A stretch of DNA of 64,000 nucleotides from Clostridia bacterium (GTDB taxonomy: Bacteria; Bacillota; Clostridia; Oscillospirales; Acutalibacteraceae). This document shows positions 1 to 64,000 of this stretch, in pieces. The stretch covers positions 168,646-232,645 of the forward strand of contig JAKSQK010000002.1 in the NCBI GenBank assembly GCA_024404145.1. The letters are read 5' to 3'. Below the pieces are notes generated by a model, which searched no databases, had not been told where the DNA came from, and saw only the letters and a program-made list of their open reading frames with translations. A program made the position numbers and the translations under genes. Each line of letters starts with the position of its first letter. The first letter of the stretch is position 1.

Positions 1-433
1 TCAGCGCAAAGATAATTCCTATCATCTGACTTACCGTTTTCAGTTTTCCCCATATATTTGCGGCGATGACCTTTCCGCCCGAGGATACAACAACAAGGCG
101 GATAGAGGATATCATAAATTCTCTGAATAATACGATAAATGCGATGGCGGTAACCTGCCATGAAAACAGAGGGCTTGAACCGTAAATCTTTATAAACCCA
201 AGATATGCCGCCGTTGTGAGCATTTTGTCGGCGAGGGGGTCTAAAAACTTTCCGAAATCGGTTACAAGATTATGCTTTCTTGCTAATTTTCCATCGATTA
301 AATCGGTAAGCGAAGCGCCGATAAAAAGCACTAATGCAACAATATAATGAAACGGAAAATCAAAAAGCATACTCGCCATAAAAAAAGGCGTTGCTATTAT
401 TCGGGCAACCGTTAGTTTGTTTGGTGTATTCAT
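1..433 (-). CDS. pgsA: CDP-diacylglycerol--glycerol-3-phosphate 3-phosphatidyltransferase (3' end cut by window edge)
   Basis: Own translation from ATG at 433..431 gives MNTPNKLTVARIIATPFF...DGKLARKHNLVTDFGKFLDPLADK, the CDP-alcohol phosphatidyltransferase motif. ATGA overlap with the rimO stop. Absent from the ORF track because there is no stop inside the window. Confidence 0.85.
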   Translation of the reverse strand, partial: MNTPNKLTVARIIATPFFMASMLFDFPFHYIVALVLFIGASLTDLIDGKLARKHNLVTDFGKFLDPLADKMLTTAAYLGFIKIYGSSPLFSWQVTAIAFIVLFREFMISSIRLVVVSSGGKVIAANIWGKLKTVSQMIGIIFAL

Positions 434-1755
434 AAAACCTGTTCTCCCATCAAATCGTATTCAATAGTATCAAAAATTTCAACTCTGGCAAATTCGCCTA
501 TTTTAAGCGGTTTTTTCGCAATAAAAAATATCTTACCGTCAATTTCGGGGGCATCGGCGGCGCTTCTGCCGAAATAGCATTTTATATAATCATCATAGCC
601 CTCTATTAAAACCTCAACGGTTTTTCCTATCTTTTGCTCGTTCTTTTGGGCAGATACCGTCATCTGGGTTTCCATTATATGCTCCATACGGTCTATTTTT
701 ATCTGCTCATCTATCTGATTTTCCATTTTTTCGGCAACCGTTCCCTCTTCGGCGGAATACGGGAAACAGCCAAGACGGTCGAATTTTACATCTGAAACAA
801 AACTATGAAGTTCTGAAAACTGTTCGTCGGTTTCGCCGGGGAATCCTGTTATGAGGGTTGTTCTGAGCGTTATTCCCTCAACCTTTTGCCGTATCTTTTT
901 TATCAGTTGCAAAAGGGATTCCTTATCGCCTTTTCGGTTCATTCGTTTAAGTATTTCGGAATTGCAATGCTGAATGGGAATATCAAGATATTTAACAAGT
1001 TTTTCTTCTTTGTTTATAAGTTCTAACAGTCGGTCGGTTATTCTTTCGGGGTAGGTATAGAGTGTTCTTATCCAATGAAGGCCCTCTATTTTACAAAGTT
1101 CGCTTAAAAGTTCGCATAACTTCGGCTCACCGTAGATATCGGTGCCGTAGGCGGTTGTATCCTGCGCTACAACAATAAGTTCCTTAACTCCGCTTTCGGC
1201 AAGTTTTTTCGCCTCGTTTACGCAGTCCTCTATCTTACGGCTCCTCATTCTTCCCCTTATTTTCGGAATGGCGCAGTAGGTACAGCAGTTATCGCAACCG
1301 TCGCCTATTTTGAGATACGCCGAATAGGGCGCACCGCCCAAAATCCTCGGAGTATTAAGGTTAAGGTCTTCCTTTTTTCCGAAAGCATTTTCAAATTTTC
1401 CTTCAAGCGCATTTTTAACTATATTCGCTATCTCGCCGTTTTTGCCTATCCCTACGCAAATATCAACCTCGGGGATTTCCTCGGTTACATCATTTTTGTA
1501 CCTCTCGGCAAGACAGCCCGTAACGATAAGTGCCTTGCATTTCCCTTCGGTTTTATACCTGCTCGCTTCAAGAATATTCTCGATGGCTTCCTTTTTTGCC
1601 TCTTCGATAAAACCGCAGGTGTTTATGATTATTACATCGGCTTGTGCCTCGTTTACCGAAAGTTCATACCCTGCTTCTTTGAGCAGATAGAGCATCATTT
1701 CGGCATCAACTTGATTTTTGGGGCACCCGAGCGATACCATACTAACCTTTGCCAT
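430..1755 (-). CDS. rimO: ribosomal protein S12 methylthiotransferase (radical SAM MTTase)
   Basis: N-terminus MAKVSMVSLGCPKNQVDAEMM (UPF0004 domain), radical SAM CDNCCTYC motif, C-terminal TRAM-like domain, 441 aa. Confidence 0.85.
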   Translation of the reverse strand: MAKVSMVSLGCPKNQVDAEMMLYLLKEAGYELSVNEAQADVIIINTCGFIEEAKKEAIENILEASRYKTEGKCKALIVTGCLAERYKNDVTEEIPEVDICVGIGKNGEIANIVKNALEGKFENAFGKKEDLNLNTPRILGGAPYSAYLKIGDGCDNCCTYCAIPKIRGRMRSRKIEDCVNEAKKLAESGVKELIVVAQDTTAYGTDIYGEPKLCELLSELCKIEGLHWIRTLYTYPERITDRLLELINKEEKLVKYLDIPIQHCNSEILKRMNRKGDKESLLQLIKKIRQKVEGITLRTTLITGFPGETDEQFSELHSFVSDVKFDRLGCFPYSAEEGTVAEKMENQIDEQIKIDRMEHIMETQMTVSAQKNEQKIGKTVEVLIEGYDDYIKCYFGRSAADAPEIDGKIFFIAKKPLKIGEFARVEIFDTIEYDLMGEQVL

Positions 1756-1756
1756 T

Positions 1757-2383
1757 TCAGTCCTCGCAATAATAGTTTAATTCTTCCTCATATTCTTTAA
1801 GAACATTTTTTACGCCGCCAAAAGAAAAACCTTTTCTTACAAGAGCGGCATAAACCTTTTTTATGTTTTCTTTATCGCCGATTTTATTCTTATACTTTTT
1901 TTCGATGAGATTTTTAATCTGCGCCTCTTCGTTTTCGGGCAGACCTTCAACCGTTTGCTTCGCCAAATCCCTCGAAATACCCTTTTCGGTCAGTTTATAA
2001 TAAATCTGCCTTTTTGAAATATTGCTTTCAAAAAGTCTTTCGGCATAAATTTCGGCATAGCGGTTATCGTCGAGCAGTCCCAACTCTTTAAGGCGGGAGA
2101 TAACCTTTGCCGAAGAAGTTTTTTTGAATTTTGCCTTTATAAGTTTTTCATAAAGTCCCTTTTCGGTATGCGCTCCCCTGTCAAGATACCAAAGAGCTCT
2201 TGATTTTGCCCTTTCATAATCCGAAATTTCGGCGAGTTCGCTTAATCTTTCGGGGGTTATTTCGCTTCCCTTTTTCAGAAATGCTCCATCGCATACCGTA
2301 AGGTCTAAAAGACAGTCATCTGCCGTATCGAAAGAAAGCCGATAAAGATGACCTTTTTCTCTTTTTTTATCGGTTATTATCAT
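1757..2383 (-). CDS. recX: RecA regulator RecX
   Basis: 208-aa helical-repeat protein immediately downstream of recA, with a 1-nt stop/start overlap. Size and position are typical of RecX. Confidence 0.75.
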   Translation of the reverse strand: MIITDKKREKGHLYRLSFDTADDCLLDLTVCDGAFLKKGSEITPERLSELAEISDYERAKSRALWYLDRGAHTEKGLYEKLIKAKFKKTSSAKVISRLKELGLLDDNRYAEIYAERLFESNISKRQIYYKLTEKGISRDLAKQTVEGLPENEEAQIKNLIEKKYKNKIGDKENIKKVYAALVRKGFSFGGVKNVLKEYEEELNYYCED

Positions 2384-3519
2384 TATTCGTCAACCGCAAT
2401 ATCAATATCGACCTTCTTATGCGGTTTTGCAGGTTCCATATCCGCCGAATCAACGGGGGTTACGGTTTCTTCGGGTTCTTCTTCGATATGATTCATAAGA
2501 TTATTGTATTTTGTCATAATCTTTTCTTCAATTTCGTTTGCAAGTTCCTTATTCTCGGTCAAAAGATTTTTAACATTATCTTTTCCCTGACCTATTCTCT
2601 CCTCGCCGTAATAGAACCATGCGCCCGAGCGTTTAAGAACTTCAAGTTTTAGTCCCATATCAATAAGTTCTCCGACCTTTGATATGCCTTTGCCGTAGAT
2701 AACATCAAATTCGGCTTCCTTAAACGGGGGAGCAACTTTATTCTTTACAACCTTTGCTCTCGTTCTCGTTCCGATAGGTTCGCTGCCGTTTTTGAGAACT
2801 TCGATTTTTCTTATATCAATTCTGACACTCGCATAAAATTTAAGCGCTCTGCCGCCCGTTGTTGTTTCGGGGTTGCCGTATAAAACACCGATTTTTTCAC
2901 GGAGCTGATTTATGAATACGGCGCAGCAGTTTGATTTAGATAAAGCGCCGGTTAACTTTCTCATCGCCTGAGACATAAGACGGGCCAACTGACCGACATG
3001 GCTGTCGCCCATTTCGCCCTCTATCTCCGCCTTTGTTACAAGAGCGGCAACCGAGTCGATAACTATTATATCAATAGCACCCGAGCGCACCAATGCTTCG
3101 GCAATTTCAAGCGCCTGTTCGCCCGAATCCGGCTGGGACACCAAAAGACTGTCGATATCAACGCCGAGCGCTTTCGCATAAACGGGGTCAAGCGCATGTT
3201 CAACATCTATAAAAGCGGCGGTGCCTCCCTCTTTTTGTGCCTCGGCAACGCAGTGAAGCGCAACGGTAGTTTTACCCGAGGATTCGGGGCCGTATATCTC
3301 AACAATTCTTCCCTTCGGAATACCGCCGATTCCGAGCGCCATATCGAGTGATAAAGAGCCCGTACTTATATGCTCAACATTCATCGAGGCATTTTCGCCG
3401 AGGCGCATAACGGCACCCTTGCCGTACTGCCTTTCGATTTGTTCAACGGCGGTTGCAAGTGCTTTTGCCTTTCCATCGCCGCCTTCGGTTGCAACTGTTT
3501 TTGCTTTCTTTTCAGCCAT
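2383..3519 (-). CDS. recA: recombinase RecA
   Basis: Walker [10 protein letters not shown] and an [12 protein letters not shown]-type RecA core. Start placed at the second ATG (3519) because GGAGGAAACAAAA precedes it. The ORF-track start at 3534 lies inside that RBS. Confidence 0.95.
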
Positions 3520-3578
3520 TTTTGTTTCCTCCATACAACTTTTATTTAATATAGGGGATTTCCCTTCGTATATTTTAT

Positions 3579-4418
3579 TTAATCTACTGTCCCGAAAACA
3601 ACTCTGTCATTTTCGCAGTAGTCCTTTTTAACGGTAATATTTTTATATCCTACGGTTTGAAGAATTTGCTTTACGGAATCGCCCTGCTTTGCGCCTATCT
3701 CAAAAACAAGCGTTCCGCCTTTTTTCAAGCTTTCCTTATAGTTTAAGGCGATGGCTCTGAAAAACATCAGCCCGTCATCACCGCCGTAAAGCGCCGTTTT
3801 CGGCTCATATTCAACCTCGGCTTGAAGATTTAACATTTCCTCCTCGGTAACATACGGGGGGTTGCTTACGATAAGGTCATATTTTTTATCACCGCCGCAG
3901 GTTTCAAAAATATCGCCCATTAAAAGTTTTGCGCCATCTTCGGCAAGTTTAAGATTATCCTTTATATATTTTGCCGCTTCCTCGTACTTTTCAACAAGCA
4001 AAACAGAACTGTCTGGCCTTTCACAGGCAACCGTTATACCGATACAGCCCGTTCCGGCGCAAAGGTCTAAAACCTGAGGATTATCCTTATCTTTTATGGC
4101 TTCGAGAACAACCTCCATAACCGTTTCGGTATCCTGCCTCGGAATTAAAACACCGGGGCCTACTTTGAATTCCCTGCCGTAAAAACTCCAACGCCCCAAG
4201 ATATATTGAAGCGGATATCTGTTAATTCGCTGTTTCATTATAGCCGAAAGATTACTCTCCTCAAACGAAGTGAGTTCTTTTTGGTAATTTGAAAGAATGC
4301 CCTCGTTTGAAAGCCCCGTAACATATTTTATTATCTGCTTTGCTTCAAAGATATCTTCGTCAATACCGGCATTTTTCAGTTGTCGTTTTATGTCATTATA
4401 TGCGCTGAAAATCGTCAT
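3579..4418 (-). CDS. prmC: peptide chain release factor N5-glutamine methyltransferase
   Basis: SAM-binding [10 protein letters not shown] and catalytic NPPY (VSNPPYV) motifs, 279 aa. Confidence 0.9.
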
Positions 4419-4419
4419 T

Positions 4420-5400
4420 TTATATTTCTTCTTTACTATTTTCGTTATCTATACTGCGGTCAACATCGGGCGTTTCGGGTTCACACGCCCTCAGCGCCGC
4501 TATGGCTATCTCTATCATATCGTCTTCGGGTTCTTTTGTTGTTATCCTCTGCATAAGAAGTCCCGGTGCCGAGATAATTTTAGTAATAACATTATCATAC
4601 TTTCCGCAAATTCTCAAAATCTCAAAACCCGCTCCGCAAATAATCGGAATTAAAAGGATTTTAACAACAACCCATAATAAACCGATTTCATATACTCCGG
4701 GGAAAATCATCTGAACGGCGGTTGAGAAAATAATGCTTACGAAAATCATTAAAATCAGGAAAGAGGTTCCGCAACGGGGATGAAATCTGCTCTGCTTTTT
4801 GACATTTTCAACCGTCAGCGGCAAACCCTTTTCGTAACAAAAAATTGTTTTATGTTCCGAGCCGTGATACATAAAAACCCTTTTCATATCTTTTTCGAAA
4901 GATACTATCCACATATAGAGTATGAAAACGGCAAGTTTTATAAACTGCTCTATTCCCGAGCGGGCGATTTTTGAAAACTTAATATCGGCAAGTTTTTCAA
5001 GTCCGCCTACGGCAAGGCGGGGAAGATACATAAAGAGCGCAACCGCCAAAATAACACCCAGCACGGTGCCGACAGCCGTTATAACGCCGAAAAAAACATT
5101 TTTCTGCTTTTCGGTCATTTTCTTTTCGTCTTCTTCCGCTTCAACATCGGCAAAACCCGAAATTTCAGCCGATTTAAGCATTGCCTTATAGCCGATTTTC
5201 ATAGATTCTATATAGGCGGCAATACCTCTTATAAGCGGTATTCTTAAAATTTTATATTTTTCACGGAGTGATTTTTCGCCCAAATAGGAAATATCTATCG
5301 TTTTATCGGGTTTTCTTACTGCCATTGCAGTTTTTTCGGGGCTTTTCATCATTATACCCTCGATAAGTGCTTGTCCGCCTATTGCGGTATATTTTGCCAT
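4420..5400 (-). CDS. DUF1385 (YqhQ-like) membrane protein
   Basis: N-terminus IGGQALIEGIMMKSP and a multi-TM body. Sits in the conserved position directly upstream of prmC. Confidence 0.7.
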   Translation of the reverse strand: MAKYTAIGGQALIEGIMMKSPEKTAMAVRKPDKTIDISYLGEKSLREKYKILRIPLIRGIAAYIESMKIGYKAMLKSAEISGFADVEAEEDEKKMTEKQKNVFFGVITAVGTVLGVILAVALFMYLPRLAVGGLEKLADIKFSKIARSGIEQFIKLAVFILYMWIVSFEKDMKRVFMYHGSEHKTIFCYEKGLPLTVENVKKQSRFHPRCGTSFLILMIFVSIIFSTAVQMIFPGVYEIGLLWVVVKILLIPIICGAGFEILRICGKYDNVITKIISAPGLLMQRITTKEPEDDMIEIAIAALRACEPETPDVDRSIDNENSKEEI

Positions 5401-6938
5401 CAGTTTTCTTCCTTTTCTATAATGAATGATGATGTTTCGGTTCCGTTTGGCATAAGAATATCAACATCTTTTGAGATTTGGTCTTCTTTTGCCAAAATAA
5501 CCTCTTCGGTTTCGGTCGGTTTTGCTTCCTCGGGTTCTTCATAAAGCGGAAGAACTATCGTAACCGTTGTTCCTACTCCCTCGGTGCTTTCGAGGAAAAG
5601 CAAACCGTTATGCTGTTTCATAATTTCATCGGCAACGGCAAGACCTATTCCGCTTCCCCTTACCGTTTTATTTGATTTGAAAAATTTTTCCTTAACTCTG
5701 TCGATATCGGCAGCGGGAATACCAACGCCCGTATCCTTTACAACTATTTTAACGCAGCCCTCTTCTCTCGTTTCGGTAACAAGAACAAGACCGCCCTTTT
5801 CGGTGTATTTTACGGCGTTATCAATAATGTTTATAAATACCTGTTTCAGACGGTCGGGGTCGCCGAAAACAAAACTTTTTTGTTTTGCACTTGCCAGTGA
5901 AAGTTCAACACCCTGCTGTCTGCCGAGTTCGGCATACATATCGGTAGCAACTATCAACAGAGCGGAGATATCTATCGGCTTCATATTAAGCGAAAGATTT
6001 CCTGACTGCATTCTCGAAAAATCAAGCAGGTCTTCAACAAGGTTTGAAAGGCGGTCGGCCTCGCTTAAAACGACATCAAGGCCCCTGCCTACAAGTTCCG
6101 TATCGGTTCCGAGCGACATCTTTGCGGTTTCTCCCCAACCCTTTATCGCCGTCAGCGGAGTTCGAAGCTCATGGGATACAGAAGAAATAAAATCGTTTTT
6201 CATTTTCTCGGCTTCGCTTAACTCATTGGCCATTGAATTTATCGTATCGCAAAGTTCGCCGATTTCATCGTTTTGCTCGGTTTCAATTCTTGTTTCAAAA
6301 TTGCCCATCGCAATTTTTCTCGCCATATTGCTGACATCTCTTATCGGTTTTACTATTGATTTAATGAAAAATCTGCCCGAAATTATAGTTATGAGCATTA
6401 CAAGAACGGCAAATAAGAAAATAATAAGTGTTGAAACATAAATCTGATTATATGTTTGTTTGAGAGAAGTTACCCAGCGATATGCTCCGACAAAGTTTCC
6501 GCCCGAATCGAAAACGGCATTTGTTACGGCAAAAATGCGTTCGCCGCCGCCGTTTTTTCCGTTATATGTTCCGATACATTCTTCCGAAGTTTTGGCTTTT
6601 TCATAATCGGGCATTTTATCTTTTTCGGGGATAAATCCCGTTGTTGAGAGAACCATATCGCCCTTATAATCGAAAACCTGAACCTCGATTTTATCCTTTT
6701 GGGCAAATGTATCCGAAATATCAAGCGCAACATCGGCAAAATTTTCTTTATCAACCGTTGACAAAACCGAAAACTCATAAGCATAGTCGTTTCCGAGGGC
6801 TTTAACCCTCTCCAAATAATATGCCGAAAGGAAAGCCGAAACCGAAATGGCAACAAGCGCAACGATTACCATAATGATTAAAAAAACATTGGCAAACCAT
6901 CGCTTTGATATGCTTTTGAATTTAATTTCAAAATCCAC
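5400..6938 (-). CDS. sensor histidine kinase (TM-sensor-TM, HAMP, HisKA, HATPase)
   Basis: H-box SHELRTPLTAI plus N/G boxes (NAVKYT, DTGVGIP, GSGIGLAV). Start chosen at the GTG preceded by GGAGGAAAGGAAA. The ORF-track start (TTG 6968) has no RBS. Confidence 0.85.
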   Translation of the reverse strand: MDFEIKFKSISKRWFANVFLIIMVIVALVAISVSAFLSAYYLERVKALGNDYAYEFSVLSTVDKENFADVALDISDTFAQKDKIEVQVFDYKGDMVLSTTGFIPEKDKMPDYEKAKTSEECIGTYNGKNGGGERIFAVTNAVFDSGGNFVGAYRWVTSLKQTYNQIYVSTLIIFLFAVLVMLITIISGRFFIKSIVKPIRDVSNMARKIAMGNFETRIETEQNDEIGELCDTINSMANELSEAEKMKNDFISSVSHELRTPLTAIKGWGETAKMSLGTDTELVGRGLDVVLSEADRLSNLVEDLLDFSRMQSGNLSLNMKPIDISALLIVATDMYAELGRQQGVELSLASAKQKSFVFGDPDRLKQVFINIIDNAVKYTEKGGLVLVTETREEGCVKIVVKDTGVGIPAADIDRVKEKFFKSNKTVRGSGIGLAVADEIMKQHNGLLFLESTEGVGTTVTIVLPLYEEPEEAKPTETEEVILAKEDQISKDVDILMPNGTETSSFIIEKEEN

Positions 6939-6980
6939 TTTCCTTTCCTCCCTTCGGCTGTTTTGCAATTTGCTTAATTT

Positions 6981-7679
6981 TTATGTGTTCCACTTATAAC
7001 CCATTCCCCAAACGGTAACAAGATGTTTGGGAACGGAAGGGTCTTCCTCTATTTTCATTCTGAGGCGCCTTATGTTTACATCGACAATTTTTTCTTCGCC
7101 GTAATAACTTTCGCCCCATACTTCCTTTAAGATTTCATCTCGCATAAGGGCTTCGTCATGATGATTAAAAAAGTATTCTATCATCTGAAATTCAACCTGA
7201 GTAAGTTCTATATTTTTACCGCTTTTTGTGAGCGTTCTTCTCCGAAGGTCCAAAACAAACTCGCCGCATACCAAACGGTTTGCATCTTCTCTCGGTTTTT
7301 CTTTTTGCACGGTTACTCTTCTGTAAAGAGAGTCAACCCTTGCCAAAAGTTCCGCCGGAGAAAACGGCTTTGTAACATAATCGTCGGCACCCGTCATAAG
7401 ACCGCTAATCTTATCCATTTCCTGAGATTTTGCGGTAAGCATTATTATACCTATCGAATTATTTGTTTTCCTTATTTCTTTGCAAACTTCAATACCGCTT
7501 ATGCCCGGCATCATAATATCAAGAAGGGCAATATCAAAACCGATGACATCGCTTTTAAGTATTTCAAGGGCAGTTTCGCCGCAATCGGCTTCAACCGTTT
7601 CATATCCCGCCCTTTGAAGATTTATGGCTTCAAATTCTCTTATGGGCGTTTCGTCTTCAACTATAAGTATTCTTTTCAT
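6981..7679 (-). CDS. OmpR/PhoB-family response regulator
   Basis: Receiver domain (ILIVEDE ... LLDIMMPG ... KP) with a winged-helix C-terminus (RRLRMKIE ... VWGMGYKW). Confidence 0.9.
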   Translation of the reverse strand: MKRILIVEDETPIREFEAINLQRAGYETVEADCGETALEILKSDVIGFDIALLDIMMPGISGIEVCKEIRKTNNSIGIIMLTAKSQEMDKISGLMTGADDYVTKPFSPAELLARVDSLYRRVTVQKEKPREDANRLVCGEFVLDLRRRTLTKSGKNIELTQVEFQMIEYFFNHHDEALMRDEILKEVWGESYYGEEKIVDVNIRRLRMKIEEDPSVPKHLVTVWGMGYKWNT

Positions 7680-7693
7680 CTTTGTTACCCTTT

Positions 7694-9007
7694 CTAAAAA
7701 TTGGTAAAGTTTACTATGTTCTCTAATTCTTCGCCTGTTAGTTTTGTCTTGCCTTTTAGGTGCGCTTCGCAGATTACAACCGTGTTATCCTTGGAAAAAA
7801 TCTTTAAGTTTTCGCTTTCCTTGATTTTTTCTTGATCGAACTCCTGCTTTTCAAAGGCGGTTAAGGTTAGAATTTTTTCTCCCGTTATGCCTTTTGCGCT
7901 GTCGTATTTATAAATTGTTCTCGTTCTTTTCTCTATGTTTCTCGAAACGGCGATTTTGCCGATAAACCTTGTCGGAATGTTAAGACTGTATCCGTCGGCG
8001 GTGTTTTCAACCGAAACGAGTTTTACCGTTAGTCTTTCTCCGTTATATGAGCACCAGTTGGTATAGAAAATCCGCTCGGACGAATCGGCATCGGCGCAGG
8101 GTATATCCGAAGCTATCGGTATTTCGATGACTCCGTCGCCGTTGACATCGGCACAGGATATGGTGGAAGACCTAACCGTTCTTGTGTTTTCGGCGGAATT
8201 TTCTGTATCAAGAAGCGGATTTACAAGTTCATTTTTTTTGAAAAACAAAACTTCCGTTACGGCGCCTATACCTTTTATTTCGTCGATATAAACGGCGGGT
8301 TTTCCGTTTGAAAGGGTTGAAAGTTTGAACCTTTCTGCCGATTTCACCTTGCTGTCTAAAAGACAGTCGGCTATCCTCGACAACCCCTTGTCCGAAAAGG
8401 AATATACACCTGCTTTATTCTCGCCTTTTTTTGAATTTAATTGCTGAATTAAAACTTCGGGTTTTTTATCCTCGTTCAAATCGTAGCAAAGGTAGTTCGT
8501 ATAGTTTTCGGTTGTCCGCTCGGAAAGGGTATTATCGGCAAACGAATAAACCGAAAGATGCTTTTCGCTGTCGGCATATATTTCCCAGCCGACTATTATT
8601 TCCTTTTGCCCGTCGCCGTTAAGGTCAACAAAATCCACCCGTTCAACTCCCGAGGCGGTAACCGAAACATCGTCAACCGACTTATAGCCACTTTTGTTTT
8701 TAACTATAATGTTTATATGGAGAAATTTTTGCTCGGCATCGGAATTACCGTAAAAAACGATGGCTTCTTTTTCGCCGTCGCCGTCAAGGTCATCAAGCGT
8801 AACGGCGCTTTTTATATCCCCGACCGACGGGTATTCAAAGGTGTATTCGCCGTCAATACTATCGGCGAGTGCATCTTGAACGGGCTTTAATTCGCCCGTA
8901 AGTTCGGGAGGAGATAAAAGATTTTCGGTATCAAAAACAAAAATTTTGCAGCCCGTAAGACTTAGGCATAAAACAGCGCAAAACATAAAACAAAAAAGCC
9001 GTTTCAA
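7694..9007 (-). CDS. lipoprotein with FG-GAP/VCBS-like Ca-binding repeats
   Basis: TTG start at 9007 sits 5 nt after AAGGAGGAG and gives MKRLFCFMFCAVLCLSLTGC (lipobox LTGC). Repeated DxDGDGxxE motifs are present: DLDGDGEKE, DLNGDGQKE, DVNGDGVIE. The ORF-track start at 9145 is an upstream over-extension. Confidence 0.7.
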   Translation of the reverse strand: MKRLFCFMFCAVLCLSLTGCKIFVFDTENLLSPPELTGELKPVQDALADSIDGEYTFEYPSVGDIKSAVTLDDLDGDGEKEAIVFYGNSDAEQKFLHINIIVKNKSGYKSVDDVSVTASGVERVDFVDLNGDGQKEIIVGWEIYADSEKHLSVYSFADNTLSERTTENYTNYLCYDLNEDKKPEVLIQQLNSKKGENKAGVYSFSDKGLSRIADCLLDSKVKSAERFKLSTLSNGKPAVYIDEIKGIGAVTEVLFFKKNELVNPLLDTENSAENTRTVRSSTISCADVNGDGVIEIPIASDIPCADADSSERIFYTNWCSYNGERLTVKLVSVENTADGYSLNIPTRFIGKIAVSRNIEKRTRTIYKYDSAKGITGEKILTLTAFEKQEFDQEKIKESENLKIFSKDNTVVICEAHLKGKTKLTGEELENIVNFTNF

Positions 9008-9102
9008 GCAAACTCCTCCTTTATAGTCTATATTCTTATTTAGTATAACATAAACATCAAAAAAATAAAAGACTTTTTTAATAATATATAATATATATAA
9101 AT

Positions 9103-9129
9103 AGGGCGGGAACATTTTGTTCCCGCCCT
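9103..9129. terminator. rho-independent terminator hairpin after the U32 gene
   Basis: AGGGCGGGAAC-attt-(t)GTTCCCGCCCT, with T/A-rich runs on both sides. Lies 6 nt downstream of the U32 stop. Confidence 0.7.
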
Positions 9130-9134
9130 GCTTT

Positions 9135-11180
9135 TTATAAAACATCTCTGAAATAAAGCCCTCTTGTAAAATCTTTGGGCGGTTTACCGCCCGAAATATA
9201 CTCGGAAATTATTTTTTCCGCTTCGCTTTCCGTTTCGGTTGTAAAAGAAAGAAGCAGAAAGTCTGTATTTGTTATCTCTGCCAATCTATCCGCAAGATAA
9301 ACGGGCTTTGAATTGAGTATTTCGGCGCAAAAAAGTCGGCATCTTATCGGAAAATCGGTTTTTGTTCTGTCGGTAATATAACCTTTTTTATCGCATTCAT
9401 CACAGTTTTTTCCGTTTTTAATCGGGCAGTTTCTCGTTGTCATAAGCGGAAGTCTGCCGTAGGCAAAAACACCTTTATTTGCGTCGGTTTTCAACCTCGT
9501 CGCCGACAAAAGCGACATCTCGGGGGAAAGGGTAATATATTCCACTTTGCCGTCTTTAAGGACATTTGCGGACTCGCCGTTAAATACATTAAGACCTGTT
9601 CCGCCTATAACATTAAATCCGTTTTCTTTGGCAAGATTTACAGCCGAAAGCGTATCGCAAAGGGCGGTTTTAATTCCCTTATTTTTTGCCTTTTGAAGCA
9701 GTTTTGATATCGCATTTTCGTCGCTTGTAAACTTCGGTATCTCGACGGCGATATTCTTAAATTCGGGCAGTTTTTCTTCCGCCTTTTCAAGCGGAACGAT
9801 AAGCAAATCAACCCCGCTTAAATTTTTTGGGATTTGCGAAATATCCAAAAACTTTGCGAAAATCTTTCTTTCCTTGCGTTCTTTATCTTTTTTCTCGATT
9901 TCATAACTCAAAATGCGCCGAATACCGACTTTTGATATGCTTAAAGAGAGGTTTTGAACGGCGCTTCGGCGCAGTTCGTTAAGTTCGCCGTTTGAAACAA
10001 AAAGACCTTTTTCAAGCTTAATTTCGATATTCTTTACGAAAAACGGCGTTCCGCCGAGTTTTGAAAGGGACTGCTTTATGCTTTCGGCGGTTACGGGAAA
10101 ACTTTTTGCCGTATCGGGTGTTTTGCCCTCGGCCTCAGCGCTGAATTTTTTGCTCTCGATTTTAATTTTAACAGGTTTATCTTTGCAAATTTCGGCAGTT
10201 ATTTTAACGGGGATTTTCGGGCGCTCATTTCTGTAAATATTATGCAAAAATGAATAGGTTTCTTTTGATTTATATACATCTTCCTTAGTTCTTATCCCAA
10301 ACATTTCCCTGCCAAGTTTGCCAGTATAATAGCCGTCGGTAAATCCCGAGCGGGAAAAAACATTTTTCAAAGCGCCTTCAAGTTCGGCGCTTAAATAACC
10401 TTTATCTACCGCCGTTCTACAAGCATAGGTACAAGCGGAAATATATTCGGGGCGCTTCATTCTGCCCTCTATCTTAAAAGATTTAACCCCCATTTCGGTC
10501 AGTTCGCCGATATAAGAAAAAAGGGATAAATCTTTCAAACTCAAATCGTAACCCGTTCCGTTTTCAACCGAAAAAGCAAGTCGGCAGGGTCCGGCGCAGA
10601 GCCCTCTGTTTCCGCTTCTGGCACCCAAAACAGAAGACAGCAAACATTGTCCCGAAAGGCACATACAAAGCGCCCCGTGAACAAAAACTTCGATTTCCAT
10701 ATCGAGTTTTTTTGCTTCTTTCAGCAATTCCTCTAACTCTTTTTTGCTCATTTCCCTTGCCGCAACAACCCTGCAAAAACCGAGTTCTTTGAGGGTTTTG
10801 AGAGCCGAAGGGGAATTCACCGACATCTGCGTTGAAGCATGAAGTTCTATATCGGGAAGTCGTTTATTTATAATTCTTGCAAGTCCCAAATCGCTGACAA
10901 TGATACCGTCAACACCGTTAAGATATGCAGATTTTGCTATGGCAAACGCCTTTTCAAGTTCGCTTTCTTTAACAGCAATATTAAGCGCAAGATATGTTTT
11001 TACATTATATTGTTTGCAGTATTTTACGGTGTCTTTTATTTCAGCATCTGAAAGGTTAACGGCATTTCTTCTTGCGTTGAAATCCTTTGCGCCGAAATAA
11101 ACCGCATCGGCTCCGCTTCTGACTGCGGCAATTAGGGATTCTGTATTTCCTGCCGGTGCTAAAACCTCTGTTTTTACCAT
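9135..11180 (-). CDS. U32-family peptidase-like protein (long form with C-terminal extension)
   Basis: U32 signature region EVFVHGALCMCLSGQCLLSS, 681 aa. Confidence 0.8.
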   Translation of the reverse strand: MVKTEVLAPAGNTESLIAAVRSGADAVYFGAKDFNARRNAVNLSDAEIKDTVKYCKQYNVKTYLALNIAVKESELEKAFAIAKSAYLNGVDGIIVSDLGLARIINKRLPDIELHASTQMSVNSPSALKTLKELGFCRVVAAREMSKKELEELLKEAKKLDMEIEVFVHGALCMCLSGQCLLSSVLGARSGNRGLCAGPCRLAFSVENGTGYDLSLKDLSLFSYIGELTEMGVKSFKIEGRMKRPEYISACTYACRTAVDKGYLSAELEGALKNVFSRSGFTDGYYTGKLGREMFGIRTKEDVYKSKETYSFLHNIYRNERPKIPVKITAEICKDKPVKIKIESKKFSAEAEGKTPDTAKSFPVTAESIKQSLSKLGGTPFFVKNIEIKLEKGLFVSNGELNELRRSAVQNLSLSISKVGIRRILSYEIEKKDKERKERKIFAKFLDISQIPKNLSGVDLLIVPLEKAEEKLPEFKNIAVEIPKFTSDENAISKLLQKAKNKGIKTALCDTLSAVNLAKENGFNVIGGTGLNVFNGESANVLKDGKVEYITLSPEMSLLSATRLKTDANKGVFAYGRLPLMTTRNCPIKNGKNCDECDKKGYITDRTKTDFPIRCRLFCAEILNSKPVYLADRLAEITNTDFLLLSFTTETESEAEKIISEYISGGKPPKDFTRGLYFRDVL

Positions 11181-11182
11181 TA

Positions 11183-13027
11183 TTATCCCCTCATTGTTCT
11201 CATTGAATTAAATACTGCTAAAATTAAAACTCCTACATCGGCGAAAGAGGCAAACCACATAATGTTGGGCACAGAAAGTGCCGAAAGAATAAGAACTCCG
11301 ACCTTTATACCTATCGAAAAAGCGATATTTTCTTTGGCTATTCTCACCGCTTTTTTAGATATTTTCATAAGAACGGGCAGTTTACAAAGATTATCGTCCA
11401 TTATAACAACATCGGCTGTATTTATGGCAGCATCGCTTCCGAGCGCTCCCATCGCAACACCGATACTCGCCCTCGCCAGTACGGGCGCATCGTTTATTCC
11501 ATCGCCCGAAAATGCCGTAACGAGTTTTTGCTTTTCGATAAGTTCTTCTATTATCTCAACCTTTTTTTGCGGAAGAAGCGAAGAATAGTATTCGTCTATT
11601 CCGAGTTCTTCGGCAACCGTTTTGGCTGTTTCTTTGTTATCGCCCGTAAGCATAACGGTCTTTATTTTTGCTTTTTTGAGTTTTTCTACCGTTTTCTTTG
11701 CGCTCGGTTTTATACTGTCGGAAATGACAATATGTCCCGAATATTCGCCGTTTACGGCGATATGGACAACCGTTCCCGAATGATGGCATTCTTTATAATT
11801 TACGCCGTTTTCGTTCATTAGTTTTTCGCTTCCGACTAAAATTGTATTGTCATCTATAACACATTCTATTCCTCTGCCCGATATTTCTTTTGTGTTTTTC
11901 ACTTCATACATCGGTCGGTCGCCGAGGCACGATACTATCGAAAGGGCTATCGGATGGGTGCTGTATTTCTCGCAGGACGCCGTTATCTTAACCAGTTCCT
12001 GCTTGTCGATTTTTTCGGGATGAACGGCAACAACCGCAAAACTGCCCTTTGTAAGTGTTCCTGTTTTATCGAATGCAAATGCTCTTATTTTTGAAAAAAC
12101 TTCGAGCGCATCTGACCCTTTAACGAGAATTCCCTTTTTTGAGGCGGCGCCTATTGCTCCGAAAAAACTAATCGGAACAGAAACGACAAGGGCGCACGGG
12201 CAGGATACAACAAGAAATGTCAGCGCCGAATAGATATATTTTCGAAAGTCGCCGAAAATAATGCTCGGAACAATGGCAAAAGCAACGGCAAGAATTACAA
12301 CAACAGGGGTATAAACCTTTGCAAATCTTGTAATAAACTTCTCGGTTTTTGCCTTTTTTTCGGTTGATTCTTCGATAAGTTCCATTATTTTTGAAGCGGT
12401 TGAAGTATCAAAAGTTGTTGTTGTTTTTATCTTTATTACACCGCTTAAATTTACCGTTGCGCTGTAAACTTTTGCGCCTTCTTCGGCAAAAACAGGCAAC
12501 GATTCTCCCGTAATCGCCGCAGAATCTATTTCGGTTTTACCCTCTATTATAATTCCGTCTATCGGGATTTTTTCTCCGACTTTAACGATAACAATATCGC
12601 CGATTTTAACCTCTTTTGAGTCAACTTCCGTTTCCTTTCCGTCTATTAAAACGGTTGCTTTATCGGCGCAAATTTGAAGCAGAGATTCTATTGCCTCTTC
12701 GCTCTTTCGGTCGGCGGTTTTTTCAAAAACTTCGCCTATAAGGAAAAAAATCATAACAAATGTTGCCTCGGGAAAATCGCCCATAATAAGCGCTCCGATA
12801 GTTGCAACGCTCATAAGGAAATCCTCTGCCAAAACCCTTCCCTTAAAGAGTTTTTCGGCGGCTTCAAACAGAACTTCATAGCCGACTACAAGATATGACG
12901 GCAGGAATATCAAGAGGTTTGCCCAAAAGGGAAGCCCATTCAAAATATATTCTGTTATTATATATGCCGCAGCCAAAAGCACGGCTGAAACAGAAATCTT
13001 TATGATGTTCTTTTTTCGCTCGGTCAT
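11183..13027 (-). CDS. heavy-metal translocating P1B-type ATPase (no N-terminal metal-binding domain)
   Basis: Transmembrane CPC motif (SCPCALV), phosphorylation site DKTGTLT, hinge GDGINDAP. At 614 aa there is no HMA domain (GMxCxxC). Confidence 0.85.
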   Translation of the reverse strand: MTERKKNIIKISVSAVLLAAAYIITEYILNGLPFWANLLIFLPSYLVVGYEVLFEAAEKLFKGRVLAEDFLMSVATIGALIMGDFPEATFVMIFFLIGEVFEKTADRKSEEAIESLLQICADKATVLIDGKETEVDSKEVKIGDIVIVKVGEKIPIDGIIIEGKTEIDSAAITGESLPVFAEEGAKVYSATVNLSGVIKIKTTTTFDTSTASKIMELIEESTEKKAKTEKFITRFAKVYTPVVVILAVAFAIVPSIIFGDFRKYIYSALTFLVVSCPCALVVSVPISFFGAIGAASKKGILVKGSDALEVFSKIRAFAFDKTGTLTKGSFAVVAVHPEKIDKQELVKITASCEKYSTHPIALSIVSCLGDRPMYEVKNTKEISGRGIECVIDDNTILVGSEKLMNENGVNYKECHHSGTVVHIAVNGEYSGHIVISDSIKPSAKKTVEKLKKAKIKTVMLTGDNKETAKTVAEELGIDEYYSSLLPQKKVEIIEELIEKQKLVTAFSGDGINDAPVLARASIGVAMGALGSDAAINTADVVIMDDNLCKLPVLMKISKKAVRIAKENIAFSIGIKVGVLILSALSVPNIMWFASFADVGVLILAVFNSMRTMRG

Positions 13028-13212
13028 TTGTATTTTCCTCCGAAATATACTTTTTTGGGGTATATTTTAAGCAGTATTTTATTCGTTGCAACGGTTTTAT
13101 GACTGCAACAACAAAGAATAGTCCTTTGTTTTATTTTAACACAAGCAGACCGCAATTTCAACAAATCGCCTAAATATACACATAAGTTTTATTTTGCCAT
13201 AAAAAATAACAC

Positions 13213-13241
13213 TTGATATTTTTCCCGACAGGATATAAAAT
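13213..13241 (+). promoter_or_regulatory. putative sigma-A promoter of ireB
   Basis: TTGATA, 17-nt spacer, TAAAAT. Ends about 20 nt upstream of RBS GAGGTG. Confidence 0.4.
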
Positions 13242-13262
13242 AATATAAAAGAGGTGTTGATT

Positions 13263-13508
13263 ATGAATGACAAGACGATGATGTTTTCAATAGGCGACCA
13301 AACCGAGCGTGAAATAAGAGATATTTTAACCAAGGTTTATGATGCCCTTAAAGAAAAAGGATATAATCCGATAAACCAAATTGTAGGGTATATTCTTTCG
13401 GAAGACCCGACTTATATTACAACCCATAACAACGCCCGTAATCTTATAAGGCATATAGACAGGGATTTGCTTTTGCAGTATCTCGTTAAATATTATCTTT
13501 CAAACTAA
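13263..13508 (+). CDS. IreB-family regulatory phosphoprotein (UPF0297/DUF965)
   Basis: Sequence ...[54 protein letters not shown] is characteristic of the UPF0297 family. ATG at 13263 lies 6 nt after GAGGTG. Confidence 0.8.
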
Positions 13509-13520
13509 AACAAAAAAAGT

Positions 13521-13554
13521 AAAGCAGGTAAGGAATGTTCCTTACCTGCTTTTA
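13521..13554. terminator. bidirectional terminator between ireB (+) and the glutamine synthetase gene (-)
   Basis: AGCAGGTAAGGA-atgt-TCCTTACCTGCT, a 12-bp perfect stem flanked by A-run and T-run. Confidence 0.85.
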
Positions 13555-15648
13555 TTATACCTTAAAGAGCAAATCGCCATAGGTCGGATACGGCCAGTTC
13601 TTTCTGGGTACCAGCGTTTCGGCATCGTCGGTTACGGCTCTGATTTTTTCCATAAGCGACAAAACGGTTTCGTTATAAAACTCTGCCCTTTTAAGTGGGT
13701 CGGCAACATTTTGCGCCTCTTCGGTTTTTATATCGAGTTCATTTACATAACCGTAAAGGTTTTCATAGTATTCGGATAATTTTTCTATTATATCCTTTTG
13801 CGCTTTGAGAGCATCTTTTCTAAGCGCCGATTTAAGCGCATCGGCAGTCAAACATATTTCTTTAAGCGCCTTTGAAACGGCGGGCATAATATCCCTTTTT
13901 ACCATTTCGGAAAGGGTCAGCGCTTCAATATGGACTATCTTGCTGTAATTTTCAAGCATTATCTCGGCTCTGCAAATAAGCTCGGTTTCGTTGAATACAC
14001 CGTGGCGCAAAAACATTTCAACATTCTTTTTTAAGGTTAAAAGCGGAACGGCGGAGGGGGTTGAAGCAAGATTTAAGAGCCCTCTTTTCTTTGCTTCTTC
14101 CTGCCATTCTTTTGAATAACCGTCGCCGTTGAAGATTATTCTTTTATGCTCGTGAACCGTTTCTTTTATTATAAGGGCAACCTCTTTATTAAAGTCTTTT
14201 GCTTTTTCGAGGCGGTCGGCAAACTCCATAAAGACATCAGCCATCATAGTGTTTAGCATAACATTTGCATCAGAAATCGAAGCGGCGCTTCCGAGCATTC
14301 TGAACTCAAATTTATTTCCGGTAAAGGCAAACGGAGAGGTTCGGTTTCTATCGGTATTATCTTTTCTTATGGTCGGAATTACCTCTGTTCCGACCGTCAT
14401 ATTCGTTTTATGGCGGTCGTCATGATGAACTCCGTTTTCAACCGCTTCCAAAATCTCGGTCAGTTCCTCGCCCAAATACATCGAAATAATCGACGGGGGA
14501 GCTTCGGCTCCGCCTAAGCGGTGGTCGTTTCCTGCCGTTGCAACCGAAATTCTTAGCAAATCCTGATGCAAATCGACTGCCTTAACAACTCCCGCAAGGC
14601 ATAAGAGGAAAAGCGGATTTTCGCTCGGGTTTTTGCCCGGTTTTAGAAGGTTAATGCCGGTATCGGTAGCCAACGACCAGTTGTTATGCTTTCCGCTTCC
14701 GTTAACGCCCTTAAACGGTTTTTCATGCAAAAGACATACAAGCCCATGCTTATCTGCTATCTTTTTCATAAGTTCCATTGTAAGCTGGTTATGGTCGGCG
14801 GCGATATTCGTTGTTGTGAAAATCGGCGCAAGTTCATGCTGGGCGGGAGCGGCTTCGTTATGCTCGGTTTTTGCAAGAACACCGAGTTTCCAAAGTTCGC
14901 TGTCAAGTTCCTTCATAAACTCCGCAACCCTCGGCTTTATAACACCGAAATAATGGTCGTTCATCTCTTGTCCCTTTGGGGGAACGGCGCCTGTCAGCGT
15001 TCTTCCGCAATACATAAGGTCGGGCCTCTTTGAAAACAATTCTTTATCTATTAGAAAATACTCCTGCTCGGGCCCTGCCGTAGTTCTGACGCTCGTAACA
15101 TCTTCCATACCGAAAAGTTTTACTATGCGAAGCGCCTGTTTTGAAACGGCATCCATACTGCGAAGAAGCGGAGTTTTTTGGTCGAGCGCCTCGCCGCCGT
15201 ATGAACAGAAAGCGGTGGGAATACAAAGGGTTTTGTCCTTAACGAAGGCAAAAGAACTCGGGTCCCAAGCGGTATATCCTCTCGCCTCAAATGTTGCCCT
15301 GAGTCCCCCCGAAGGGAAGGACGATGCATCGGGTTCGCCTTTTATAAGTTCCTTTCCCGAAAAGTCCATTATGATACGGCCCTCTGCCGTCGGCGCTATA
15401 AAACTATCGTGTTTTTCAGCGGTAATACCCGTCATCGGCTGAAACCAATGGGTAAAATGGGTAGCACCCTTTTCGATAGCCCATTCTTTCATGGCATTTG
15501 CAACCGAATCGGCAATGTTTGAATCTATGCTCTTGCCCGAAATGACGGCATTTCTTAAAAGTTCGTATGTAACTTTCGGCAGTCTTTCTTTCATTACGGC
15601 ATCGCCGAAAACATTACTTCCGAAAGTTTCGCTTATATTGGTATTCAA
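13555..15648 (-). CDS. glnN: glutamine synthetase type III
   Basis: 697 aa. N-terminus [20 protein letters not shown] and a GS catalytic core ([10 protein letters not shown]) are typical of type III GS. Confidence 0.9.
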
Positions 15649-15799
15649 TTCGTTTCTCCCCTAAAAAATATTAAACACAGTAACAATTATACGCCCAAAG
15701 TTTTCATTGTCAATTAAATAACAAAATATCTAATAACTTAAATATATTCGGTAACATCGGTTGAAGATATAAGGTTTTGCGCCATTTTACCTTAAATAA

Positions 15800-16414
15800 T
15801 TAAGTCAGTATATTGATATTACGGCTCATTTGTTTAATATATCTTTCCCAATTATAGCAGTCGGGCAAAGTTAAATCGGTATTATCGCAGTTTTCGATAA
15901 GAAATACAAAATCGTTTCTTGTAAGTCCGTTTTCGGAAACGGCGCCTAAAACCGCTCTTATTATCTGATAATTCAATATTCTGTCATTTTTTTCGGAAAG
16001 TTTTTCGGTAACCTGCATTCCCGTCAGGCGAACGGCTTCGCCGTTTTCTTCGAGTTCGATTCCGCCTATGCGGTCGATAAGCAAACTCAAAAAATTATAG
16101 TCGGCGAAAATCTTTTTATCAATAGAATAGCCCTTAAATTCGCTTTCGGTTTCGGCGGTATTATCAATGCCCAGAACGGTTATTTTTTCTTTTAGAAAAT
16201 CGAGATAAAAAAGCAGTCCGCTATCGTCGGGGAGGCATAGCATAACTCCGCAGTTTACAGGGGTTGCGCTAAAATACGGCTCGTCGTTTTTAACCTTTTC
16301 GGCAGGGGTTTCGGTTTCCTCGGTTTTGCCCGAAAGATAGGCATAGGAAGCGCCGACAAATAAAACTGTGCAAACAAGAAAAGAAATTCCCGCTTTCAAA
16401 AATCTTTTTTTCAT
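15800..16414 (-). CDS. hypothetical N-terminally membrane-anchored protein
   Basis: MKKRFLKAGISFLVCTVLFVGA signal-anchor. No motif recognised with confidence. Start moved to the second ATG. Confidence 0.5.
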   Translation of the reverse strand: MKKRFLKAGISFLVCTVLFVGASYAYLSGKTEETETPAEKVKNDEPYFSATPVNCGVMLCLPDDSGLLFYLDFLKEKITVLGIDNTAETESEFKGYSIDKKIFADYNFLSLLIDRIGGIELEENGEAVRLTGMQVTEKLSEKNDRILNYQIIRAVLGAVSENGLTRNDFVFLIENCDNTDLTLPDCYNWERYIKQMSRNINILT

Positions 16415-16462
16415 AAAAAAATCACCCATTTTGTATTTTAGACAAAACGGATGATTTTTATT

Positions 16463-18844
16463 CTACTGTATCTCGGCAACGGTTACTCCGTTTTCGCCCT
16501 CGCCGAAAACTCCCAAGCGGTATGATTTTATATTTTTATGGTCTTTCAGATAGCTTTGAACGGCTTTCCGCAAAACGCCCGTTCCCTTGCCGTGAATAAT
16601 CGTAATGCTCGTAATACCCGTTAAAACGGCGCCGTCTATATAACGGTCAAGTTCCATTATCGCCTCATCGCTCGACATTCCCCGAAGGTCTATCTCGCCT
16701 TTTATCTGCCTTTCGGCATTTGAGCGAATTCCCGTTATATTTCTCGTTTTCGTCGGCGAGGGTTTTGCATTCTTTTTAAGCGAAAGGTCATCAAAAGGAA
16801 CCCACATTTTAAGGAATCCCGAAGAAACCTGCGCCCTGCTGTTTTTTTCGTCAACATCAACAACCGCTGCATCTCTGTTTATGGAGCCGACTATAACCGT
16901 ATCGCCGATTTTCGGCGGACCTTTTAGTTTTTCTCCCGACGAATTTTGCTCTATCGGGTCGGCATTTTCTTCAAGTTCTTTAATTCCCTTTTTATAAAGG
17001 TTTCTCGCCTTTTGCAGATTTTCGGCGCTGTTTTTGGCGTTAAATCCCTTTTTAAGTTCTTCAAGTTCGTTAAGAATGGCCGCCGAGCGGTTTCTCGCCT
17101 CGTTTACTATTATATTTGCTTTTTGACGGCTTTCTTCTACGATTTTTTTCTTGGCAACATTCAGTTCATGCTCGATGTTATCGTATCGCTTTTTCGATGC
17201 TTCTATCTCGCTTTTAAGTCTTGTTGCGGCAAGTCGGTCTTCCTCCGCTTGTTTTCTCGATGCTTCGAGTTTTTCCGCCAATTTTTCAAACCTTAAATTT
17301 TCTTCGCTTAACTGCCCTCTCGCCGTTTCGATAATGTTCTCGCCAAGACCTAACTTTTTTGAAATATCAAAGGCATTTGAAGAACCGGGTATGCCGACAA
17401 TAAGGCGGTATGTAGGTTTAAGTGTTTCAACATCAAACTCACAGGCGGCATTTTCAACCCTATACGACTCAATGGCATAGGTTTTAAGTTCCGGATAATG
17501 CGAAGTTACAACCGTTTTTGCGCCTTTTTCGGATAAATCCATCAAAACCGCTTTTGCTATTGCGGCGCCCTCAATAGGGTCGGTACCGGCACAAAGTTCA
17601 TCAAAAAGAACAAGACTTTCGCTATCTGCATTTTGAAGAATATTTACAATATTTACCATATGCGACGAAAAGGTTGAAAGCGACTGCTCTATCGACTGTT
17701 CATCGCCTATATCGGCAAATATTTTCTTAAAAACCGCAATTTCGCTTCCGTCATCTGACGGAATCATAAGTCCGCACATCGCCATAAGACAGAAAAGTCC
17801 TATTGTTTTAAGCGTTACGGTTTTACCGCCCGTATTAGGGCCTGTTATTATGAGCGTATCATAGTCTTTTCCGAGCCCTACCGTTACGGGCACAACTTTT
17901 TTTTGCGCAATAAGAGGGTGCCTTGCCCTTTTAAGAAAAATGTTGCCTTCTCGGTTAAGTTTTGGAACGGTTGCGCCTGTTTTATAGGCATATCTCGCTT
18001 TTGCGAAAATAAGGTCAAGCGCAATAATGCTTTCAAAAGATTTTTTAAGAGTATCCGAAACCTGCGAAACCTGAGCCGAGAGTTCGGTTAAAATTCTTGT
18101 TATTTCTTCGAGTTCTTTTATCTCTAAAACACGCATTTCGTTGTTTGCTTCAACAACGCTCATCGGCTCGATAAAAACGGTTGAGCCGGTTGAGGAAGTA
18201 TCGTGGACAATACCGCCTATCTGCGCCCTATGCTCAACCTTAACGGGAACAACATACCTGCCGTCTCGCTGGGTTACTATCGCCTCTTGAAGATATTTTG
18301 CGCTCGGACCTCTGACGATTTTGTCAAGAATATCCTTAACCTTAACAGAACACGCCGATTTTTTCCGCCTTATATCGTATAGCGCAGAAGATGCTTTATC
18401 ATAAATTTCTTCTTCCGATTTTATAACCGAGTTTATTGAATCTTCAAGATATTTGTTCGGGTATAAAAGTTCAAAATAAGAATCTATAAGCAACTTTTTG
18501 GCGGCATCATTTTCGTTTCGCCAGTCTTTTGCCTTTCTGATGACCCTTAACAAATCGCAGACATAAAGCAGTTCTTTTATACCGAGGGTTGCCTCGATTT
18601 TTGAGCGTTCCAAAATGTTCGGTATGTTTTCGTTTGCAAAAAACGAAGGCACCGAAAAACGAGACATAAGAATATATGCTTCCTCGGTTTCTTTGAGCCG
18701 TTTTTTTACCGTTTCAAAATCATTTGAAGGGCAAAGTTTAATCGCCATCTCCTTTGATTTCGGAGAAAGCGCATTTTCCGCCAAACTTTGAAGAACGGTA
18801 TTTAATTCAAGAGTTTTTTGCCATTTTTCAAAACTGTAATTCAT
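16463..18844 (-). CDS. mutS2: endonuclease MutS2 (MutS domain plus C-terminal Smr)
   Basis: Walker A GPNTGGKTVTLKT, long coiled coil, C-terminal Smr (DLRGMSSDEA ... IIHGKGTGVLR), 793 aa. Confidence 0.9.
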   Translation of the reverse strand: MNYSFEKWQKTLELNTVLQSLAENALSPKSKEMAIKLCPSNDFETVKKRLKETEEAYILMSRFSVPSFFANENIPNILERSKIEATLGIKELLYVCDLLRVIRKAKDWRNENDAAKKLLIDSYFELLYPNKYLEDSINSVIKSEEEIYDKASSALYDIRRKKSACSVKVKDILDKIVRGPSAKYLQEAIVTQRDGRYVVPVKVEHRAQIGGIVHDTSSTGSTVFIEPMSVVEANNEMRVLEIKELEEITRILTELSAQVSQVSDTLKKSFESIIALDLIFAKARYAYKTGATVPKLNREGNIFLKRARHPLIAQKKVVPVTVGLGKDYDTLIITGPNTGGKTVTLKTIGLFCLMAMCGLMIPSDDGSEIAVFKKIFADIGDEQSIEQSLSTFSSHMVNIVNILQNADSESLVLFDELCAGTDPIEGAAIAKAVLMDLSEKGAKTVVTSHYPELKTYAIESYRVENAACEFDVETLKPTYRLIVGIPGSSNAFDISKKLGLGENIIETARGQLSEENLRFEKLAEKLEASRKQAEEDRLAATRLKSEIEASKKRYDNIEHELNVAKKKIVEESRQKANIIVNEARNRSAAILNELEELKKGFNAKNSAENLQKARNLYKKGIKELEENADPIEQNSSGEKLKGPPKIGDTVIVGSINRDAAVVDVDEKNSRAQVSSGFLKMWVPFDDLSLKKNAKPSPTKTRNITGIRSNAERQIKGEIDLRGMSSDEAIMELDRYIDGAVLTGITSITIIHGKGTGVLRKAVQSYLKDHKNIKSYRLGVFGEGENGVTVAEIQ

Positions 18845-18856
18845 CTTCTTTATGCC

Positions 18857-19594
18857 TCATTTAATATCGTTTAGAAAATTCAATGTTGTAAATTTATGTT
18901 CGGTTTGAAAAACAAGATATTTTTCGGTTATATCGGAAAGAATTTTTGCGTCTTTTTCGGGAATTGAAAAATTATAAAGTCCGCCAAACGGCGAATAAAC
19001 GATATGGCGCATTGCATTCATAAGCGTTTCGTTAAGCGGAATATTATCGGCATTTTTATTGCAGGTTGAACACCAAACCGAGCCGTCGGCAACAGAAAAA
19101 TACATAATATCATCTCTGAACTCTCCGCAATTTTGACAGCCGACAAGATTAGGGCAAAAACCCGAAATTGCAAGAACTCTCAGTTCGGTTATCGCCTTAA
19201 TGAGAAACGGATTTCGCTTTTCTTCGGTTAAAAAATACAGCGAATTCAGTATTAGGCGCAAAAATTCCTCCTGTTTTTCTCCGTTTGGCTCGAAAACAAG
19301 CGAAAGTTCGCAAAAATACTGCGAAACCGCCAATGCTTCTATGCTTGAATTTGTGCCGAAAAAAAGTTTTATCGGGGTTGCTTCGGTTACCCTGTATGTA
19401 TCGCCTTTCTTTGAAAGACTGAAATTTGAATAGGACAAAAGCCCCGTGCCCGAGCCCCTTTTGGACTTGATATTCTTGGCGCCCGAGGCATAGGCCTTAA
19501 TTATTCCGTTATCCTTTGTAAGAAGAGTTATCAGTCGGTCGGCTTCCCCCACTTTGATTTCTTTTATTACCAGTGCGTCTAATACCGTCTTCAA
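18857..19594 (-). CDS. recO: DNA repair protein RecO
   Basis: OB-fold N-terminus and a Cys4 zinc motif (CQNC...CSTC). TTG start sits 7 nt after GGAAGGAGG. Conserved era-recO neighbourhood. Confidence 0.85.
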   Translation of the reverse strand: MKTVLDALVIKEIKVGEADRLITLLTKDNGIIKAYASGAKNIKSKRGSGTGLLSYSNFSLSKKGDTYRVTEATPIKLFFGTNSSIEALAVSQYFCELSLVFEPNGEKQEEFLRLILNSLYFLTEEKRNPFLIKAITELRVLAISGFCPNLVGCQNCGEFRDDIMYFSVADGSVWCSTCNKNADNIPLNETLMNAMRHIVYSPFGGLYNFSIPEKDAKILSDITEKYLVFQTEHKFTTLNFLNDIK

Positions 19595-19694
19595 AACGGG
19601 TGCCTCCTTCCGTATCTCTTTTGTTTACATAGTTGATATAGTCCTGCGGTTTTCCGCTTAAAACAAATTTTAACCAATAATCGTTCAGGTCCAT
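19509..19694 (-). CDS. possible YqzL-like small protein, 3' end overlapping the recO start
   Basis: ATG at 19694 preceded by GGAAGGA. MDLNDYWLKFVLSGKPQDYINYVNKRDTE resembles the F-x-W-K-x-F-x-x-T/S-G-x-x-x-x-Y pattern of YqzL proteins that sit between era and recO in Bacilli and Clostridia. The tail runs 86 nt into recO in another frame. Confidence 0.35.
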   Translation of the reverse strand: MDLNDYWLKFVLSGKPQDYINYVNKRDTEGGTRFEDGIRRTGNKRNQSGGSRPTDNSSYKG

Positions 19695-19757
19695 TTTATC
19701 AAATCCTTCCAAATCTAATTTTTGCAAGGATTTTTCATTTATTTATGGAAATAAAAG

Positions 19758-20690
19758 TTAATTTTCGCCCGAATCGAGTCCGAATGTATGTATCATTCCC
19801 CGATTATTTCTCCAACCTTCTTTAACCTTTATCCAGATTTTAAGATTTGCCTTTATTCCGAAGAATTTTTCTATATCGTCTCTTGCCGAACTTCCGATTT
19901 TTTTAAGCATGGCTCCGCCTTTGCCGATAATGATTCCCTTATGGGTATCCTTTTCGCAAAAAACGGTCGCTTCAACCTCTAAAATCGGCTCACCGTTTGC
20001 GGTATCCCGCTCGTAAAATCTCTCTATATCAACCGCTATACCATGGGGAATTTCCTTTGCAAGAGAGCGCAAAAGTTTTTCTCTGATAATCTCGGCAACC
20101 ATAACCTTTTCGGACTGGTCGGTTACCTCGTCGTCGGGGAAAAAGTGGGGTGAATCTTTTTTGAATTTATCTATTTCGCCGACAAGAAGAGAAACGCCGT
20201 TGCCTGTTTTTGCCGAAAGCGGTACAACCGCATCAAAATCATATAGCGAAGAATAAACGGTTATAAGTCTTAAAATTTCTTCCTTATTTTCGAGCAAATC
20301 AATCTTATTGATAACCAAAACGGCGGGAAGTTTTTTCTCCATAAACCGAGCGATAAGTTCGGCTTCCGCCGAAGGAATATTATCTTTATCGACCGTAAAA
20401 TGCGGTTTTGCGTCAACAACAAGAACCGCCAAATCAACATCGGCCATTCCGTCGTTTACCGCTTTCATCATACTTTCTCCCAAAACATTTTTCGGTTTAT
20501 GAAGTCCCGGAGTGTCAATAAAAACGAACTGCGTTTCGCCTTTTGTGAGTATTCCCATTATTCTCGTTCTCGTCGTTTGCGGTTTGCTCGAAACAATGGC
20601 AACCTTTTGACCGAGAATTTTATTCATTAAAGACGATTTGCCGACATTTGAACGGCCGACAAGCGTTACAAAAACTGATTTTTTGCCCAT
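19758..20690 (-). CDS. era: GTPase Era
   Basis: G1 GRSNVGKSS, G3 DTPG, G4 NKID, C-terminal KH domain. Confidence 0.95.
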   Translation of the reverse strand: MGKKSVFVTLVGRSNVGKSSLMNKILGQKVAIVSSKPQTTRTRIMGILTKGETQFVFIDTPGLHKPKNVLGESMMKAVNDGMADVDLAVLVVDAKPHFTVDKDNIPSAEAELIARFMEKKLPAVLVINKIDLLENKEEILRLITVYSSLYDFDAVVPLSAKTGNGVSLLVGEIDKFKKDSPHFFPDDEVTDQSEKVMVAEIIREKLLRSLAKEIPHGIAVDIERFYERDTANGEPILEVEATVFCEKDTHKGIIIGKGGAMLKKIGSSARDDIEKFFGIKANLKIWIKVKEGWRNNRGMIHTFGLDSGEN

Positions 20691-20693
20691 TTT

Positions 20694-21173
20694 TTACTCC
20701 TCTGCCGCAAGTCCCATAGCGGACAAGATTTCTTCTTCTTTTTTGCGCATGATTTTGCGTTCTTCTTCGCCGTTTACATGGTCATACCCCAAAAGATGAA
20801 GCATTGAATGAACGGTTAAAAAGGCAAGTTCCCGCTCTTGCCCGTGGCCGTACAACTCGGCTTGGGCTTTGGCGCGGTCAACCGATATTACAACATCGCC
20901 GAGCATTAAAAGTCCATTTTCGGGATTTAGGTCATACTCTTTGTCTTGCCCGAGCGGAAATGATAAAACATCGGTGGGTTTATCTATGTTTCTGAACCGG
21001 CTGTTTATAAGTTTTATCTGCTCATCGTCAACAAAGGTTACCTCTACTTCGGCGCCCTTTTCGAATTTCTCGTATTTAAGCACCGCTTTACATGCCTTTT
21101 TAACAAGCGCTTTTTCTTCGGCAGAAACCTTTTGCTTTTTATAATTATCGGTTATATTCACCTTAACGGTCAT
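20694..21173 (-). CDS. ybeY: rRNA maturation endoribonuclease YbeY
   Basis: Zinc motif HSMLHLLGYDH. Start uncertain (21194 or 21173). Confidence 0.9.
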   Translation of the reverse strand: MTVKVNITDNYKKQKVSAEEKALVKKACKAVLKYEKFEKGAEVEVTFVDDEQIKLINSRFRNIDKPTDVLSFPLGQDKEYDLNPENGLLMLGDVVISVDRAKAQAELYGHGQERELAFLTVHSMLHLLGYDHVNGEEERKIMRKKEEEILSAMGLAAEE

Positions 21174-22128
21174 ATCTGTTTCCGTCCTTTTCATATGCCT
21201 TTATTATATCGGATACAAGCCGATGCCTTACAACATCCTTTGCCGTAAGATGCACGGTTTCTATTCCTTCAATGTTTTTAAGAATTGAAACGGCTTGTTT
21301 AAGCCCTGATTTTTTGCCGTCGGGCAGGTCGATTTGCGTTACATCGCCCGTTACAACTATCTTTGAATTAAAGCCCAAACGGGTTAAAAACATCTTCATT
21401 TGCTCTCTTGTTGTATTCTGCGCTTCGTCAAGGATAATAAAACTGTCGTCGAGTGTTCTGCCTCGCATATAGGCAAGTGGCGCAACTTCGATATCGCCCC
21501 GCTCATGACAGCGGTTAAAATTCTCGGCGCCGAGCATATCGAAAAGCGCATCGTAAAGCGGTCTTAAATACGGGTCTACTTTTTGCTGTAAATCGCCCGG
21601 CAAGAAACCGAGTTTCTCACCCGCTTCAACGGCAGGTCTTGTAAGAATAATGCGGTTAACGGTTTTAGCGCGGAATGCCGCAACCGCCAAAGCAACCGCA
21701 AGATAGGTTTTTCCCGTTCCGGCAGGGCCTACACCTATTGTTATCGTATTTTTTTCTATCGCTTCTATATATTTCTTTTGTCCGAGTGTTTTCGCCTTAA
21801 CGGGTCTGCCCTTTGAGGTAACGCAGATACAGTCGGCATCAATAAGTTTATCAATGGCCGAGTCGCTTCCGTCGTCCACCATATCCATAACAGAGCAAAC
21901 CGACTGTTCGGTTATGTTTTCGCCCTTGTTTATCATGGCAATAAGGCAGTTAAGCGCCCTTACCGCTTTGGTAACATTCTCGGCTTCTCCGCAAACTTTT
22001 ATCTGCCCCGAGAAAGAAGTTATCAAAACATCGTACTGCTTCTCTATCCGCTTAACATTTTCATCAAAATTGCCGAAAAGGTCTACCAACTGCTCAACCC
22101 TTTCAATATCGATAAACTGCTCAAACAT
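21163..22128 (-). CDS. phoH: PhoH-like ATPase
   Basis: Walker A GPAGTGKTYLAVA and Walker B IILDEAQN, 321 aa. Confidence 0.9.
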   Translation of the reverse strand: MFEQFIDIERVEQLVDLFGNFDENVKRIEKQYDVLITSFSGQIKVCGEAENVTKAVRALNCLIAMINKGENITEQSVCSVMDMVDDGSDSAIDKLIDADCICVTSKGRPVKAKTLGQKKYIEAIEKNTITIGVGPAGTGKTYLAVALAVAAFRAKTVNRIILTRPAVEAGEKLGFLPGDLQQKVDPYLRPLYDALFDMLGAENFNRCHERGDIEVAPLAYMRGRTLDDSFIILDEAQNTTREQMKMFLTRLGFNSKIVVTGDVTQIDLPDGKKSGLKQAVSILKNIEGIETVHLTAKDVVRHRLVSDIIKAYEKDGNRYDR

Positions 22129-22183
22129 ACCTTTTCACCTCTTTATTTATTTTACCATATTTATTGTATTATTGTCAACGAAA

Positions 22184-22214
22184 GCAAAAAACGGAGCGGT
22201 TTTTACCGCTCCGC
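22184..22214 (-). terminator. rho-independent terminator after the transketolase genes
   Basis: On the minus strand: CGGAGCGGT-aaaa-ACCGCTCCG followed by TTTTTTG. Confidence 0.8.
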
Positions 22215-22230
22215 ATAAAAACAGATTTAA

Positions 22231-23178
22231 TTATTTTTTAAGAGAAATTGCTTTTTTTGCTTTTTCGGCGATATTAACAGCTCTTAGCCCGAACTCGTCG
22301 AGAAGTTTTGCGGCAGGTCCGGAATGACCGAATGTATCATAAACACCGAGTTTTACAACCGGAACGGGGTATTCTTCGCCGACAACCTCGCCGACAGCGG
22401 AACCTAATCCGCCGATAACCGAATGTTCTTCGGCGGTAACAATAGCGCCCGTTTCTTTTGCTGCTTTAAGGATAATATCTTTATCTATCGGTTTTATGGT
22501 CGCCATATTTATAACCCTTGCGCTTATGCCCTCGGATTTCAGAAGTTCGTATGCTTCAAGCGCCTCTTTTACCATAAGACCGGTTGCGATAATCGTTACA
22601 TCGCTTCCCTCTTTAAGTTCAACGCCCTTTCCGATTTCAAACTTATAGTCCTCGCCGAAAACAACCGGAACGGCAAGACGGCCGAATCTCATATAAACGG
22701 GGCCGTCAAGTTCCATAGCGGCATAAACGGCTTTTCTTGCCTCAACTTCATCGGCGGGGTTTATTATGGTCATACCGGGTATTGTCCGCATAAGTGCGAT
22801 ATCTTCGCAGCACTGATGAGTGGCGCCGTCTTCACCGACCGATATACCGGCATGGGTTGCGCCGATTATAACATTAAGATGAGGATAGCCGATAGAGTTT
22901 CTGACCTGCTCAAAAGCACGACCGGCGGCAAACATTGCAAAAGAGCTTACTACAACCTTTTTGCCCGTTGCGGCGATACCTGCTGCTATGCCCATCATGT
23001 TTTGCTCGGCAATTCCGCAGTCGTAAAATCTATCGGGAAATGCCTTTTTGAACATACCCGTCTGCGTTGCCGCAGCAAGGTCGGCGTCCATTACAACAAA
23101 ATCATCTCTTATTTTTCCGAGTTCTACAAGAGCGGTACCGTATCCTACTCTCGTTGCAACATTTTTAACTTCTGACAT
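22231..23178 (-). CDS. transketolase, C-terminal (pyrimidine-binding) subunit
   Basis: 315 aa. The YGTALVELG ... GIAEQNM ... HAGISVGEDGATHQ pattern matches the transketolase central/C-terminal domains. Split-gene arrangement. Confidence 0.9.
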   Translation of the reverse strand: MSEVKNVATRVGYGTALVELGKIRDDFVVMDADLAAATQTGMFKKAFPDRFYDCGIAEQNMMGIAAGIAATGKKVVVSSFAMFAAGRAFEQVRNSIGYPHLNVIIGATHAGISVGEDGATHQCCEDIALMRTIPGMTIINPADEVEARKAVYAAMELDGPVYMRFGRLAVPVVFGEDYKFEIGKGVELKEGSDVTIIATGLMVKEALEAYELLKSEGISARVINMATIKPIDKDIILKAAKETGAIVTAEEHSVIGGLGSAVGEVVGEEYPVPVVKLGVYDTFGHSGPAAKLLDEFGLRAVNIAEKAKKAISLKK

Positions 23179-23191
23179 AACGGCAACCCCC

Positions 23192-24034
23192 TTAATTCAT
23201 CTTGGCAAGAGCGTCTTTAAGCTCTGCCATGGCTTGTTCGTAAAGTTCGTCATTCGGAGCGGCGCCGTGCCAGTTAACTGCATTTTCCATATATGAAACG
23301 CCTTTTCCTTTAACGGTTTTTGCAATAATGGCAACGGGTTTTTTGCTTCCCGACGCTTTGTTTAATGCCTCTTCGATTTGCTCAAAATCGTTGCCGTCGG
23401 CAAGTATTACCGTTTCGAAACCAAATGCCTCAAACTTTTTATCAATGGGGTGCGGAGAGTTAACCTCTTCTACCGTACCGTCGATTTGAAGATTATTATT
23501 ATCAACAAAAATGACAAGATTATCAAGCTTATGATTACCGGCAAACATAGCCGCCTCCCAAACCTGACCTTCTTCTATCTCGCCATCGCCCAAAACGGCA
23601 TAAACCTTAAAATTATTGCCGAAATGTTTTGCCGAAAGAGCCATACCTACTGCCGCCGAAATACCTTGACCGAGCGAACCGGTTGACATATCAACGCCCG
23701 GTATTTTTTTAAGGTCGGGATGGCCTTGGAGCATACTTCCTATCTGGCGAAGACTTAAAAGTTCCTTTTCATCAAAAAATCCTCTTTGAGCCAAAACTGC
23801 ATAAAGCGCCGGAGCGGCATGTCCTTTCGAAAGAACAAAACGGTCTCTTTCCTCCCACTTTGGATTTTTCGGGTCAACCTTCATCTGCTTAAAATAGAGA
23901 TATGTTAAAATATCTACGCAGGAAAGCGAACCGCCCGGATGACCGGCTTTTGCGGCATGGATACCCTCAATAATCCCCATACGGGCTTTGAGGGCGGTTT
24001 TTTCGAGTTCAAGTTTTGTTTGCTTGTCCATCAT
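23192..24034 (-). CDS. transketolase, N-terminal (TPP-binding) subunit
   Basis: GHPGGSLS, SKGHAAPALYA and the GDGEIEEGQVWEA TPP motif, 280 aa. Confidence 0.9.
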   Translation of the reverse strand: MMDKQTKLELEKTALKARMGIIEGIHAAKAGHPGGSLSCVDILTYLYFKQMKVDPKNPKWEERDRFVLSKGHAAPALYAVLAQRGFFDEKELLSLRQIGSMLQGHPDLKKIPGVDMSTGSLGQGISAAVGMALSAKHFGNNFKVYAVLGDGEIEEGQVWEAAMFAGNHKLDNLVIFVDNNNLQIDGTVEEVNSPHPIDKKFEAFGFETVILADGNDFEQIEEALNKASGSKKPVAIIAKTVKGKGVSYMENAVNWHGAAPNDELYEQAMAELKDALAKMN

Positions 24035-24864
24035 TTTCTCCTTAAATCTGTTAAATAATCTATGAAATCGGCTACTGCGCCGTTTTCCGCACTCGCTGTT
24101 ACATAATTTGCAATTTCTTTTATCTCTTTCGGCGCCGTATTCGGAGCCGCGCCGATATCGGCGATTTTAAGCATTTCGAAATCATTATAGTAATCGCCTA
24201 TGGCAAAGAGGTTGCCCTTTTTTATGCCGAGCATATCGGCAAGTCGTTTTACACTTGCGGCTTTTGAAATTTCTTTCGGAACCTGCTCATAATAATATCT
24301 TTTTCTGCCGTAAAGGAACGCCGATGTATCAATAAACTTGCAAACATGGGGGTTGCTTTCGACAAATTTATGCATTTTTTCGATATCGTCTTTTCCGTTA
24401 AGCGTATAAAGAATTTTGTTAAATGTAATTTTCTCTGTCTGCTCTTTTGTTATTGCGTCGCTCGGCAGATTTTCGTATCTTTCGTGGTCGTCGGTTTCTG
24501 CCGTTTTATTGAAAACTCTGACATTCTCTTTATAATGGACCTCTATTCCGATATCGGGGAAAAGTTCCTTCGCTTTATACATAATTTCATAGTCTTCTTT
24601 TGGAATTGCCGTTTCGAAAACTATTTTTCGGCGCTCATAATCATAAATCATTCCGCCGTTTGAAAAAACTGCCTTTGATATGCCTTCTATCTTGCTTGTT
24701 ATGGCGCTTACGGCGCCGATACTCCTACCCGTTGCAAGAGCGAAAATTCCGCCGTTTTCCGAGAAAAATTTAATCTTTTCTATGTTGTCGGGCGGTATAA
24801 CACCGTCGTGTACGAGAGTTCCGTCGACATCACAGCAAAGAAGACATCCCTTAAAAAGTTTCAT
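24031..24864 (-). CDS. Cof-type HAD-IIB phosphatase
   Basis: Motif I DVDGTL and motif IV GDYYNDFEM, 277 aa. Confidence 0.8.
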   Translation of the reverse strand: MKLFKGCLLCCDVDGTLVHDGVIPPDNIEKIKFFSENGGIFALATGRSIGAVSAITSKIEGISKAVFSNGGMIYDYERRKIVFETAIPKEDYEIMYKAKELFPDIGIEVHYKENVRVFNKTAETDDHERYENLPSDAITKEQTEKITFNKILYTLNGKDDIEKMHKFVESNPHVCKFIDTSAFLYGRKRYYYEQVPKEISKAASVKRLADMLGIKKGNLFAIGDYYNDFEMLKIADIGAAPNTAPKEIKEIANYVTASAENGAVADFIDYLTDLRRK

Positions 24865-25781
24865 ACATTCCCCTTAGAACATCTATTCAGAAAATCTTTG
24901 AAATAATCGGGCAGGTCGCTCTCAAACTCCATTTTTTTGCCGTTCGGGTGGGTAAAACCGAGTTTTTTCGCATGAAGACACTGTCCGCCAAGATATGAAA
25001 TAACATTTTTCGGACCGTAAACATCGTCCCCCGCAACGGGGTGCCCTATATATGCCATATGAACCCTTATTTGATGAGTTCTGCCCGTTTCGAGCTTTAA
25101 TCTTATATGCGTAAAATTGCCAAAGCGCTCCAAAACCTTAAAGTGAGTTTTTGCATCTTTGCTGTTTTTTTCGGTAACCGCCATTTGCTTACGCTTTACA
25201 GGATGGCGACCGATAGGCGCTTCAACCGTTCCCGAATTCTCTTTTATGTTTCCGTAAACTACCGCCTCATACTCCCTTTCAAAACTATGCTCTTTTATCT
25301 GATTTGAAAGGCATATATGCGCCGTATCGTTTTTTGCTATCATCAAAAGTCCGCTTGTGTTTTTATCTATTCTGTGAACTATTCCCGGCCTTAAAACACC
25401 GTTTATTCCCGAAAGCGATTCTTTACAATGGAACATAACGGCATTTACAAGGGTATTATCGAAATTTCCGTTTGCCGGATGAACTACCATACCTTTTGGC
25501 TTGTTTACAACAAGAACATCGCCGTCTTCAAAAACAATATCAAGCGGAATGTCCTGCGGCTCGGCCTTATATTCGGCGGCTTTTGGAATTTCTATCTCTA
25601 TTTCGTCGCCTGATTTTAGTTTTTGCTTTTTGTTCGCAACCTTGCCGTCTACGGTTATTGCGCCCTCTTCGGCAAGTTTTGTTACCCTCGACCTCGAAAT
25701 ATCGGTTTTCTGCGCAACAAACATATCAAGACGGCAACTTTCGTCGCCGTCAAAAATCAGTTTAATTTTTTCCATTTTCAT
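24861..25781 (-). CDS. rluD: RluA-family 23S rRNA pseudouridine synthase (RluD-like) with S4 domain
   Basis: N-terminal S4 region and catalytic HRIDKNTSGLL motif, 306 aa. Confidence 0.85.
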   Translation of the reverse strand: MKMEKIKLIFDGDESCRLDMFVAQKTDISRSRVTKLAEEGAITVDGKVANKKQKLKSGDEIEIEIPKAAEYKAEPQDIPLDIVFEDGDVLVVNKPKGMVVHPANGNFDNTLVNAVMFHCKESLSGINGVLRPGIVHRIDKNTSGLLMIAKNDTAHICLSNQIKEHSFEREYEAVVYGNIKENSGTVEAPIGRHPVKRKQMAVTEKNSKDAKTHFKVLERFGNFTHIRLKLETGRTHQIRVHMAYIGHPVAGDDVYGPKNVISYLGGQCLHAKKLGFTHPNGKKMEFESDLPDYFKDFLNRCSKGNV

Positions 25782-26277
25782 TTTTTCTCAAAGCTTCGGC
25801 TTTAAGTTTTTTCTCTTTTATTTCTTTTACGCTGTCGATAATAAAATAAAGGCATAAAAGTCCGGCGCCTATACAAACAGCGCAGTCGGCAACATTAAAT
25901 ACGGGAAAATCGGGCCAAAACTCAAAATGCAGAAAATCTACGACCTCTCCTGCTGAAATACGGTCTATCATATTTCCTATTCCGCCCGATATAATAAGGC
26001 AAACCGCCCAAAACATAAGTTTGCTTTTTTCGGCATACTTTGCCAAAAACACTATAAGCAATGCCATAATAACAAGCGTAAAACCGAGCAAAACAAAGGT
26101 TTTTCCGCTTAAAACCCCCCAGGCACCGCCTCGGTTCGGGATAACCGTTATATCAATAATGCCTTTAATAAACGGTTTGGGTTCGCTGAACATAAGGGGC
26201 TTAAATACTGCCTTTGTAAAACGGTCAGCTCCCAAAAACAAAATGCCCGTAATAATTGCCAAAATATAAGAAATCAT
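25762..26277 (-). CDS. lspA: lipoprotein signal peptidase II
   Basis: NRGGAWG and FNVAD motifs, four TM segments, 171 aa. Confidence 0.9.
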   Translation of the reverse strand: MISYILAIITGILFLGADRFTKAVFKPLMFSEPKPFIKGIIDITVIPNRGGAWGVLSGKTFVLLGFTLVIMALLIVFLAKYAEKSKLMFWAVCLIISGGIGNMIDRISAGEVVDFLHFEFWPDFPVFNVADCAVCIGAGLLCLYFIIDSVKEIKEKKLKAEALRKNENGKN

Positions 26278-26291
26278 AGTAACTCCGAATT

Positions 26292-27170
26292 TTATTCTTC
26301 GCTGTCGTCGAAATTGATTTCGTTGACATCAAAGGTTTGCGTAACATAAAGTCCGTTATCTTCCGATTCGTCTTTTTGTTCGTCTTCCGTTTCTTCTTCC
26401 GGCTCTTCTGCAATTTCTTCTTCTGTTTCTTCTGTCGGCTCTTCCGCAATTTCTTCGACAGTTTCTTCTGTCGGCTCTTTTGCAATTTCTTCGACAGTTT
26501 CTTCTGTGAGTTCTTGCGCTTCGGATTCCTTTTCGGCTTCTGCCGACTTTTCTTCTATTTCCTTTTCGGCGTTAACGGCTGCCGTTTGCGGGTCTATTTC
26601 GGCAAAATCGGGAAGACTTGCCAAAATGGACAAGTGCTCTTTATACTTCTCGTTTATTTCTTTTTTGAACTCGGCAACTTCTCTTTTTATGTTGTTGAAA
26701 ATATCCTGCTGTTCGCAGACTGCTTTCTTTGTTGCCTTTTCAATGGCCTCTTTTTTCTCCTCGGCAACCTTTAAGATGCCCGAAAGTTCGTTTTCAAGGC
26801 GCTCTTTCTTTTCGGTTGCCTTCAAATCGAACTCACCTGCGATTTGTTTGCTTTTTTCGGTCATTTGGTCGATATTATTCTGGGCATCCATAACTATCTT
26901 TTTGGATTCGCTTTTGGCATCTTCAACTATTTTATCCGCCAACCTCTGAGCATTCAGCAAAACGCTTTGAATACTGCTCTGCGCCTCTTTGAGTTCGGCA
27001 ATTTGGGATTCGAGTCTATCTATTTTTTCTTCCTGTTTTTTGGTTATGGTTTCATACTTTTCAAGGTCTACCTCAACCTTATCAAGAAGAATGTCAACCT
27101 CATCCTTTTTGTATCCTGCCATTGAATTTGAGAATGTAACATTTTTAATTTCTGTTGAAGTTATCATCAA
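26292..27170 (-). CDS. divIVA: DivIVA-domain protein with acidic repeat tail
   Basis: N-terminal ITSTEIKNVTFSNSMAGYKKDEVDILLDKV DivIVA motif, coiled coil, E/T/P-rich C-terminus. Confidence 0.85.
   Translation of the reverse strand: MMITSTEIKNVTFSNSMAGYKKDEVDILLDKVEVDLEKYETITKKQEEKIDRLESQIAELKEAQSSIQSVLLNAQRLADKIVEDAKSESKKIVMDAQNNIDQMTEKSKQIAGEFDLKATEKKERLENELSGILKVAEEKKEAIEKATKKAVCEQQDIFNNIKREVAEFKKEINEKYKEHLSILASLPDFAEIDPQTAAVNAEKEIEEKSAEAEKESEAQELTEETVEEIAKEPTEETVEEIAEEPTEETEEEIAEEPEEETEDEQKDESEDNGLYVTQTFDVNEINFDDSEE
26400..26507. repeat. 3 x 36-nt in-frame tandem repeat inside divIVA
   Basis: cggctcttc(t/c/t)gcaatttcttc...tttcttctgt is repeated three times. It encodes TEETVEEIAKEP / TEETVEEIAEEP / TEETEEEIAEEP. 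Confidence 0.9.
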
Positions 27171-27178
27171 AACGCCCC

Positions 27179-27913
27179 CTAAATATACTTTTCATATCTT
27201 AAAATAATTCTGCCTTTTTTTGAAAGGTCGCTTAAAGATACAATATCAAATCTTCCTTTTCCCCTTATGGAGATACGGTCGGAAGAATTTATTTTCGCCG
27301 TAGGTTTAACCGCAAGAAAAGAGTTAACGCTGACAAGCGAATTGTTAATAATTTCGGTGCTTTTGTTTCTCGAAGCGCCGATAAGCGCAGAAACAACGCA
27401 GTCAAGTCGACAAGACGAAACGGTTGCCGTAAACTCCTGCTTTTTTCCGATTTCGGGGAGGGGATAGTTTACTTTCTCCGAAAGAGAAACACCTACTCTG
27501 CCCACCTTCGTTAACTGCGAAAGAATGAACTCGGAAACGGTTTTTTCAGCGAAAAATACGGCTCTGCCGTCTTCCGTTAAAATATCGCCGATTTTTTCCC
27601 TCGTTATTCCGAGCGACATCAACGCACCGAGAAAATCCCGATGGGAAAGCTTATCCTGATTACGGTAGGTTGCCGTTATGGCAACTATCGGAAAGGATAT
27701 GTTTTCGCACCATTTGGGCGACACGCAAAGGTATGTGCGAAGCGCCGAATCGTAACCGCCGAAAAAAGAAACTTTTGCGCCGATTCCCGAAAGTTCCGCT
27801 TTTGCTCTTGCCGATTCGCCCTCCGATAAAAACCCCAGAAATTCAGGTTTATCGTTTTTTTGCGAACGCTCGGCAATATCCTTTATGCGCGCCGAAAAAA
27901 TATTTTCATCCAT
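27179..27913 (-). CDS. ylmH: YlmH-like S4-domain RNA-binding protein
   Basis: C-terminal S4 motif (RLDCVVSALIGASRNKSTEIINNSLVSVN). Sits in the conserved sepF-ylmH-divIVA order. Confidence 0.75.
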   Translation of the reverse strand: MDENIFSARIKDIAERSQKNDKPEFLGFLSEGESARAKAELSGIGAKVSFFGGYDSALRTYLCVSPKWCENISFPIVAITATYRNQDKLSHRDFLGALMSLGITREKIGDILTEDGRAVFFAEKTVSEFILSQLTKVGRVGVSLSEKVNYPLPEIGKKQEFTATVSSCRLDCVVSALIGASRNKSTEIINNSLVSVNSFLAVKPTAKINSSDRISIRGKGRFDIVSLSDLSKKGRIILRYEKYI

Positions 27914-28368
27914 TAAAAGTAAATTTTGCCCTCATCGAACTCGTCGAGCATAAGTTCGCCCATAACATCAATGTTGCTTCCGACAATGATGAATGTATTA
28001 GCGGCAACTTTGCGGATATTTCCGCCGTTTGCATAGGCAACACCGCTTAAAAAGTCAACTATTCTTCTCGATTCTTCTCTGTTAGCAACTTCGAGGTTGA
28101 GCACAACGGTTTTGCCTAAGTTAAGATGGTCGGCTATCGCCTTTACATCATCAAACCTCTCGGGTTTAACAAGAACAACCTGCATTGAGCCCTGTTGAGC
28201 GCTGTTTGGCGCCTTTGATTTTATCAGTCTGGGGGCTATTTCTTTTTTTGCGACAGCAGATTTTTCGAGTTTTTCGTCTGACGGCAACTCCTCTTCCATA
28301 ATATCGTCTTCGAAATCATCCTCGTCAGGAATGGTCATAATGTTTTTGATGGTATCTAAAAGTCCCAT
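27913..28368 (-). CDS. sepF: cell division protein SepF
   Basis: 151 aa. N-terminal amphipathic MGLLDTIKNIM and a C-terminal SepF core (VVLVKPERFDDVKAIADHL ... VVLNL). Confidence 0.85.
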   Translation of the reverse strand: MGLLDTIKNIMTIPDEDDFEDDIMEEELPSDEKLEKSAVAKKEIAPRLIKSKAPNSAQQGSMQVVLVKPERFDDVKAIADHLNLGKTVVLNLEVANREESRRIVDFLSGVAYANGGNIRKVAANTFIIVGSNIDVMGELMLDEFDEGKIYF

Positions 28369-28379
28369 TTTTTACTCCT

Positions 28380-29096
28380 TTATTTATTGTTATATTCTCT
28401 TTTGCCGAAAAGCGCCGTACCGATTCTAACAAGATTTGCGCCGCATTTTATTGCCTCATCATAATCGTCCGACATACCCATCGACAAAATATTTATATTA
28501 TTATTATCTATATTTTCAGTACAAATGTCAATAAACAGTTTTTTCATTTTTCTGAAATATTCGGTATTTTTTTCGTTTTTTGAGCAAATTGGCGGAATTG
28601 CCATAAGCCCCCTTATGCGAATGCCCTCGAGTTTTGAGATTTTTTGAAAGTTTTCGCAAAGTTCCCATTCCTTAAATCCCGACTTTGAATCTTCGTTTCC
28701 GATATTTACTTCGAGCAAAATATCGGTTGTTTTTCTAAGTTTTAAGGAAACCTTTGAAATTTCATTTGCAAGGCGAAACGAATCTACCGAATGAATAAGT
28801 TCAACAAAGGGTACTATATCCTTAACCTTATTCGTTTGAAGATGTCCGATAAAATGTCTATGACAGTTTGAAAGACCGTCTTTTTTGGACAAAAATTCCT
28901 GAACTCTGTTTTCGCCGATATATTCAATTCCGCTTTCTATTGCATGGTTTATGGTATCAACATCAACCGTTTTTGTGGCGGCAAGAAGGGTTATATCTTC
29001 CTTTTTTCTGCCCGAAGCGGCGGCACTTTCTTCAATTTTTTTCAAAATTTCTTTATAGTTTTCATCAAATATCTCAGCCGATGATTTTTCCGTCAT
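28380..29096 (-). CDS. yggS: YggS/YlmE-family PLP homeostasis protein
   Basis: LLAATKT (PLP lysine), HFIGHLQTNK and SMGMSDDY motifs. Confidence 0.9.
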   Translation of the reverse strand: MTEKSSAEIFDENYKEILKKIEESAAASGRKKEDITLLAATKTVDVDTINHAIESGIEYIGENRVQEFLSKKDGLSNCHRHFIGHLQTNKVKDIVPFVELIHSVDSFRLANEISKVSLKLRKTTDILLEVNIGNEDSKSGFKEWELCENFQKISKLEGIRIRGLMAIPPICSKNEKNTEYFRKMKKLFIDICTENIDNNNINILSMGMSDDYDEAIKCGANLVRIGTALFGKREYNNK

Positions 29097-30282
29097 AGAG
29101 ATTCTTTCCTTTCACGACAACTTCATCATAAAGCCGAAGCACCGATGAACTGTTTTCGGTTTGCTGTTCGCAAACAATATATTCGTTTGAAGAATAAACA
29201 ACATTTATCGGAACAAATTTAACCGTAACGCCCGAAACGACATAAACTCCGCTCTTGCCGTCAACAACCCTGAGCGCTTTTTTCGAAATTTTAAGCCCCG
29301 AATACTCACGGTTTACTATCGTCAAGCTTAAAGAACGAAGCGTGGCAAGTTCGCTGTTCATTTCCTGACAGGCAAGAATAACAACCGCTTCCGCCTTGTC
29401 GTTTGAAGTGTTTATTCTTTCAACAACAACATCAAGCGACGGGTTGTTTCGCACATTCGTTTTTACGGTCAGTTCGTCTCCGACCTTATATTTCAGCGAC
29501 TTATCAAGCGTCAGATTAACCGCAAGATACCAGTCGTAGCCGTAAACGATTTTGCCTATCTGGTTTTTCTTTGTCGCCTCAGGTTTGAGCTCATCAAATG
29601 TTTCGGGGGTTATGTTATCCAAAGTTTGTTGGGTTAAAACATCTTCAAAGCCGTCTACCGACGAAACAAAATATCCTGATTTTTCCGCCTTTATTTTTCC
29701 TATCGGAGACGGAAGCGACGCTTTATAAGAAGCGAGTTCCGATTTGAGCGACGATAGTTTTTTCGAAAAATCTATCGTTTCGCCCGTTATAAACTGCTTT
29801 CGGTTTTCCGCCGATAAAAGCGCCGATTCAAACGACTCCGTTTCGGTATATTTACCCGTTGCGCAACTCTTTATAAAATTGTTATAGGAATCGTTAACCT
29901 TTTCTTTAACAATGTCTAAATCCGAAGCGGCAACATCGTTATATCCGCTTATTTCCTTTATATCGGCTATCTTTTCGTTTAGGTCTTCTATCTTGTTTAC
30001 CGTAACCGAAGCATTGCTGTCGTTATAGATATCGGCAAGTGTTCCGCCTTTTGCAATTCGGCTTCCGTTTAAAACCTTATAATGAAGGGTTTTATCGGAA
30101 TCGTTTTTAACAATTTTCTCCTGTCGGATTACTATTGCGTTTGCAGAAATACCGTCGGTCGCCTTATAAAACTCGGCGGTTTGGGTTGTAACGGGATTAT
30201 AAAGCGCCGAATAAAGCTGATGAATAACAAAAGCCGAAACGACTATAAGCAAAAATATTTTTAATGCCTTATGCTCTTTCAT
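29074..30282 (-). CDS. membrane-anchored HlyD-like (biotinyl-lipoyl/barrel sandwich) protein
   Basis: N-terminal TM segment, then a coiled region and beta-rich C-terminus. Recalled from similar Clostridia proteins next to ylmE. Assignment is tentative. Confidence 0.45.
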   Translation of the reverse strand: MKEHKALKIFLLIVVSAFVIHQLYSALYNPVTTQTAEFYKATDGISANAIVIRQEKIVKNDSDKTLHYKVLNGSRIAKGGTLADIYNDSNASVTVNKIEDLNEKIADIKEISGYNDVAASDLDIVKEKVNDSYNNFIKSCATGKYTETESFESALLSAENRKQFITGETIDFSKKLSSLKSELASYKASLPSPIGKIKAEKSGYFVSSVDGFEDVLTQQTLDNITPETFDELKPEATKKNQIGKIVYGYDWYLAVNLTLDKSLKYKVGDELTVKTNVRNNPSLDVVVERINTSNDKAEAVVILACQEMNSELATLRSLSLTIVNREYSGLKISKKALRVVDGKSGVYVVSGVTVKFVPINVVYSSNEYIVCEQQTENSSSVLRLYDEVVVKGKNLYDGKIIG

Positions 30283-31210
30283 TTCTTCGGCTCCTTTCTA
30301 TAATCTCTAATGCCTCTCCCAAAACATCGGGTGTTTCGTCGGGGAAAATCCAATTTATTTTTTCATTTTTTCTAAACCAGGTCAACTGCCGTTTTGCATA
30401 TCTTCTCGTTTGCTGTTTAAGGCGTTCGGTCGCCTCGCCGAGCAATATATCGCCCTCGAAATACGGATAAAATTCTTTATGGCCTATCGCCGCAAATCCG
30501 CCGCTTTTACCTGATTTTTTATAAAATTTTTCCGCCTCTTGCAAAAGTCCGTTTTTCAACATAATATCAACTCTGCCGTCGATTCTTTTATAAAGCGTTT
30601 GGCGGTTTTTGTAGTTTATGCCTATCATTACCGCCTCATAGGGCGATTCTTCGAGTTTTGAAAGTTCATACTGTTTTGACATGGTAATTCCCGTGTTTTT
30701 ATAAATTTCAAAAGCTCTTACTATTCTCTTTTTATCGTTTGCATAGAGTTTATCGGCGGTAGCGCTGTCGGTTTCTTTGAGTTTTCGGAGCATTGCTTCG
30801 CCGCCGATTCGGTCATAAAGTTCTTCGAGTTCCCGCCTTACATCGGGATTAAAATCCTCTTTTGTAAATTTGATGTTTTCTAAAAAACTGTCAATATAAA
30901 GCCCCGTTCCGCCGACTATTACGGGCAGTTTGTTTCGGCTTATTATTTCTTCGGTCTTTTGATTTGCAAGTTTAACATATTCTGCAACGGTTAACTGACA
31001 TTCGGGATTTGAAAACTCCATCAAATGATGCGGTATTCCTTCTTTTTCCTCGTTTGTCGGCACCGCCGAAGCAATCGGCATACCCTTATAAACCTGCATT
31101 GAATCCGCCGAAACAACTTCGCCGCCGAGCGCCTTTGCAATACCGATGCCGAGCGCCGTTTTGCCCGAAGCGGTAGGGCCTACAACACAAATAATTTTCT
31201 CTTTTTTCAT
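30269..31210 (-). CDS. miaA: tRNA dimethylallyltransferase
   Basis: P-loop GPTASGKT, then VSADSMQVYKGM and HHL motifs. Confidence 0.92.
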   Translation of the reverse strand: MKKEKIICVVGPTASGKTALGIGIAKALGGEVVSADSMQVYKGMPIASAVPTNEEKEGIPHHLMEFSNPECQLTVAEYVKLANQKTEEIISRNKLPVIVGGTGLYIDSFLENIKFTKEDFNPDVRRELEELYDRIGGEAMLRKLKETDSATADKLYANDKKRIVRAFEIYKNTGITMSKQYELSKLEESPYEAVMIGINYKNRQTLYKRIDGRVDIMLKNGLLQEAEKFYKKSGKSGGFAAIGHKEFYPYFEGDILLGEATERLKQQTRRYAKRQLTWFRKNEKINWIFPDETPDVLGEALEIIERSRRNERA

Positions 31211-33069
31211 TGTATTCTTCCGAAATTTTTTTCAAGTTCTTTTTTTGTTATTTTGAAAGCGACGGGCCTTCCGTGGGGACAATACATTATACTGTTATCC
31301 GCCAAAACCTTTTTTGCAAGAGCTTCAAGTTCGGTTTTGCCGGTAATATTTCCTCCCTTTATTGCCGCTTTACAGGCAACGGTATGGTAAATCTTATCAA
31401 GTTTTTCACTTTCGGGAGCGCCCTTTGTTAAAAGTCCCTGCGCCGCCTCGACTATCATATCTGTTACATCTTCGGCGCACAGCATTGCCGGAACTGCCCT
31501 TATAAGAACCGAGCCGTTTCCGAAGTCTTCAAGTTCAAATCCCGCTTTTTCCAAAAGGGCGGTGTTTGAAATTACGGCGTCAAACTCCTCTCTTGAAAGA
31601 CGCACATTTTGAGGCATTAAAAGCTGTTGGCTTTCCGCTTTGGCATTTTCTTTTAATCGGTTGAAATTCATTCTCTCATGCGCCGCATGTTTATCAATAA
31701 GATAAATACTGTCGCCCATTTCGGCAACTATGTAGGTTGAAAATACCTCGCCGATATATTTGGCTTCGTTTTCGATAATCGGCTTTTCTATCGGCTCTTG
31801 CGCTTTTGTTTTTGAAATTTCGTTTTCGGTTTTTTCTTCCTCTTCTACGGCAATATCAATATCAACCGTTTTTATCTGCTTTTTAACATCTTCCCTCTCG
31901 AAAAACGGCGTTGTATCCGCCTTAAAGGTAACCTGATTTCGGTTTTCGGTTTTCGGGAAAGATATCGTTTTCGGATAAACCTTTTCGGCTATCGTTTGCT
32001 GGGTATATTCCTCTGCCGACATTTTTGTAAAGCCGACAGGGGTTTTGGTCGCAATTTTTATTTCAGGTCTTGTATCGCCGCCGATAATTGCATTTTTTAC
32101 GGCGGAATAAACCTCATTAAAAATCAACTTTTCATCTGAAAACCTGACCTGAATTTTCGCAGGGTGGACATTGACATCAACCGTTTGGAAAGGAACGGTA
32201 AGGTTTATAACGAAAGACGGGTATTTCCCTACCATTGCGCTGTTTTTATACGCCTGTTCACATGCCGCCATAACAGTATTCGACTGAACATATCTGCCGT
32301 TAAGGAAAATATACTGCGCCGCCCTCGATTTTCGGCAGAATGCCGGTTTGCAGATAAATCCGTTTACCGAAATATCGCTTTGGGCAGTAACGGGAATCAT
32401 AGTTGAGGCGATTTCTCTTCCCAGAATACTGTAAATCGCAGAATAGAGTTTGCCGTCGCCCGATGTTGAAAGCACCAGCTTCCCGTCTCTGATAAGCTTA
32501 AAGGCAATTTCGGGATGCGAAAGCGCAACCCTCTCGAAAACGGCGGCAACACTATTGCCCTCGGTTATATCCCGCTTTAAGAACTTCATTCTCGCAGGAG
32601 TATTGTAAAAAATATCCCTTACGATAACGGTAGTTCCCTTTGGGCAACCGTTTTCCTCGAAAAGAACCTCGTTTCCGCCCTCAATAACATAACGGGTGCC
32701 GAATGTATCCGTTTCCTGCCTTGTAAACAGTTCAACCTTTGATACTATCGCCGTTGCGGCAAGGGCTTCGCCTCTGAAACCGAGCGACGATATTTTATCG
32801 AGGTCGTCTGCCGATTTTATTTTGCTTGTTGCATGGCGCAAAAATGCCGTTTTTACATCTTCGGCCGCTATTCCGCAGCCGTCATCTGTTACTCGGATAT
32901 ACAAAATGCCGCCCCGCTCTATTTCAACCGTTATATGCTTTGCATCGGCATCAATGGAGTTTTCTACCAGTTCCTTTACAACCGAAGCGGGACGCTCAAC
33001 AACCTCTCCCGCTGCGATAAGTTCCGCCATTTCTTTCGGCATAAGATTTATTTTCGGCATTTTATTCAC
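31207..33069 (-). CDS. mutL: DNA mismatch repair protein MutL
   Basis: GHKL ATPase N-terminus (IAAGEVVERPASVVKELVENSIDA) and a C-terminal dimerisation/endonuclease domain (DKHAAHER). Confidence 0.95.
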   Translation of the reverse strand: MNKMPKINLMPKEMAELIAAGEVVERPASVVKELVENSIDADAKHITVEIERGGILYIRVTDDGCGIAAEDVKTAFLRHATSKIKSADDLDKISSLGFRGEALAATAIVSKVELFTRQETDTFGTRYVIEGGNEVLFEENGCPKGTTVIVRDIFYNTPARMKFLKRDITEGNSVAAVFERVALSHPEIAFKLIRDGKLVLSTSGDGKLYSAIYSILGREIASTMIPVTAQSDISVNGFICKPAFCRKSRAAQYIFLNGRYVQSNTVMAACEQAYKNSAMVGKYPSFVINLTVPFQTVDVNVHPAKIQVRFSDEKLIFNEVYSAVKNAIIGGDTRPEIKIATKTPVGFTKMSAEEYTQQTIAEKVYPKTISFPKTENRNQVTFKADTTPFFEREDVKKQIKTVDIDIAVEEEEKTENEISKTKAQEPIEKPIIENEAKYIGEVFSTYIVAEMGDSIYLIDKHAAHERMNFNRLKENAKAESQQLLMPQNVRLSREEFDAVISNTALLEKAGFELEDFGNGSVLIRAVPAMLCAEDVTDMIVEAAQGLLTKGAPESEKLDKIYHTVACKAAIKGGNITGKTELEALAKKVLADNSIMYCPHGRPVAFKITKKELEKNFGRIQ

Positions 33070-33086
33070 CGCCCTAACCTTAAAAT

Positions 33087-35681
33087 TTATATTGTTTTTG
33101 CCTTGTTTGCCAAATCAAACAGTATTTCCATAGATTCAATGGGAGTAAGGGTGTTTACATCCAAAGTTTTAAGCTCATTGAGAATCTCCCCTGCGCCCTG
33201 CATTTCGAGGGGTATCTGGGTTTTAGAGGACAAAACTTCCTTATATGTTACAACTCCGTTTTCTTCTATTTCTTTCAGTATCTTTTTCGCCCTGTCGGTA
33301 ACCGCTTTCGGAACTCCGCTTAAAAGCGCAACCTCTATGCCGTAACTGTCGTCGGCGCCGCCCGAAACAATTCTGCGAAGAAATATTATCTCATCTCCCC
33401 GTTTTTTAACGGCGATGTTATAATTCTTTATGCCTTCATATTCGGTTTCCATATTGGTCAGTTCGTGATAATGGGTGGCAAAAAGCGATTTTGCGCCGAG
33501 TTTTTTCTTATCGTTAACATATTCAAGAACGGCCTTTGCTATCGACATACCGTCATAGGTAGAAGTGCCTCTGCCTATTTCGTCAAGAATGAGAAGACTG
33601 TTCTTTGTTGCGTGTTTCAAGATATCGGCAACCTCGCTCATCTCCACCATAAAGGTAGATTGACCCGAAGCCAAATCGTCCGAAGCGCCAACTCGGGTAA
33701 ATACGGCATCAACCAAACCGATTTCGGCGGCAGTTGCAGGAACGAAACTGCCTATTTGCGCCATTATCGTAATAAGCGCAACCTGACGCATATAGGTTGA
33801 TTTTCCCGCCATATTCGGCCCCGTTATTATGGCGCATCTGTCTTTGTTCGTATCAAGATATGTATCGTTTGATACAAAGGGTGTACTTAACAGCCGTTCA
33901 ACAACGGGGTGCCTTCCGCCCTTTATGTTTATCGTTCCCGAATTATCCACAATGGGTCTTGAATAGTTATCGGTAACTGCCGTCTCGGCAAAAGAACAGA
34001 GAACATCAAGTTTTGCCACCGCCTCGGCAGTATTCTGGAAACGGGTTGCGCTTTCGGCAACCTGCTTTCTTATTCCGTCAAAAATCTCGTATTCAAGCGC
34101 TATAACCCTGTCTTTTGCGGTTAAAACCCTGTTTTCGAGTTGCTTTAACTCCTCGGTTATATACCGCTCGGCATTGGTAAGGGTCTGCTTTCTTATATAA
34201 TCTTCGGGGACTTTATCGAGGAAAGAATTGGTAACTTCGATATAATAGCCGAAAACCTTATTATATCTTACCCTTAAAGTTTTAATTCCCGTTCTTTCCC
34301 GTTCTCTCGTTTCAATTTCAGTTAACAGGTCGCTTCCGCCGTTCATATCCCTGCGGAGCGCATCTATATCAGAATTGAAGCCGTCGTTTATTATTCCGCC
34401 CTCTTTGAGAACAAACGGCGCATCTTCCTTTATCGAAGCATCAATTAAATCGACTATATCGGAACATTCGTCTATATTGGCAAAAATCTCCGAGAGCATT
34501 TTGCAGTTTGAATCTTTAAGAAGCGCCTTTATGTAAGGAAAACGGTGCGCCGTAACCGACAAACTGAGCAAATCTTTCGGGGAAGCGGTTCCGTAAAGCG
34601 CCTTAGTTATAATGCGCTCTATATCCCTTATTCCGCTCATATATTCGATTATTTCGAGCCGTTTTGCCGTATCTGCGCAAAGTTCTTCAACCGCGTTTTG
34701 CCTTAACGAAATTTCGGGGATAGATAAAAGCGGTTTTGTTATCCAAGAACGGATAAGCCGTTTGCCCATAGCGGTTTTAGTTTTATCAAGCACCCATAAA
34801 AGCGAACCTTTTTTGGATTTTGAGCGCATTGTTTCGCAAAGTTCCAAATTTCTTACCGCCGTCATATCAAGGCGCATATATTTGTTGCCCGTATAAACCT
34901 CAACGCTCTTTAACGCCGTATTTTCGCTTTTGCCGTTTTCATAGATATATTCTATTATTGCGCCGAGCGCCGAAACGCCCGTACTTCCCTTTTTAAGACC
35001 TATGTTTTCGGGGCTTACAACCGAAAATGCCTTTGCGATATTTGATTCGGCGGTTTCGGTATCAAAACTGTTTTTCTCCCGTTTTGTTACGGTTCCCGTA
35101 AAGGTTGTTTCAAGATATTTTGCAAGATTCGGAAAAGCGGTATAATCGCCTATTAAAAGTTCGCTCGGGGAAAAGCGCATAAGTTCGTCAATTATTCTTC
35201 TTTCCCGTTCATCTTCGGGGATTTCGGTTATATGCGATTCGCCGGTTGAAACATCGGTAAAACATATGCCAACCCCTTCTTTTGATATGGCAACCGATGC
35301 CAAAAAGTTGTTTTTCGTTTCATCGAGCATACCGTCTTCGATAACGGTGCCCGGCGTTATAACCCGAACAACATCTCTCTTTACAAGTCCTTTTGCGTTT
35401 TTCGGGTCTTCAACCTGTTCGCAAATGGCGATTTTATGGCCGTTTGCAACAAGGCGGGATATATAACTTTCGCAACTGTGGTAGGGTATTCCGCACATGG
35501 GCGCCCGCTCGCTTAAACCGCAGTCCTTTCCCGTTAAAACAAGTTCGAGTTCCTCGGAAACTTTTTTTGCATCATCAAAAAACATCTCATAAAAATCGCC
35601 GAGTCTGAAAAAAAGAATACTGTCTTTATTTTGCTCTTTTATGTCAATATACTGGCGCATCATAGGAGATAGTTCCGCCAT
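33087..35681 (-). CDS. mutS: DNA mismatch repair protein MutS
   Basis: N-terminus PMMRQYIDIKEQNKDSILFFRLGDFYEMF, Walker A GPNMAGKST, 864 aa. Confidence 0.95.
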   Translation of the reverse strand: MAELSPMMRQYIDIKEQNKDSILFFRLGDFYEMFFDDAKKVSEELELVLTGKDCGLSERAPMCGIPYHSCESYISRLVANGHKIAICEQVEDPKNAKGLVKRDVVRVITPGTVIEDGMLDETKNNFLASVAISKEGVGICFTDVSTGESHITEIPEDERERRIIDELMRFSPSELLIGDYTAFPNLAKYLETTFTGTVTKREKNSFDTETAESNIAKAFSVVSPENIGLKKGSTGVSALGAIIEYIYENGKSENTALKSVEVYTGNKYMRLDMTAVRNLELCETMRSKSKKGSLLWVLDKTKTAMGKRLIRSWITKPLLSIPEISLRQNAVEELCADTAKRLEIIEYMSGIRDIERIITKALYGTASPKDLLSLSVTAHRFPYIKALLKDSNCKMLSEIFANIDECSDIVDLIDASIKEDAPFVLKEGGIINDGFNSDIDALRRDMNGGSDLLTEIETRERERTGIKTLRVRYNKVFGYYIEVTNSFLDKVPEDYIRKQTLTNAERYITEELKQLENRVLTAKDRVIALEYEIFDGIRKQVAESATRFQNTAEAVAKLDVLCSFAETAVTDNYSRPIVDNSGTINIKGGRHPVVERLLSTPFVSNDTYLDTNKDRCAIITGPNMAGKSTYMRQVALITIMAQIGSFVPATAAEIGLVDAVFTRVGASDDLASGQSTFMVEMSEVADILKHATKNSLLILDEIGRGTSTYDGMSIAKAVLEYVNDKKKLGAKSLFATHYHELTNMETEYEGIKNYNIAVKKRGDEIIFLRRIVSGGADDSYGIEVALLSGVPKAVTDRAKKILKEIEENGVVTYKEVLSSKTQIPLEMQGAGEILNELKTLDVNTLTPIESMEILFDLANKAKTI

Positions 35682-35718
35682 ATTTTTTCACTCCCCGGAT
35701 AAAAATTAAAAACAGCGC

Positions 35719-36126
35719 TTAATGACAGCCGCCGCAGGAATCGCAGCTGCCCGAGCAGGAATGGGTTTCCGGCTCAACAGTTTTTGGGTCGGCGCCGTCA
35801 ACGCATTGCATAATAACACTGTTTATGTCGTTTAACATACCGTCAAGCGCCGACTTTGCGGTATTAAAATCGAGCATTGTTTTACTCGCCATAACCTCGC
35901 TGTAAACCGTGCGTAGTTTTTCGTTGAGTTCACCGATTTTTGCTTCGTCTTTTGTTTCTTTTTCGCATTCTTGTTCGAGATTCATTCTGGTAACATTAAA
36001 GTCGCCGATTTTATCTTGAAGTTCTTTATCGCCGTCTAAATCGAGTTTTGCCTTTGCAAAAGTGATAAAGCGCTCATCTTTTTGAATTTCTTCTCCGAGT
36101 TTTCTTGTAACATCAAGTATTGCCAT
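35719..36126 (-). CDS. YlbF/YmcA-family protein with Cys-rich C-terminal tail
   Basis: Helical UPF0342-like body (F..AK........L...I..F). C-terminus is HSCSGSCDSCGGCH. Confidence 0.65.
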   Translation of the reverse strand: MAILDVTRKLGEEIQKDERFITFAKAKLDLDGDKELQDKIGDFNVTRMNLEQECEKETKDEAKIGELNEKLRTVYSEVMASKTMLDFNTAKSALDGMLNDINSVIMQCVDGADPKTVEPETHSCSGSCDSCGGCH

Positions 36127-36150
36127 TTTTAGTTCTCCTTAAAATTTTTA

Positions 36151-37554
36151 TTATTCTACGACTGTGCCGTAAAGCACATTTGTATATGAATTGATTTTAA
36201 CATTTTTGAAGGTGCCTATTAAATCCTTTTCACCCTCAACATAAATGTTCAGCGCCGTACCCGACCTGCCGATAAGAAAACCCTCCTCGGGCGACGGCTC
36301 TTCTATTAAAACACGAACGGTTTGTCCTACAAGATTATTGTTAAGCTTTTTCGATATTTTATCCTGCTCTTTCAAAAGAAGCGAAAACCATTCTCCCTTT
36401 TCTTTTCTCGAAACGGGGTCGGGCATTACCGCCGCAGGGGTTCGCTGTCTTTTTGAATAGATGAAGGTAAAGGCCGAAGAAAACTCAACCTCTTTTATCA
36501 GCGAAAGCGTTTCGCAAAACTCCTCATAAGTTTCTCCCGGAAAGCCGACTATTATATCGGTTGTAAAAGAAATATCGGGCATTCTTTCTCTTGCCGCTTT
36601 TATAAGCGAAAGATATTTTTCCCTCGTGTATCGGCGGTTCATAGCCCCCAAAACCCTGTCGCTTCCGCTTTGAAAAGGAAGATGCAGATGCCGTTCAACC
36701 TTTTCGCAGTCCCTCATAGCATCAAGAAGTTCCTCTGTGCAGTCCTTCGGGTGAGAGGTCATAAACCTTATTATAAAGTCGCCCTTAATATCGTTTATCA
36801 TTCTTAAAAGTTTGGCAAAATTTATACCGTCGGCATTTCCTTTGCCGTAGGAGTTGACATTTTGACCTAAAAGCATAATCTCTTTGTAGCCGCTATCAAC
36901 CATTTGCTTTGCTTCTTTCAGTATTTCTCCGGCGGCTCTCGAACGCTCCCTGCCTCTTACATAGGGAACTATGCAGTAGGTACAGAAATTATCGCAACCG
37001 TATGTTATCGGGATATATCCCTTAAAGCGGTCCTCTCGGTCTATCGGAACGCCCTCGACGATTTTTTCGTTTTTGAGTTCAAGCTCGAAAATTCTTTTTC
37101 CGCCCGTCAGTCTTTTATAAACAAACTCGGGAAGGCGGTGGGAAACCTGCGTTCCGAAAACGATATCAACATAAGGATAACTCTCTTTGAATTTATCGGC
37201 GACCGACTTTTGCTGCGCCATACAGCCGCAAACGGCAACGATAAGATTTTTGTTTTCCCGTTTCAGTTTCTTTGTTGCGCCGACATTTCCGAAAACACGG
37301 TCTTCGGCATGTTCTCTTACGGCGCAGGTGTTAAAAATTATAAAATCGGCATTTTCTTCGGTTTCGGTTATCTCGTATCCCATAAGCCGAAGCATACCTT
37401 TAAGGCGCTGAGAGTCGTTTACATTTTGCTGACAGCCGTATGTAACAACACATGCTTTGGCGGTTTTTCCAAATGCGGTTATAATACGCCGAACCTTCTC
37501 GGCATACGCCTGTTGTTCGGTCGGATATGATACATCAGAACTAAAAATCGACAA
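36151..37554 (-). CDS. miaB: tRNA-i6A37 methylthiotransferase
   Basis: VTYGCQQNVNDS N-terminal domain, radical SAM CDNFCTYC, TRAM C-terminus. TTG start at 37554 sits 8 nt after AAGGGGA. The ORF-track start at 37614 lies in the promoter. Confidence 0.9.
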   Translation of the reverse strand: MSIFSSDVSYPTEQQAYAEKVRRIITAFGKTAKACVVTYGCQQNVNDSQRLKGMLRLMGYEITETEENADFIIFNTCAVREHAEDRVFGNVGATKKLKRENKNLIVAVCGCMAQQKSVADKFKESYPYVDIVFGTQVSHRLPEFVYKRLTGGKRIFELELKNEKIVEGVPIDREDRFKGYIPITYGCDNFCTYCIVPYVRGRERSRAAGEILKEAKQMVDSGYKEIMLLGQNVNSYGKGNADGINFAKLLRMINDIKGDFIIRFMTSHPKDCTEELLDAMRDCEKVERHLHLPFQSGSDRVLGAMNRRYTREKYLSLIKAARERMPDISFTTDIIVGFPGETYEEFCETLSLIKEVEFSSAFTFIYSKRQRTPAAVMPDPVSRKEKGEWFSLLLKEQDKISKKLNNNLVGQTVRVLIEEPSPEEGFLIGRSGTALNIYVEGEKDLIGTFKNVKINSYTNVLYGTVVE

Positions 37555-37585
37555 GTAATAATTCCCCTTATATAAATTTATAATT

Positions 37586-37614
37586 ATTATACTATATAAT
37601 AAGTTGTTTATCAA
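37586..37614 (-). promoter_or_regulatory. consensus-like sigma-A promoter of miaB
   Basis: Minus strand: TTGATA, 17 nt, TATAAT. Confidence 0.65.
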
Positions 37615-37656
37615 GAAAAAAACTCAAATTTATCGCCGTTGCCGTAAAAAAAATTC

Positions 37657-37685
37657 TTGACAATAACTTTTTCCTATACTATAAT
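37657..37685 (+). promoter_or_regulatory. sigma-A promoter of tRNA-Thr
   Basis: TTGACA (37657-62), 17 nt, TATAAT (37680-85). The tRNA starts 24 nt downstream. Confidence 0.75.
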
Positions 37686-37708
37686 TATTTAGCTGTCGTA
37701 GACAATTT

Positions 37709-37784
37709 GCTGCTATGGCTCAGATGGTAGAGCACATCCTTGGTAAGGATGAGGTCACCGGTTCAATTCCGGTTAGCAGCTCCA
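37709..37784 (+). tRNA. tRNA-Thr (anticodon GGT), CCA encoded
   Basis: Manual cloverleaf: acceptor GCTGCTA/TAGCAGC, D arm GCTC-AGATGGTA-GAGC, anticodon arm CATCC-TTGGTAA-GGATG, T arm ACCGG-TTCAATT-CCGGT, then TCCA. Confidence 0.9.
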
Positions 37785-37820
37785 AACCCCTCGGACTTTC
37801 GTTTGAGGGGTTTTATTATT
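37785..37820 (+). terminator. terminator after tRNA-Thr
   Basis: AACCCCTC ... GAGGGGTT stem followed by TTTATTATTT. Confidence 0.7.
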
Positions 37821-37848
37821 TGCTTAAAGTTTTTATTTATGGTATAAT
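37820..37848 (+). promoter_or_regulatory. extended -10 promoter P1 (TTGCTT, 17 nt, TGgTATAAT)
   Basis: -35 at 37820-25, TG at 37840-41, -10 at 37843-48. Confidence 0.5.
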
Positions 37849-37853
37849 ACACC

Positions 37854-38000
37854 CAATCCGGCGGCAATGACTTGCCGCCGCAATGCCAATCGGCATTTGA
37901 AAACTGCCGTTTTCGATTGAGTGTATTGAACGGCTAAAACGCCGCAAAACATTGCGGCAAGCGGTTTCACCGCTTTCAAAGACTTGCGTCTTTGGTTTTA
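37854..38000 (+). ncRNA. candidate structured RNA (sRNA or cis-regulatory leader): six consecutive hairpins ending in a terminator-like stem
   Basis: Six hairpins: CGGCGGCAA/TTGCCGCCG (37859-80), AATGCC/GGCATT (37882-97), GAAAAC/GTTTTC (37899-914), GCCGCAA/TTGCGGC (37941-58), AAGCGGT/ACCGCTT (37959-75), and CAAAGAC/GTCTTTG followed by GTTTTA (37977-38000). A CAATC/GATTG closing helix encloses the first three. No known riboswitch consensus recognised. Confidence 0.3.
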
Positions 38001-38035
38001 TGGTATAATAAGCGAAAACATAAAGGGGAATTAAA

Positions 38036-39793
38036 ATGTACGAAATTCTCAAAACAGTAGAAAGCCCAAAGGATATAAAACGGCTTACTGTCAACGAGCT
38101 GCGTTTATTGGCAGAAGACATAAGAGAGGGCCTTTTTAACCGTCTTACCAAAATAGGCGGTCATTTCGGGCCTAATTTCGGTATAGTTGAAATAACCATT
38201 GCCCTTCATTATGTTTTCAATTCGCCCGAAGATAAATTTGTTTTCGATGTTTCGCATCAATGTTATCCTCATAAAATGCTTACGGGCAGAAAAAAAGAGT
38301 TTATAATCGACGAATTTTTAGGCACGATTTCGGGATATACCGACCCTGCCGAAAGCGACCACGATATTTTCAAAATCGGCCATACTTCAACCTCGGTTGC
38401 ACTTGCAAACGGTCTTGTTAAGGCAAGGGATATTTTAGGCGGAAAAGAAAATATTATCGCCGTTATCGGCGACGGTTCTCTCTCGGGCGGAGAGGCGCTT
38501 GAAGCCCTTAATGTTGCGGGAAGCGAACTAAACAGCAACCTTATAATAATCGCAAACGATAACGAACAGTCGATTTCCGAAACACACGGCGGTCTTTACA
38601 AAAGCTTAAAAGAGTTAAGAGATACAAAAGGCACCGCCCAAAACAACATTTTCAAAAGTTTCGGACTCGATTATATATACGAGGAAAACGGAAACGATAT
38701 TGCCTCTCTCATTTCTCTTTTTAAGAGGGTTAAAGATATAAAACACCCCATTGTTTTGCATATTAAAACCCAAAAAGGAAAAGGGTATAAATTAGCCGAA
38801 GAAAACAAAGAGGCATGGCATTGGACTCCGCCTTTTGATAAAGAAACGGGCGAAAAAAAGAGCGGTTCTCAAAAAGAGGACTATACCGCAGTTGCCAAAG
38901 ATATTATTATGAAAAAGGCAAAGTCCGACCCCGATTTTTTGGTTATAACCCCTAATATGCCTATGTCTTTCGGGCTCGGTATCAAAGAACGGGAAATTTT
39001 AGGAAAACAGTTTGTCGATGTCGGCATTGCCGAAGAACAGGCGATAGCCCTTGCCTCAGGAGCGGCAAAAAGGGGCGCAAAACCGCTCGTTCTTACAAAT
39101 ATGACCTTTATGCAACGCTCTTATGACCAGATTTCGCACGACCTCTGCCTTAATTCAAACCCCGCCGTAATTTTGCTTAATGCTTGTTCCCCTAATTCGG
39201 TCAGAGATGCTACCCATTCGGGAATTTTCGGTATTCCGATGCTTTCTAATATTCCGAACCTTTTACTCCTTTGCCCGACCTCGAAAAACGAACTTTCGGA
39301 TATGCTTTTATCCGCCATCGACTATAAGGAGAGCCCCGTTGCAATACTTATGCCCTCGAATGCCGTCGATTACCGTGAAAGTTCTTTTTCTTTTGATAAA
39401 ATCGGCTCATTTGTTACCGAACAAAAAGGCGAAAAAGTGGCGCTTATCGGCATCGGCGACTTTTTTGAAAGAGCCGCTTTGCTAAGCAAACTCATAGAAA
39501 AAACTTTCGGATTCAAGCCGACCGTTATAAATCCCCGTTATGCTTCGCATATTGACGGCGAACTGCTTACCAAAACGGCAAAAACCCATAAGATGATTTT
39601 AACCTTTGAGTCGGGCGCAACAGACGGCGGTTTCGGTCAAAAAATTGCCTCGCATTTAGGCGGTCTTGATGTTATTGTAAAGAATTACGGTCTTGGCAAA
39701 AAGTTCTATGACAGGTATTCGCTCGAACAGGTTTTCAAAGAAGAAAAGAGCGATTTTGATTCTATCATAAACTTTATAAAGAATAATATTTAA
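38036..39793 (+). CDS. 1-deoxy-D-xylulose-5-phosphate synthase family protein (short 585-aa paralogue type)
   Basis: Alignable by eye to DXS: GGHFGPNFGIVEITIALHYVF, FDVSHQCYPHKMLTGR, IGHTSTS, and the TPP motif GDGSLSGGEALEALN...NDN. Confidence 0.8.
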   Translation: MYEILKTVESPKDIKRLTVNELRLLAEDIREGLFNRLTKIGGHFGPNFGIVEITIALHYVFNSPEDKFVFDVSHQCYPHKMLTGRKKEFIIDEFLGTISGYTDPAESDHDIFKIGHTSTSVALANGLVKARDILGGKENIIAVIGDGSLSGGEALEALNVAGSELNSNLIIIANDNEQSISETHGGLYKSLKELRDTKGTAQNNIFKSFGLDYIYEENGNDIASLISLFKRVKDIKHPIVLHIKTQKGKGYKLAEENKEAWHWTPPFDKETGEKKSGSQKEDYTAVAKDIIMKKAKSDPDFLVITPNMPMSFGLGIKEREILGKQFVDVGIAEEQAIALASGAAKRGAKPLVLTNMTFMQRSYDQISHDLCLNSNPAVILLNACSPNSVRDATHSGIFGIPMLSNIPNLLLLCPTSKNELSDMLLSAIDYKESPVAILMPSNAVDYRESSFSFDKIGSFVTEQKGEKVALIGIGDFFERAALLSKLIEKTFGFKPTVINPRYASHIDGELLTKTAKTHKMILTFESGATDGGFGQKIASHLGGLDVIVKNYGLGKKFYDRYSLEQVFKEEKSDFDSIINFIKNNI

Positions 39794-39879
39794 TATCGGT
39801 TTGCGCCGTTTGACTCTTGAATAAAAAACACCGGTATGATACAATTTTTTTGCATTATAAAATAAGGAGTTTTTATATT

Positions 39880-41340
39880 TTGATAAACTTTTTATCTTTT
39901 TTATATGAATATAAACCTCTTGTTTTGTTTCTTGCGAGTATAGGCACTTTGATGACCGTTTTTGGGTTTCTTAACAACCCTTATTCGGCGATAGGTTTGT
40001 TTTTTACCCGAAAATTCAAAAAGGCAAAGGCAAATCACAAATATGCCATTCTTATTCCGGCAAGAAACGAAGCGGCGGTTATCGGCAACCTTATTGAAAG
40101 CATAAAACTTCAAGACTATCCGAAAGAACTGCTTACCGTTTTTGTGGTTGCGGACAACTGCACCGACAATACGGCGGAAATTGCCCGAAAAAACGGTGCC
40201 GTTTGCTATGAACACAACAACCCCGCCGAAAGAACAAAGGGGTTTGGTCTTAAATATCTTTTTGAAAGAATAAAGGAAGATTACGGTATAGAAAGCTTTG
40301 AAGGTTATTTTATTTTTGATTCGGATAATCTTCTTAAATCGGATTATATTTCGAGAATGAATGATTCTTTCGATTCGGGCGAAAAGGTTATCTGCTCATA
40401 CCGAAACACAAAAAACTTCTCGGAAAACTGGATTTCGGCGCTTTATGCTCTCCATTGGTTAAGGTCGATAAGGATAAGGCACCGTGCCCGTTCGGTTTTG
40501 CACCTTGCGACAAACATTCAGGGAACGGGTTTTCTCTTTTCGAGCGACCTCGTAAAAGACGGCTGGAAATACACTTCTTTAACCGAAGACCGTGCCTTTA
40601 CCGCCGACCTCGTCGCAAACGGCTATGAAATTTCATATAATAACGATGCCGTTTTTTACGACGAACAGCCGACCTCGCTTCGTGTTTCCGTTCGTCAGCG
40701 TTTCAGATGGTGCAAAGGCCATTTGGAAGCATTTGCCGAAAGCGGACCAAAACTTTTTTTGAATATTTTTATAGACCCCGTTTCAAAGAAAACTTCAACC
40801 TTTTGGAAATACCTCTGCGATACCCTGCGCCATAGACTTATGGCTTTTGATACCCTTAATCAGCTTATTCCGAAATCGGTTATAAACATATTTAAGTGGA
40901 TTTTGCAGGAGCTTATTCTTCATACGGCATTTTTATCGCTAAACGGCGGAACGATAAACTGTTTCGGAAAGTCAACCGCTCTCGGAAAGGCAGTAAATTT
41001 CTTTTTCGGCAGCTGTCCCGTAACGATAAAACCCGGATTAAAGGGATATTTCATAAGTTTTCTGCTTCTTATATGGATTCGGATTTTCTACCGTTTGGGC
41101 ATTTACCTTAAAGATACTCTGATGGCGGTATATATCTTCATAATCGAACATAAAAGAATCCCCTATATTCCCCTGTATAAAAAAATCGGATATTGTTTTT
41201 TATGGCCGCTTTTCGACCTTGCCGACCGTTATCTCAAAATTGCGGCGCTCTTTAAGAGAAAGGTTGAATGGAAGGTTATTCCGCACGAAAGCAAAATCAC
41301 AATAAACGATATTTCCTCAGAAAACAATAGGCATAAATAA
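39880..41340 (+). CDS. processive family-2 glycosyltransferase with N- and C-terminal TM domains
   Basis: GT2 core (ILIPARNE, VADNCTDNT, FDSDN, TEDRAF) and a Q-R-F-R-W motif (VRQRFRWCKG). TTG start at 39880 sits 10 nt after AGGAG. The start is uncertain. Confidence 0.75.
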   Translation: MINFLSFLYEYKPLVLFLASIGTLMTVFGFLNNPYSAIGLFFTRKFKKAKANHKYAILIPARNEAAVIGNLIESIKLQDYPKELLTVFVVADNCTDNTAEIARKNGAVCYEHNNPAERTKGFGLKYLFERIKEDYGIESFEGYFIFDSDNLLKSDYISRMNDSFDSGEKVICSYRNTKNFSENWISALYALHWLRSIRIRHRARSVLHLATNIQGTGFLFSSDLVKDGWKYTSLTEDRAFTADLVANGYEISYNNDAVFYDEQPTSLRVSVRQRFRWCKGHLEAFAESGPKLFLNIFIDPVSKKTSTFWKYLCDTLRHRLMAFDTLNQLIPKSVINIFKWILQELILHTAFLSLNGGTINCFGKSTALGKAVNFFFGSCPVTIKPGLKGYFISFLLLIWIRIFYRLGIYLKDTLMAVYIFIIEHKRIPYIPLYKKIGYCFLWPLFDLADRYLKIAALFKRKVEWKVIPHESKITINDISSENNRHK

Positions 41341-41369
41341 TATTTTCTTCATTTGTTTGCCAAACAAAG

Positions 41370-41406
41370 CGACCGCCATACAGCATAGTATGACGGTCGT
41401 TTTTTT
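41370..41406 (+). terminator. terminator after the GT2 gene, possibly bidirectional
   Basis: CGACCGCCATA ... TATGACGGTCG (one mismatch) followed by TTTTTTT. Confidence 0.75.
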
Positions 41407-41710
41407 ACTCTTTATTTTCTTTTTTATCTTCTGCAAACGGATTTTCGAGGATATTTCCGCCGAATTTTTTTATATAATAATCAATGCTTTTCGGCGCATT
41501 ATTTAGGATAATCTGCTCATAGGTCTGTCCGCTTTGCGCCAAAACATCTTTGGCTATTCCGAACATAAAAAACACAAAAGCAAATCGTTCCTCGCTCAAA
41601 TAAAACTCTATTATTTCGGGATCGTTTCGGCTTTCAAAAAGCGAAATATTAAATGTTCCCACCCTAAAAGATTCTATGGGTTTCAAAGGTTTTATCTTTT
41701 CTATTTTCAT
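41405..41710 (-). CDS. hypothetical 101-aa protein (last gene of the typA-ABC operon)
   Basis: ATG at 41710 preceded by GGAGAAGAAAA. No motif recognised. The ORF-track start at 41788 overlaps the upstream gene. Confidence 0.5.
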   Translation of the reverse strand: MKIEKIKPLKPIESFRVGTFNISLFESRNDPEIIEFYLSEERFAFVFFMFGIAKDVLAQSGQTYEQIILNNAPKSIDYYIKKFGGNILENPFAEDKKENKE

Positions 41711-41723
41711 TTTTCTTCTCCGT

Positions 41724-42212
41724 TTAGGTAAAGGTATTAAGTATTTTAAGACTTGTTTTATCGAGTTTTGTATAGTCGGGAATTTCATAGCGGTTATCGA
41801 GATAGTCCCTTATTAAAACCCGTTTGCCCAAAAAGCGGATATCCTGACGGATTCTGTGGATATGGAAGTGGACATCTCCTTTATCCGTTTCGCAGTACCA
41901 TATAAGCCGACCTCGGTCGGTAAATCTTTTTATTCTTGTTATTTTCGGTATTCTGTAAATATCGTCTAAAAGTTCCGTTACCGCCTTTTCGGAAGCATCG
42001 TCTAAATCTGCCAAATCCTTTATGAGCGCCATTTCCTTTTCGTTGGCATCTACCAAAGCAATATACTGTCTTTTTGCGTTAACGGGGAAAAGCCGACGGG
42101 GCTCTAAACCCTCAAAATCGCCCTCGCCGTTTTTCGATTTAACCGAAACAAGATAAAAGTCTGTTCGGATTATTGAAGCATTTTCTTTTGTTAAAATATT
42201 ATGGTTGGTCAT
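41724..42212 (-). CDS. DUF1854-domain protein
   Basis: The pattern RRLFP ... YIALVD ... IPKITRI ... W.CETD.G ... RVLIRDYLDNRYEIPD ... LD matches my recollection of DUF1854. ATGA overlap with the ABC gene stop. Confidence 0.6.
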   Translation of the reverse strand: MTNHNILTKENASIIRTDFYLVSVKSKNGEGDFEGLEPRRLFPVNAKRQYIALVDANEKEMALIKDLADLDDASEKAVTELLDDIYRIPKITRIKRFTDRGRLIWYCETDKGDVHFHIHRIRQDIRFLGKRVLIRDYLDNRYEIPDYTKLDKTSLKILNTFT

Positions 42213-44479
42213 TCTTCTTCCCCCATAATCTCCGAAATATCCGCCGAGGCGCTTGTTTTATCGAGTTTTTGGATATTTACAAGTCGGTAGTATTTGCCTT
42301 TGGCTTCAAGAAGTTCCTGCGGTGTTCCGCACTCTATTATCCGCCCTTTATCGACAACAACTATCTTGTTGGCTTTTGAAAGGGTTGAAAGTCGGTGCGC
42401 TATCATAATTGTTGTTCTTCCGCTGATAAGATTTTCTATCGCCTTTTGGATAAGATGTTCCGTTTCGGAGTCAACCGAAGCGGTGGCTTCATCGAAAACT
42501 AATATTTTCGGGTCTCTGAGTACCGCTCTTGCTATCGAAATTCTCTGCCTTTCACCGCCCGAAAGACCGACACCCCTTTCGCCGATTATCGAATCGTAAC
42601 CGTTCGGCTGTCTTATGATAAACTCATGCGCATTTGCAATATCGGCGGCGGCTATAACCTGCTCGGTTGTATAATTTCCCTTTCCGTAGGCGATATTGTT
42701 GTAAATCGTATCGAAAAACATCTGCGGTTCCTGTTGAACATAACCGATGCTTGAACGGTAATAATCGAGGTCTACTGTTTTTATATCCTTACCGTCAACA
42801 AGAATTGTACCGTCATACTGCGTATAATACCTTAAAAACAGGTTTATAAGCGTAGATTTGCCCGAGCCCGTCGCTCCGACAATGCCTACTATATCGCCCG
42901 ACTCTATTTTTAGGTTTATGTTTTTTAACACCTGCTTTGAGCGGTCAAAGGAAAACGAAACATCTTTGAATTCTATCGTTCCCGACATATCGGCATCTTT
43001 GTTGCCTTTGCCGAAATCCTCCTCCGGCTCGGCATCTATTATATCCATAAGCCGTTCGGCGGAGTTCTTTGCGTTTTGGGTTGTATCCGAAAAGTTGGCA
43101 AAAAAGTTTACGGGATTATAAAACATCGAAGCATATGATATAAAGGAAACCAAAAGGCCTATGGTAGGGGCGCCTTCGTTTCCCGAAATAACGGCATTTC
43201 CGCCTATCGCCCAGATTAAAATACTGCCGAGCGAAATAAGGGCGCCAACGGTATTTGAATAAAGGTTTATTATTCTTCCCGCCTTATAATCGGCATCTTG
43301 CCAGTCGTCAACCTTTTCGGCGAAATTTTCTGCCGACCGTTTTTCGCTCGCAAAGGATTTTATAACCCTTATTCCCGGAAGATTATCGGTTAAAACCGAA
43401 CTTACGGCGGTGTTTCTGAGCCAAATTCTTCTGTAACAGGGCGCTATTTTTTTCCTGAAAATTCGGGAGCCGATAACTATAAGCGGTATCGGGCAAAGCG
43501 AAATAAGCGTCAGTTTCCAATTCATCGCCATCATAACAACTATTATTCCCACAAGAGTAAAAAGCTGAACTACAACCTCTTGCGAAACCCTTATCATAAA
43601 ACCGTTTAGATTTGCAGTATCGCCGTTTATTCGGTTGATAACCGCTCCCGTAGAGGTTTTATCGTAAAAGCGCATCGGCAAATGGGTTGCCTTTTCGTAA
43701 ACATCCTTTCTTATTCTGCCAAGCATTTTGTTGCCGGTTTTTCTTAAAAGATTTGCTCTTATAAGTCCTATGCCGTGTTCTGCTATTCTGATAACAAGAA
43801 GCGCTACGGCGATAATTATAAGCAAATCCGTTCTCTTATTGGGGATAATATTATCCACAAGTTCTTTTGTTAAAATCGGGGTGGTAAGAACCGCCGCCGT
43901 TGTTATAACCGACAAAAAAACAGAGAAGACAAGCGGTATCGTTTCGGGTTTTACATACTTATAGAAGTTATAAAGCATACCGTGATTTCGGTCGCAATGT
44001 TCGCATTTTGCGCCGTAATTACCAAGCGCTCTTCCGCATTTCGGGCAAACCGATAAATACTTTTTGAAGTAAAACTCTATCGTATCCGATGCATCTTGCA
44101 AGTCCGCTCCGCCGATAATATCGTTGAAAAAACCGACTACCGCATCGCAAAGGCGGACAATGGAAAACGAAAAACGGAAAATGTTTTTCGTCTTTTTATC
44201 GGGCAAAACCGCTCTTATCATTCCGTTGCCGTACATTCTCTTGTTGTAAAACTTTTCGGCATCAGAATAGAAAAATTTTTCGCCCTCGGTTTTTGTTTCA
44301 AAATCGAAAATCGAGAGATGATCTTTACGGCAAACAAGGGCATTTTTTTGATATTTTCCGTTCATTCCGACATCGCTTAACACAACAAAAATAATGGGAT
44401 TATCTTGGCTGTTAAGTGATAGAATTTCTTCTCTGTCTTCTTCGCAAAGTTTATCGTTTATCAAAAACGGAAGTTCCAT
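42209..44479 (-). CDS. fused ABC exporter (TMD-NBD) with about 170-aa N-terminal zinc-ribbon extension
   Basis: Walker A GATGSGKST, signature LSGGERQRISIARA, Walker B ILVFDEATS, six TM helices. The N-terminal extension contains CPKCGRALGNYGAKCEHCD. Confidence 0.85.
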   Translation of the reverse strand: MELPFLINDKLCEEDREEILSLNSQDNPIIFVVLSDVGMNGKYQKNALVCRKDHLSIFDFETKTEGEKFFYSDAEKFYNKRMYGNGMIRAVLPDKKTKNIFRFSFSIVRLCDAVVGFFNDIIGGADLQDASDTIEFYFKKYLSVCPKCGRALGNYGAKCEHCDRNHGMLYNFYKYVKPETIPLVFSVFLSVITTAAVLTTPILTKELVDNIIPNKRTDLLIIIAVALLVIRIAEHGIGLIRANLLRKTGNKMLGRIRKDVYEKATHLPMRFYDKTSTGAVINRINGDTANLNGFMIRVSQEVVVQLFTLVGIIVVMMAMNWKLTLISLCPIPLIVIGSRIFRKKIAPCYRRIWLRNTAVSSVLTDNLPGIRVIKSFASEKRSAENFAEKVDDWQDADYKAGRIINLYSNTVGALISLGSILIWAIGGNAVISGNEGAPTIGLLVSFISYASMFYNPVNFFANFSDTTQNAKNSAERLMDIIDAEPEEDFGKGNKDADMSGTIEFKDVSFSFDRSKQVLKNINLKIESGDIVGIVGATGSGKSTLINLFLRYYTQYDGTILVDGKDIKTVDLDYYRSSIGYVQQEPQMFFDTIYNNIAYGKGNYTTEQVIAAADIANAHEFIIRQPNGYDSIIGERGVGLSGGERQRISIARAVLRDPKILVFDEATASVDSETEHLIQKAIENLISGRTTIMIAHRLSTLSKANKIVVVDKGRIIECGTPQELLEAKGKYYRLVNIQKLDKTSASADISEIMGEEE

Positions 44480-44491
44480 TTTTTTGCCCTC

Positions 44492-45364
44492 CTATTCGTT
44501 AAAAAAGGCAGGAATATACCTTTTGTCTGCACTTGAAAGTTCTTGGATAAAGCACTTTTCAAAACCGCTTTCGGTTATATGATTTACCACCTTTTCGTAT
44601 TCTCTTTTGGTAACTTTTCTGTTGATTTCGGGATAATTTTCAAGGTTTTTTACAGGGGTAAACTGCCCCATCATACTAAAATAAATATTCTTGAAATTAT
44701 TTGTTAAGGTATCAAAAATCTTTATTGCCTCGTTTGTTGCAAGTGGCATTAAAAGATGCCTTACGATAACACCTTTTTTCATAATGCCTCTGTCATCAAA
44801 AACGCATTCGGGCTGTTTTTTACTAGCATAAGCGACGGCTTTAAGCGCCCGTTCGGGATAGTCTTCGGCAAAAGAATATTTTTTTGCCCTATCGTTCGAT
44901 AAATACTTAAAATCAAGCAGATAAATGTCGATAAAATCCTCTAATATTTCCAATTGGTCTTTTGTAACATATCCGCCCGAATTAAAAACTATCGGGATTT
45001 TCGGCCGATATATTAAAAGCGCCTGTCTTATTTCGTTTACATAGTGGTCGGGCGTTACAAGGTTAATGTTTTCTGCGCCCTTTTGCTCTAATTCCTTAAA
45101 AATTTCGGCAAGGTCTCTTACCGTTACGGTCTTCCCCTCGCAGTTATGGCTTACCGCAAAATTCTGACAGTAAACGCAGGAAAGCGAACAACCCGAAAAG
45201 AATACGGCGCCCGAGCCGTTGTTTCCGCTTATGGGCGGTTCTTCCCAAAAATGAAGGTCTGCTCTCGCAATTTTTACCGCCGTCGGAGCTTTACAAAAAC
45301 CGCCGTTGTTTCCTTCGGTGGTTCTTTCTGCATTACACCTTCTCGGACAAAGACTGCATTTCAT
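44492..45364 (-). CDS. radical SAM protein, PflX-like (activase-related) family
   Basis: CSLSCVYCQN CxxxCxxC motif plus N-terminal CSLCPRRC...C cluster cysteines, 290 aa. Confidence 0.7.
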   Translation of the reverse strand: MKCSLCPRRCNAERTTEGNNGGFCKAPTAVKIARADLHFWEEPPISGNNGSGAVFFSGCSLSCVYCQNFAVSHNCEGKTVTVRDLAEIFKELEQKGAENINLVTPDHYVNEIRQALLIYRPKIPIVFNSGGYVTKDQLEILEDFIDIYLLDFKYLSNDRAKKYSFAEDYPERALKAVAYASKKQPECVFDDRGIMKKGVIVRHLLMPLATNEAIKIFDTLTNNFKNIYFSMMGQFTPVKNLENYPEINRKVTKREYEKVVNHITESGFEKCFIQELSSADKRYIPAFFNE

Positions 45365-46244
45365 TATGCTTTTCTCCCATCGGTAAACCTTTATGCTTTT
45401 TCTTATAATCGCTAAGCCGTTTTTTTACCGTTACCGCATCAAAAGTTTTCTTAAACGATATTCTTCCCATATAGTTTTTCTTGCAGTTTTCGCAGTAAAA
45501 AACAGCAAAAAAATTGTTGTTTCTAAACTTCCATTTTGTTTTTCTTGTCAATTTCCGATTACAGCCGCCGCAAGAAAAGTCGAGTTGTTTTTTGTCGATT
45601 TCGGTATCGTCAATATCGCTTAAAAAGTAGGGTTTATAGGATATTCTCTCGAAAATCTTATCCTTTGAAACATCCTTAACAAGCGCCTCAAAGCGCTTTT
45701 TGTTATATAGTTTTTTAAGCATAAATGCGCAAACGGTACAGTCGTCCTTTGCGGTATGCATATCAAATCCCTCGGTTTCTATGCCGAGGCGGTTTGCGGC
45801 ATCGCTTAAAGATATCTGATTTTTAATTTCCTCGCCGTTTCGGCGCATTTCGTTTTGAATAAACGACTGCAAATCGAGGTATTTTTCAATTTTGAAACGA
45901 ACGCCGTCAAGAAGTGTTTTTTCGTTTTCGTAAACGGTATAGAGGTCGGAGTTGCTCCAAGTCATTGTAACAACATCGTCGCCGAGCCACTCGTTATACT
46001 GTTCTACGGCTTTTAAGAGCGGTGTTCCCGCTTTTATATCGCTGCTGTTTATACCCGTAAGCTCAGAAAACCGCTTGGAAACACCGTTTGAAATTGCGGA
46101 CTTAACCGTAACTTCAAAACTGTCGGCTATTTCGAGATTTTCATCTAATTTTACGGCGCCTATCTGCAAAATCTGATTAACAAATCGCTTTTCGGGTACA
46201 AAGTAGGCGCTGTCCCATTCGAGGTCTAAAATCACATATTTCAT
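45333..46244 (-). CDS. DEDDh 3'-5' exonuclease with C-terminal zinc-ribbon domain
   Basis: Exo I motif ILDLEWD, Exo III motif HTAKDDC. C-terminal CGGCNRKL...CENCKK. Confidence 0.7.
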   Translation of the reverse strand: MKYVILDLEWDSAYFVPEKRFVNQILQIGAVKLDENLEIADSFEVTVKSAISNGVSKRFSELTGINSSDIKAGTPLLKAVEQYNEWLGDDVVTMTWSNSDLYTVYENEKTLLDGVRFKIEKYLDLQSFIQNEMRRNGEEIKNQISLSDAANRLGIETEGFDMHTAKDDCTVCAFMLKKLYNKKRFEALVKDVSKDKIFERISYKPYFLSDIDDTEIDKKQLDFSCGGCNRKLTRKTKWKFRNNNFFAVFYCENCKKNYMGRISFKKTFDAVTVKKRLSDYKKKHKGLPMGEKHNEMQSLSEKV

Positions 46245-48073
46245 TACTTATTCTTCGCTTCAAATTTCATTCTTTGCTCTTTGCCGAGTATTCTTTTTCT
46301 TAAACGGATATTATTCGGCGTTATTTCAACAAGTTCGTCGTCTTTTATAAATTCAAGCGACTGTTCGAGCGAAAGAACCGAATGCGGAACAAGGCGAAGC
46401 GCATCGTCCGAGCCGGACGCTCTTGTATTTGTCATCTGCTTTTTCTTGCAAACATTACAAACGATATCCTCATTTTTCGGATTTTCGCCAACTATCATTC
46501 CCTCGTAAACCGGTGTTCCCGGACCGATAAACAACCTGCCTCTCGACTGGGTATTGAAAAGTCCGTAACCCGTTGATTCGCCCGTTTCGTGAACGATAAT
46601 CGAGCCGGTGTTGCGCTGGTCAATTTCGCCCTTAAACGGCTCATAGCCGTTAAAAATATGATTCATTATGCCGTTGCCGTTTGTATCGGTCATAAACTGC
46701 GAACGGTAGCCCAAAAGGCCTCGAGCGGGAATAACAAATTCAAGATGCGAAGTTCCGCCCTCTCTCGTTCCCATATTTTTAATTTCGGCATGTCGGGAGC
46801 CAAGTCGCTCCATTACCGCACCGACATATTCTTCGGGAACCTCTATCATAAGAAGCTCCATCGGCTCTAAAAGTTTGCCGTTTTCGTCTTTTTTATAAAT
46901 AACGGTAGGCGGAGAAACCTGAAATTCATAGCCCTGCCTTCTCATCGTTTCTATCAAAATCGAAAGGTGAAGTTCGCCTCTGCCTGAAACCTTAAATGTA
47001 TCGGCGCTCTCGGTTTCTTCAACCCTTAAACTTACATTGGTCATAACCTCTTTGAAAAGGCGCTCCCGTAAATTTCTCGATGTTACAAACTTTCCGTCTT
47101 TTCCGGCGAAAGGAGAGTTGTTAACCATAAAATTCATAGAAAGAGTCGGCTCGTCTATCTTAACGAACGGAAGCGGCTCAACGGTATTTATATCACAAGC
47201 CGTTTCGCCTATTTCAAGTTCGGTTATGCCCGAAACCTGAACTATATCGCCGATTTTGGCGCTTTCAACCTCAACCCTTTTCAACCCTTCAAACATATAA
47301 ATATTTGCGATTTTAACATTTGAAGAGGTGCCGTCTTTATGGCATAATGCGACTGTTTGCCCTTTGCTGACGCTGCCCCTTACAACCCTGCCGACACCAA
47401 TTCTGCCGACATATTCATCGTATTCAATGTTTGAAAAAAGGAGTTGAAGCGGCGCTTCTTCGTCGCCCGTAGGCGGTTCGATTTCCTTAACTATTTGCTC
47501 AAAAAGCGGTTTCATATCGGTTCCCTTTATATCGGGCGAATATGAAGCATAGCCGTCTCTTGCCGAGGCAAAAACAACGGGGAATTCTATCTGGTCATCG
47601 TCGGCGCCGAGTTCGATAAACAAATCAAGAACTTCGTCGACAACCTCGTGAGGTCTTGCCATCGGGCGGTCGATTTTATTGATTACAACAACCGCTTTTT
47701 TGCCGAGCGCCAATGCTTTTTTGAGAACAAATCTTGTTTGCGGCATACAGCCCTCAAAGGCATCAACAAGCAGTAAAACGCCGTCAACCATCTGCAAAAT
47801 GCGCTCAACCTCTCCGCCGAAATCAGCGTGTCCCGGAGTGTCGATAATGTTTATTTTAACATCGCCGTATTTAACGCTCGTGTTTTTAGAAAGGATAGTT
47901 ATGCCCCTCTCTCTTTCGAGGTCGTTAGAGTCCATAACCCTCTCGTTTACCGCCTCGTTATCACGGAATGTTCCGCTCTGCTTCAAAAGTTGGTCAACAA
48001 GCGTTGTTTTGCCATGGTCAACATGGGCGATTATGGCGATATTTCTCAAATTTTCAATTCTTTTTTCTGACAT
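46244..48073 (-). CDS. typA: translational GTPase TypA/BipA
   Basis: [39 protein letters not shown], 609 aa. Confidence 0.95.
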
Positions 48074-48113
48074 TAAAATTCTTCCCTTAAAACAATAGTT
48101 CTTTAACCTGATA

Positions 48114-48142
48114 ATTATAAATCTTTAATGCCGATTTGTCAA
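48114..48142 (-). promoter_or_regulatory. perfect-consensus sigma-A promoter of typA
   Basis: Minus strand: TTGACA (48142-37), 17 nt, TATAAT (48119-14). Confidence 0.8.
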
Positions 48143-48175
48143 TTTTTTAATAGATAAAAATCGGTATTTTTGCAA

Positions 48176-48220
48176 ACAAAAAAACGGTTTGCGGAAAATT
48201 TTCCGCAAACCGTTTTTTGT
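48176..48220. terminator. palindromic bidirectional terminator
   Basis: ACGGTTTGCGGAAAA/TTTTCCGCAAACCGT, a 15-bp stem flanked by A-run and T-run. Lies 12 nt after the stop of the 48232..48648 gene. Confidence 0.85.
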
Positions 48221-48231
48221 TTATTGTTTCA

Positions 48232-48648
48232 TCAGCATTTTTCGGCAAAATCGAAAATCTTTTCGGGAAGTTCCTGCTCATCGCAAGAAAGTGTGAAAAC
48301 AAATTCAACATCTTCTATTTTTGAAAGTCTTTCAAGGAAATCGGCGAGTTCGCCATAATTGCGAGAGCCGATTCGAAGGGTTGCATCGCCGAAAATATGG
48401 GTAACATCGTTGTTTCCGGCTTTAATACCGGCGAGCATTCCGTAATATTCGCCGTAACCTGATATGTTATAATCGCAAGAGTCTATCAAACGGGCTTTAT
48501 GAGTAACGGTAAAAGTTAAAACATCGCCCTTTTCAATGCAAACAACATTGCCGAGACTTGTCTCTACGGCTGCGTTTAACATTTCAACCAGTTTTTTTGT
48601 TTTTCCTGAACCTTTTTTGCCGATAATGAGTTTAATCATAATCTTCAC
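48232..48648 (-). CDS. small P-loop NTPase-like protein (138 aa), function unknown
   Basis: Walker A IIGKKGSGKTKKL close to the N-terminus. No further motif recognised. Confidence 0.55.
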   Translation of the reverse strand: MKIMIKLIIGKKGSGKTKKLVEMLNAAVETSLGNVVCIEKGDVLTFTVTHKARLIDSCDYNISGYGEYYGMLAGIKAGNNDVTHIFGDATLRIGSRNYGELADFLERLSKIEDVEFVFTLSCDEQELPEKIFDFAEKC

Positions 48649-48774
48649 CTTTTCTTTCTAAGGCACGACTGCGGTTAAAACCTTAAAACGGCGCACCTTT
48701 TATATTTTAAGCGTGATTTTTTTCACGCTTAAAGCCAATTTTACTTGCCGTAAATCAAACGGCGGATTTCAAAA

Positions 48775-50115
48775 TTATTCTGCAAGTCTTGCTTCAAGGG
48801 CGGCTTTTGCGTCCTCGTATCCCGGTTTGCCCAAAAGCGCAAACATATTCTTTTTATAACTTTCAACACCCGGCTGGTCAAACGGATTAACGCCGAGCAT
48901 ATATCCCGAAACGGCACACGCCTTTTCAAAGAAATAAATAAGACGGCCTAGGTTTTCTTCGTCGGCCTTTTCAACCTCAATAACAAGGTTCGGAACTCCG
49001 CCGTCGGTATGGGCGAGAACGGTGCCCTCAAATGCCTTTTCGTTTACAAAAGACATCGGCTTTCCGGCTAAGAAATTCAAGCCATCGCCATTTGAACTTT
49101 CGGTTTCGATAACAACATCGCTTCCGTTATCCTTAATATTTACAACCGTTTCAAACATAATGCGGCTGCCGTCCTGAACGAACTGGCCCATCGAATGAAG
49201 GTCGGTCGAGAAGGTTACACTTGCGGGGAAAAGGCCTTTGTTATCCTTGCCTTCGCTTTCGCCGAACAACTGCTTAAACCACTCTGCCATCATTGTAAAT
49301 CTCGGCTCATAAGAAACGAGAAGTTCTATGGATTTGCCTTTTCTGTAAAAAGCATTTCTCAAAGCGGCATATTTGTAACAGTCGTTCTTTGATAAATCGG
49401 CTACCGAGTAGTCTTTTCTTGCCTCTTGCGCACCCTTCATAAGTTTATCTATATCTGCTCCTGCGGCAGCTATCGGGAGAAGACCTACTGCGGTTAAAAC
49501 GGAAAATCTTCCGCCAACATCATCGGGTATAACAAAGCATTCGTAACCCTTTTCGTCTGCCAACTGCTTTAAGGTGCCTCTCCTCTTATCGGTTGTGCAG
49601 TAAATGCGCTTTGCGGCTTCTGCTTCGCCGTAACGCTCTTCAAGAAGCTTTCTGAAAACCCTGAAAGCAACTGCGGGTTCGGTTGTTGTTCCCGATTTTG
49701 AGATAATATTAACCGAAACTCTCTTGCCTTCGCAGATTTTTAATAAATCAGAAAGACTTGAACCGCTTATGCTGTTTCCGGCAAAATAAATTTCGGGGAC
49801 ATCTTCTCTTAAAGCATTATAATACTGTCCGTTCAAAAATTCGATGGCGGCACGGGCGCCCAAATACGAACCGCCGATACCGATAACAACAAGAACATCG
49901 GTATCCTTGCGGATTTTATCGGCGGCGACTTTGATTCTTTCAAACTCCGCTTTATCGTAGTTTAAGGGAAGGTCAACCCAACCCAAAAAGTCGTTTCCGA
50001 GACCTGTTCTTTTCTCTATCAGTTCATGAGCCGCCATAACCTGAGACTCTAAACCTTTAAGGTCGTTTTCTCTTAAAAAATCTTTTGCAAATGCGCTGTT
50101 AAATGATAATCCCAT
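48775..50115 (-). CDS. pgi: glucose-6-phosphate isomerase
   Basis: [12 protein letters not shown] and SKSGTTTEP motifs. ATG at 50115 preceded by GGAGGAAAAAACAAAA. Confidence 0.92.
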
Positions 50116-50231
50116 TTTTGTTTTTTCCTCCAAAAGCAACTAAATTGCCTTTTGTTTTTTTCTTCATTTATATTTTACTATATTTTCCTTCTCTTTTCAA
50201 GAGCAAAACTCTTTATTTACAAAAAGTTTAT

Positions 50232-51446
50232 TTATAATTTCATAAGTCCTTTTAATATCCAAAGAAAAGTAACCCCGAATTTGATTTTTTCTATGCTTTC
50301 TTTGGCTTTGATTTCGATTTTTCCTACAAGTTCTTTGTCTATGTAAAGGTCAACCGTTCCGATTAAGTCGTTTTTCTTAACGGGAGCACAAATTTCCTTT
50401 TCAAAATTTATTTTTTGAACGATGCTGTCGGCCTCGCTCTTTCTTAAAAGAATTTTAACCGAACCCGAAGCATCGCCGTAAACCGTTTTCTTTGTTCCGT
50501 TTTTTACGAATGTTATTATTTTTTTTGAGGGCTCAACGCAGGATACTTCTTTAACTAAGTAGTTTGAAAACCCGAAATCAAGCAGTTTTTTCGCCCCCGA
50601 AAATCTTTCGTTTGAGTTTTCTGCACCCATAACGACCGCTATAAATTCCGTATCTTCCCGTTTTGCGGAAGCGCTCAGGCAACAACCCGCTTTCGAGGTT
50701 GTTCCCGTTTTAAGTCCCGTTGTTCCGCTGTAAAATCTTACAAGTTTATTTGTATTTACAAGTTCGCTTTCGCCGTTTCTGAGCGAATCCATCCAAACCG
50801 TTGAATATTTTTTTATAAGCGGATATTTTATGAGTTCGCTCGACATAACCGCAACATCAAAACAGGTTGTAATATGTCCCTTTTCGTCAAGTCCGGTTGA
50901 ATTTTTGAAAACGGTATGCTCCATACCTATTTCTTTCGCCCTGTTGTTCATCTGCCTTACAAATTCTTCTTCGCTTCCGGCAATATGTTCCGCCACGGCA
51001 ACGGTAGCATCGTTTGCCGAACCTATAACTATCGCTTTCAACAGGTCGTCGAGTGTCATACTCTCATTTTCTTTAAGCCAGATTTGCGAACCGCCCATTT
51101 TCGATGCATTCAAACTCGCCGTTATTACCTCTTCGGTTGTTATTTTCTTTTGCTCTATCGCTTCCATTATAAGCAAAAGCGACATAATTTTAGTAATCGA
51201 AGCGGGAGCGCAAATTTGGTTTGAGTTTTGCTCATAAAGAACCGTTTTTGAATACGGCTCCATTAAAATTGCGCTTTTCGCTTTGATTTTAAGGTCGGCG
51301 CCGACCGTCATATCGGCTTTCGTTTCGGCAATCGGCTCATCGGGATTTGAAACATCGCCCTCGCTCGAAACGGTTTTTGCAACGCAAACAGACGATAGTG
51401 CCGTCAAAAACGCCGCCAACAAACATATAAATTTAACTTTCTTCAC
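50232..51446 (-). CDS. serine-type D-Ala-D-Ala carboxypeptidase (PBP5/DacB-like)
   Basis: Signal peptide, SxxK (SITK), SxN (SAND) and KTG (LKTGTT) motifs. Confidence 0.88.
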   Translation of the reverse strand: MKKVKFICLLAAFLTALSSVCVAKTVSSEGDVSNPDEPIAETKADMTVGADLKIKAKSAILMEPYSKTVLYEQNSNQICAPASITKIMSLLLIMEAIEQKKITTEEVITASLNASKMGGSQIWLKENESMTLDDLLKAIVIGSANDATVAVAEHIAGSEEEFVRQMNNRAKEIGMEHTVFKNSTGLDEKGHITTCFDVAVMSSELIKYPLIKKYSTVWMDSLRNGESELVNTNKLVRFYSGTTGLKTGTTSKAGCCLSASAKREDTEFIAVVMGAENSNERFSGAKKLLDFGFSNYLVKEVSCVEPSKKIITFVKNGTKKTVYGDASGSVKILLRKSEADSIVQKINFEKEICAPVKKNDLIGTVDLYIDKELVGKIEIKAKESIEKIKFGVTFLWILKGLMKL

Positions 51447-51496
51447 TTCTGTTCCCCTCTTTCTTTATAAAATATGCAAAAAAGGGGATAAAAATG

Positions 51497-52408
51497 TCAT
51501 AGCAAATACGAAACGGCAAAGGAAAGTGCCATAAGAAAAACGGTTTTTGCAAACGGTTTTTTCGCATTTGTTTTCAGCAAGAGCATTTTTATCGTTTGTC
51601 CGCATACGACACTTTTAATAAGCGCTGATAAGAAAAAAATGAAGTAGGCAAACCCGTCCATTCTGGTATAAAGTTCGCCGATATTTACAACGCTTATGCT
51701 TATGGGGTATGCAAAATCGAGATTTGAAGAAAATTTAAGCCCGAATGTAAAAACGGCACTTAAATAGCATAAAAGTATCATCGCCGAGCCGATTATCTGC
51801 CCGATAATATCTCTTTTCGGCGTTTTTGGGGTAAACGCAAAGCAGGAAAAAAGCGCAAAGATAAACGGAAACAAAAGCGCTTTATAAAGATAAACTCCGC
51901 TTCTTTTTATCACCTTTCCGAAAAACAGTTCTTCAAGGGAAATATCGTTAAAGTTTTCTGCCGAAACGGCGAAAAGGCAAATCATTACAACAACTATGAA
52001 AGCGAAAGAAATAAGCGAAAATTTTGCCAGTGTTTCGTTTGTTTTGCTTATGAAATAAATGCTTATCGCCACAAAGCCCATCAAAATAATAAATTTCGGA
52101 TTTTTAATAAGAACCTCATCGGACATATATTTAACAAAGTTCCTCGAAGTTATGGCGTTTGCGATAACGCAAAGCAAAACCATAATATAGATTATCGCTT
52201 TTGCAAGAGGTTTTTCCGACGAAGCGGAATGTATTTTTTTAGCCAAAAAATACCATAAATAATAGAGCAAAACTCCTGCCGTTAAAGCGAGGATAATCGC
52301 CGAAAGGTCGCCGTTTTTTGCGTTTTTATAGGGGACAAAAAGCGCAATGTTGCCGAAAAGAAATATTGCCGAAAGGCAGATTTTATGCAAAGAATATTCT
52401 TTTCCCAA
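51497..52408 (-). CDS. spore germination receptor B subunit (GerAB-like permease, short)
   Basis: Polytopic membrane protein, last gene of the gerA-type operon. At 303 aa it is shorter than the usual ~360 aa. Confidence 0.6.
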   Translation of the reverse strand: MGKEYSLHKICLSAIFLFGNIALFVPYKNAKNGDLSAIILALTAGVLLYYLWYFLAKKIHSASSEKPLAKAIIYIMVLLCVIANAITSRNFVKYMSDEVLIKNPKFIILMGFVAISIYFISKTNETLAKFSLISFAFIVVVMICLFAVSAENFNDISLEELFFGKVIKRSGVYLYKALLFPFIFALFSCFAFTPKTPKRDIIGQIIGSAMILLCYLSAVFTFGLKFSSNLDFAYPISISVVNIGELYTRMDGFAYFIFFLSALIKSVVCGQTIKMLLLKTNAKKPFAKTVFLMALSFAVSYLL

Positions 52409-52409
52409 A

Positions 52410-53315
52410 TTATATTCCCTGCCTTTCTTTTACGGTTATTTTATCCGTCTTAAAGCCTATTTCTTGCTTTTTTGAAACAAGCAGTTTCTCTGTTTTTTGC
52501 TTAAAAATTTCCGAAAAACGACGGCTTTTATCCTTTATGCAAAGAGAAATTTCATACTTTTTTGTTTTGGGATTAAACTTCGCTTCGCCGCTGCTTATAT
52601 TGGCATATTGGTCGTCTAAATAAATCTTTCCGCCGCCGTTATTGTCGGTTACAAAGGAATACAAAAGCGCTTCCTCATTTGTAAGAAACGACCTTTCCTC
52701 TTTTTTCTTATAAACCGAAAGACCGTCTATAATAATTTTTTTATCGCTGTTTTTTATAAAAGGGAAAGAGTAGTTTTCGCCGTGTTCGTATGCCTTATAA
52801 ATCTCATAAAAGTTGTTTTTGTAATCTATTCCGATTTCCCGCTCGGTTTCCTTAACATTAGCGGCTATATCAAATCCCCTCGAAACCGAAACCGAATCGG
52901 ATTTCTCCAAAAGTTGCGAGGCATTTTCGCAAACAAACATATCGACTGCAAAGTTTAGTTCTTTCAGTTCGTTGCCGTATTTCAAAACCTCGCCTAAGTT
53001 CGTTTTGCTTAGATTTCTGCCGATTATTATAGCGGTACAATGGTCAAAAAGCAGGTTTTTTGTTATTTGGCTGTTCAGAGAAAATACGGCGTCCATAGGC
53101 GTATCGCCCTTTCCGCTTATTATTTCCGATGTCGGCGTTTCACTCCTTTCGCTTCCACCGGCAGTTACGACCTCAACCGAAACATTTATTTTTTCCTCGC
53201 CGTCAAAACCTATCGCCGTTACGATATAACTGCTGTCGGCCTCGGTATAGTCCCCGTTGCCCGTTAGCGAAACGACTATTAAAATCAAAAAAATACAAAT
53301 TGCTTTTTTCTTCAT
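52410..53315 (-). CDS. Ger(x)C-family germination protein
   Basis: N-terminal signal-like segment then YIVTAIGFDGEE, a typical Ger(x)C start. 4-nt overlap with the A subunit gene. Confidence 0.7.
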   Translation of the reverse strand: MKKKAICIFLILIVVSLTGNGDYTEADSSYIVTAIGFDGEEKINVSVEVVTAGGSERSETPTSEIISGKGDTPMDAVFSLNSQITKNLLFDHCTAIIIGRNLSKTNLGEVLKYGNELKELNFAVDMFVCENASQLLEKSDSVSVSRGFDIAANVKETEREIGIDYKNNFYEIYKAYEHGENYSFPFIKNSDKKIIIDGLSVYKKKEERSFLTNEEALLYSFVTDNNGGGKIYLDDQYANISSGEAKFNPKTKKYEISLCIKDKSRRFSEIFKQKTEKLLVSKKQEIGFKTDKITVKERQGI

Positions 53316-54790
53316 TTTTTGCTCCTGTTTCTGACAAGATTTCGGTTAAAAGGCGGCCTTAATCTCATTTTTGTCCACGGCGCTCTTATTACGGTATCTT
53401 TAAGCGCTTGGAAATTGGGGCTTTTAAGCGAAAGCATATATTCTACGCCGACCGATTTCATTGATAATACCGATATAACAAAAACGGCAAAAACTATCAT
53501 AAATCCGTAAAGCCCTAATATTGCACTGGCAATTGCCAGAATAATCCTGAGATAAAAAACGGCGCCTTTAAGACGGGGAATCATAAGTCCCGCAACTGCG
53601 GCAAGGGACACGACTATCAGCATCGGCGCACTCATTATCCTCGCCTCTACCGCCGTTTGCCCTACTACAAGTCCGCCGACTATACTGAGCGCAGAGCCCA
53701 AACTTTGCGGTGTTCTGAGGCCGGTTTCTTTTAGTATTTCAAAAACAAGAATAAGCGCCAAACATTCGGTAATTGACGAAAACGGCACTCCGCTTCTAAG
53801 CTCCGAAACGGTCAGCATAAAAGGTGTCGGCAGAAGCTGAATATGAAAGGTTGAAAGCGCAATAAATATAGCCGGAATGCTTATGCTTAAAAAGAAGCAA
53901 ATATATCTAAGCGCTCTGCCGATACTTGCAATATAAAAATTAAGATAGTAGTCCTCGTCGCTTTGAAAATTCTCGCTGAAAAGATACGGCACGGTCAATA
54001 CTACCGGTGTTCCGTCAACAACAACCGCTATTCTTCCCTCCAAAAGTCTTGCGGCTACAATATCGGGGCGCTCGGTGCTTCCGGTTGTTTTGAAGAGAGA
54101 GGTTTTATTGTCCCTTACAAGTTCGGCAATATAATTCGAGTCCAGAATGCCGTCTATGTCGATTTTTTCCATTCGCTTCTTTATTTCTTCCAAACATTTT
54201 TTGTTGGCAACCGAATCAAGATAAACAAAATAAACGGCAGTTTTTGTTCTTCTGCCGAGGGTTGTTGAGTTTATGCATAGGTCGGGGGTTTGAAGTTTTC
54301 TTCTTATCATGGCAAGATTTAGTATGGCGGCTTCGTCAAAACCCTCTCTCGGGCCCTGTAAAACTCTTTCGTCGCTCGGCTCGTCTATACCTCTTGTCCG
54401 CCAACCTTTGGTATCAACCGTCAGCGCATCGAAAGAGCCGTCTAAAAAGACGGCGGTATCGCCGTTTAGCATCGCCCTTAAAATATCAGAAACTTTTTTT
54501 GTTTTTGATAGTTCACCGGCGTATAAAACTCTTGCCAAAATATAGTCGATGTCAACCTGTCGGGGAGTGTCCTTTGAGGTAACGCAGGGCCTTACAAGCG
54601 AATCGTCAATGCTTGAACCCTCGACCATTCCGTCAAAGAAAAGAAACGCAATTTTTGTTTTGCTTTCGCCGACATTTACAACCCTGATTCTGAGCAGTTC
54701 GTCTTTTTTGAAAATTTCCTTAAAAAGTTCGATGTTTTTTTCTAAACTTTCGTCAACCAAAAGTCCGTCATAATCATTCATATTTTTCAC
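53312..54790 (-). CDS. spore germination receptor A subunit (GerAA/GerKA-like)
   Basis: 492 aa. Soluble N-domain followed by a TM domain. The pattern LQGPREGF.E....N..MIRRKL is typical of the GerA family. Confidence 0.85.
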   Translation of the reverse strand: MKNMNDYDGLLVDESLEKNIELFKEIFKKDELLRIRVVNVGESKTKIAFLFFDGMVEGSSIDDSLVRPCVTSKDTPRQVDIDYILARVLYAGELSKTKKVSDILRAMLNGDTAVFLDGSFDALTVDTKGWRTRGIDEPSDERVLQGPREGFDEAAILNLAMIRRKLQTPDLCINSTTLGRRTKTAVYFVYLDSVANKKCLEEIKKRMEKIDIDGILDSNYIAELVRDNKTSLFKTTGSTERPDIVAARLLEGRIAVVVDGTPVVLTVPYLFSENFQSDEDYYLNFYIASIGRALRYICFFLSISIPAIFIALSTFHIQLLPTPFMLTVSELRSGVPFSSITECLALILVFEILKETGLRTPQSLGSALSIVGGLVVGQTAVEARIMSAPMLIVVSLAAVAGLMIPRLKGAVFYLRIILAIASAILGLYGFMIVFAVFVISVLSMKSVGVEYMLSLKSPNFQALKDTVIRAPWTKMRLRPPFNRNLVRNRSKK

Positions 54791-54829
54791 CGAGTATAGT
54801 TTTTCCGAAAAGTCGGCATATTATCAAAA

Positions 54830-54860
54830 ATAAAAAGCCGAAGGCAACCGCCTTCGGCAA
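54830..54860 (-). terminator. terminator after the Lrp-family gene
   Basis: Minus strand: GCCGAAGGC-ggtt-GCCTTCGGC followed by TTTTTATTTTT. Confidence 0.8.
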
Positions 54861-54865
54861 TAGAT

Positions 54866-55327
54866 TCATTCTTCTGTTTTTTCGCTGAGTATTTTTTCTA
54901 TCCCGACTTCTGTATGAGGTTTAGGCGACGAAAAAGAGATTTGTGTTTCGGTATGTCCAAAGGCGTTGAGTTCGCCTATGAAAGTATCGAGCGACTCGGT
55001 CGAATCAAAAGCAACCTTTAAGTGTTGGGAGTACCTTCCGGTAACACAGTTACATTCAAGAACATTCGGGTGTTCCCTGACAAACGGATAAAAAGTCGGC
55101 TTTTGCTCGGGATTAAGTTCGAGGTTGATAAAAGCGGTTATGGGGAGCCCCACTTTTTTAAGGTCGATTTTAGCGGAATAGCCGATAATTATCCCCTCCC
55201 GTTCAAGTCTTTCGATTCGGGCGGCGGTTGCGGGAGAAGAAAGAAAAACTTTTTCCGCCAAGTTTTTAAGCGGAATTCTTGCGTTCTCCTGCAAAACGGT
55301 TATTATTTTTAAGTCAATAGCGTCCAT
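54866..55327 (-). CDS. Lrp/AsnC-family transcriptional regulator
   Basis: MDAIDLKIITVLQENARIPLKNLAEKV HTH and a RAM-like C-domain. ATG at 55327 preceded by AAGGAGAGG. The ORF-track start at 55501 is over-extended. Confidence 0.85.
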   Translation of the reverse strand: MDAIDLKIITVLQENARIPLKNLAEKVFLSSPATAARIERLEREGIIIGYSAKIDLKKVGLPITAFINLELNPEQKPTFYPFVREHPNVLECNCVTGRYSQHLKVAFDSTESLDTFIGELNAFGHTETQISFSSPKPHTEVGIEKILSEKTEE

Positions 55328-55405
55328 ATCCCTTACCTCTCCTTTTGTTTTGCTAATATTATAAACTCGTTTGCTTTTTTTGTCAAGAAAAGCGTCAAGT
55401 TGCGA

Positions 55406-55434
55406 TTGAAAAAGGCGCAAGAATATGTTATAGT
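55406..55434 (+). promoter_or_regulatory. extended -10 promoter of the SLOG/B12-rSAM operon
   Basis: TTGAAA, 17 nt, (TGt)TATAGT. Confidence 0.5.
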
Positions 55435-55456
55435 AAATATAAGGAGCGATGCGATT

Positions 55457-55969
55457 TTGGAAACGGGTAATAAGTGTTGTTTTACGGGCTACCGTCCCCA
55501 TAAATTTCCCTTTGTGCTCGAAAGCGGAGAAAAGGCGGCAACGGAGTTTGACAACCGTCTGATAAAAGCGATATGCGACCTTGCCGAAAGCGGGGTCAAC
55601 ATATTTTTCAGCGGTATGGCGATGGGATTTGATATAATTTCTGCCGAAGCGGTGCTGTATGTCAGAGCGTTGCGGCCGGATTTCAATATAAAACTGATAG
55701 CCGCCATTCCTTTTGAAAATCAGTCGGCGGGGTTTGGCGAGAAATGGAAATCCCGTTACGATAAAGTTCTATCGGAGTGCGACAGTGTTGTTCTTGTTTC
55801 GGATAGATATTACAGTGGTTGCTATTTTGCGAGAAACAAGTATATGGTTGATAATTCCGATGTTGTTGTCGCCTATTTTGACGGAAAAACCGGCGGTACG
55901 AAAAACACTCTTGCCTATGCCGAGAAACTCGGCAGAGCGATAATAAATCTTTATGACGAGGAGACATAA
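55457..55969 (+). CDS. DUF1273 / YpsA-like SLOG-family protein
   Basis: CCFTGYRPHKF start, SGMAMGFDIISAE, VAYFDGKTGGTKNTLAYA. TTG start sits 10 nt after AAGGAG. The start is uncertain. Confidence 0.7.
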   Translation: METGNKCCFTGYRPHKFPFVLESGEKAATEFDNRLIKAICDLAESGVNIFFSGMAMGFDIISAEAVLYVRALRPDFNIKLIAAIPFENQSAGFGEKWKSRYDKVLSECDSVVLVSDRYYSGCYFARNKYMVDNSDVVVAYFDGKTGGTKNTLAYAEKLGRAIINLYDEET

Positions 55970-55970
55970 A

Positions 55971-57686
55971 ATGACCGATGTATTATTTGTAACTTCAAAC
56001 ATACCGAAGTTTTCCCTGCGTCTTAACAACGATTCTCTGCTTTTGGCAACGATACTCGAAAACGCCGGAACAACTGTTAAAACTATAAGTTTCGGCGATG
56101 TTTACGACGGCGATTATTCGGAATTTGTTAAAAAACTTACGAAAGCCATCATTGAAACGGGTTGCAAAATGGTAATCTTTCAGGCATATTTCTTATCTCT
56201 GCCGGAATCGTTAAGAATTGCCGAAGAATTAAAGAAATCTGCCCCCGAAATTCCGAATTTGTTTTTCGGCGAAGAGGCAACGAATCAAGGAAAAGGGTTG
56301 CTCGAGCGAATGCCGATGATAGACTACCTTTATATAGGTGAGCCGGAATCGGTTATAGTAGATATTGTTAAAGGAATTATTAGAAAAGATACCTCTTTGC
56401 TCGGCAAAATCAACTATCTTTTTTACAAAGGCAAAGATTTATCGGCTTTTGACCCGCTTTCAAACGAAAATATTGCCGATGTCAATTCTCTGCCGACCGT
56501 ATCCGAGAAGTATTTTGTTTCGGAGGACGGCAAAACCATCAGCCCTTATATAAATATAGAAATCGGCAGAGGTTGTCCCTACCGTTGTACCTACTGTAAC
56601 ATCTGCACTTCGAGGGGCAGGAAATACCGCTTGGTTTCTCCCGAAAAATTTGTTGAAATAATAAAGCATTATACCGACCTCGGTTGCAAAAACTTCAATA
56701 TTCCGCACGATTCTCTTTTTGTTAATAAGCAAAAGGTTTTTGAGCTTTTCGATGCGATAGAAAAGAGCGGAATAAAGGCGAACTTTATTGCCGGCGGAAG
56801 AGTTGATAATGTTGACGAAGCTTTGATAGACAAGCTTGTAGACTGCGGTGTAAATTATATGTTTTTCGGGGTAGAAACGGGCTCTTTGAGAATGCAGCAG
56901 TTAATAAACAAAAAACTCGATTTAGATATGGCGCTCAAAAAATTCGATTATGTTTTGAAAAAGAACATAAAGCTCGAATGTTTCTTTATGTACGGGTTTC
57001 CCGAAGAAACCGAAGAAGATCTGAAAATGACGGTAAATATGATGATAGACCTGTTATATAAAGGTGCCATGGTTCGGTTTACGATGTGTCATTTTTCAAC
57101 AAATTCAATTCTATATAAGGAATATTTCGACCGTCTTGTTTTTCCGGGCGACTTCTATGAAGTTGAAAAAATGCAACTTGCCGACAGCAGCGAAGCCAAG
57201 TTTATTTCGGAAAATAAAGAAACCTTTGCAAACCTCTATAATCTTAAAACTCCTCTCAGAATGCGGTTTAATTATTTGAGTTTCTTTTTCCATCTGTTTT
57301 CCGATTATCCAAATACTTTTTTTGCAATGCGCGGTAAATACGGCAAAGAAAATATTCTCAATATTTATCATGATTTTATAGCGCAAAACAACAATTTCAG
57401 CGCCTTTTCTCCACAGCAACTTTACTATATGAGCATAAAAGGCGGTCCCTTTGTTGCCGAGTTTATAAATTCTTTCGGCGATACGAAAGAAGATACGGCG
57501 ATAAAGAGTATCTTTGAGTTTGAAAACGATATAAAAAAGATAAAAAAAGGCGAAACAATAATGAAAACCTATTCTTTCGATTACGAAGCGCTTAAAGCAA
57601 AATCGGATTTTGATACCGTTAAAGCCAAGAGTTCAAACCTGCTTATATATAGGCAGAAAGGCAAAATTTCGATAAGCGTTATATAA
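55971..57686 (+). CDS. B12-binding-domain radical SAM protein
   Basis: N-terminal Rossmann-like B12-type domain, radical SAM CPYRCTYC. ATG lies 1 nt after the upstream stop and is preceded by GAGGAGACATAAA. Confidence 0.75.
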   Translation: MTDVLFVTSNIPKFSLRLNNDSLLLATILENAGTTVKTISFGDVYDGDYSEFVKKLTKAIIETGCKMVIFQAYFLSLPESLRIAEELKKSAPEIPNLFFGEEATNQGKGLLERMPMIDYLYIGEPESVIVDIVKGIIRKDTSLLGKINYLFYKGKDLSAFDPLSNENIADVNSLPTVSEKYFVSEDGKTISPYINIEIGRGCPYRCTYCNICTSRGRKYRLVSPEKFVEIIKHYTDLGCKNFNIPHDSLFVNKQKVFELFDAIEKSGIKANFIAGGRVDNVDEALIDKLVDCGVNYMFFGVETGSLRMQQLINKKLDLDMALKKFDYVLKKNIKLECFFMYGFPEETEEDLKMTVNMMIDLLYKGAMVRFTMCHFSTNSILYKEYFDRLVFPGDFYEVEKMQLADSSEAKFISENKETFANLYNLKTPLRMRFNYLSFFFHLFSDYPNTFFAMRGKYGKENILNIYHDFIAQNNNFSAFSPQQLYYMSIKGGPFVAEFINSFGDTKEDTAIKSIFEFENDIKKIKKGETIMKTYSFDYEALKAKSDFDTVKAKSSNLLIYRQKGKISISVI

Positions 57687-57690
57687 AAAC

Positions 57691-57720
57691 AAAAAATCTC
57701 GTCATTGACGAGATTTTTTT
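57691..57720. terminator. bidirectional terminator shared by the convergent operons
   Basis: AAAAAATCTCGTC-att-GACGAGATTTTTTT. It overlaps the last codons of the peptidase gene. Confidence 0.8.
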
Positions 57721-58175
57721 ATTTTTGCTTTTAATTTTCTTAAATTTTTCGTTACCGCTTTTCTCCAAACCTTTCTTATGGGGAAAGAACAATAGTTGAT
57801 AAAGGTATAGAATTTATAAAGCGCCGAAGGGTTTTCGCAGTTTATTAAATGCTTTTTGTTTCGGTAAATTTCTTTGAGAACACCTATTACCCGCTCTTTG
57901 GCTATTGTTTCGGTGCTTATCAGGTTGTCGCCTCTGAAAATATAGTCAGTATCTGTTTCTTTGATTATTCGGTGCAAAACCAAATTTCCTTTTTTGGCTC
58001 TGTAAAGCGCAACATCGAATTTTTTAAGCGGTCTTTCCGCCTTTACAACACGGGCAATATCCTTGCCTTCACGCAAAAGCGGACGCATACTTATTCCAAC
58101 GGTAAGCGATAAATACTCGCCGTTTTTTTCAATTTGTTCCTCGGCAGATAGTTTTTTATTGTCCATATTCTTCAA
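57702..58175 (-). CDS. S24/S26-family (SipW-type) serine peptidase without N-terminal membrane anchor
   Basis: GISMRPLL (Ser nucleophile box), LHRII (His/Lys box), FRGDNL box. Hydrophilic N-terminus and a basic amphipathic C-tail. Start is TTG 58175 or ATG 58166. Confidence 0.65.
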   Translation of the reverse strand: MKNMDNKKLSAEEQIEKNGEYLSLTVGISMRPLLREGKDIARVVKAERPLKKFDVALYRAKKGNLVLHRIIKETDTDYIFRGDNLISTETIAKERVIGVLKEIYRNKKHLINCENPSALYKFYTFINYCSFPIRKVWRKAVTKNLRKLKAKIKKSRQ

Positions 58176-58183
58176 CCGTAAAA

Positions 58184-59248
58184 TTATGCCTTAAATTTTT
58201 TCTTATATAGCGCCCTTTTTCTTTTTCGGGGCAAATCGGGGATTTTATTTTCCCTTATGTAATCGAAAACGGGTTTTCCTTTCGGCGCCATATCATACAT
58301 TTGGGTTATCATAGTTCCGGGGGTGTTGTTAAGTTCGATAATACAAGCGCCTTCCTCCGTAACGGCTATATCCCAGCCGATAAGCGTTGCCTGGTATGCT
58401 TTTTTTGCGCCCTCCGTTGCAACCCTCTTAACCTCATCGAAATTAGGGACCTCGAAACCGATTATTTTCTTGTTTGATTCGGGGTGAAAGTAATATTTGT
58501 TTCGGTAAAAATCGTATGCCGGAGTGCAAACGATACCGCTTTCGATATCTATTGTGGCTCCGAGACCTTCATGGCGGATATTATCTACAACGCAGTCGCC
58601 GATACCGATTTTAAGCGTTGCGGAAATTATTTTTATGTTGCCGCCCTCGTTAAGCGTAACAATTCTCGCCGTATTAACCGAATCGGAATGCATTTCTGCT
58701 AATTCGTGATGCTGAACTATATAATCCTCGCATAGATATTTTCTGCCTAAGGTTTTTATGTATGCCTCGTAGAGTTCTTTTTCGTCGCCGTTGTTTTCGT
58801 AAACAAAAACCCCCGCCCCGAGAGAGCCCTGACAGGGTTTGAAAACAACCTTTTTCCGTCCCTTAATAAACTCTTTAATTTGTTCCAGTTTTTTGCTGTC
58901 GTCTTCAAGGCAGATAAAATCCCTTTTTATAAGGTCTTTGCCGAAAAGTTTATACTGCTTGTCCTTGCCGTGCTCCTCGCCTTTTTTGGCGATAGTTTTG
59001 TTAAATCGCAAATAGGTAATATACTGGTCGTATTTAACAAGATAATTTTTTCGGTAACAGTCCCTTAAATTATAGAACTTGTAAAAATCGTATTCGGTTG
59101 GCAAAACCTTATAATGCAAATAGCAATGAAGCATATCGACAGTTCTTGCAAAAAGCTTAAAACCTTTGTATGCCTCGTCGGTTTTACCCGTTTTGCAAAA
59201 GGTTGCGTAGTTTTGCAAAAAAACGGGAAAGTATTTATATATTTTCAT
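58184..59248 (-). CDS. ATP-grasp ligase (resembles the 'sugar-transfer associated' ATPgrasp_ST group)
   Basis: FKPCQGSLGAGVFV nucleotide-binding loop and the IIELNNTPG Mg-ATP motif. ATG at 59248 preceded by GAAGG. Confidence 0.65.
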   Translation of the reverse strand: MKIYKYFPVFLQNYATFCKTGKTDEAYKGFKLFARTVDMLHCYLHYKVLPTEYDFYKFYNLRDCYRKNYLVKYDQYITYLRFNKTIAKKGEEHGKDKQYKLFGKDLIKRDFICLEDDSKKLEQIKEFIKGRKKVVFKPCQGSLGAGVFVYENNGDEKELYEAYIKTLGRKYLCEDYIVQHHELAEMHSDSVNTARIVTLNEGGNIKIISATLKIGIGDCVVDNIRHEGLGATIDIESGIVCTPAYDFYRNKYYFHPESNKKIIGFEVPNFDEVKRVATEGAKKAYQATLIGWDIAVTEEGACIIELNNTPGTMITQMYDMAPKGKPVFDYIRENKIPDLPRKRKRALYKKKFKA

Positions 59249-59259
59249 TGTTAAACCTT

Positions 59260-60378
59260 CTATTCGATAGCAATGAAAGAGTATTTTTTCTTCGGATGGA
59301 AGAATATCTCTTCCCCAAAACATTCATAAGGATTTACCTTAAAAACATTATCGTTTAGCGAAATCAGCCCGTCTGCTTTTGAAAGGCCGAGCGGAATTAC
59401 CTTCTGATATTTTGAGATTAAACCGTTAATCTTGTGCCTTCTCGAAGAAAAATCGACAGTCAGGTTGCAATAATACGGCTTTCCGCTGTCCTCCTTTACG
59501 GCAAAAGCATCATTGCAGTAAAAGAAAATCTTTTGCGGAGTAAACGGCAGGGAGATTTCGAAATTGTTTGTCGGCTCGGTGGGAGTCCAGTTAGCAAGAA
59601 AGGTGCGTTTGCTCTTTTTTATCTCCAAAAAACCGTTTGTTTTCGATATTATATTTTCTTCGGTTTCGCTTTTATCGAAAATTGTATTATAAGCCGTCAA
59701 TGCCGAACCGACATCTTTGTTGCATTTGATTTTCCAAATTTTAACATTTTCCAAAAGACGGTCGATAAGGGAGAGCGTATCGTTTAGCGCCTTCGGATTT
59801 CTCGGCATATAAACCTGACTTGCTATAAGTTCCGTTGCCGATTTTTTATCCAAAAGTTCGGTTTCGTTTTTGTCGGCGCGTTCGATAAAGCAAAGGTGTT
59901 TCAGTTCGGTTTTCGTATTTGTACCGAACTTTTCTTTGCCGGTCCAAGGGGTGCCGTAAGCAAAAATCTTATCGTCAAAAAACCTTATTATCGGCTTGTC
60001 GCCGTTAACTATCGTCATTTTTTCGCCCAAAAGTTTTTGCCAATTAAGCATATGGGTTGTTTTTCCCGTTCCGCTTCTTGCGGCAAAGGCAATACCGTTG
60101 CCCTCTATATCGAGAACAACCGAATGAAAAACGAAAGCGCCGAAAAGGGGCAAAACATCGCCGAGTTTTCTGAATCCGGCAATTTCCGCCACATAACCTT
60201 TTGCCATTTTTAGTTGCTCTTTATCAAAAAGGATTTCCTGATTTATATCCTCTTTTGTAACCTCTATCGAAATATCGGCTTTCGTATCGTCTGTTCGGTA
60301 GTCGGTCATACGGTGCTCAAACAGGTTGTCGATAGCATTAAAGTCTACGGTAAAGTCGGCAATTTTGAAACAAGGCAT
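59260..60378 (-). CDS. HPr-kinase-like P-loop protein fused to about 140-aa C-terminal domain of unknown function
   Basis: FHSVVLDIEGNGIAFAARSGTGKTT matches the lHa.av...g.a.l..G.SG.GKST pattern of HprK-related kinases. No match recognised for residues from about 235 to 372. Confidence 0.6.
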   Translation of the reverse strand: MPCFKIADFTVDFNAIDNLFEHRMTDYRTDDTKADISIEVTKEDINQEILFDKEQLKMAKGYVAEIAGFRKLGDVLPLFGAFVFHSVVLDIEGNGIAFAARSGTGKTTHMLNWQKLLGEKMTIVNGDKPIIRFFDDKIFAYGTPWTGKEKFGTNTKTELKHLCFIERADKNETELLDKKSATELIASQVYMPRNPKALNDTLSLIDRLLENVKIWKIKCNKDVGSALTAYNTIFDKSETEENIISKTNGFLEIKKSKRTFLANWTPTEPTNNFEISLPFTPQKIFFYCNDAFAVKEDSGKPYYCNLTVDFSSRRHKINGLISKYQKVIPLGLSKADGLISLNDNVFKVNPYECFGEEIFFHPKKKYSFIAIE

Positions 60379-60380
60379 AA

Positions 60381-60647
60381 TTATTCTTCCAAAAGGTCGG
60401 CTGTTTTTAATTTTTCAATAATAGCTTCTGCGCTTTCCTTTGCTTCTTGCGTTGTGCAGTCAAATTTTGCAACACAGCTGTTTATAAGCTCATCGGAAGT
60501 ACAGCCGTTACCGAGTTGTTCGATAATGAAAGCCGCCGTTTCGTTTAGTTTAAGGAATCCGCTAAACGAATTTTTGTTGTCGTCAACGGGAACTGCGATA
60601 TAATTTCCCGACATTTCATTAATTACAAATTTAATTTTAAGTTTCAT
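60381..60647 (-). CDS. PqqD-family peptide chaperone (RiPP recognition element)
   Basis: 88 aa. The pattern ...YIAVPV ... LNETAAFIIEQLGNGCTSDELINSCVAKFDCTTQEAKESAEAIIEKL is PqqD-like. ATG preceded by AGGAGC. 11-nt overlap with the rSAM stop. Confidence 0.75.
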   Translation of the reverse strand: MKLKIKFVINEMSGNYIAVPVDDNKNSFSGFLKLNETAAFIIEQLGNGCTSDELINSCVAKFDCTTQEAKESAEAIIEKLKTADLLEE

Positions 60648-61998
60648 TTGTGTTGCTCCTTTTATCATACATATTTTTCATTTGGTTTTCTAACATATTT
60701 CGGTAGTTTTCTTCGTCGGTTTCGTCGCACCTTCTCGGCATACTTTCGCAAGACTGCGGATAAAGGCACATAGGCATAAACTTGCAACCGTCGCATTTAT
60801 CGCAAACTTTTTGAGTATGTTTATACCAGTTTAGCTCATCAATATTTATTTCTTCGGAATAAACACTGCCCCAAAAATGGTCGTCGGTATGGCGTTGGCA
60901 TTTTCCGAGGTTGCCGTCGGGTAAAATCATAACGGTAGAGTTAGAATCCGCCATACAGTGGACATGCCTTCTCGAATAATAAGGGTTGTAAAATTTTTTG
61001 TTCAAATTGTTATAGATATAGCGCTGTAACTCGATTTGCTTTTTGATAATTTCATGGCGGTTATCGGAATCTCGGTTTTCTATTCTCGCACAAGAATCCT
61101 CAAACAGCAAATGAACATATAAAACAAAACCGTCGTACTTTGAAAAACGGGCGATTAAATAATCGGTCAGCGCTTTAAGGTCGTCGGCGTTGTGGTCGTC
61201 CATATTCATTCTTATTTGAACATCAATTCCGCTTTTTAGCAGGTTTTCAACATTGCCTACAACCCTCTTAAAAGCGCTTTTTTCGCTCTTGTCTACATAA
61301 GCTTTTGTTGTGTTGTAAACTTCCTCGGTGCCGTCGAGAGTTATCTGCACCCAGTTCAGATGCCATTCGTTTTTGGCGCGTTTAATTAAATCTTCATCAA
61401 AGAGATAGCCGTTGGTAGTCATTTTTGAATTAAATTTAATGTTTTCGCTGTTCAGTTTGTTACAGATAGTATCAATGGCTTTAATATTGCATAGCGGTTC
61501 TCCGCCGAACCAACGAAGAACGGTATTGTTTTTCGTTCGGTGGTTTATAATATACTCTGCCGATTTAAGCGCCGTTTCCTCGCTCATATTTATATGCTTT
61601 GCATCTTTTTCAAAGCAGTAAAAACATCTTGCGTTGCAATTAGTTGTCGGCAAAATTGTAAAAGTTTTGATGTTTGAAACTTTTCGCAGTTTGTTCGTTA
61701 AAAAATAAAGAGAGTTCATCTGTTCGCAAAAAGCAAAGTCATCAAAATCGCGCGGAACTAAAAACCGGTTATTTATTAAATATTCGGTCAGTTCGTTTCT
61801 TTCGGAAGAATCAAGAAAACAGCCGTATTCGCTCTGCTCAAGGAAAATAAGTTCCGCCGATAAAAGATTATATACCAAATATCCGCCGTTGTGCTTTATT
61901 GTATGTAGATAAAAAAACGGGCGGTATTCTTTATTTTCAGTTTGCTGTTTTGGGGCCATTGCCGAAAAAAACTTATCGGTACTGTTTATTTTTATCAT
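60637..61998 (-). CDS. radical SAM/SPASM-domain peptide maturase with N-terminal RRE-like region
   Basis: CNARCFYC (CxxxCxxC) after about 115 aa. C-terminal auxiliary-cluster cysteines: CMADS ... GKCQRH ... CDKCDGCKFMPMCLYPQSCESMPRRC. RBS GGAGAAAAAGA. Confidence 0.85.
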   Translation of the reverse strand: MIKINSTDKFFSAMAPKQQTENKEYRPFFYLHTIKHNGGYLVYNLLSAELIFLEQSEYGCFLDSSERNELTEYLINNRFLVPRDFDDFAFCEQMNSLYFLTNKLRKVSNIKTFTILPTTNCNARCFYCFEKDAKHINMSEETALKSAEYIINHRTKNNTVLRWFGGEPLCNIKAIDTICNKLNSENIKFNSKMTTNGYLFDEDLIKRAKNEWHLNWVQITLDGTEEVYNTTKAYVDKSEKSAFKRVVGNVENLLKSGIDVQIRMNMDDHNADDLKALTDYLIARFSKYDGFVLYVHLLFEDSCARIENRDSDNRHEIIKKQIELQRYIYNNLNKKFYNPYYSRRHVHCMADSNSTVMILPDGNLGKCQRHTDDHFWGSVYSEEINIDELNWYKHTQKVCDKCDGCKFMPMCLYPQSCESMPRRCDETDEENYRNMLENQMKNMYDKRSNTNET

Positions 61999-62085
61999 TC
62001 TTTTTCTCCGTTTGCTGTAGGTTTATATTATTATGAATTATTAAATTACAGCAGGGCTGTAACCTAATAATACATAATAATTATG

Positions 62086-62117
62086 AAAAAAACCATCCCT
62101 AATAAGGGATGGTTTTT
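62086..62117 (-). terminator. intra-operon hairpin/terminator between precursor ORF and maturase
   Basis: Minus strand: AAAAACCATCCCT-tatt-AGGGATGGTTTTTTT. Confidence 0.7.
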
Positions 62118-62120
62118 CCC

Positions 62121-62136
62121 TTGTGATGCATCACAA
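62121..62136. promoter_or_regulatory. perfect 16-nt palindrome TTGTGATGCATCACAA
   Basis: Located 8 nt downstream of the precursor stop codon. Could be an RNA hairpin or a dimeric-protein binding site. Confidence 0.4.
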
Positions 62137-62143
62137 AGTTAAA

Positions 62144-62248
62144 TTACTGCATTGAAGGCGGAACTACACAGAACCACTCTTCTTCTTCCTCTTCAGAAGT
62201 TGTGATAACATCGTTAATCATAACGATATCCATTTCAGCGAATTTCAC
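62144..62248 (-). CDS. candidate RiPP precursor peptide, 34 aa: MKFAEMDIVMINDVITTSEEEEEEWFCVVPPSMQ
   Basis: Own translation. GTG start sits 6 nt after GGAGGTG (62261-62255), with a TAA stop at 62146-62144. It lies directly upstream of, and co-directional with, the rSAM/PqqD genes. It is below the ORF-track size cut-off. Confidence 0.6.
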   Translation of the reverse strand: MKFAEMDIVMINDVITTSEEEEEEWFCVVPPSMQ

Positions 62249-62274
62249 TTGACACACCTCCTATAAAGATTTTT

Positions 62275-62309
62275 ATGTAAGTCCTAAAAAGGATTACATT
62301 AAATAGGAC
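62275..62309 (-). promoter_or_regulatory. overlapping inverted repeats in the precursor upstream region
   Basis: Two repeats share the GTCCT/AGGAC segment: GTCCTA-17 nt-TAGGAC (62281-62309), and ATGTAAGTCCT/AGGATTACAT (62275-62299, one bulge). Confidence 0.35.
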
Positions 62310-62314
62310 AATAA

Positions 62315-62338
62315 AGGGGGCACAATTTGTACCCCCCT
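62315..62338 (-). terminator. terminator after the Cys-rich repeat protein gene
   Basis: Minus strand: GGGGGGTAC-aaatt-GTGCCCCC followed by TTTATT. Lies 25 nt after the stop. Confidence 0.7.
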
Positions 62339-62362
62339 TATTTTCAAAAACGCTTTATGATA

Positions 62363-64000
62363 TTAGTTGTAACCAAACATAGCTCTAATTGAGATGCCGA
62401 ATTTAGCAAGTGCTGTGCACATTGCACCGTTCTTAGCATCATCAAGCATAGAACCGCAGTAGGTTTCGAGCGAATATGTATCGGTCATGATAACATCGCC
62501 GTTATAAGTTACAACAGCGGTTATTGTCTTGTAAGAATCATAAAGTGCCATAGAGTTAAAGTAACAATAAGCGTAAGTGTTCTTACCTCCAACCGTTGTG
62601 GTAAGTTCGCTACCTGTATAGGTTTCTCTTATTGTTTCCTCTCCGCCGCTTGCAGTATTGTTACTGGTAACATAACTGATATCGATAGAGAGTTTGTCTA
62701 AGTCATAAATAGTACCGTTCTTGTTCGAAATAGTAAGCTGATATGCGAACGAAGGAGCAGCAACGAGTGTTACAGAGCTTGTATAGTTGCAAGCTGAATT
62801 GTAATTAGCGCCCTGCTGTTTATCGTTAACATCATTAAGTCCGGTAATTACTGTTTCGGCATCGGTTGCTACAGGATATGAATATGTAGGATCAGCTGCA
62901 TCAACATAAACTGTAATCTTGCCTAAATCAGATTCTGCCGGAGCGCCGTTTGCCTGGAAGTATCTCTGGGCTTCGCCGCCGAGAATTAACAAATCGCGAG
63001 CTGCAGCTCTTGTATTTGCTTTTCTGGTTTTAGCAGCTGTCTTATCGCTTGTCTTAGGAAGATTTGACTGATACAATTCCTTCAAAAGAACATCAGGACG
63101 GCTGGTAATATCAGCAGTATAAGCTATCTTGTTGCCCTTAGCATCGAAGAACTCAAGGTGAGCGTCTATCGGTAAGTCAAGAGCATACATAGCAACACCG
63201 TAGTAGTTGGTGTATAAATATCCTGAGGCGCTACCGAATTCAGTAAATACGGACGGCTCTGCTATCATCTTATTAAATGCAAAACCGTTGATATCATAAA
63301 CGGTAGGAGTTACAACAAGTTTTACCGAAGCGGTATTTTCGGGCATATCTGCCTCTAACCACTGATATGCAATGCCAAGCTGAGCGCCGATAGCAACGGA
63401 AGCAGCGAACGAATCAACTGTTACGAGCTGGGGCTCAATAGCAACTTCGCGAACATAGCCGCAAGTATTACATGTATCGTCAGCATCGTTGTCATAAATA
63501 TGAGCAGCGGTGTCAACTTCTGCACTACAGCAGCTCCATACTTTCCAGTGGTTGTCAGCGTCTTTCTGCCAGTCGCCTAATGTACCGGTATGGTTAGTAG
63601 CATTAACTTCGCCGAATTCATAAGTTCCGGCAACTGATTTATCACAAGCTCCGCATACGCAGGTCTTGTAGTAAACAGCTTTTGCAGTACATGTAGCAGC
63701 TGACTTTAATGTATCGCCATTTTGTACTGTTGTCTGATCATAAACATGAGCTTCGAGTGCGCCGTATTTAGCACCGCAAGTAGCACATTCTGCTTTTTCT
63801 GTGCATGTAGCTGTTCCGCCTGCATGAGCAGCCTTATCAGCTTCTGCACTACAGCAGCTCCATACTTTCCAGTGGTTGTCAGCGTCTGTCTGCCAGTCGC
63901 CCTTTGTACCGGTATGGTTAGTAGCGTCTACTGTGCCGTATTTAGCACCGCAAGTAGCACATTCTGCCTGTGCTGTACATGTAGCTGTTCCGCCTGCATG
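62363..64000 (-). CDS. large Cys-rich repeat protein, C-terminal part (5' end beyond window)
   Basis: I translated 64000..63347 by hand. The frame is open and continuous with the 327-aa track ORF. Repeated modules are HAGGTATCTxxAECATCGAKYG and NHTGTxGDWQxDADNHWKVWSCCSAExDxAAH. Confidence 0.7.
   Translation of the reverse strand, partial: HAGGTATCTAQAECATCGAKYGTVDATNHTGTKGDWQTDADNHWKVWSCCSAEADKAAHAGGTATCTEKAECATCGAKYGALEAHVYDQTTVQNGDTLKSAATCTAKAVYYKTCVCGACDKSVAGTYEFGEVNATNHTGTLGDWQKDADNHWKVWSCCSAEVDTAAHIYDNDADDTCNTCGYVREVAIEPQLVTVDSFAASVAIGAQLGIAYQWLEADMPENTASVKLVVTPTVYDINGFAFNKMIAEPSVFTEFGSASGYLYTNYYGVAMYALDLPIDAHLEFFDAKGNKIAYTADITSRPDVLLKELYQSNLPKTSDKTAAKTRKANTRAAARDLLILGGEAQRYFQANGAPAESDLGKITVYVDAADPTYSYPVATDAETVITGLNDVNDKQQGANYNSACNYTSSVTLVAAPSFAYQLTISNKNGTIYDLDKLSIDISYVTSNNTASGGEETIRETYTGSELTTTVGGKNTYAYCYFNSMALYDSYKTITAVVTYNGDVIMTDTYSLETYCGSMLDDAKNGAMCTALAKFGISIRAMFGYN
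63517..63925. repeat. near-identical 85-nt direct repeats (63517-63601 and 63841-63925) inside the repeat-protein gene
   Basis: cttctgcactacagcagctccatactttccagtggttgtcagcgtct... occurs twice with about 4 mismatches, 324 nt apart. A second 66-nt pair lies at 63761-63826 and 63935-64000. Confidence 0.9.

Follow-up and report, generated by a model that had tools for sequence, protein, structure and literature searches.

The SynChlorMet (Scm) cassette, which is defined bioinformatically in TIGRFAMs/NCBIfam, consists of ScmC, the PqqD-like protein ScmD and the radical SAM (rSAM)/SPASM proteins ScmE and ScmF. This cassette is uncharacterised, as is the one described here, and no mention of it was found in the literature that we searched. 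The operon of interest lies in a 64,000-nucleotide stretch of Clostridia DNA (the window) and resembles the Scm cassette in that an rSAM/SPASM enzyme occurs together with a PqqD protein and a member of the ScmC family; the uncharacterised Pfam family PF27840 'ScmC' is assigned to homologues of the window P-loop protein. However, the P-loop protein itself has no match to ScmC or to any other NCBIfam model, and the window rSAM protein scores 42 bits against ScmE and 41 bits against ScmF, where the cut-offs are 400. A further difference is that the window cassette includes a protease of the signal-peptidase type and has a clear precursor family; the window copy also encodes an ATP-grasp ligase.

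Other described systems resemble different parts of the operon. As in CteB/SCIFF and PapB/freyrasin maturation, an rSAM/SPASM enzyme is paired with a short, acidic, Cys-containing core behind a recognised leader, and CteB, of the ranthipeptide/sactipeptide group, is the nearest solved relative of the window rSAM protein. PapB joins Cys to Asp or Glu (PMC9413430). In contrast to these systems, the window maturase scores far under the family cut-offs (89.5 against 340 for PapB), the window precursor is not a SCIFF, and ranthipeptide and sactipeptide systems lack the set of HprK-like enzyme, stand-alone PqqD, S26 peptidase and ATP-grasp ligase. An HprK-fold kinase together with a PqqD-type leader-binding protein is found in the systems of paeninodin PadeK, ThcoK and pseudomycoidin PsmK/PsmN. 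Lasso-peptide kinases have a four-residue His-Lys-Asp-Asp motif, and some lasso-peptide clusters contain kinase and nucleotidyltransferase-like genes together (PMC9266682). Similarly, sister loci of the window cassette add an NTP_transf_5 nucleotidyltransferase-like gene alongside an ABC exporter. Unlike the phosphorylated lasso peptides of Firmicutes, however, the window operon has no lasso cyclase or B2 protease, the scaffold-forming role falls to a radical SAM protein, and its precursor does not end in Ser.

Organization of the operon and its precursor peptide

The initial annotation described six co-directional, tightly spaced minus-strand genes, and all six were found with that spacing. 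Three stem-loops resembling terminators were also found where they were first described (62342-62310, 62120-62085 and 57719-57691). The first of these, on the minus strand between the upstream gene and the precursor gene (62310..62342), has a 15-bp stem followed by a T-rich tail, whereas the last (57691..57719) has a 13-bp stem with T-runs on both strands and resembles a bidirectional terminator closing the operon and a convergent gene. Terminators had been said to bound the operon on both sides. Hairpins are indeed present at both ends, but the upstream bound is not clean because a conserved open reading frame adjoins it. This minus-strand frame (62363..64000) is open from position 64000 to a stop at 62363, runs past the window, and comprises at least 545 codons from the 3′ end of a gene for a large secreted Cys-repeat protein. 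Its homologues are 500-870 aa long and contain a signal peptide, CxxC modules and a cohesin-like domain (PF00963, 27 bits in L008), and about 300 aa towards their C-terminus are conserved; in 24 Clostridia loci they lie directly 5′ of the precursor gene on the same strand. Thus, the secreted protein is probably a conserved functional partner of the cluster, and the operon probably forms a unit that extends beyond its first-stated bounds.

The precursor gene (62144..62248, minus strand) begins with a GTG codon 8 nt after AGGAGG and encodes a 34-aa peptide, MKFAEMDIVMINDVITTSEEEEEEWFCVVPPSMQ. It is composed of an 18-aa conserved leader, MKFAEMDIVMINDVITTS, and a 16-aa acidic core, EEEEEEWFCVVPPSMQ, in which six Glu residues precede a single Cys adjoining W-F. 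Although no NCBIfam or Pfam model matches this peptide, it belongs to a family of about 51 convincing members in about 45 related loci, with the leader consensus E-[IV]-V-x-F-x3-4-D-V-[IV]-T-T-S. Residue −1 of the leader/core junction is nearly always Ser, and residue −3 is small or aliphatic. The cores are short, very acidic and usually contain Cys; among 957 core residues, Asp plus Glu account for 22%, Lys plus Arg for 1.4% and Cys for 12%. They are hypervariable between loci, and one locus alone (L063) encodes four different cores. A lack of conservation of the small ORF beside homologous maturases had been named as grounds for abandoning a new RiPP operon; the ORF was instead found to be conserved there.

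A strong hairpin with a 16-bp stem and a T-run (62085..62120, minus strand) follows the precursor stop codon and is a presumed attenuator. A strong hairpin was present at this position in all 26 related loci examined, with a mean MFE of −25.5 kcal/mol compared with −15.1 ± 6.0 kcal/mol for random 80-nt windows from the same loci. This hairpin would probably keep precursor transcripts above enzyme transcripts. Since the gene set recurs in dozens of loci in other genomes, and both the small ORF and the hairpin 3′ of its stop codon are conserved, we conclude that the operon is not a chance arrangement.

Among 35 rSAM loci with at least 3 kb on both sides, an HprK-like gene was found in 24 and a PqqD gene in 23, while 15 contained the HprK-like, PqqD and peptidase genes together. 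The core set of precursor, rSAM, PqqD, ScmC/HprK-like protein and peptidase is widespread in gut and rumen bacteria. Profile searches of each protein against Pfam and NCBIfam, which had been proposed as a check, upheld the rSAM/SPASM, PqqD, ATP-grasp and peptidase calls. No protein reached a curated NCBIfam cut-off, whereas a match to a characterised NCBIfam system had been named as a second ground for abandoning the proposal. These results support the new RiPP operon that was first suggested. However, the core cassette is widespread and uncharacterised rather than one-off, and rarity is confined to the ATP-grasp ligase and to the beta-sandwich that the kinase-like protein carries as a fusion. 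Taken together, it is likely that the operon directs RiPP biosynthesis as a member of a large cassette family that occurs in Clostridia and Bacteroidales of the gut and rumen and is still uncharacterised.

The core maturation enzymes

The chemistry given below for every modification step is drawn from homology or context. The rSAM/SPASM peptide maturase (60637..61998, minus strand; 453 aa) matches PF04055 and PF13353, and the stand-alone PqqD-type RiPP recognition element (60381..60647, minus strand; 88 aa) matches PF05402 at 41.8 bits, which confirms both domain calls. The two genes overlap by 11 nt if PqqD starts at MKLKIKF as in its homologues. PqqD also gave weak matches to the NCBIfam lasso B1-type and HPr-rel-A PqqD models, and in a Bacteroides uniformis locus (L072) it is fused with the HprK-like enzyme as one protein. 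PqqD would bind the leader and, to judge from this natural fusion, would deliver the precursor to the ScmC/HprK-like enzyme at least.

The maturase contains the CX3CX2C motif CNARCFYC at residues 121-128 and seven C-terminal SPASM Cys residues (348, 367, 402, 405, 411, 417 and 424) that are invariant in the family. Its family profile matched CteB best (PDB 5wgg, E 1.4e-19), and we propose that it makes an intramolecular cross-link in the core. Judging from homology, this would most likely be a thioether of the sactipeptide/ranthipeptide type from the single core Cys to a carbon of a nearby residue. It is rather unlikely that the product is a RiPP in which the rSAM enzyme forms no Cys thioether and instead catalyses a Trp-Phe C-C or C-O cross-link, epimerisation or Glu modification. 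The lone Cys of the window core, beside W-F and after the six Glu residues, would fit such a reaction, as would the few Cys-free cores among related precursors (in L079 and one copy in L058). In addition, the NCBIfam thioether-maturase models all score far under their cut-offs, as do all others (the best, TIGR04463, gave 150 bits against 525), and the cross-linking families DynA and AmcB also match weakly. However, the best solved relative is a thioether synthase, all of the closest NCBIfam families mature Cys-rich peptides, and the Cys content of the family cores is high, with at least one Cys in nearly all of them, although this near-universality is partly built in because the precursor motif search demanded a core Cys. 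Thus, thioether formation remains the favoured reaction for the window core, although the Cys-free cores suggest that it may not be the only one in the family.

The gene for the ScmC/HprK-like P-loop protein (59260..60378, minus strand) follows PqqD after a 2-nt gap. An AF2 model (pLDDT 84) divides the protein into an HprK-like part (residues 1-236), a disordered linker (237-256) and a beta-sandwich (257-372). Foldseek placed HprK/P structures 1kkl, 1kkm and 1jb1 on top (E 3e-7, probability 1.0) and PEPCK next, confirming the HprK fold. The claim of a kinase fusion was also borne out, the fused C-terminal partner being the beta-sandwich domain. This domain had no significant PDB match, and a set of 1.84 billion representative proteins contained about 20 relatives. 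H85, SGTGKTTH (102-109) and NGDKP (125-129) are invariant. Three of the four lasso-kinase motif residues are retained (His, the P-loop Lys and Asp), whereas the second Asp of the DD motif is Gly. Most likely the enzyme would move an ATP phosphate onto the peptide; because 7 of 51 cores lack both Ser and Thr, a core hydroxyl is not a universal target.

The last gene of the operon (57702..58175, minus strand) encodes a presumed leader peptidase. It matched TIGR02228 at E 9e-7, which is under the cut-off, and its family profile matched SEC11A (PDB 7p2p) at E 9e-6 as well as bacterial SPase I. Invariant S29 (SMxP), H68-R69 and G82-D83 correspond to the invariant Ser, His and Asp of SEC11/SipW (S26B) signal peptidases in the motifs SMxP, HR and GDN. 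In contrast to those enzymes, the window peptidase is encoded in a RiPP operon and is soluble, with no membrane anchor or hydrophobic segment (maximum KD19 0.55), so that a cytoplasmic SipW-type serine peptidase, as first called, was confirmed. Since the T-T-S junction fits the small −3/−1 residue rule of signal peptidases, this enzyme would cut off the leader after T-T-S. Neither signal peptidases nor the S24/S26 families are mentioned in a review of RiPP leader proteases published in 2023 (PMC10885120).

The ATP-grasp ligase and the B12-binding rSAM protein

The ATP-grasp call was confirmed by Pfam (PF14397 ATPgrasp_ST, 142 bits) and by a partial RimK-like NCBIfam match. The 354-aa ligase (58184..59248, minus strand) has invariant catalytic-type residues, including E305-x-N307, and 35 homologues at E ≤ 1e-10. 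The partial match and the neighbouring Glu-rich peptide recall graspetides and RimK-type alpha-L-glutamate ligases. Unlike graspetide enzymes, however, the ligase falls in PF14397 and not in the microviridin-type family, and the window core has no Lys and its Ser/Thr are not retained by the related precursors L081 and L082. In this rare sub-variant the enzyme might convert one of the many carboxylates to an amide or ester, either by adding an amino acid or amine or by closing a ring.

A convergent gene (55953..57686, plus strand) encodes a 577-aa B12-binding rSAM protein (PF04055 and PF02310) whose membership in the cluster is uncertain. Among NCBIfam models it matches that of the RiPP enzyme ApyD best (174 bits, where the cut-off is 750), and it may be an additional tailoring enzyme. 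We think it unlikely that the ligase, this protein or both are passengers, acting for example in cell-surface polysaccharide modification, while a four-enzyme core acts on the peptide. Pfam links PF14397 to sugar transfer and not to peptides, 79 of 80 related loci lack the ligase, and its distant metagenomic relatives lie mostly away from the cassette (one rSAM and one PqqD match in 85 loci). The B12-rSAM gene lies on the strand opposite to the operon and overlaps the YpsA gene, and in L010 and L013 the peptidase gene abuts YpsA with no B12-rSAM gene between them. On the other hand, the ligase gene is flanked by two cassette genes, 11 nt from the P-loop gene and 8 nt from the peptidase gene, and the one other locus that has it (L001) repeats its position after the same fused kinase form, there without a downstream peptidase. 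Its closest other relatives adjoin a SCIFF precursor and its maturase, and in L054 the rSAM gene is immediately followed, on the same strand, by a B12-rSAM homologue with 31% identity.

Fate of the product

No exporter, immunity gene or regulator occurs in the operon, and none of its five enzymes has a membrane segment; the modified peptide would be exported through an unlinked system. These same absences, together with the pairing of PqqD and a SPASM rSAM enzyme, would also fit an intracellular redox cofactor like PQQ or mycofactocin, one of the two fates first suggested, but this is very improbable, given that the cores are hypervariable, that sister loci contain ABC exporters or C39-peptidase ABC exporters with an ECF sigma factor, that the conserved neighbour is a secreted protein, and that the best 25 NCBIfam matches listed include neither the PqqE nor the MftC model. 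The cofactor precursors PqqA and MftA, in contrast, keep their reacting residues invariant. We therefore favour an exported RiPP. Because the window copy of this cassette carries a rare extra ATP-dependent ligase, the chemistry of its product has probably not been described so far.

Gene organization and enzymes of the operon

The initial annotation described six genes running in the same direction on the minus strand, and the positions of the ORFs bear this out. The first ORF starts with a GTG codon at 62248 (−), 8 nt downstream from an AGGAGG sequence, and encodes a 34-residue precursor peptide, MKFAEMDIVMINDVITTSEEEEEEWFCVVPPSMQ. It is followed by genes for a radical SAM/SPASM maturase (60637-61998, −), a PqqD protein (60381-60647, −), a 372-residue P-loop protein (59260-60378, −), an ATP-grasp ligase (58184-59248, −) and a 157-residue peptidase (57702-58175, −). 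The PqqD gene overlaps the maturase gene by 11 nt if translation starts at MKLKIKF, as in homologues, and the last three genes are preceded by gaps of 2, 11 and 8 nt, respectively. One hairpin lies 5′ of the precursor (62342-62310), a 16-bp hairpin followed by a T-run lies 3′ of the precursor ORF (62120-62085), and a bidirectional hairpin lies at the operon end (57691-57719). No hydrophobic segment was found in any of the five enzymes. The remainder of the window looks like ordinary chromosome, mainly on the minus strand; its sole Rfam match is a single tRNA gene (37709-37781, +), and a 492-residue ORF at 53312-54790 resembles a GerA-type spore germination protein by eye.

The domain calls made from the sequence were upheld by profile searches. 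The maturase matched Pfam Radical_SAM (PF04055, 59.4 bits; cut-off 29.5) and Fer4_12 and contains a CX3CX2C cluster motif, C121-x3-C125-x2-C128. Its C-terminal Cys clusters (C348-x13-G-x4-C367; C402-x2-C405-x5-C411-x5-C417; C424) comprise seven cysteines that are invariant in 27 homologues, and they follow the SPASM consensus CX9-15GX4C ... CX2CX5CX3C ... C except that the final spacing is x5 rather than x3. The best match of the family profile was CteB, a SCIFF thioether maturase (PDB 5wgg, E = 1.4e-19); the next matches, SkfB among them, were far weaker. It had been asked whether the maturase would fall into a curated family of a characterised system, and it reached none of the NCBIfam cut-offs (TIGR04463, 150 against 525; Clo7bot, 122 against 600; CefB, 110 against 600; PapB, 89.5 against 340). 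An alignment of its N-terminal region with PqqD, made with a RiPP recognition element in mind, was uninformative (hhalign probability 0.25%). Maturase homologues numbered 3443 at E ≤ 1e-20. Pfam likewise identified the PqqD protein and assigned the ligase to ATPgrasp_ST (PF14397).

The P-loop protein is HprK-like at the level of fold, as its AlphaFold2 model (40 homologues, pLDDT 84) matched HprK/P structures first (Foldseek to 1kkl_B, E = 3.1e-7, probability 1.0, target TM-score 0.48) and PEPCK next. PDB sequence searches with the maturase, the ligase and the P-loop protein gave no useful matches, and the P-loop protein also had no match in NCBIfam or in a Pfam set without PF27840. PF07475 did not match it at E ≤ 10 and matched its homologue P0122 with E = 0.043. 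Most homologues carry a precomputed assignment to the new Pfam family PF27840 ("ScmC"), weak or faint where graded, and none is recorded for the window protein (P0121). We found 1482 ScmC/HprK-like homologues at E ≤ 1e-5. H85, SGTGKTTH, NGDKP and GTPWxGKE are invariant in the family, as are K106 and D127. His, Lys, Asp and Asp residues are essential in lasso-peptide kinases (PMC9266682); when matched by fold position rather than by alignment, H85, K106 and D127 parallel three of these four, whereas the residue preceding D127 is Gly instead of Asp.

The SipW-type assignment of the peptidase also held, with the archaeal/SipW-type signal peptidase model TIGR02228 scoring 28.9 bits, below its cut-off of 51.85. 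A 17-sequence profile matched human SEC11A (E = 9.3e-6) and bacterial SPase I, and S29 (in SMxP), H68-R69 and G82-D83 were invariant in the 17 homologues. The motifs that hold the catalytic residues of S26 SEC11/SipW signal peptidases, SMxP for Ser, HR for His and GDN for Asp, are therefore all present. Unlike those peptidases, whose membrane anchor puts the active site outside the cytoplasm, it has no detectable anchor, its top 19-residue Kyte-Doolittle window being 0.55.

A conserved precursor family and a recurring cassette

Conservation of the small ORF next to homologous maturases had been proposed as a test, and such conservation was found. A motif search returned 57 candidate peptides in 49 loci, about 51 of them convincing, with the leader consensus (K)..E-[IV]-V-x-F-x3-4-D-V-[IV]-T-T-S. 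The C-terminal cores are 10-35 residues long and rich in Asp and Glu (22%), Gly (14%) and Cys (12%), with 1.4% Lys and Arg. Because the search demanded Cys in the tail, the universality of the core Cys is partly by construction; a list compiled without this filter contained two precursors that lack it, one in L079 and one of those in L058. The cores are hypervariable between loci, and a single locus (L063) encodes four different precursors. Seven of 51 cores contain neither Ser nor Thr, and the sole invariant hydroxyls are those of the T-T-S junction. A strong hairpin was present 3′ of the precursor stop codon in all 26 loci checked. NCBIfam models matched none of nine precursors tested, and the window precursor had no match even at E ≤ 10. 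Versions from Prevotellaceae/Bacteroidales (L031, L032, L037, L041 and L064) have very short precursors of another type, such as MKPAGMVCGTSCPTKSSCVCDGDCPWHGDW, and two HprK-like paralogues are often present.

Scanning a single genome for each species gave more than 500 maturase relatives, from which the best 80 loci were kept. Searches of these loci with the window proteins by tblastn detected the HprK-like protein in 47, PqqD in 41 and the peptidase in 23. When only the 35 loci flanked on each side by 3 kb or more were counted, the corresponding numbers were 24, 23 and 15, and all three occurred together in 15. These counts are lower bounds, since loci were chosen by maturase similarity, many contigs were short and ORF calling was crude. 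Gene order varied. The loci come from Acutalibacteraceae, Oscillospiraceae, other Clostridia, Bacteroidales and one Lentisphaeria MAG, and samples came from human, ruminant and rabbit gut. In Bacteroides uniformis (L072:13053-14180) the HprK/ScmC-like domain and PqqD form one 375-residue protein, with an ABC transporter gene after it. A divergent gene beside a Prevotella maturase (L035:8838-9821, −) encodes a 327-residue protein with a PP-loop-like N-terminus (TGGLDS) and a C-terminal PqqD domain. Three sister loci (L075, L026 and L079) encode an ABC exporter and an NTP_transf_5 nucleotidyltransferase (PF14907 occurs in lasso-peptide clusters), and three others (L029, L036 and L040) encode an ECF sigma factor alongside C39-ABC exporters. 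Small ORFs that separate the HprK-like gene from the PqqD gene in some loci (L004:12285-12638, L007:12094-12555 and L013:4993-5361) were considered as cassette members and rejected, as they resemble selfish insertions by eye, among them an IS200-like transposase, a DUF559-like protein and a four-helix-bundle protein.

Two genes flank the operon. A large gene upstream (62363-64000, −), open to the window end and at least 545 codons long, encodes tandem Cys-rich repeats (HAGGTATCT..AECATCGAKYG; ATNHTGT.GDWQ.DADNHWKVWSCCSAE). In its homologues, which are 500-870 residues long, a signal peptide is accompanied by a cohesin-like domain, CxxC modules resembling zinc ribbons and a C-terminal region that is conserved. 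Genes for these homologues are found directly 5′ of the precursor in 24 loci of Clostridia that differ in their remaining flanks; we therefore take this secreted-protein gene to be a probable functional partner of the cassette rather than merely syntenic. On the other side, a gene for a weakly ApyD-like B12-binding radical SAM protein (55953-57686, +) converges on the operon and shares its terminal hairpin; its start overlaps the end of a YpsA (SLOG) gene by 17 nt. In L054 (6961-8703) a homologue with 31% identity comes directly after the maturase gene and is read in its direction, and in L010 and L013 the peptidase and YpsA genes are immediate neighbours, without a B12 gene in between. From this arrangement, the B12-binding protein may have been recruited as an additional tailoring enzyme.

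The ligase and a fused β-sandwich domain

The ATP-grasp gene was found in one of the 80 related loci (L001), at the same position, and only 35 homologues were found at E ≤ 1e-10 in 5.8 billion sequences. The closest other relatives, at about 39% identity, are four tandem ATPgrasp_ST paralogues in L086 (3990-11051) and L087, encoded after a SCIFF precursor, its maturase and a PLP-dependent decarboxylase, an arrangement that suggests an undescribed, ligase-tailored SCIFF variant. Other relatives adjoin ABC transporters (L088). These neighbours weakly tie the ligase clade to radical SAM peptide systems. A metagenome scan for closer relatives gave best-segment identities of at most 38%, and of the 85 loci checked, among which were loci from the other searches, one had a radical SAM match and one a PqqD match.

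The C-terminal 116 residues of the P-loop protein (59263-59610, −) form a separate all-β domain behind a disordered linker in the AlphaFold2 model. A separate model of this domain, built from four sequences (pLDDT 71), is a β-sandwich with no significant match in the PDB, the best being galectin-like (E = 0.012, TM-score 0.36). A PDZ identity, raised by a phmmer match to Par-6 PDZ (E = 0.18), was not upheld by this model. About 20 relatives were found among 1.84 billion representatives. Four are fused to HprK-like proteins, two are C-terminal in larger proteins and one is a repeat protein that matches only in part; the others, about 145-180 residues long, stand alone and are distantly related to the fused domain. 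Of two stand-alone relatives whose contigs were examined, one (P0280) lies in a phage tail module; P0278 matches a PHROG tail-fibre family. In L171 (8001-8537) the phage tail module around the relative includes Peptidase_S74 and LRR_5 genes, and a stand-alone, phage-tail-fibre-like paralogue directly follows the fused HprK-like gene in L169 (1508-1699). The fused P-loop form and the ligase occur together in both loci that have the ligase; the idea that the fused domain always accompanies ATP-grasp was weakened by fused forms in L081, L082 and L169 with no visible ligase next to them.

Relation to known systems and a proposed pathway

The operon follows the usual RiPP scheme of a leader, an RRE and a radical SAM/SPASM enzyme. 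Among defined entities, it comes nearest to the ranthipeptide/sactipeptide systems, the uncharacterised SynChlorMet cassette and the phosphorylated lasso peptides, and the operon departs from each in at least one tested feature. Like the sactipeptides and ranthipeptides, the window core contains Cys, and the maturase is CteB-like; the thioether that defines those classes, from the Cys sulfur to an α-carbon (sacti) or another carbon (ranthi), is a predicted feature here. The antiSMASH ranthipeptide rule, as used in PMC13289728, keys on the SCIFF precursor model TIGR03973; it probably would not flag this cluster. SCIFF precursors are recognised by six Cys in 45, whereas the window precursor has one.

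The SynChlorMet cassette combines the equivalog radical SAM proteins ScmE and ScmF with an ScmC-family protein. The window maturase scored 42.3 bits with the ScmE model and 40.9 with ScmF, against cut-offs of 400, and the NCBIfam ScmC model did not match the window P-loop protein. The P-loop enzyme may correspond to the lasso-peptide kinases through the three residues named above; the C-terminal Ser of lasso precursors is absent from the window precursor, which ends in ...PPSMQ, and no Asn-synthetase-like (lasso cyclase) or transglutaminase-like (B2 protease) gene is in the operon. Graspetides are made by microviridin-type ATP-grasp enzymes from cores with conserved Thr/Ser/Lys and Asp/Glu partners; the window ligase belongs to PF14397, the window core has no Lys, and the Ser/Thr pattern is not kept among related precursors. 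A cofactor-like product, one of two options raised in the initial annotation, is unlikely because the cores are hypervariable, unlike the invariant reacting residues of PQQ and mycofactocin precursors, L063 encodes four different precursors and sister loci carry exporters; PqqE and MftC were not among the best 25 NCBIfam matches listed.

The initial annotation knew of no described class with this combination. A literature search found no description of the gene combination, of ScmC function or of a signal-peptidase-type RiPP leader protease, with a mention in the radical SAM RiPP atlas of Clark and Seyedsayamdost (2022) being possible, and we found no curated model describing the cassette family. 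The rarity of the ligase and of the fused domain stands; the core cassette of precursor, maturase, PqqD, ScmC/HprK-like protein and peptidase is common, so the cluster is less singular than first believed.

The gene set, the folds, the conserved catalytic residues and leader, the hairpin and the co-occurrence are observed, and the pathway is inferred from them. In a RiPP pathway built on these components, PqqD would bind the leader and serve at least the P-loop enzyme, as the B. uniformis fusion suggests; Firmicute lasso clusters encode the kinase beside a split B1 (PqqD-type) protein (PMC5067487). The maturase would join the core Cys in a thioether, a step suggested by its kinship to CteB and by the Cys- and acid-rich cores; PapB joins Cys with Asp or Glu (PMC9413430). 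Phosphorylation of the peptide may be the role of the P-loop enzyme, at a site that cannot be a core Ser or Thr in every member, given the seven cores that lack both. The peptidase is predicted to cut after T-T-S, which places Ser at −1 and a small or aliphatic residue at −3, as signal peptidases prefer. The ligase might form an amide or ester at a carboxylate, by extension or cyclisation. Taken together, it is possible, if somewhat doubtful, that the cassette defines a new and widespread RiPP class of gut and rumen anaerobes: a highly acidic peptide, cross-linked by a radical SAM enzyme, phosphorylated by a PqqD-guided ScmC/HprK-type enzyme and released by the first known soluble leader protease of the signal-peptidase type, with amidation or cyclisation by ATP-grasp in this sub-variant and the secreted cohesin-like protein as extracellular partner (carrier, receptor or target). 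As the window copy carries the rare ATP-grasp step, its product is expected to be unlike those usual in the family.

Radical SAM RiPPs of gut anaerobes have proved fertile ground for new enzyme chemistry and for signalling or antimicrobial peptides. RiPP enzymologists and microbiome chemists should find real interest in this cluster. The cassette family is large, spanning Clostridia, Bacteroidales and Lentisphaeria. One solved member would give the ScmC Pfam family a function, test whether PqqD guides kinases outside lasso pathways and add a signal-peptidase-type enzyme to the RiPP leader proteases.

Follow-up and report, generated by a model that had tools for sequence, protein, structure and literature searches.

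Peptides that are cross-linked by rSAM/SPASM enzymes are the closest described relatives of the system presented here. CteB links Cys to Thr, and SPASM enzymes can make C-C links as well. In the maturation of QHNDH the gamma-subunit QhpC is cross-linked by QhpD, relieved of its leader, exported and assembled with Sec-exported subunits, and it serves as a precedent for a RiPP-like peptide as protein subunit. HPr-kinase-like proteins are found together with PqqD-like proteins in two other systems, both of them defined bioinformatically: the SynChlorMet cassette consists of ScmC, the PqqD-like ScmD and the rSAM/SPASM proteins ScmE and ScmF, and the HPr-rel-A system consists of HprK-related kinases A/B, PqqD and a nucleotidyltransferase. 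PapB, which matures the freyrasin precursor PapA, depends on an Asp/Glu located downstream of the Cys, and takes Glu as well as Asp (PMC9413430). SCIFF-type ranthipeptides have been linked with quorum sensing in clostridia (work cited in PMC9389541).

The locus analysed here lies near the end of the window, i.e., the whole stretch of 64,000 nucleotides that was studied, and its features are collected in Table 1. The peptide gene is followed by the rSAM/SPASM, PqqD, ScmC-like, ATP-grasp and S26-like genes, all on one strand. The sequence-only reading, made without database searches, had placed the peptide ORF beside an rSAM/SPASM gene, and both gene order and motifs confirmed this. We consider it fairly probable that the ORF encodes a RiPP precursor, which would be bound through its leader, receive a predicted rSAM thioether at Cys27, be tailored further and be cut after Ser18.

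Table 1. Features of the peptide locus, with positions in the window.
Feature	Position	Strand	Basis or remarks
Large gene, 3' part	62363..64000	minus	Incomplete at the window edge; open for 545 codons or more
Terminator-like hairpin	62310..62342	minus	3' of the upstream large gene, 5' of the peptide gene
Shine-Dalgarno GGAGGTG	62255..62261	minus	Read directly; 6 nt ahead of the GTG start
Predicted precursor-peptide gene	62144..62248	minus	34 codons + TAA; sequence and translation, unique family HMM match
Leader, residues 1-18	62195-62248	minus	Boundary from family conservation
Core, residues 19-34, EEEEEEWFCVVPPSMQ	62147-62194	minus	Boundary from family conservation
Stop codon of the peptide ORF	62144-62146	minus	
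Double hairpin directly 3' of the peptide stop	62085..62138	minus	Between the precursor and rSAM genes
rSAM/SPASM peptide maturase, 453 aa	60637..61998	minus	Pfam/NCBIfam, invariant Cys, CteB likeness
PqqD-family RiPP recognition protein	60381..60668	minus	PF05402, E 1.4e-10
ScmC-like / HPr-kinase-like P-loop protein	59260..60378	minus	Orthologues with precomputed Pfam ScmC label
ATP-grasp ligase (RimK-like)	58184..59323	minus	PF14397; probable start near 59248
S26 signal-peptidase homologue, Ser-His (Sec11/SipW/archaeal) type	57702..58175	minus	TIGR02228, E 9e-7
B12-binding rSAM (ApyD-like)	55953..57686	plus	NF050148, E 6e-51, far below its cutoff

The peptide translates as MKFAEMDIVMINDVITTSEEEEEEWFCVVPPSMQ*, with the leader and the core divided as MKFAEMDIVMINDVITTS|EEEEEEWFCVVPPSMQ. 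The 16-residue core holds six Glu, a single Cys (Cys27) and no Lys/Arg. Read 5' to 3', the start region is ATAGGAGGTG TGTCAA GTG AAA TTC..., with the GTG start at 62248-62246. The ribosome binding site, its spacing and the 34-aa product given in the sequence-only reading were all reproduced; the strand, which had not been stated there, is the minus strand. A second in-frame GTG at 62257 (MCQV...) was rejected as a start, as it overlaps the ribosome binding site and has no backing from relatives. In the nearest full-length relative, L096/P0248 (MKFAEMDIVLLNDVITTS...), an ATG is aligned exactly with the GTG of the window, and GGAGGA lies ahead of it. The hairpin at 62342-62310 was folded with -23.3 kcal/mol (z -5.0), and the one at 62120-62085 with -28.7 kcal/mol (61-nt stretch folded, z -7.5). 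The second hairpin of the pair behind the peptide gene looks like an intrinsic terminator, with a T-run behind its stem, and equivalent double hairpins are located 3' of the peptide genes of L096 and L081. No sigma-70-like promoter was found by a simple scan. The ORF had been described as unannotated, which agrees with its absence from the records: an exact look-up of three possible products (start variants) gave no entry in a collection of 15 billion proteins, and the GenBank tags run in steps of 5 from MJ090_03220 (372 aa) to MJ090_03235 (the 327-aa upstream protein), a gap that fits PqqD and rSAM only, so that no GenBank tag is left for the peptide.

Judged by its relatives, the 34-codon ORF is a real gene and not a chance ORF. 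A family HMM built from 249 independent peptides, the window peptide left out, was run on the 1,845 six-frame segments of the window and recovered it as the sole match (E 4.8e-9; runner-up E 4.2), and single relatives matched it in phmmer (P0248, E 1.7e-10; P0266, 3.9e-8; P0183, 3.4e-6). Between L002 and L085 the peptide codons differ by six synonymous changes and one conservative (D/E) change, and the 100 nt upstream show 48% identity in an ungapped comparison; mostly synonymous changes next to diverged upstream DNA thus point to conservation at the protein level. The relatives of the window peptide vary in length without leaving the frame, and both the Glu run and the Cys are retained in them. 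The sequence-only reading had named as signs of a false ORF a lack of conservation, or conservation merely of nucleotides (hairpin) with frame-breaking indels, and is contradicted in neither respect by a frame that the relatives keep and change synonymously; the alignment of relatives that it had proposed for finding conserved residues showed, besides the Glu run and the Cys, invariant Asp13 and Ser18 in the leader. That the frame arose by chance, or is merely RNA structure (terminator/attenuator) upstream of the rSAM gene, can practically be dismissed: AT-rich DNA commonly has short ORFs, hairpins flank this one and the record carries no annotation for it, but the unique HMM match, the in-frame and mostly synonymous variation, and the canonical ribosome binding site with GTG changed to ATG in a relative all stand against it. 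The annotated genome is in this way extended by a real gene, whose product is a candidate substrate for an uncharacterised rSAM/SPASM enzyme.

The peptide family, for which we coined the label "DVITTS-leader", is a large and unnamed family from gut and rumen Clostridia. Its leader has the pattern M-K-x3-E-[IV]-V-x-F-x3-D-V-I-T-T-S and is kept across more than 270 peptides, while the core is short, acidic and nearly without Lys/Arg. D-V-I-T-T-S is the best-conserved stretch, with its Asp (Asp13 in the window) and Ser (Ser18) in 100% of the members. The division into a leader and a core half in the sequence-only reading holds, but T16-T17-S18 belong to the leader, as part of its most conserved stretch, and not to the core. 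The window peptide was placed in the family by the HMM, by its core composition and by the C-terminus of the upstream protein. Its leader, as that of P0248, has a loop two residues shorter than the family pattern, and for this reason an HMM from 19-aa leaders missed it, while the full-length HMM matched. Homology searching of 5.8 billion proteins, with an alignment as query and a 47-aa relative as its first sequence, gave 2,521 matches at E<=10, and all of the 120 matches listed (120/120) were unnamed and without Pfam; 211 cluster representatives of the family were obtained at E<=1e-3. Scans of the window peptide and 35 relatives against Pfam and NCBIfam returned nothing meaningful. The analysis therefore defines a very large precursor family for which no name, Pfam/NCBIfam model, paper or other published description was found in literature and database searches. 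A DNA-pattern scan of metagenomes for DVITTS-x-EEEE gave one match only, a false positive within a DegP-like protease. The layout of the window peptide recurs in a poly-Glu-Cys subfamily consisting of P0248 AEEEEDCCDTPGFMMG, P0266/L081 EEEEECFNPNAFM, P0246 NEEEEEEEGCIPGALGM, P0183/L085 LEEEEEECIFGAVGM, L002 LEEEEEDCIFGAVGM and P0360 FEEEELGCLPGDFGMNI.

The rSAM enzyme contains CX3CX2C (C121/125/128) and seven SPASM Cys (C348, 367, 402, 405, 411, 417, 424), invariant in 30 homologues, and has an RRE-like domain at its N-terminus. Its relatives were found at 476 places in a species-representative genome set. The best sequence match in PDB was CteB (5WGG, E 8e-20), and with the AF2 model (pLDDT 85.6) CteB was again the best over the full length, followed by TigE, anSME and SuiB; the fold alignment to CteB comprised 442 columns, N-terminal region included. 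All of the NCBIfam models closest to it describe peptide maturases, with PapB, CefB, Clo7bot and TIGR04463 at the top and QhpD among the matches. The best score is 150 bits against a cutoff of 525, and since the enzyme falls far below every curated cutoff, its chemistry is not transferable by homology. The locus shares with thioether RiPPs an adjacent precursor and rSAM with these two Cys sets, a conserved leader together with a RiPP recognition element (binding predicted), and a core Cys as candidate sulfur donor that the presence of the rSAM tracks. As in CteB/SCIFF and freyrasin PapA/PapB, an rSAM/SPASM enzyme with an RRE-like N-terminus is encoded beside a small precursor that is made up of a leader and a Cys core. 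Unlike them, the window has an rSAM that scores far below the family cutoffs, a leader from a different, unnamed family, and in addition genes for ScmC-like, S26-like and ATP-grasp proteins, as well as a secreted protein that is constantly encoded upstream; unlike in SCIFF and PapA, the core has one Cys instead of six, with the acids upstream and no Cys-X3-Asp/Glu. Assignment to the PapB/freyrasin-type ranthipeptides was rejected on the missing Asp/Glu after Cys27 and a maturase score of 89.5 bits against the NF047865 cutoff of 340, and assignment to SCIFF (~45 aa, six Cys; TIGR03973/TIGR03974) on the single Cys in 34 aa and the lack of an NCBIfam match to the window peptide. An anSME-type formylglycine was rejected, the peptide having no CxPxR motif.

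Eight family peptides were sampled without regard to their neighbours, and an rSAM gene adjoined all three Cys cores and none of the five Cys-less ones, the 2x2 sample being small (3 vs 5). In the leader-motif search every peptide adjoining an rSAM homologue had at least one Cys, except one Cys-less tandem copy (L066). For three of the five Cys-less cores in the neighbour-blind sample, the surrounding genes include ScmC, PqqD, an ABC exporter and an S26-like gene. Because the presence of the rSAM tracks the core Cys, the enzyme most likely makes a thioether at Cys27, and this co-occurrence also backs the earlier choice of the single Cys as candidate site.

Less can be claimed for the hexaglutamate, to which the sequence-only reading had tentatively joined the Cys. 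That the rSAM bonds the sulfur of Cys27 to one of Glu19-24, at its beta or gamma carbon, giving a PapB/QhpD-type ranthipeptide, appears to us possible but rather unlikely. PapB (89.5 bits) and QhpD (54.8 bits) are among the NCBIfam matches, most listed members of the poly-Glu subfamily have a Glu at i-3 from the Cys, and 18 of 80 single-Cys cores have acids upstream of the Cys only, always as a run. However, all the family scores are far under the curated cutoffs, and CteB, the closest solved relative, joins Cys to Thr and not to an acid. Cores contain 24-28% Asp/Glu regardless of Cys or rSAM neighbour, so that acid-rich cores are equally typical of Cys-less peptides in rSAM-less clusters, and no cross-link is needed to account for the Glu run. 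Within the family, Asp/Glu enrichment is highest at Cys+3 (0.41), an acid that the window peptide lacks. PapB accepts Glu and Asp alike, but the acid is required downstream of the Cys (PMC9413430), and with no acid after Cys27 the PapB motif is lacking.

The second link suggested earlier, a PqqE-like C-C bond that would join the Trp25 or Phe26 ring to a Glu gamma carbon and leave the Cys uninvolved, is highly improbable. Such bonds are within the repertoire of SPASM enzymes, a PqqD protein is present, and Glu24 adjoins Trp25 and Phe26; yet the nearest relatives EEEEECFNPNAFM, NEEEEEEEGCIPGALGM and LEEEEEECIFGAVGM lack aromatics beside the Glu run and keep the Cys. The rSAM tracks the Cys and not the aromatics, with many Cys-less Trp/Phe cores standing without an rSAM neighbour, and no PqqE model is among the best 25 NCBIfam matches shown. 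The PQQ precursor type (Glu-X3-Tyr) was rejected on the latter ground as well, and because the window peptide has no Tyr and its aromatics are not conserved.

Many related loci also have the rSAM, PqqD, ScmC-like and S26-like genes; BLAST over 95 loci and the window found PqqD in 51/96, the ScmC-like gene in 56/96 and the S26-like gene in 30/96. Orthologues of these four proteins were identified in L081, L084, L085 and L087. The sequence-only reading was silent on the PqqD, ScmC-like, ATP-grasp and S26-like genes and on the pairing with an upstream secreted protein. For PqqD the probable start is Met8 (60647), as orthologues align from residue 8. The ScmC-like protein consists of a P-loop part (residues 1-236) with an invariant SGTGKTTH motif, and a 136-aa C-terminal extension common only to L001; HprK_rel_B, ScmC and the HPr kinase family all match it weakly. 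Among the loci examined, the ATP-grasp ligase was present only in the window and in L001. The B12-binding rSAM gene is convergent with the cluster and has a homologue in one other locus only (L070), and its membership in the cluster is uncertain.

The trio of HPr-kinase-like P-loop protein, PqqD and rSAM/SPASM enzyme resembles the SynChlorMet cassette and the HPr-rel-A system, and the rSAM-less relative L087 has an NTP_transf_5 gene as in the latter. The matches are, however, weak (TIGR04353, 19 bits against a cutoff of 35), and the window cluster differs in that its precursor family is identifiable, as are a homologue of signal peptidases and a secreted protein paired with the peptide. With TIGR04249 (ScmC) the window copy gave no match, and 22 of 29 orthologues matched weakly (best 1.3e-6). 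Membership in SynChlorMet was rejected on this lack of a TIGR04249 match and on scores of 42 bits for ScmE and 41 for ScmF against a cutoff of 400, while the architecture is similar. A description of a ScmC-like/PqqD/rSAM/DVITTS system was not found in our literature searches, and peptides of this family are now candidate substrates for the ScmC-type HPr-kinase-like/PqqD cassettes.

Over 27 orthologues of the S26-like protein M27, P29, H65, R66, G79 and D80 are invariant, and G24, S26 and N81 are each shared by 90% or more. The GxSMxP motif with the catalytic Ser, the HR motif and the GDN box place it in peptidase family S26; its profile matches bacterial SPase I as well as SEC11A/C (E 5.7e-5 and 2.2e-4), in alignments that take in the Ser, His and GDN motifs. 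Signal peptidases follow the -3/-1 small-residue rule, and T-T-S at the end of the leader resembles such a cleavage site. The protein differs from Sec11/SipW signal peptidases in its TIGR02228 score of 28.9 against a cutoff of 51.85, which makes it a divergent homologue, in having no obvious transmembrane anchor when inspected by eye, and in its presumed substrate, an acidic leader instead of a hydrophobic signal. With the score below the cutoff and no evident anchor, the protein is a candidate leader peptidase, which would probably cut after Ser18. This suggests a signal-peptidase homologue working as leader peptidase, and to our knowledge none has been described as a RiPP leader peptidase.

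In the maturation pathway that we favour, PqqD and/or the RRE-like domain of the rSAM would bind the beta-strand-prone leader. The CteB-like rSAM/SPASM enzyme would then take an H atom from a core residue and join the carbon to the Cys27 sulfur, and the product would have one intramolecular thioether (-2 Da). The acceptor, if an acid, would have to be upstream of the Cys, with Glu24 (i-3) as the best-conserved candidate in the poly-Glu subfamily, and this would be the reverse orientation compared with PapB substrates; for enzymology, the possible outcome is thus either a reverse-orientation (acid-then-Cys) or a non-acid thioether. The HPr-kinase-like and ATP-grasp proteins may add ATP-dependent tailoring, and the Sec11/SipW-type homologue may remove the leader after Ser18, with Thr at -3 and Ser at -1. 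The mature acidic peptide would probably act with the secreted protein encoded just upstream; the C-terminal domain of that protein co-occurs with the peptide family.

The upstream large gene probably encodes a secreted protein, as a Sec-type signal peptide was present in all eight full-length upstream proteins whose N-terminus was read (8/8). In the window the readable part has Cys-rich repeats, followed by a C-terminal domain of ~300 aa ending in ...ALAKFGISIRAMFGYN. For about 40 of 54 peptide copies, a gene for a large protein (500 to more than 3,000 aa) ends at most ~100 nt ahead of the peptide gene, and all peptide-first contexts in which the upstream sequence could be read show the pairing. 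The N-terminal parts of these proteins differ (GH95, alpha-amylase with CBM26, Cys-rich repeats), and the C-terminal domain is common, with ..YS[VI]E[ST]Y...K[FL]G.SAR.YF. The pairing with secreted proteins, polysaccharide-degrading enzymes among them, hints at a role in the deployment of extracellular enzymes by gut and rumen Clostridia. A profile of 34 copies of this domain had no PDB or Pfam match, the AF2 model from three sequences was unusable at pLDDT 44, and a word-index homology search with the 327-aa upstream region, limited by the index, returned only itself and one relative.

This near-constant pairing of one peptide family with proteins of differing N-termini and a common C-terminal domain raises the idea, compatible with the pathway above, that the peptide is a small partner or subunit of that domain. 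As happens with QhpC, the cross-linked gamma-subunit, maturation in the cytoplasm would come first, and the peptide would be bound after its export. We regard this as tentative and unlikely, and give the same low weight to its extension to the whole family, in which DVITTS-leader peptides would be matured partners for an unrecognised C-terminal domain of secreted Clostridial proteins, GH95 and alpha-amylase included. Two Cys-less copies follow such glycoside hydrolases and have no maturase in their vicinity, and QhpD is among the distant matches of the rSAM. Against this, the idea rests on gene adjacency, a terminator-like hairpin lies between the two genes in the window, the domain profile matches nothing in PDB or Pfam, and co-transcription with a secreted enzyme suits a signalling peptide equally well. 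The likeness to QHNDH maturation consists in a small leader-bearing Cys/acidic peptide beside genes for a SPASM enzyme and secreted proteins. Unlike there, the window has no dehydrogenase/haem subunit, Trp-quinone motif or subtilisin-type QhpE, and the partner proteins are glycoside hydrolases and proteins without assigned function; membership was rejected with QhpD at 54.8 bits against the TIGR03906 cutoff of 453 and dehydrogenase genes absent from the cluster. If the partner idea is true, the ScmC-like, PqqD and Sec11-like genes, with or without rSAM, would be the maturation machinery for a peptide-protein pairing that could be a cell-surface tether, an assembly subunit or a regulator, and the long-orphaned ScmC / HprK-related and PqqD cassettes would have a first substrate and a biological role.

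Short, highly acidic peptides are atypical as antimicrobials, and this speaks against one half of the remaining explanation, namely an exported signalling (quorum-sensing) or antimicrobial peptide whose secreted-protein neighbours reflect co-regulation only. We consider it unlikely. Related rSAM-less clusters do have an ABC exporter, one of them also a LytTR-domain gene, but no exporter, receptor kinase or regulator was found in the cluster of the window, and the common C-terminal domain of the upstream proteins would be left unexplained. SCIFF-type ranthipeptides lend it some support through their tie to clostridial quorum sensing (work cited in PMC9389541).

A lasso peptide was rejected, since neither a lasso cyclase nor a B2 protease is present and the core has no lasso features. 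Paeninodin-type lasso clusters of Firmicutes are nevertheless alike in that a PqqD-family RRE and an HPr-kinase-like enzyme work on a precursor peptide, and the nearest NCBIfam match of the window PqqD is the lasso-peptide PqqD chaperone. HPr kinase is also discussed in lasso-peptide reviews.

The short ORF proposed in the sequence-only reading, together with its ribosome-binding site, was present on the minus strand, and is listed in the table with the other features of the cluster. A longer in-frame GTG start (62257) was rejected, as it overlaps the RBS; the nearest full-length relative, in locus L096, has ATG at the position of the GTG. Terminator-like hairpins flank the ORF at 62342-62310 (z -5.0) and 62120-62085 (z -7.5). 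The GenBank locus tags of the neighbouring genes, MJ090_03220 and MJ090_03235, leave none free for the peptide, which is therefore unannotated, and the peptide was not found by exact look-up in a collection of 15 billion proteins. Homologues of the rSAM enzyme numbered 3,443 proteins (E<=1e-20), and neighbourhoods were gathered for 80 genome loci out of 476 relatives. Small ORFs upstream of these homologues had a common leader, e.g., MKAYLEIVELKNDIITTS... and MKFELEIVKFNVNDVITAS.... A profile search with the family peptides against 5.8 billion sequences gave 2,521 proteins at E<=10; the 120 matches listed were all 29-77 aa long, and none among them had a name or a Pfam domain. A second, index-free search gave 211 cluster representatives at E<=1e-3. 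Searched against the 1,845 segments of the six-frame translated window, a family HMM from which the window peptide was left out had its sole match at 62144-62260 (minus; E 4.8e-9). A codon comparison between two relatives showed six synonymous changes and one Asp/Glu change, and length differences between relatives were whole codons. Conservation at the nucleotide level only, with frame-breaking indels, had been named as the outcome speaking against the gene; it is excluded by the unique HMM match, the mostly synonymous substitutions and the whole-codon lengths. Judged by its sequence, 62144-62248 is a real gene. Full-text literature searches found no paper on the leader, the peptide family or the gene set. 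The antiSMASH-style ranthipeptide calls in a rumen survey depend on the SCIFF model TIGR03973 (PMC13289728), and such calling would therefore leave the locus unflagged.

Features of the peptide cluster and its upstream gene in the window
Feature	Coordinates	Strand	Remarks
Upstream large gene	62363-64000	minus	open to the window edge
RBS GGAGGTG	62261-62255	minus	six bases ahead of GTG
Precursor ORF	62144-62248	minus	GTG start; product MKFAEMDIVMINDVITTSEEEEEEWFCVVPPSMQ
rSAM/SPASM enzyme	60637-61998	minus	CX3CX2C and seven SPASM Cys
PqqD protein		minus	cluster gene downstream of peptide
ScmC-like protein		minus	372 aa; residues 1-236 orthologous to proteins with precomputed Pfam label ScmC
ATP-grasp ligase		minus	PF14397
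S26-like protein		minus	157 aa; signal-peptidase motifs

In 249 aligned peptides the leader ended in D-V-I-T-T-S, with Asp and Ser at 100%, the two Thr at 98% and 92%, and Val/Ile at the remaining two positions, while positions beyond the Ser were hypervariable across the family. The earlier division into a leader half and a core half stood, but T16-T17-S18, formerly listed after the leader-like half, belong to the leader, because conservation runs through the Ser and hypervariability starts after it; the window core is EEEEEEWFCVVPPSMQ. Family cores are short, with a median length of 14-17 aa, and acidic (Asp/Glu 24-28%), with Lys/Arg at only 1.6-2.8%, and this is the same with or without Cys. 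The leader variant of the window, AEM(D/E)IV, is common to a subfamily with poly-Glu followed by Cys. Related cores are AEEEEDCCDTPGFMMG (peptide P0248), EEEEECFNPNAFM (P0266), NEEEEEEEGCIPGALGM (P0246), LEEEEEECIFGAVGM (P0183, in locus L085), LEEEEEDCIFGAVGM (locus L002) and FEEEELGCLPGDFGMNI (P0360). P0266 agrees with ...DCFNPNAFM, a truncated C-terminal end from L081, the locus whose rSAM is closest to that of the window (57%). The subfamily keeps the Glu run, then Cys after 0-2 residues, and a hydrophobic, Pro/Gly-containing tail of 7-9 residues, mostly ending near Met.

Five genes follow the peptide downstream on the same strand, and the genes farther left are housekeeping. The top NCBIfam matches of the rSAM were peptide maturases (TIGR04463, Clo7bot, CefB, FlmE/OhkG, PapB and QhpD), all far below cutoffs. 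Its best solved relative by sequence was CteB (E 8e-20), which was also the best fold match of the AF2 model (pLDDT 85.6, pTM 0.85), with 442 columns aligned including the N-terminal region, followed by TigE, anSME, SuiB and SkfB. When gene contexts were sampled starting from peptides instead of enzymes, an rSAM homologue was adjacent to three of three Cys-containing cores (P0183, P0124, P0215) versus none of five Cys-less ones (P0172, P0156, P0221, P0136, P0199). Three of the latter lay together with genes for ScmC, PqqD, an S26-like protein and an ABC exporter; the other two had no maturase within 7 kb. In the leader-motif search all peptides adjoining rSAM homologues carried Cys, except the tandem second copy in L066. 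There (7535-7874), the rSAM is followed by two tandem family peptides, Cys-less EIGGVDEGLGDGGSED and Cys-containing GCDCDYVHETTIGGGYGTSQ. Because rSAM adjacency tracks Cys both ways, the rSAM is, as read from gene context, an add-on module employed where the core has Cys. The proposal that the single Cys is the rSAM target thus held, and a Cys-derived thioether is the best-supported prediction for the chemistry, since the rSAM tracks Cys and has CteB-like architecture.

The Glu partner proposed for this Cys fared less well. A Cys27-Glu thioether would be only one option, with Glu24 (i-3) as the most consistently placed candidate acceptor. Family-wide, Asp/Glu is enriched at Cys+3 (0.41 vs about 0.24 overall); an acid run before Cys with no acid after it occurs in 18 of the 80 single-Cys cores, the window's included. 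PapB, a characterised Cys-Asp/Glu enzyme, requires the acid downstream of Cys (PMC9413430), so a link to the upstream acids of the window would have reversed polarity. Because Cys-less cores without rSAM are just as acidic, the Glu tract is more readily accounted for by a functional property common to the whole family than by a role in cross-linking. The PqqE-like Glu-aromatic bond, also suggested earlier, is disfavoured, since Trp25 and Phe26 showed no conservation across the poly-Glu subfamily cores and the rSAM follows Cys.

In the family leader, position -1 is invariably Ser and position -3 is Thr/Ala, within an extended beta-prone segment, which fits the classical -1/-3 rule for signal-peptidase cleavage sites. 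A Sec11/SipW-type homologue is the sole protease-like gene conserved in these clusters; from both observations we infer that it would cut the leader off after Ser18. In the S26-like family M-x-P, H-R and G-D are invariant, Gly and Ser of the catalytic motif and Asn of the GDN box are kept in at least 90% of members, and the profile aligns with SEC11A/SEC11C and bacterial signal peptidase I exactly over the catalytic motifs. The invariance of Ser18 and Asp13 might also come from the chemistry of the HPr-kinase-like protein, e.g., phosphorylation; the ScmC-like protein has an invariant P-loop, SGTGKTTH, and matches HprK-related kinase B, ScmC and HPr kinase weakly. With cleavage after Ser18 as the preferred step, we hold the composite mechanism as a whole to be somewhat probable. 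Its firmest parts are the Cys-directed rSAM step and the predicted precursor role of the ORF, which was supported by the family leader and the adjacent maturation genes. By its gene content the locus would encode a pathway of the RRE-dependent kind in which an rSAM/SPASM enzyme makes a thioether RiPP. It failed the defining tests of PapB, SCIFF, PQQ, QhpD and SynChlorMet in each case, and so far as sequence tells is outside all curated families; its accessory gene set is closest to the SynChlorMet and HPr-rel-A cassettes, both uncharacterised.

The peptide was paired more tightly with an upstream secreted protein than with the rSAM. In about 40 of 54 copies examined the peptide gene was preceded, at a distance of at most about 100 nt, by the gene for a protein of 500 to >3,000 aa, and all peptide-first contexts with readable upstream sequence had a large upstream protein. 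All eight full-length upstream proteins with the N-terminus read had a Sec-type signal peptide. Their N-terminal parts are wholly unlike (GH95, alpha-amylase with CBM26, Cys-rich repeats, or unknown), whereas the C-terminal ~300 residues are homologous throughout, end in ..YS[VI]E[ST]Y....A[LI].K[FL]G.SAR.YF and had no relative in Pfam or PDB. This pairing suggests, as a lead and not a finding, that the mature peptide works together with the C-terminal domain, possibly the more novel aspect of the system. The nearest known precedent is QhpC, a small subunit that is cross-linked by an rSAM enzyme and belongs to a secreted dehydrogenase. The GenBank annotation of the upstream gene (MJ090_03235) covers just its final 327 aa; as the frame is open for at least 545 codons, the start is probably mis-called. 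This gene has repeated Cys-rich modules (HAGGTATCT.KAECATCGAKYG...NHTGT.GDWQ.DADNHWKVWSCCSAE). Giant secreted proteins, followed after roughly 15-60 nt by Cys-less peptides, were found in L089 (1220-7135, two peptide copies), L090 (3018-7102) and L091 (1-8105), the proteins being a 1,921-aa GH95, a 1,319-aa alpha-amylase with CBM26 and one of >3,000 aa. No maturation genes lie within 7 kb in L089 or L090, which implies that these peptides are matured in trans or not matured.

The rSAM, PqqD, ScmC-like and S26-like genes co-recur across many loci. The ATP-grasp gene and the long-form ScmC-like protein were found, besides the window, only in L001, whose rSAM is 49% identical. The 136-aa C-terminal extension of the latter protein (59260-59670, minus) had no family match, is weakly similar (24% identity) to its L001 counterpart (1681-2823), and co-occurs with the ATP-grasp gene in both. 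Convergent with the last gene of the cluster is a B12-binding, ApyD-like rSAM (55953-57686, plus; 174 bits, far below cutoff), with a homologue in one other locus only, L070. An ABC transporter of 756 aa, extended at its N-terminus by ~180 aa (42209-45364, minus), adjoins a 290-aa radical-SAM protein, 13 kb off the cluster. Clusters lacking the rSAM, in the order peptide, ScmC-like, PqqD, S26-like and ABC exporter, occur in L087 (6239-11745), L091 (8001-11732) and L092 (196-3558). In L087 there are, in addition, a second protein (240 aa), a LytTR-domain gene and an NTP_transf_5 nucleotidyltransferase, with which it resembles the HPr-rel-A system. The poly-Glu relative L085 (9288-13149; also L002 and L086) has two ScmC-like paralogues, one between peptide and rSAM, two tandem PqqD genes, and downstream a 536-aa unknown protein and a LemA gene. 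Bacteroidales rSAM homologues (L037, L051, L059, L062, L067) go with a longer, different leader (..KK.FEKPE.EVV..) and multi-Cys cores. Both peptide copies of L037 (5689-5847, 12499-12672) stand behind proteins with C-terminal ...GIYI.NGKK.AIQ, which looks like a T9SS sorting domain, and the arrangement parallels the Clostridia pairing with secreted proteins. In L064 (3681-4166), a Clostridia contig with three rSAM homologues, the upstream ORFs are extremely Cys-rich repeats, e.g., ...CECETVCNCNNDTTCSCNTDCTCNSNKTCTCDDVCKC..., and by sequence are a different type of substrate for the same rSAM family.
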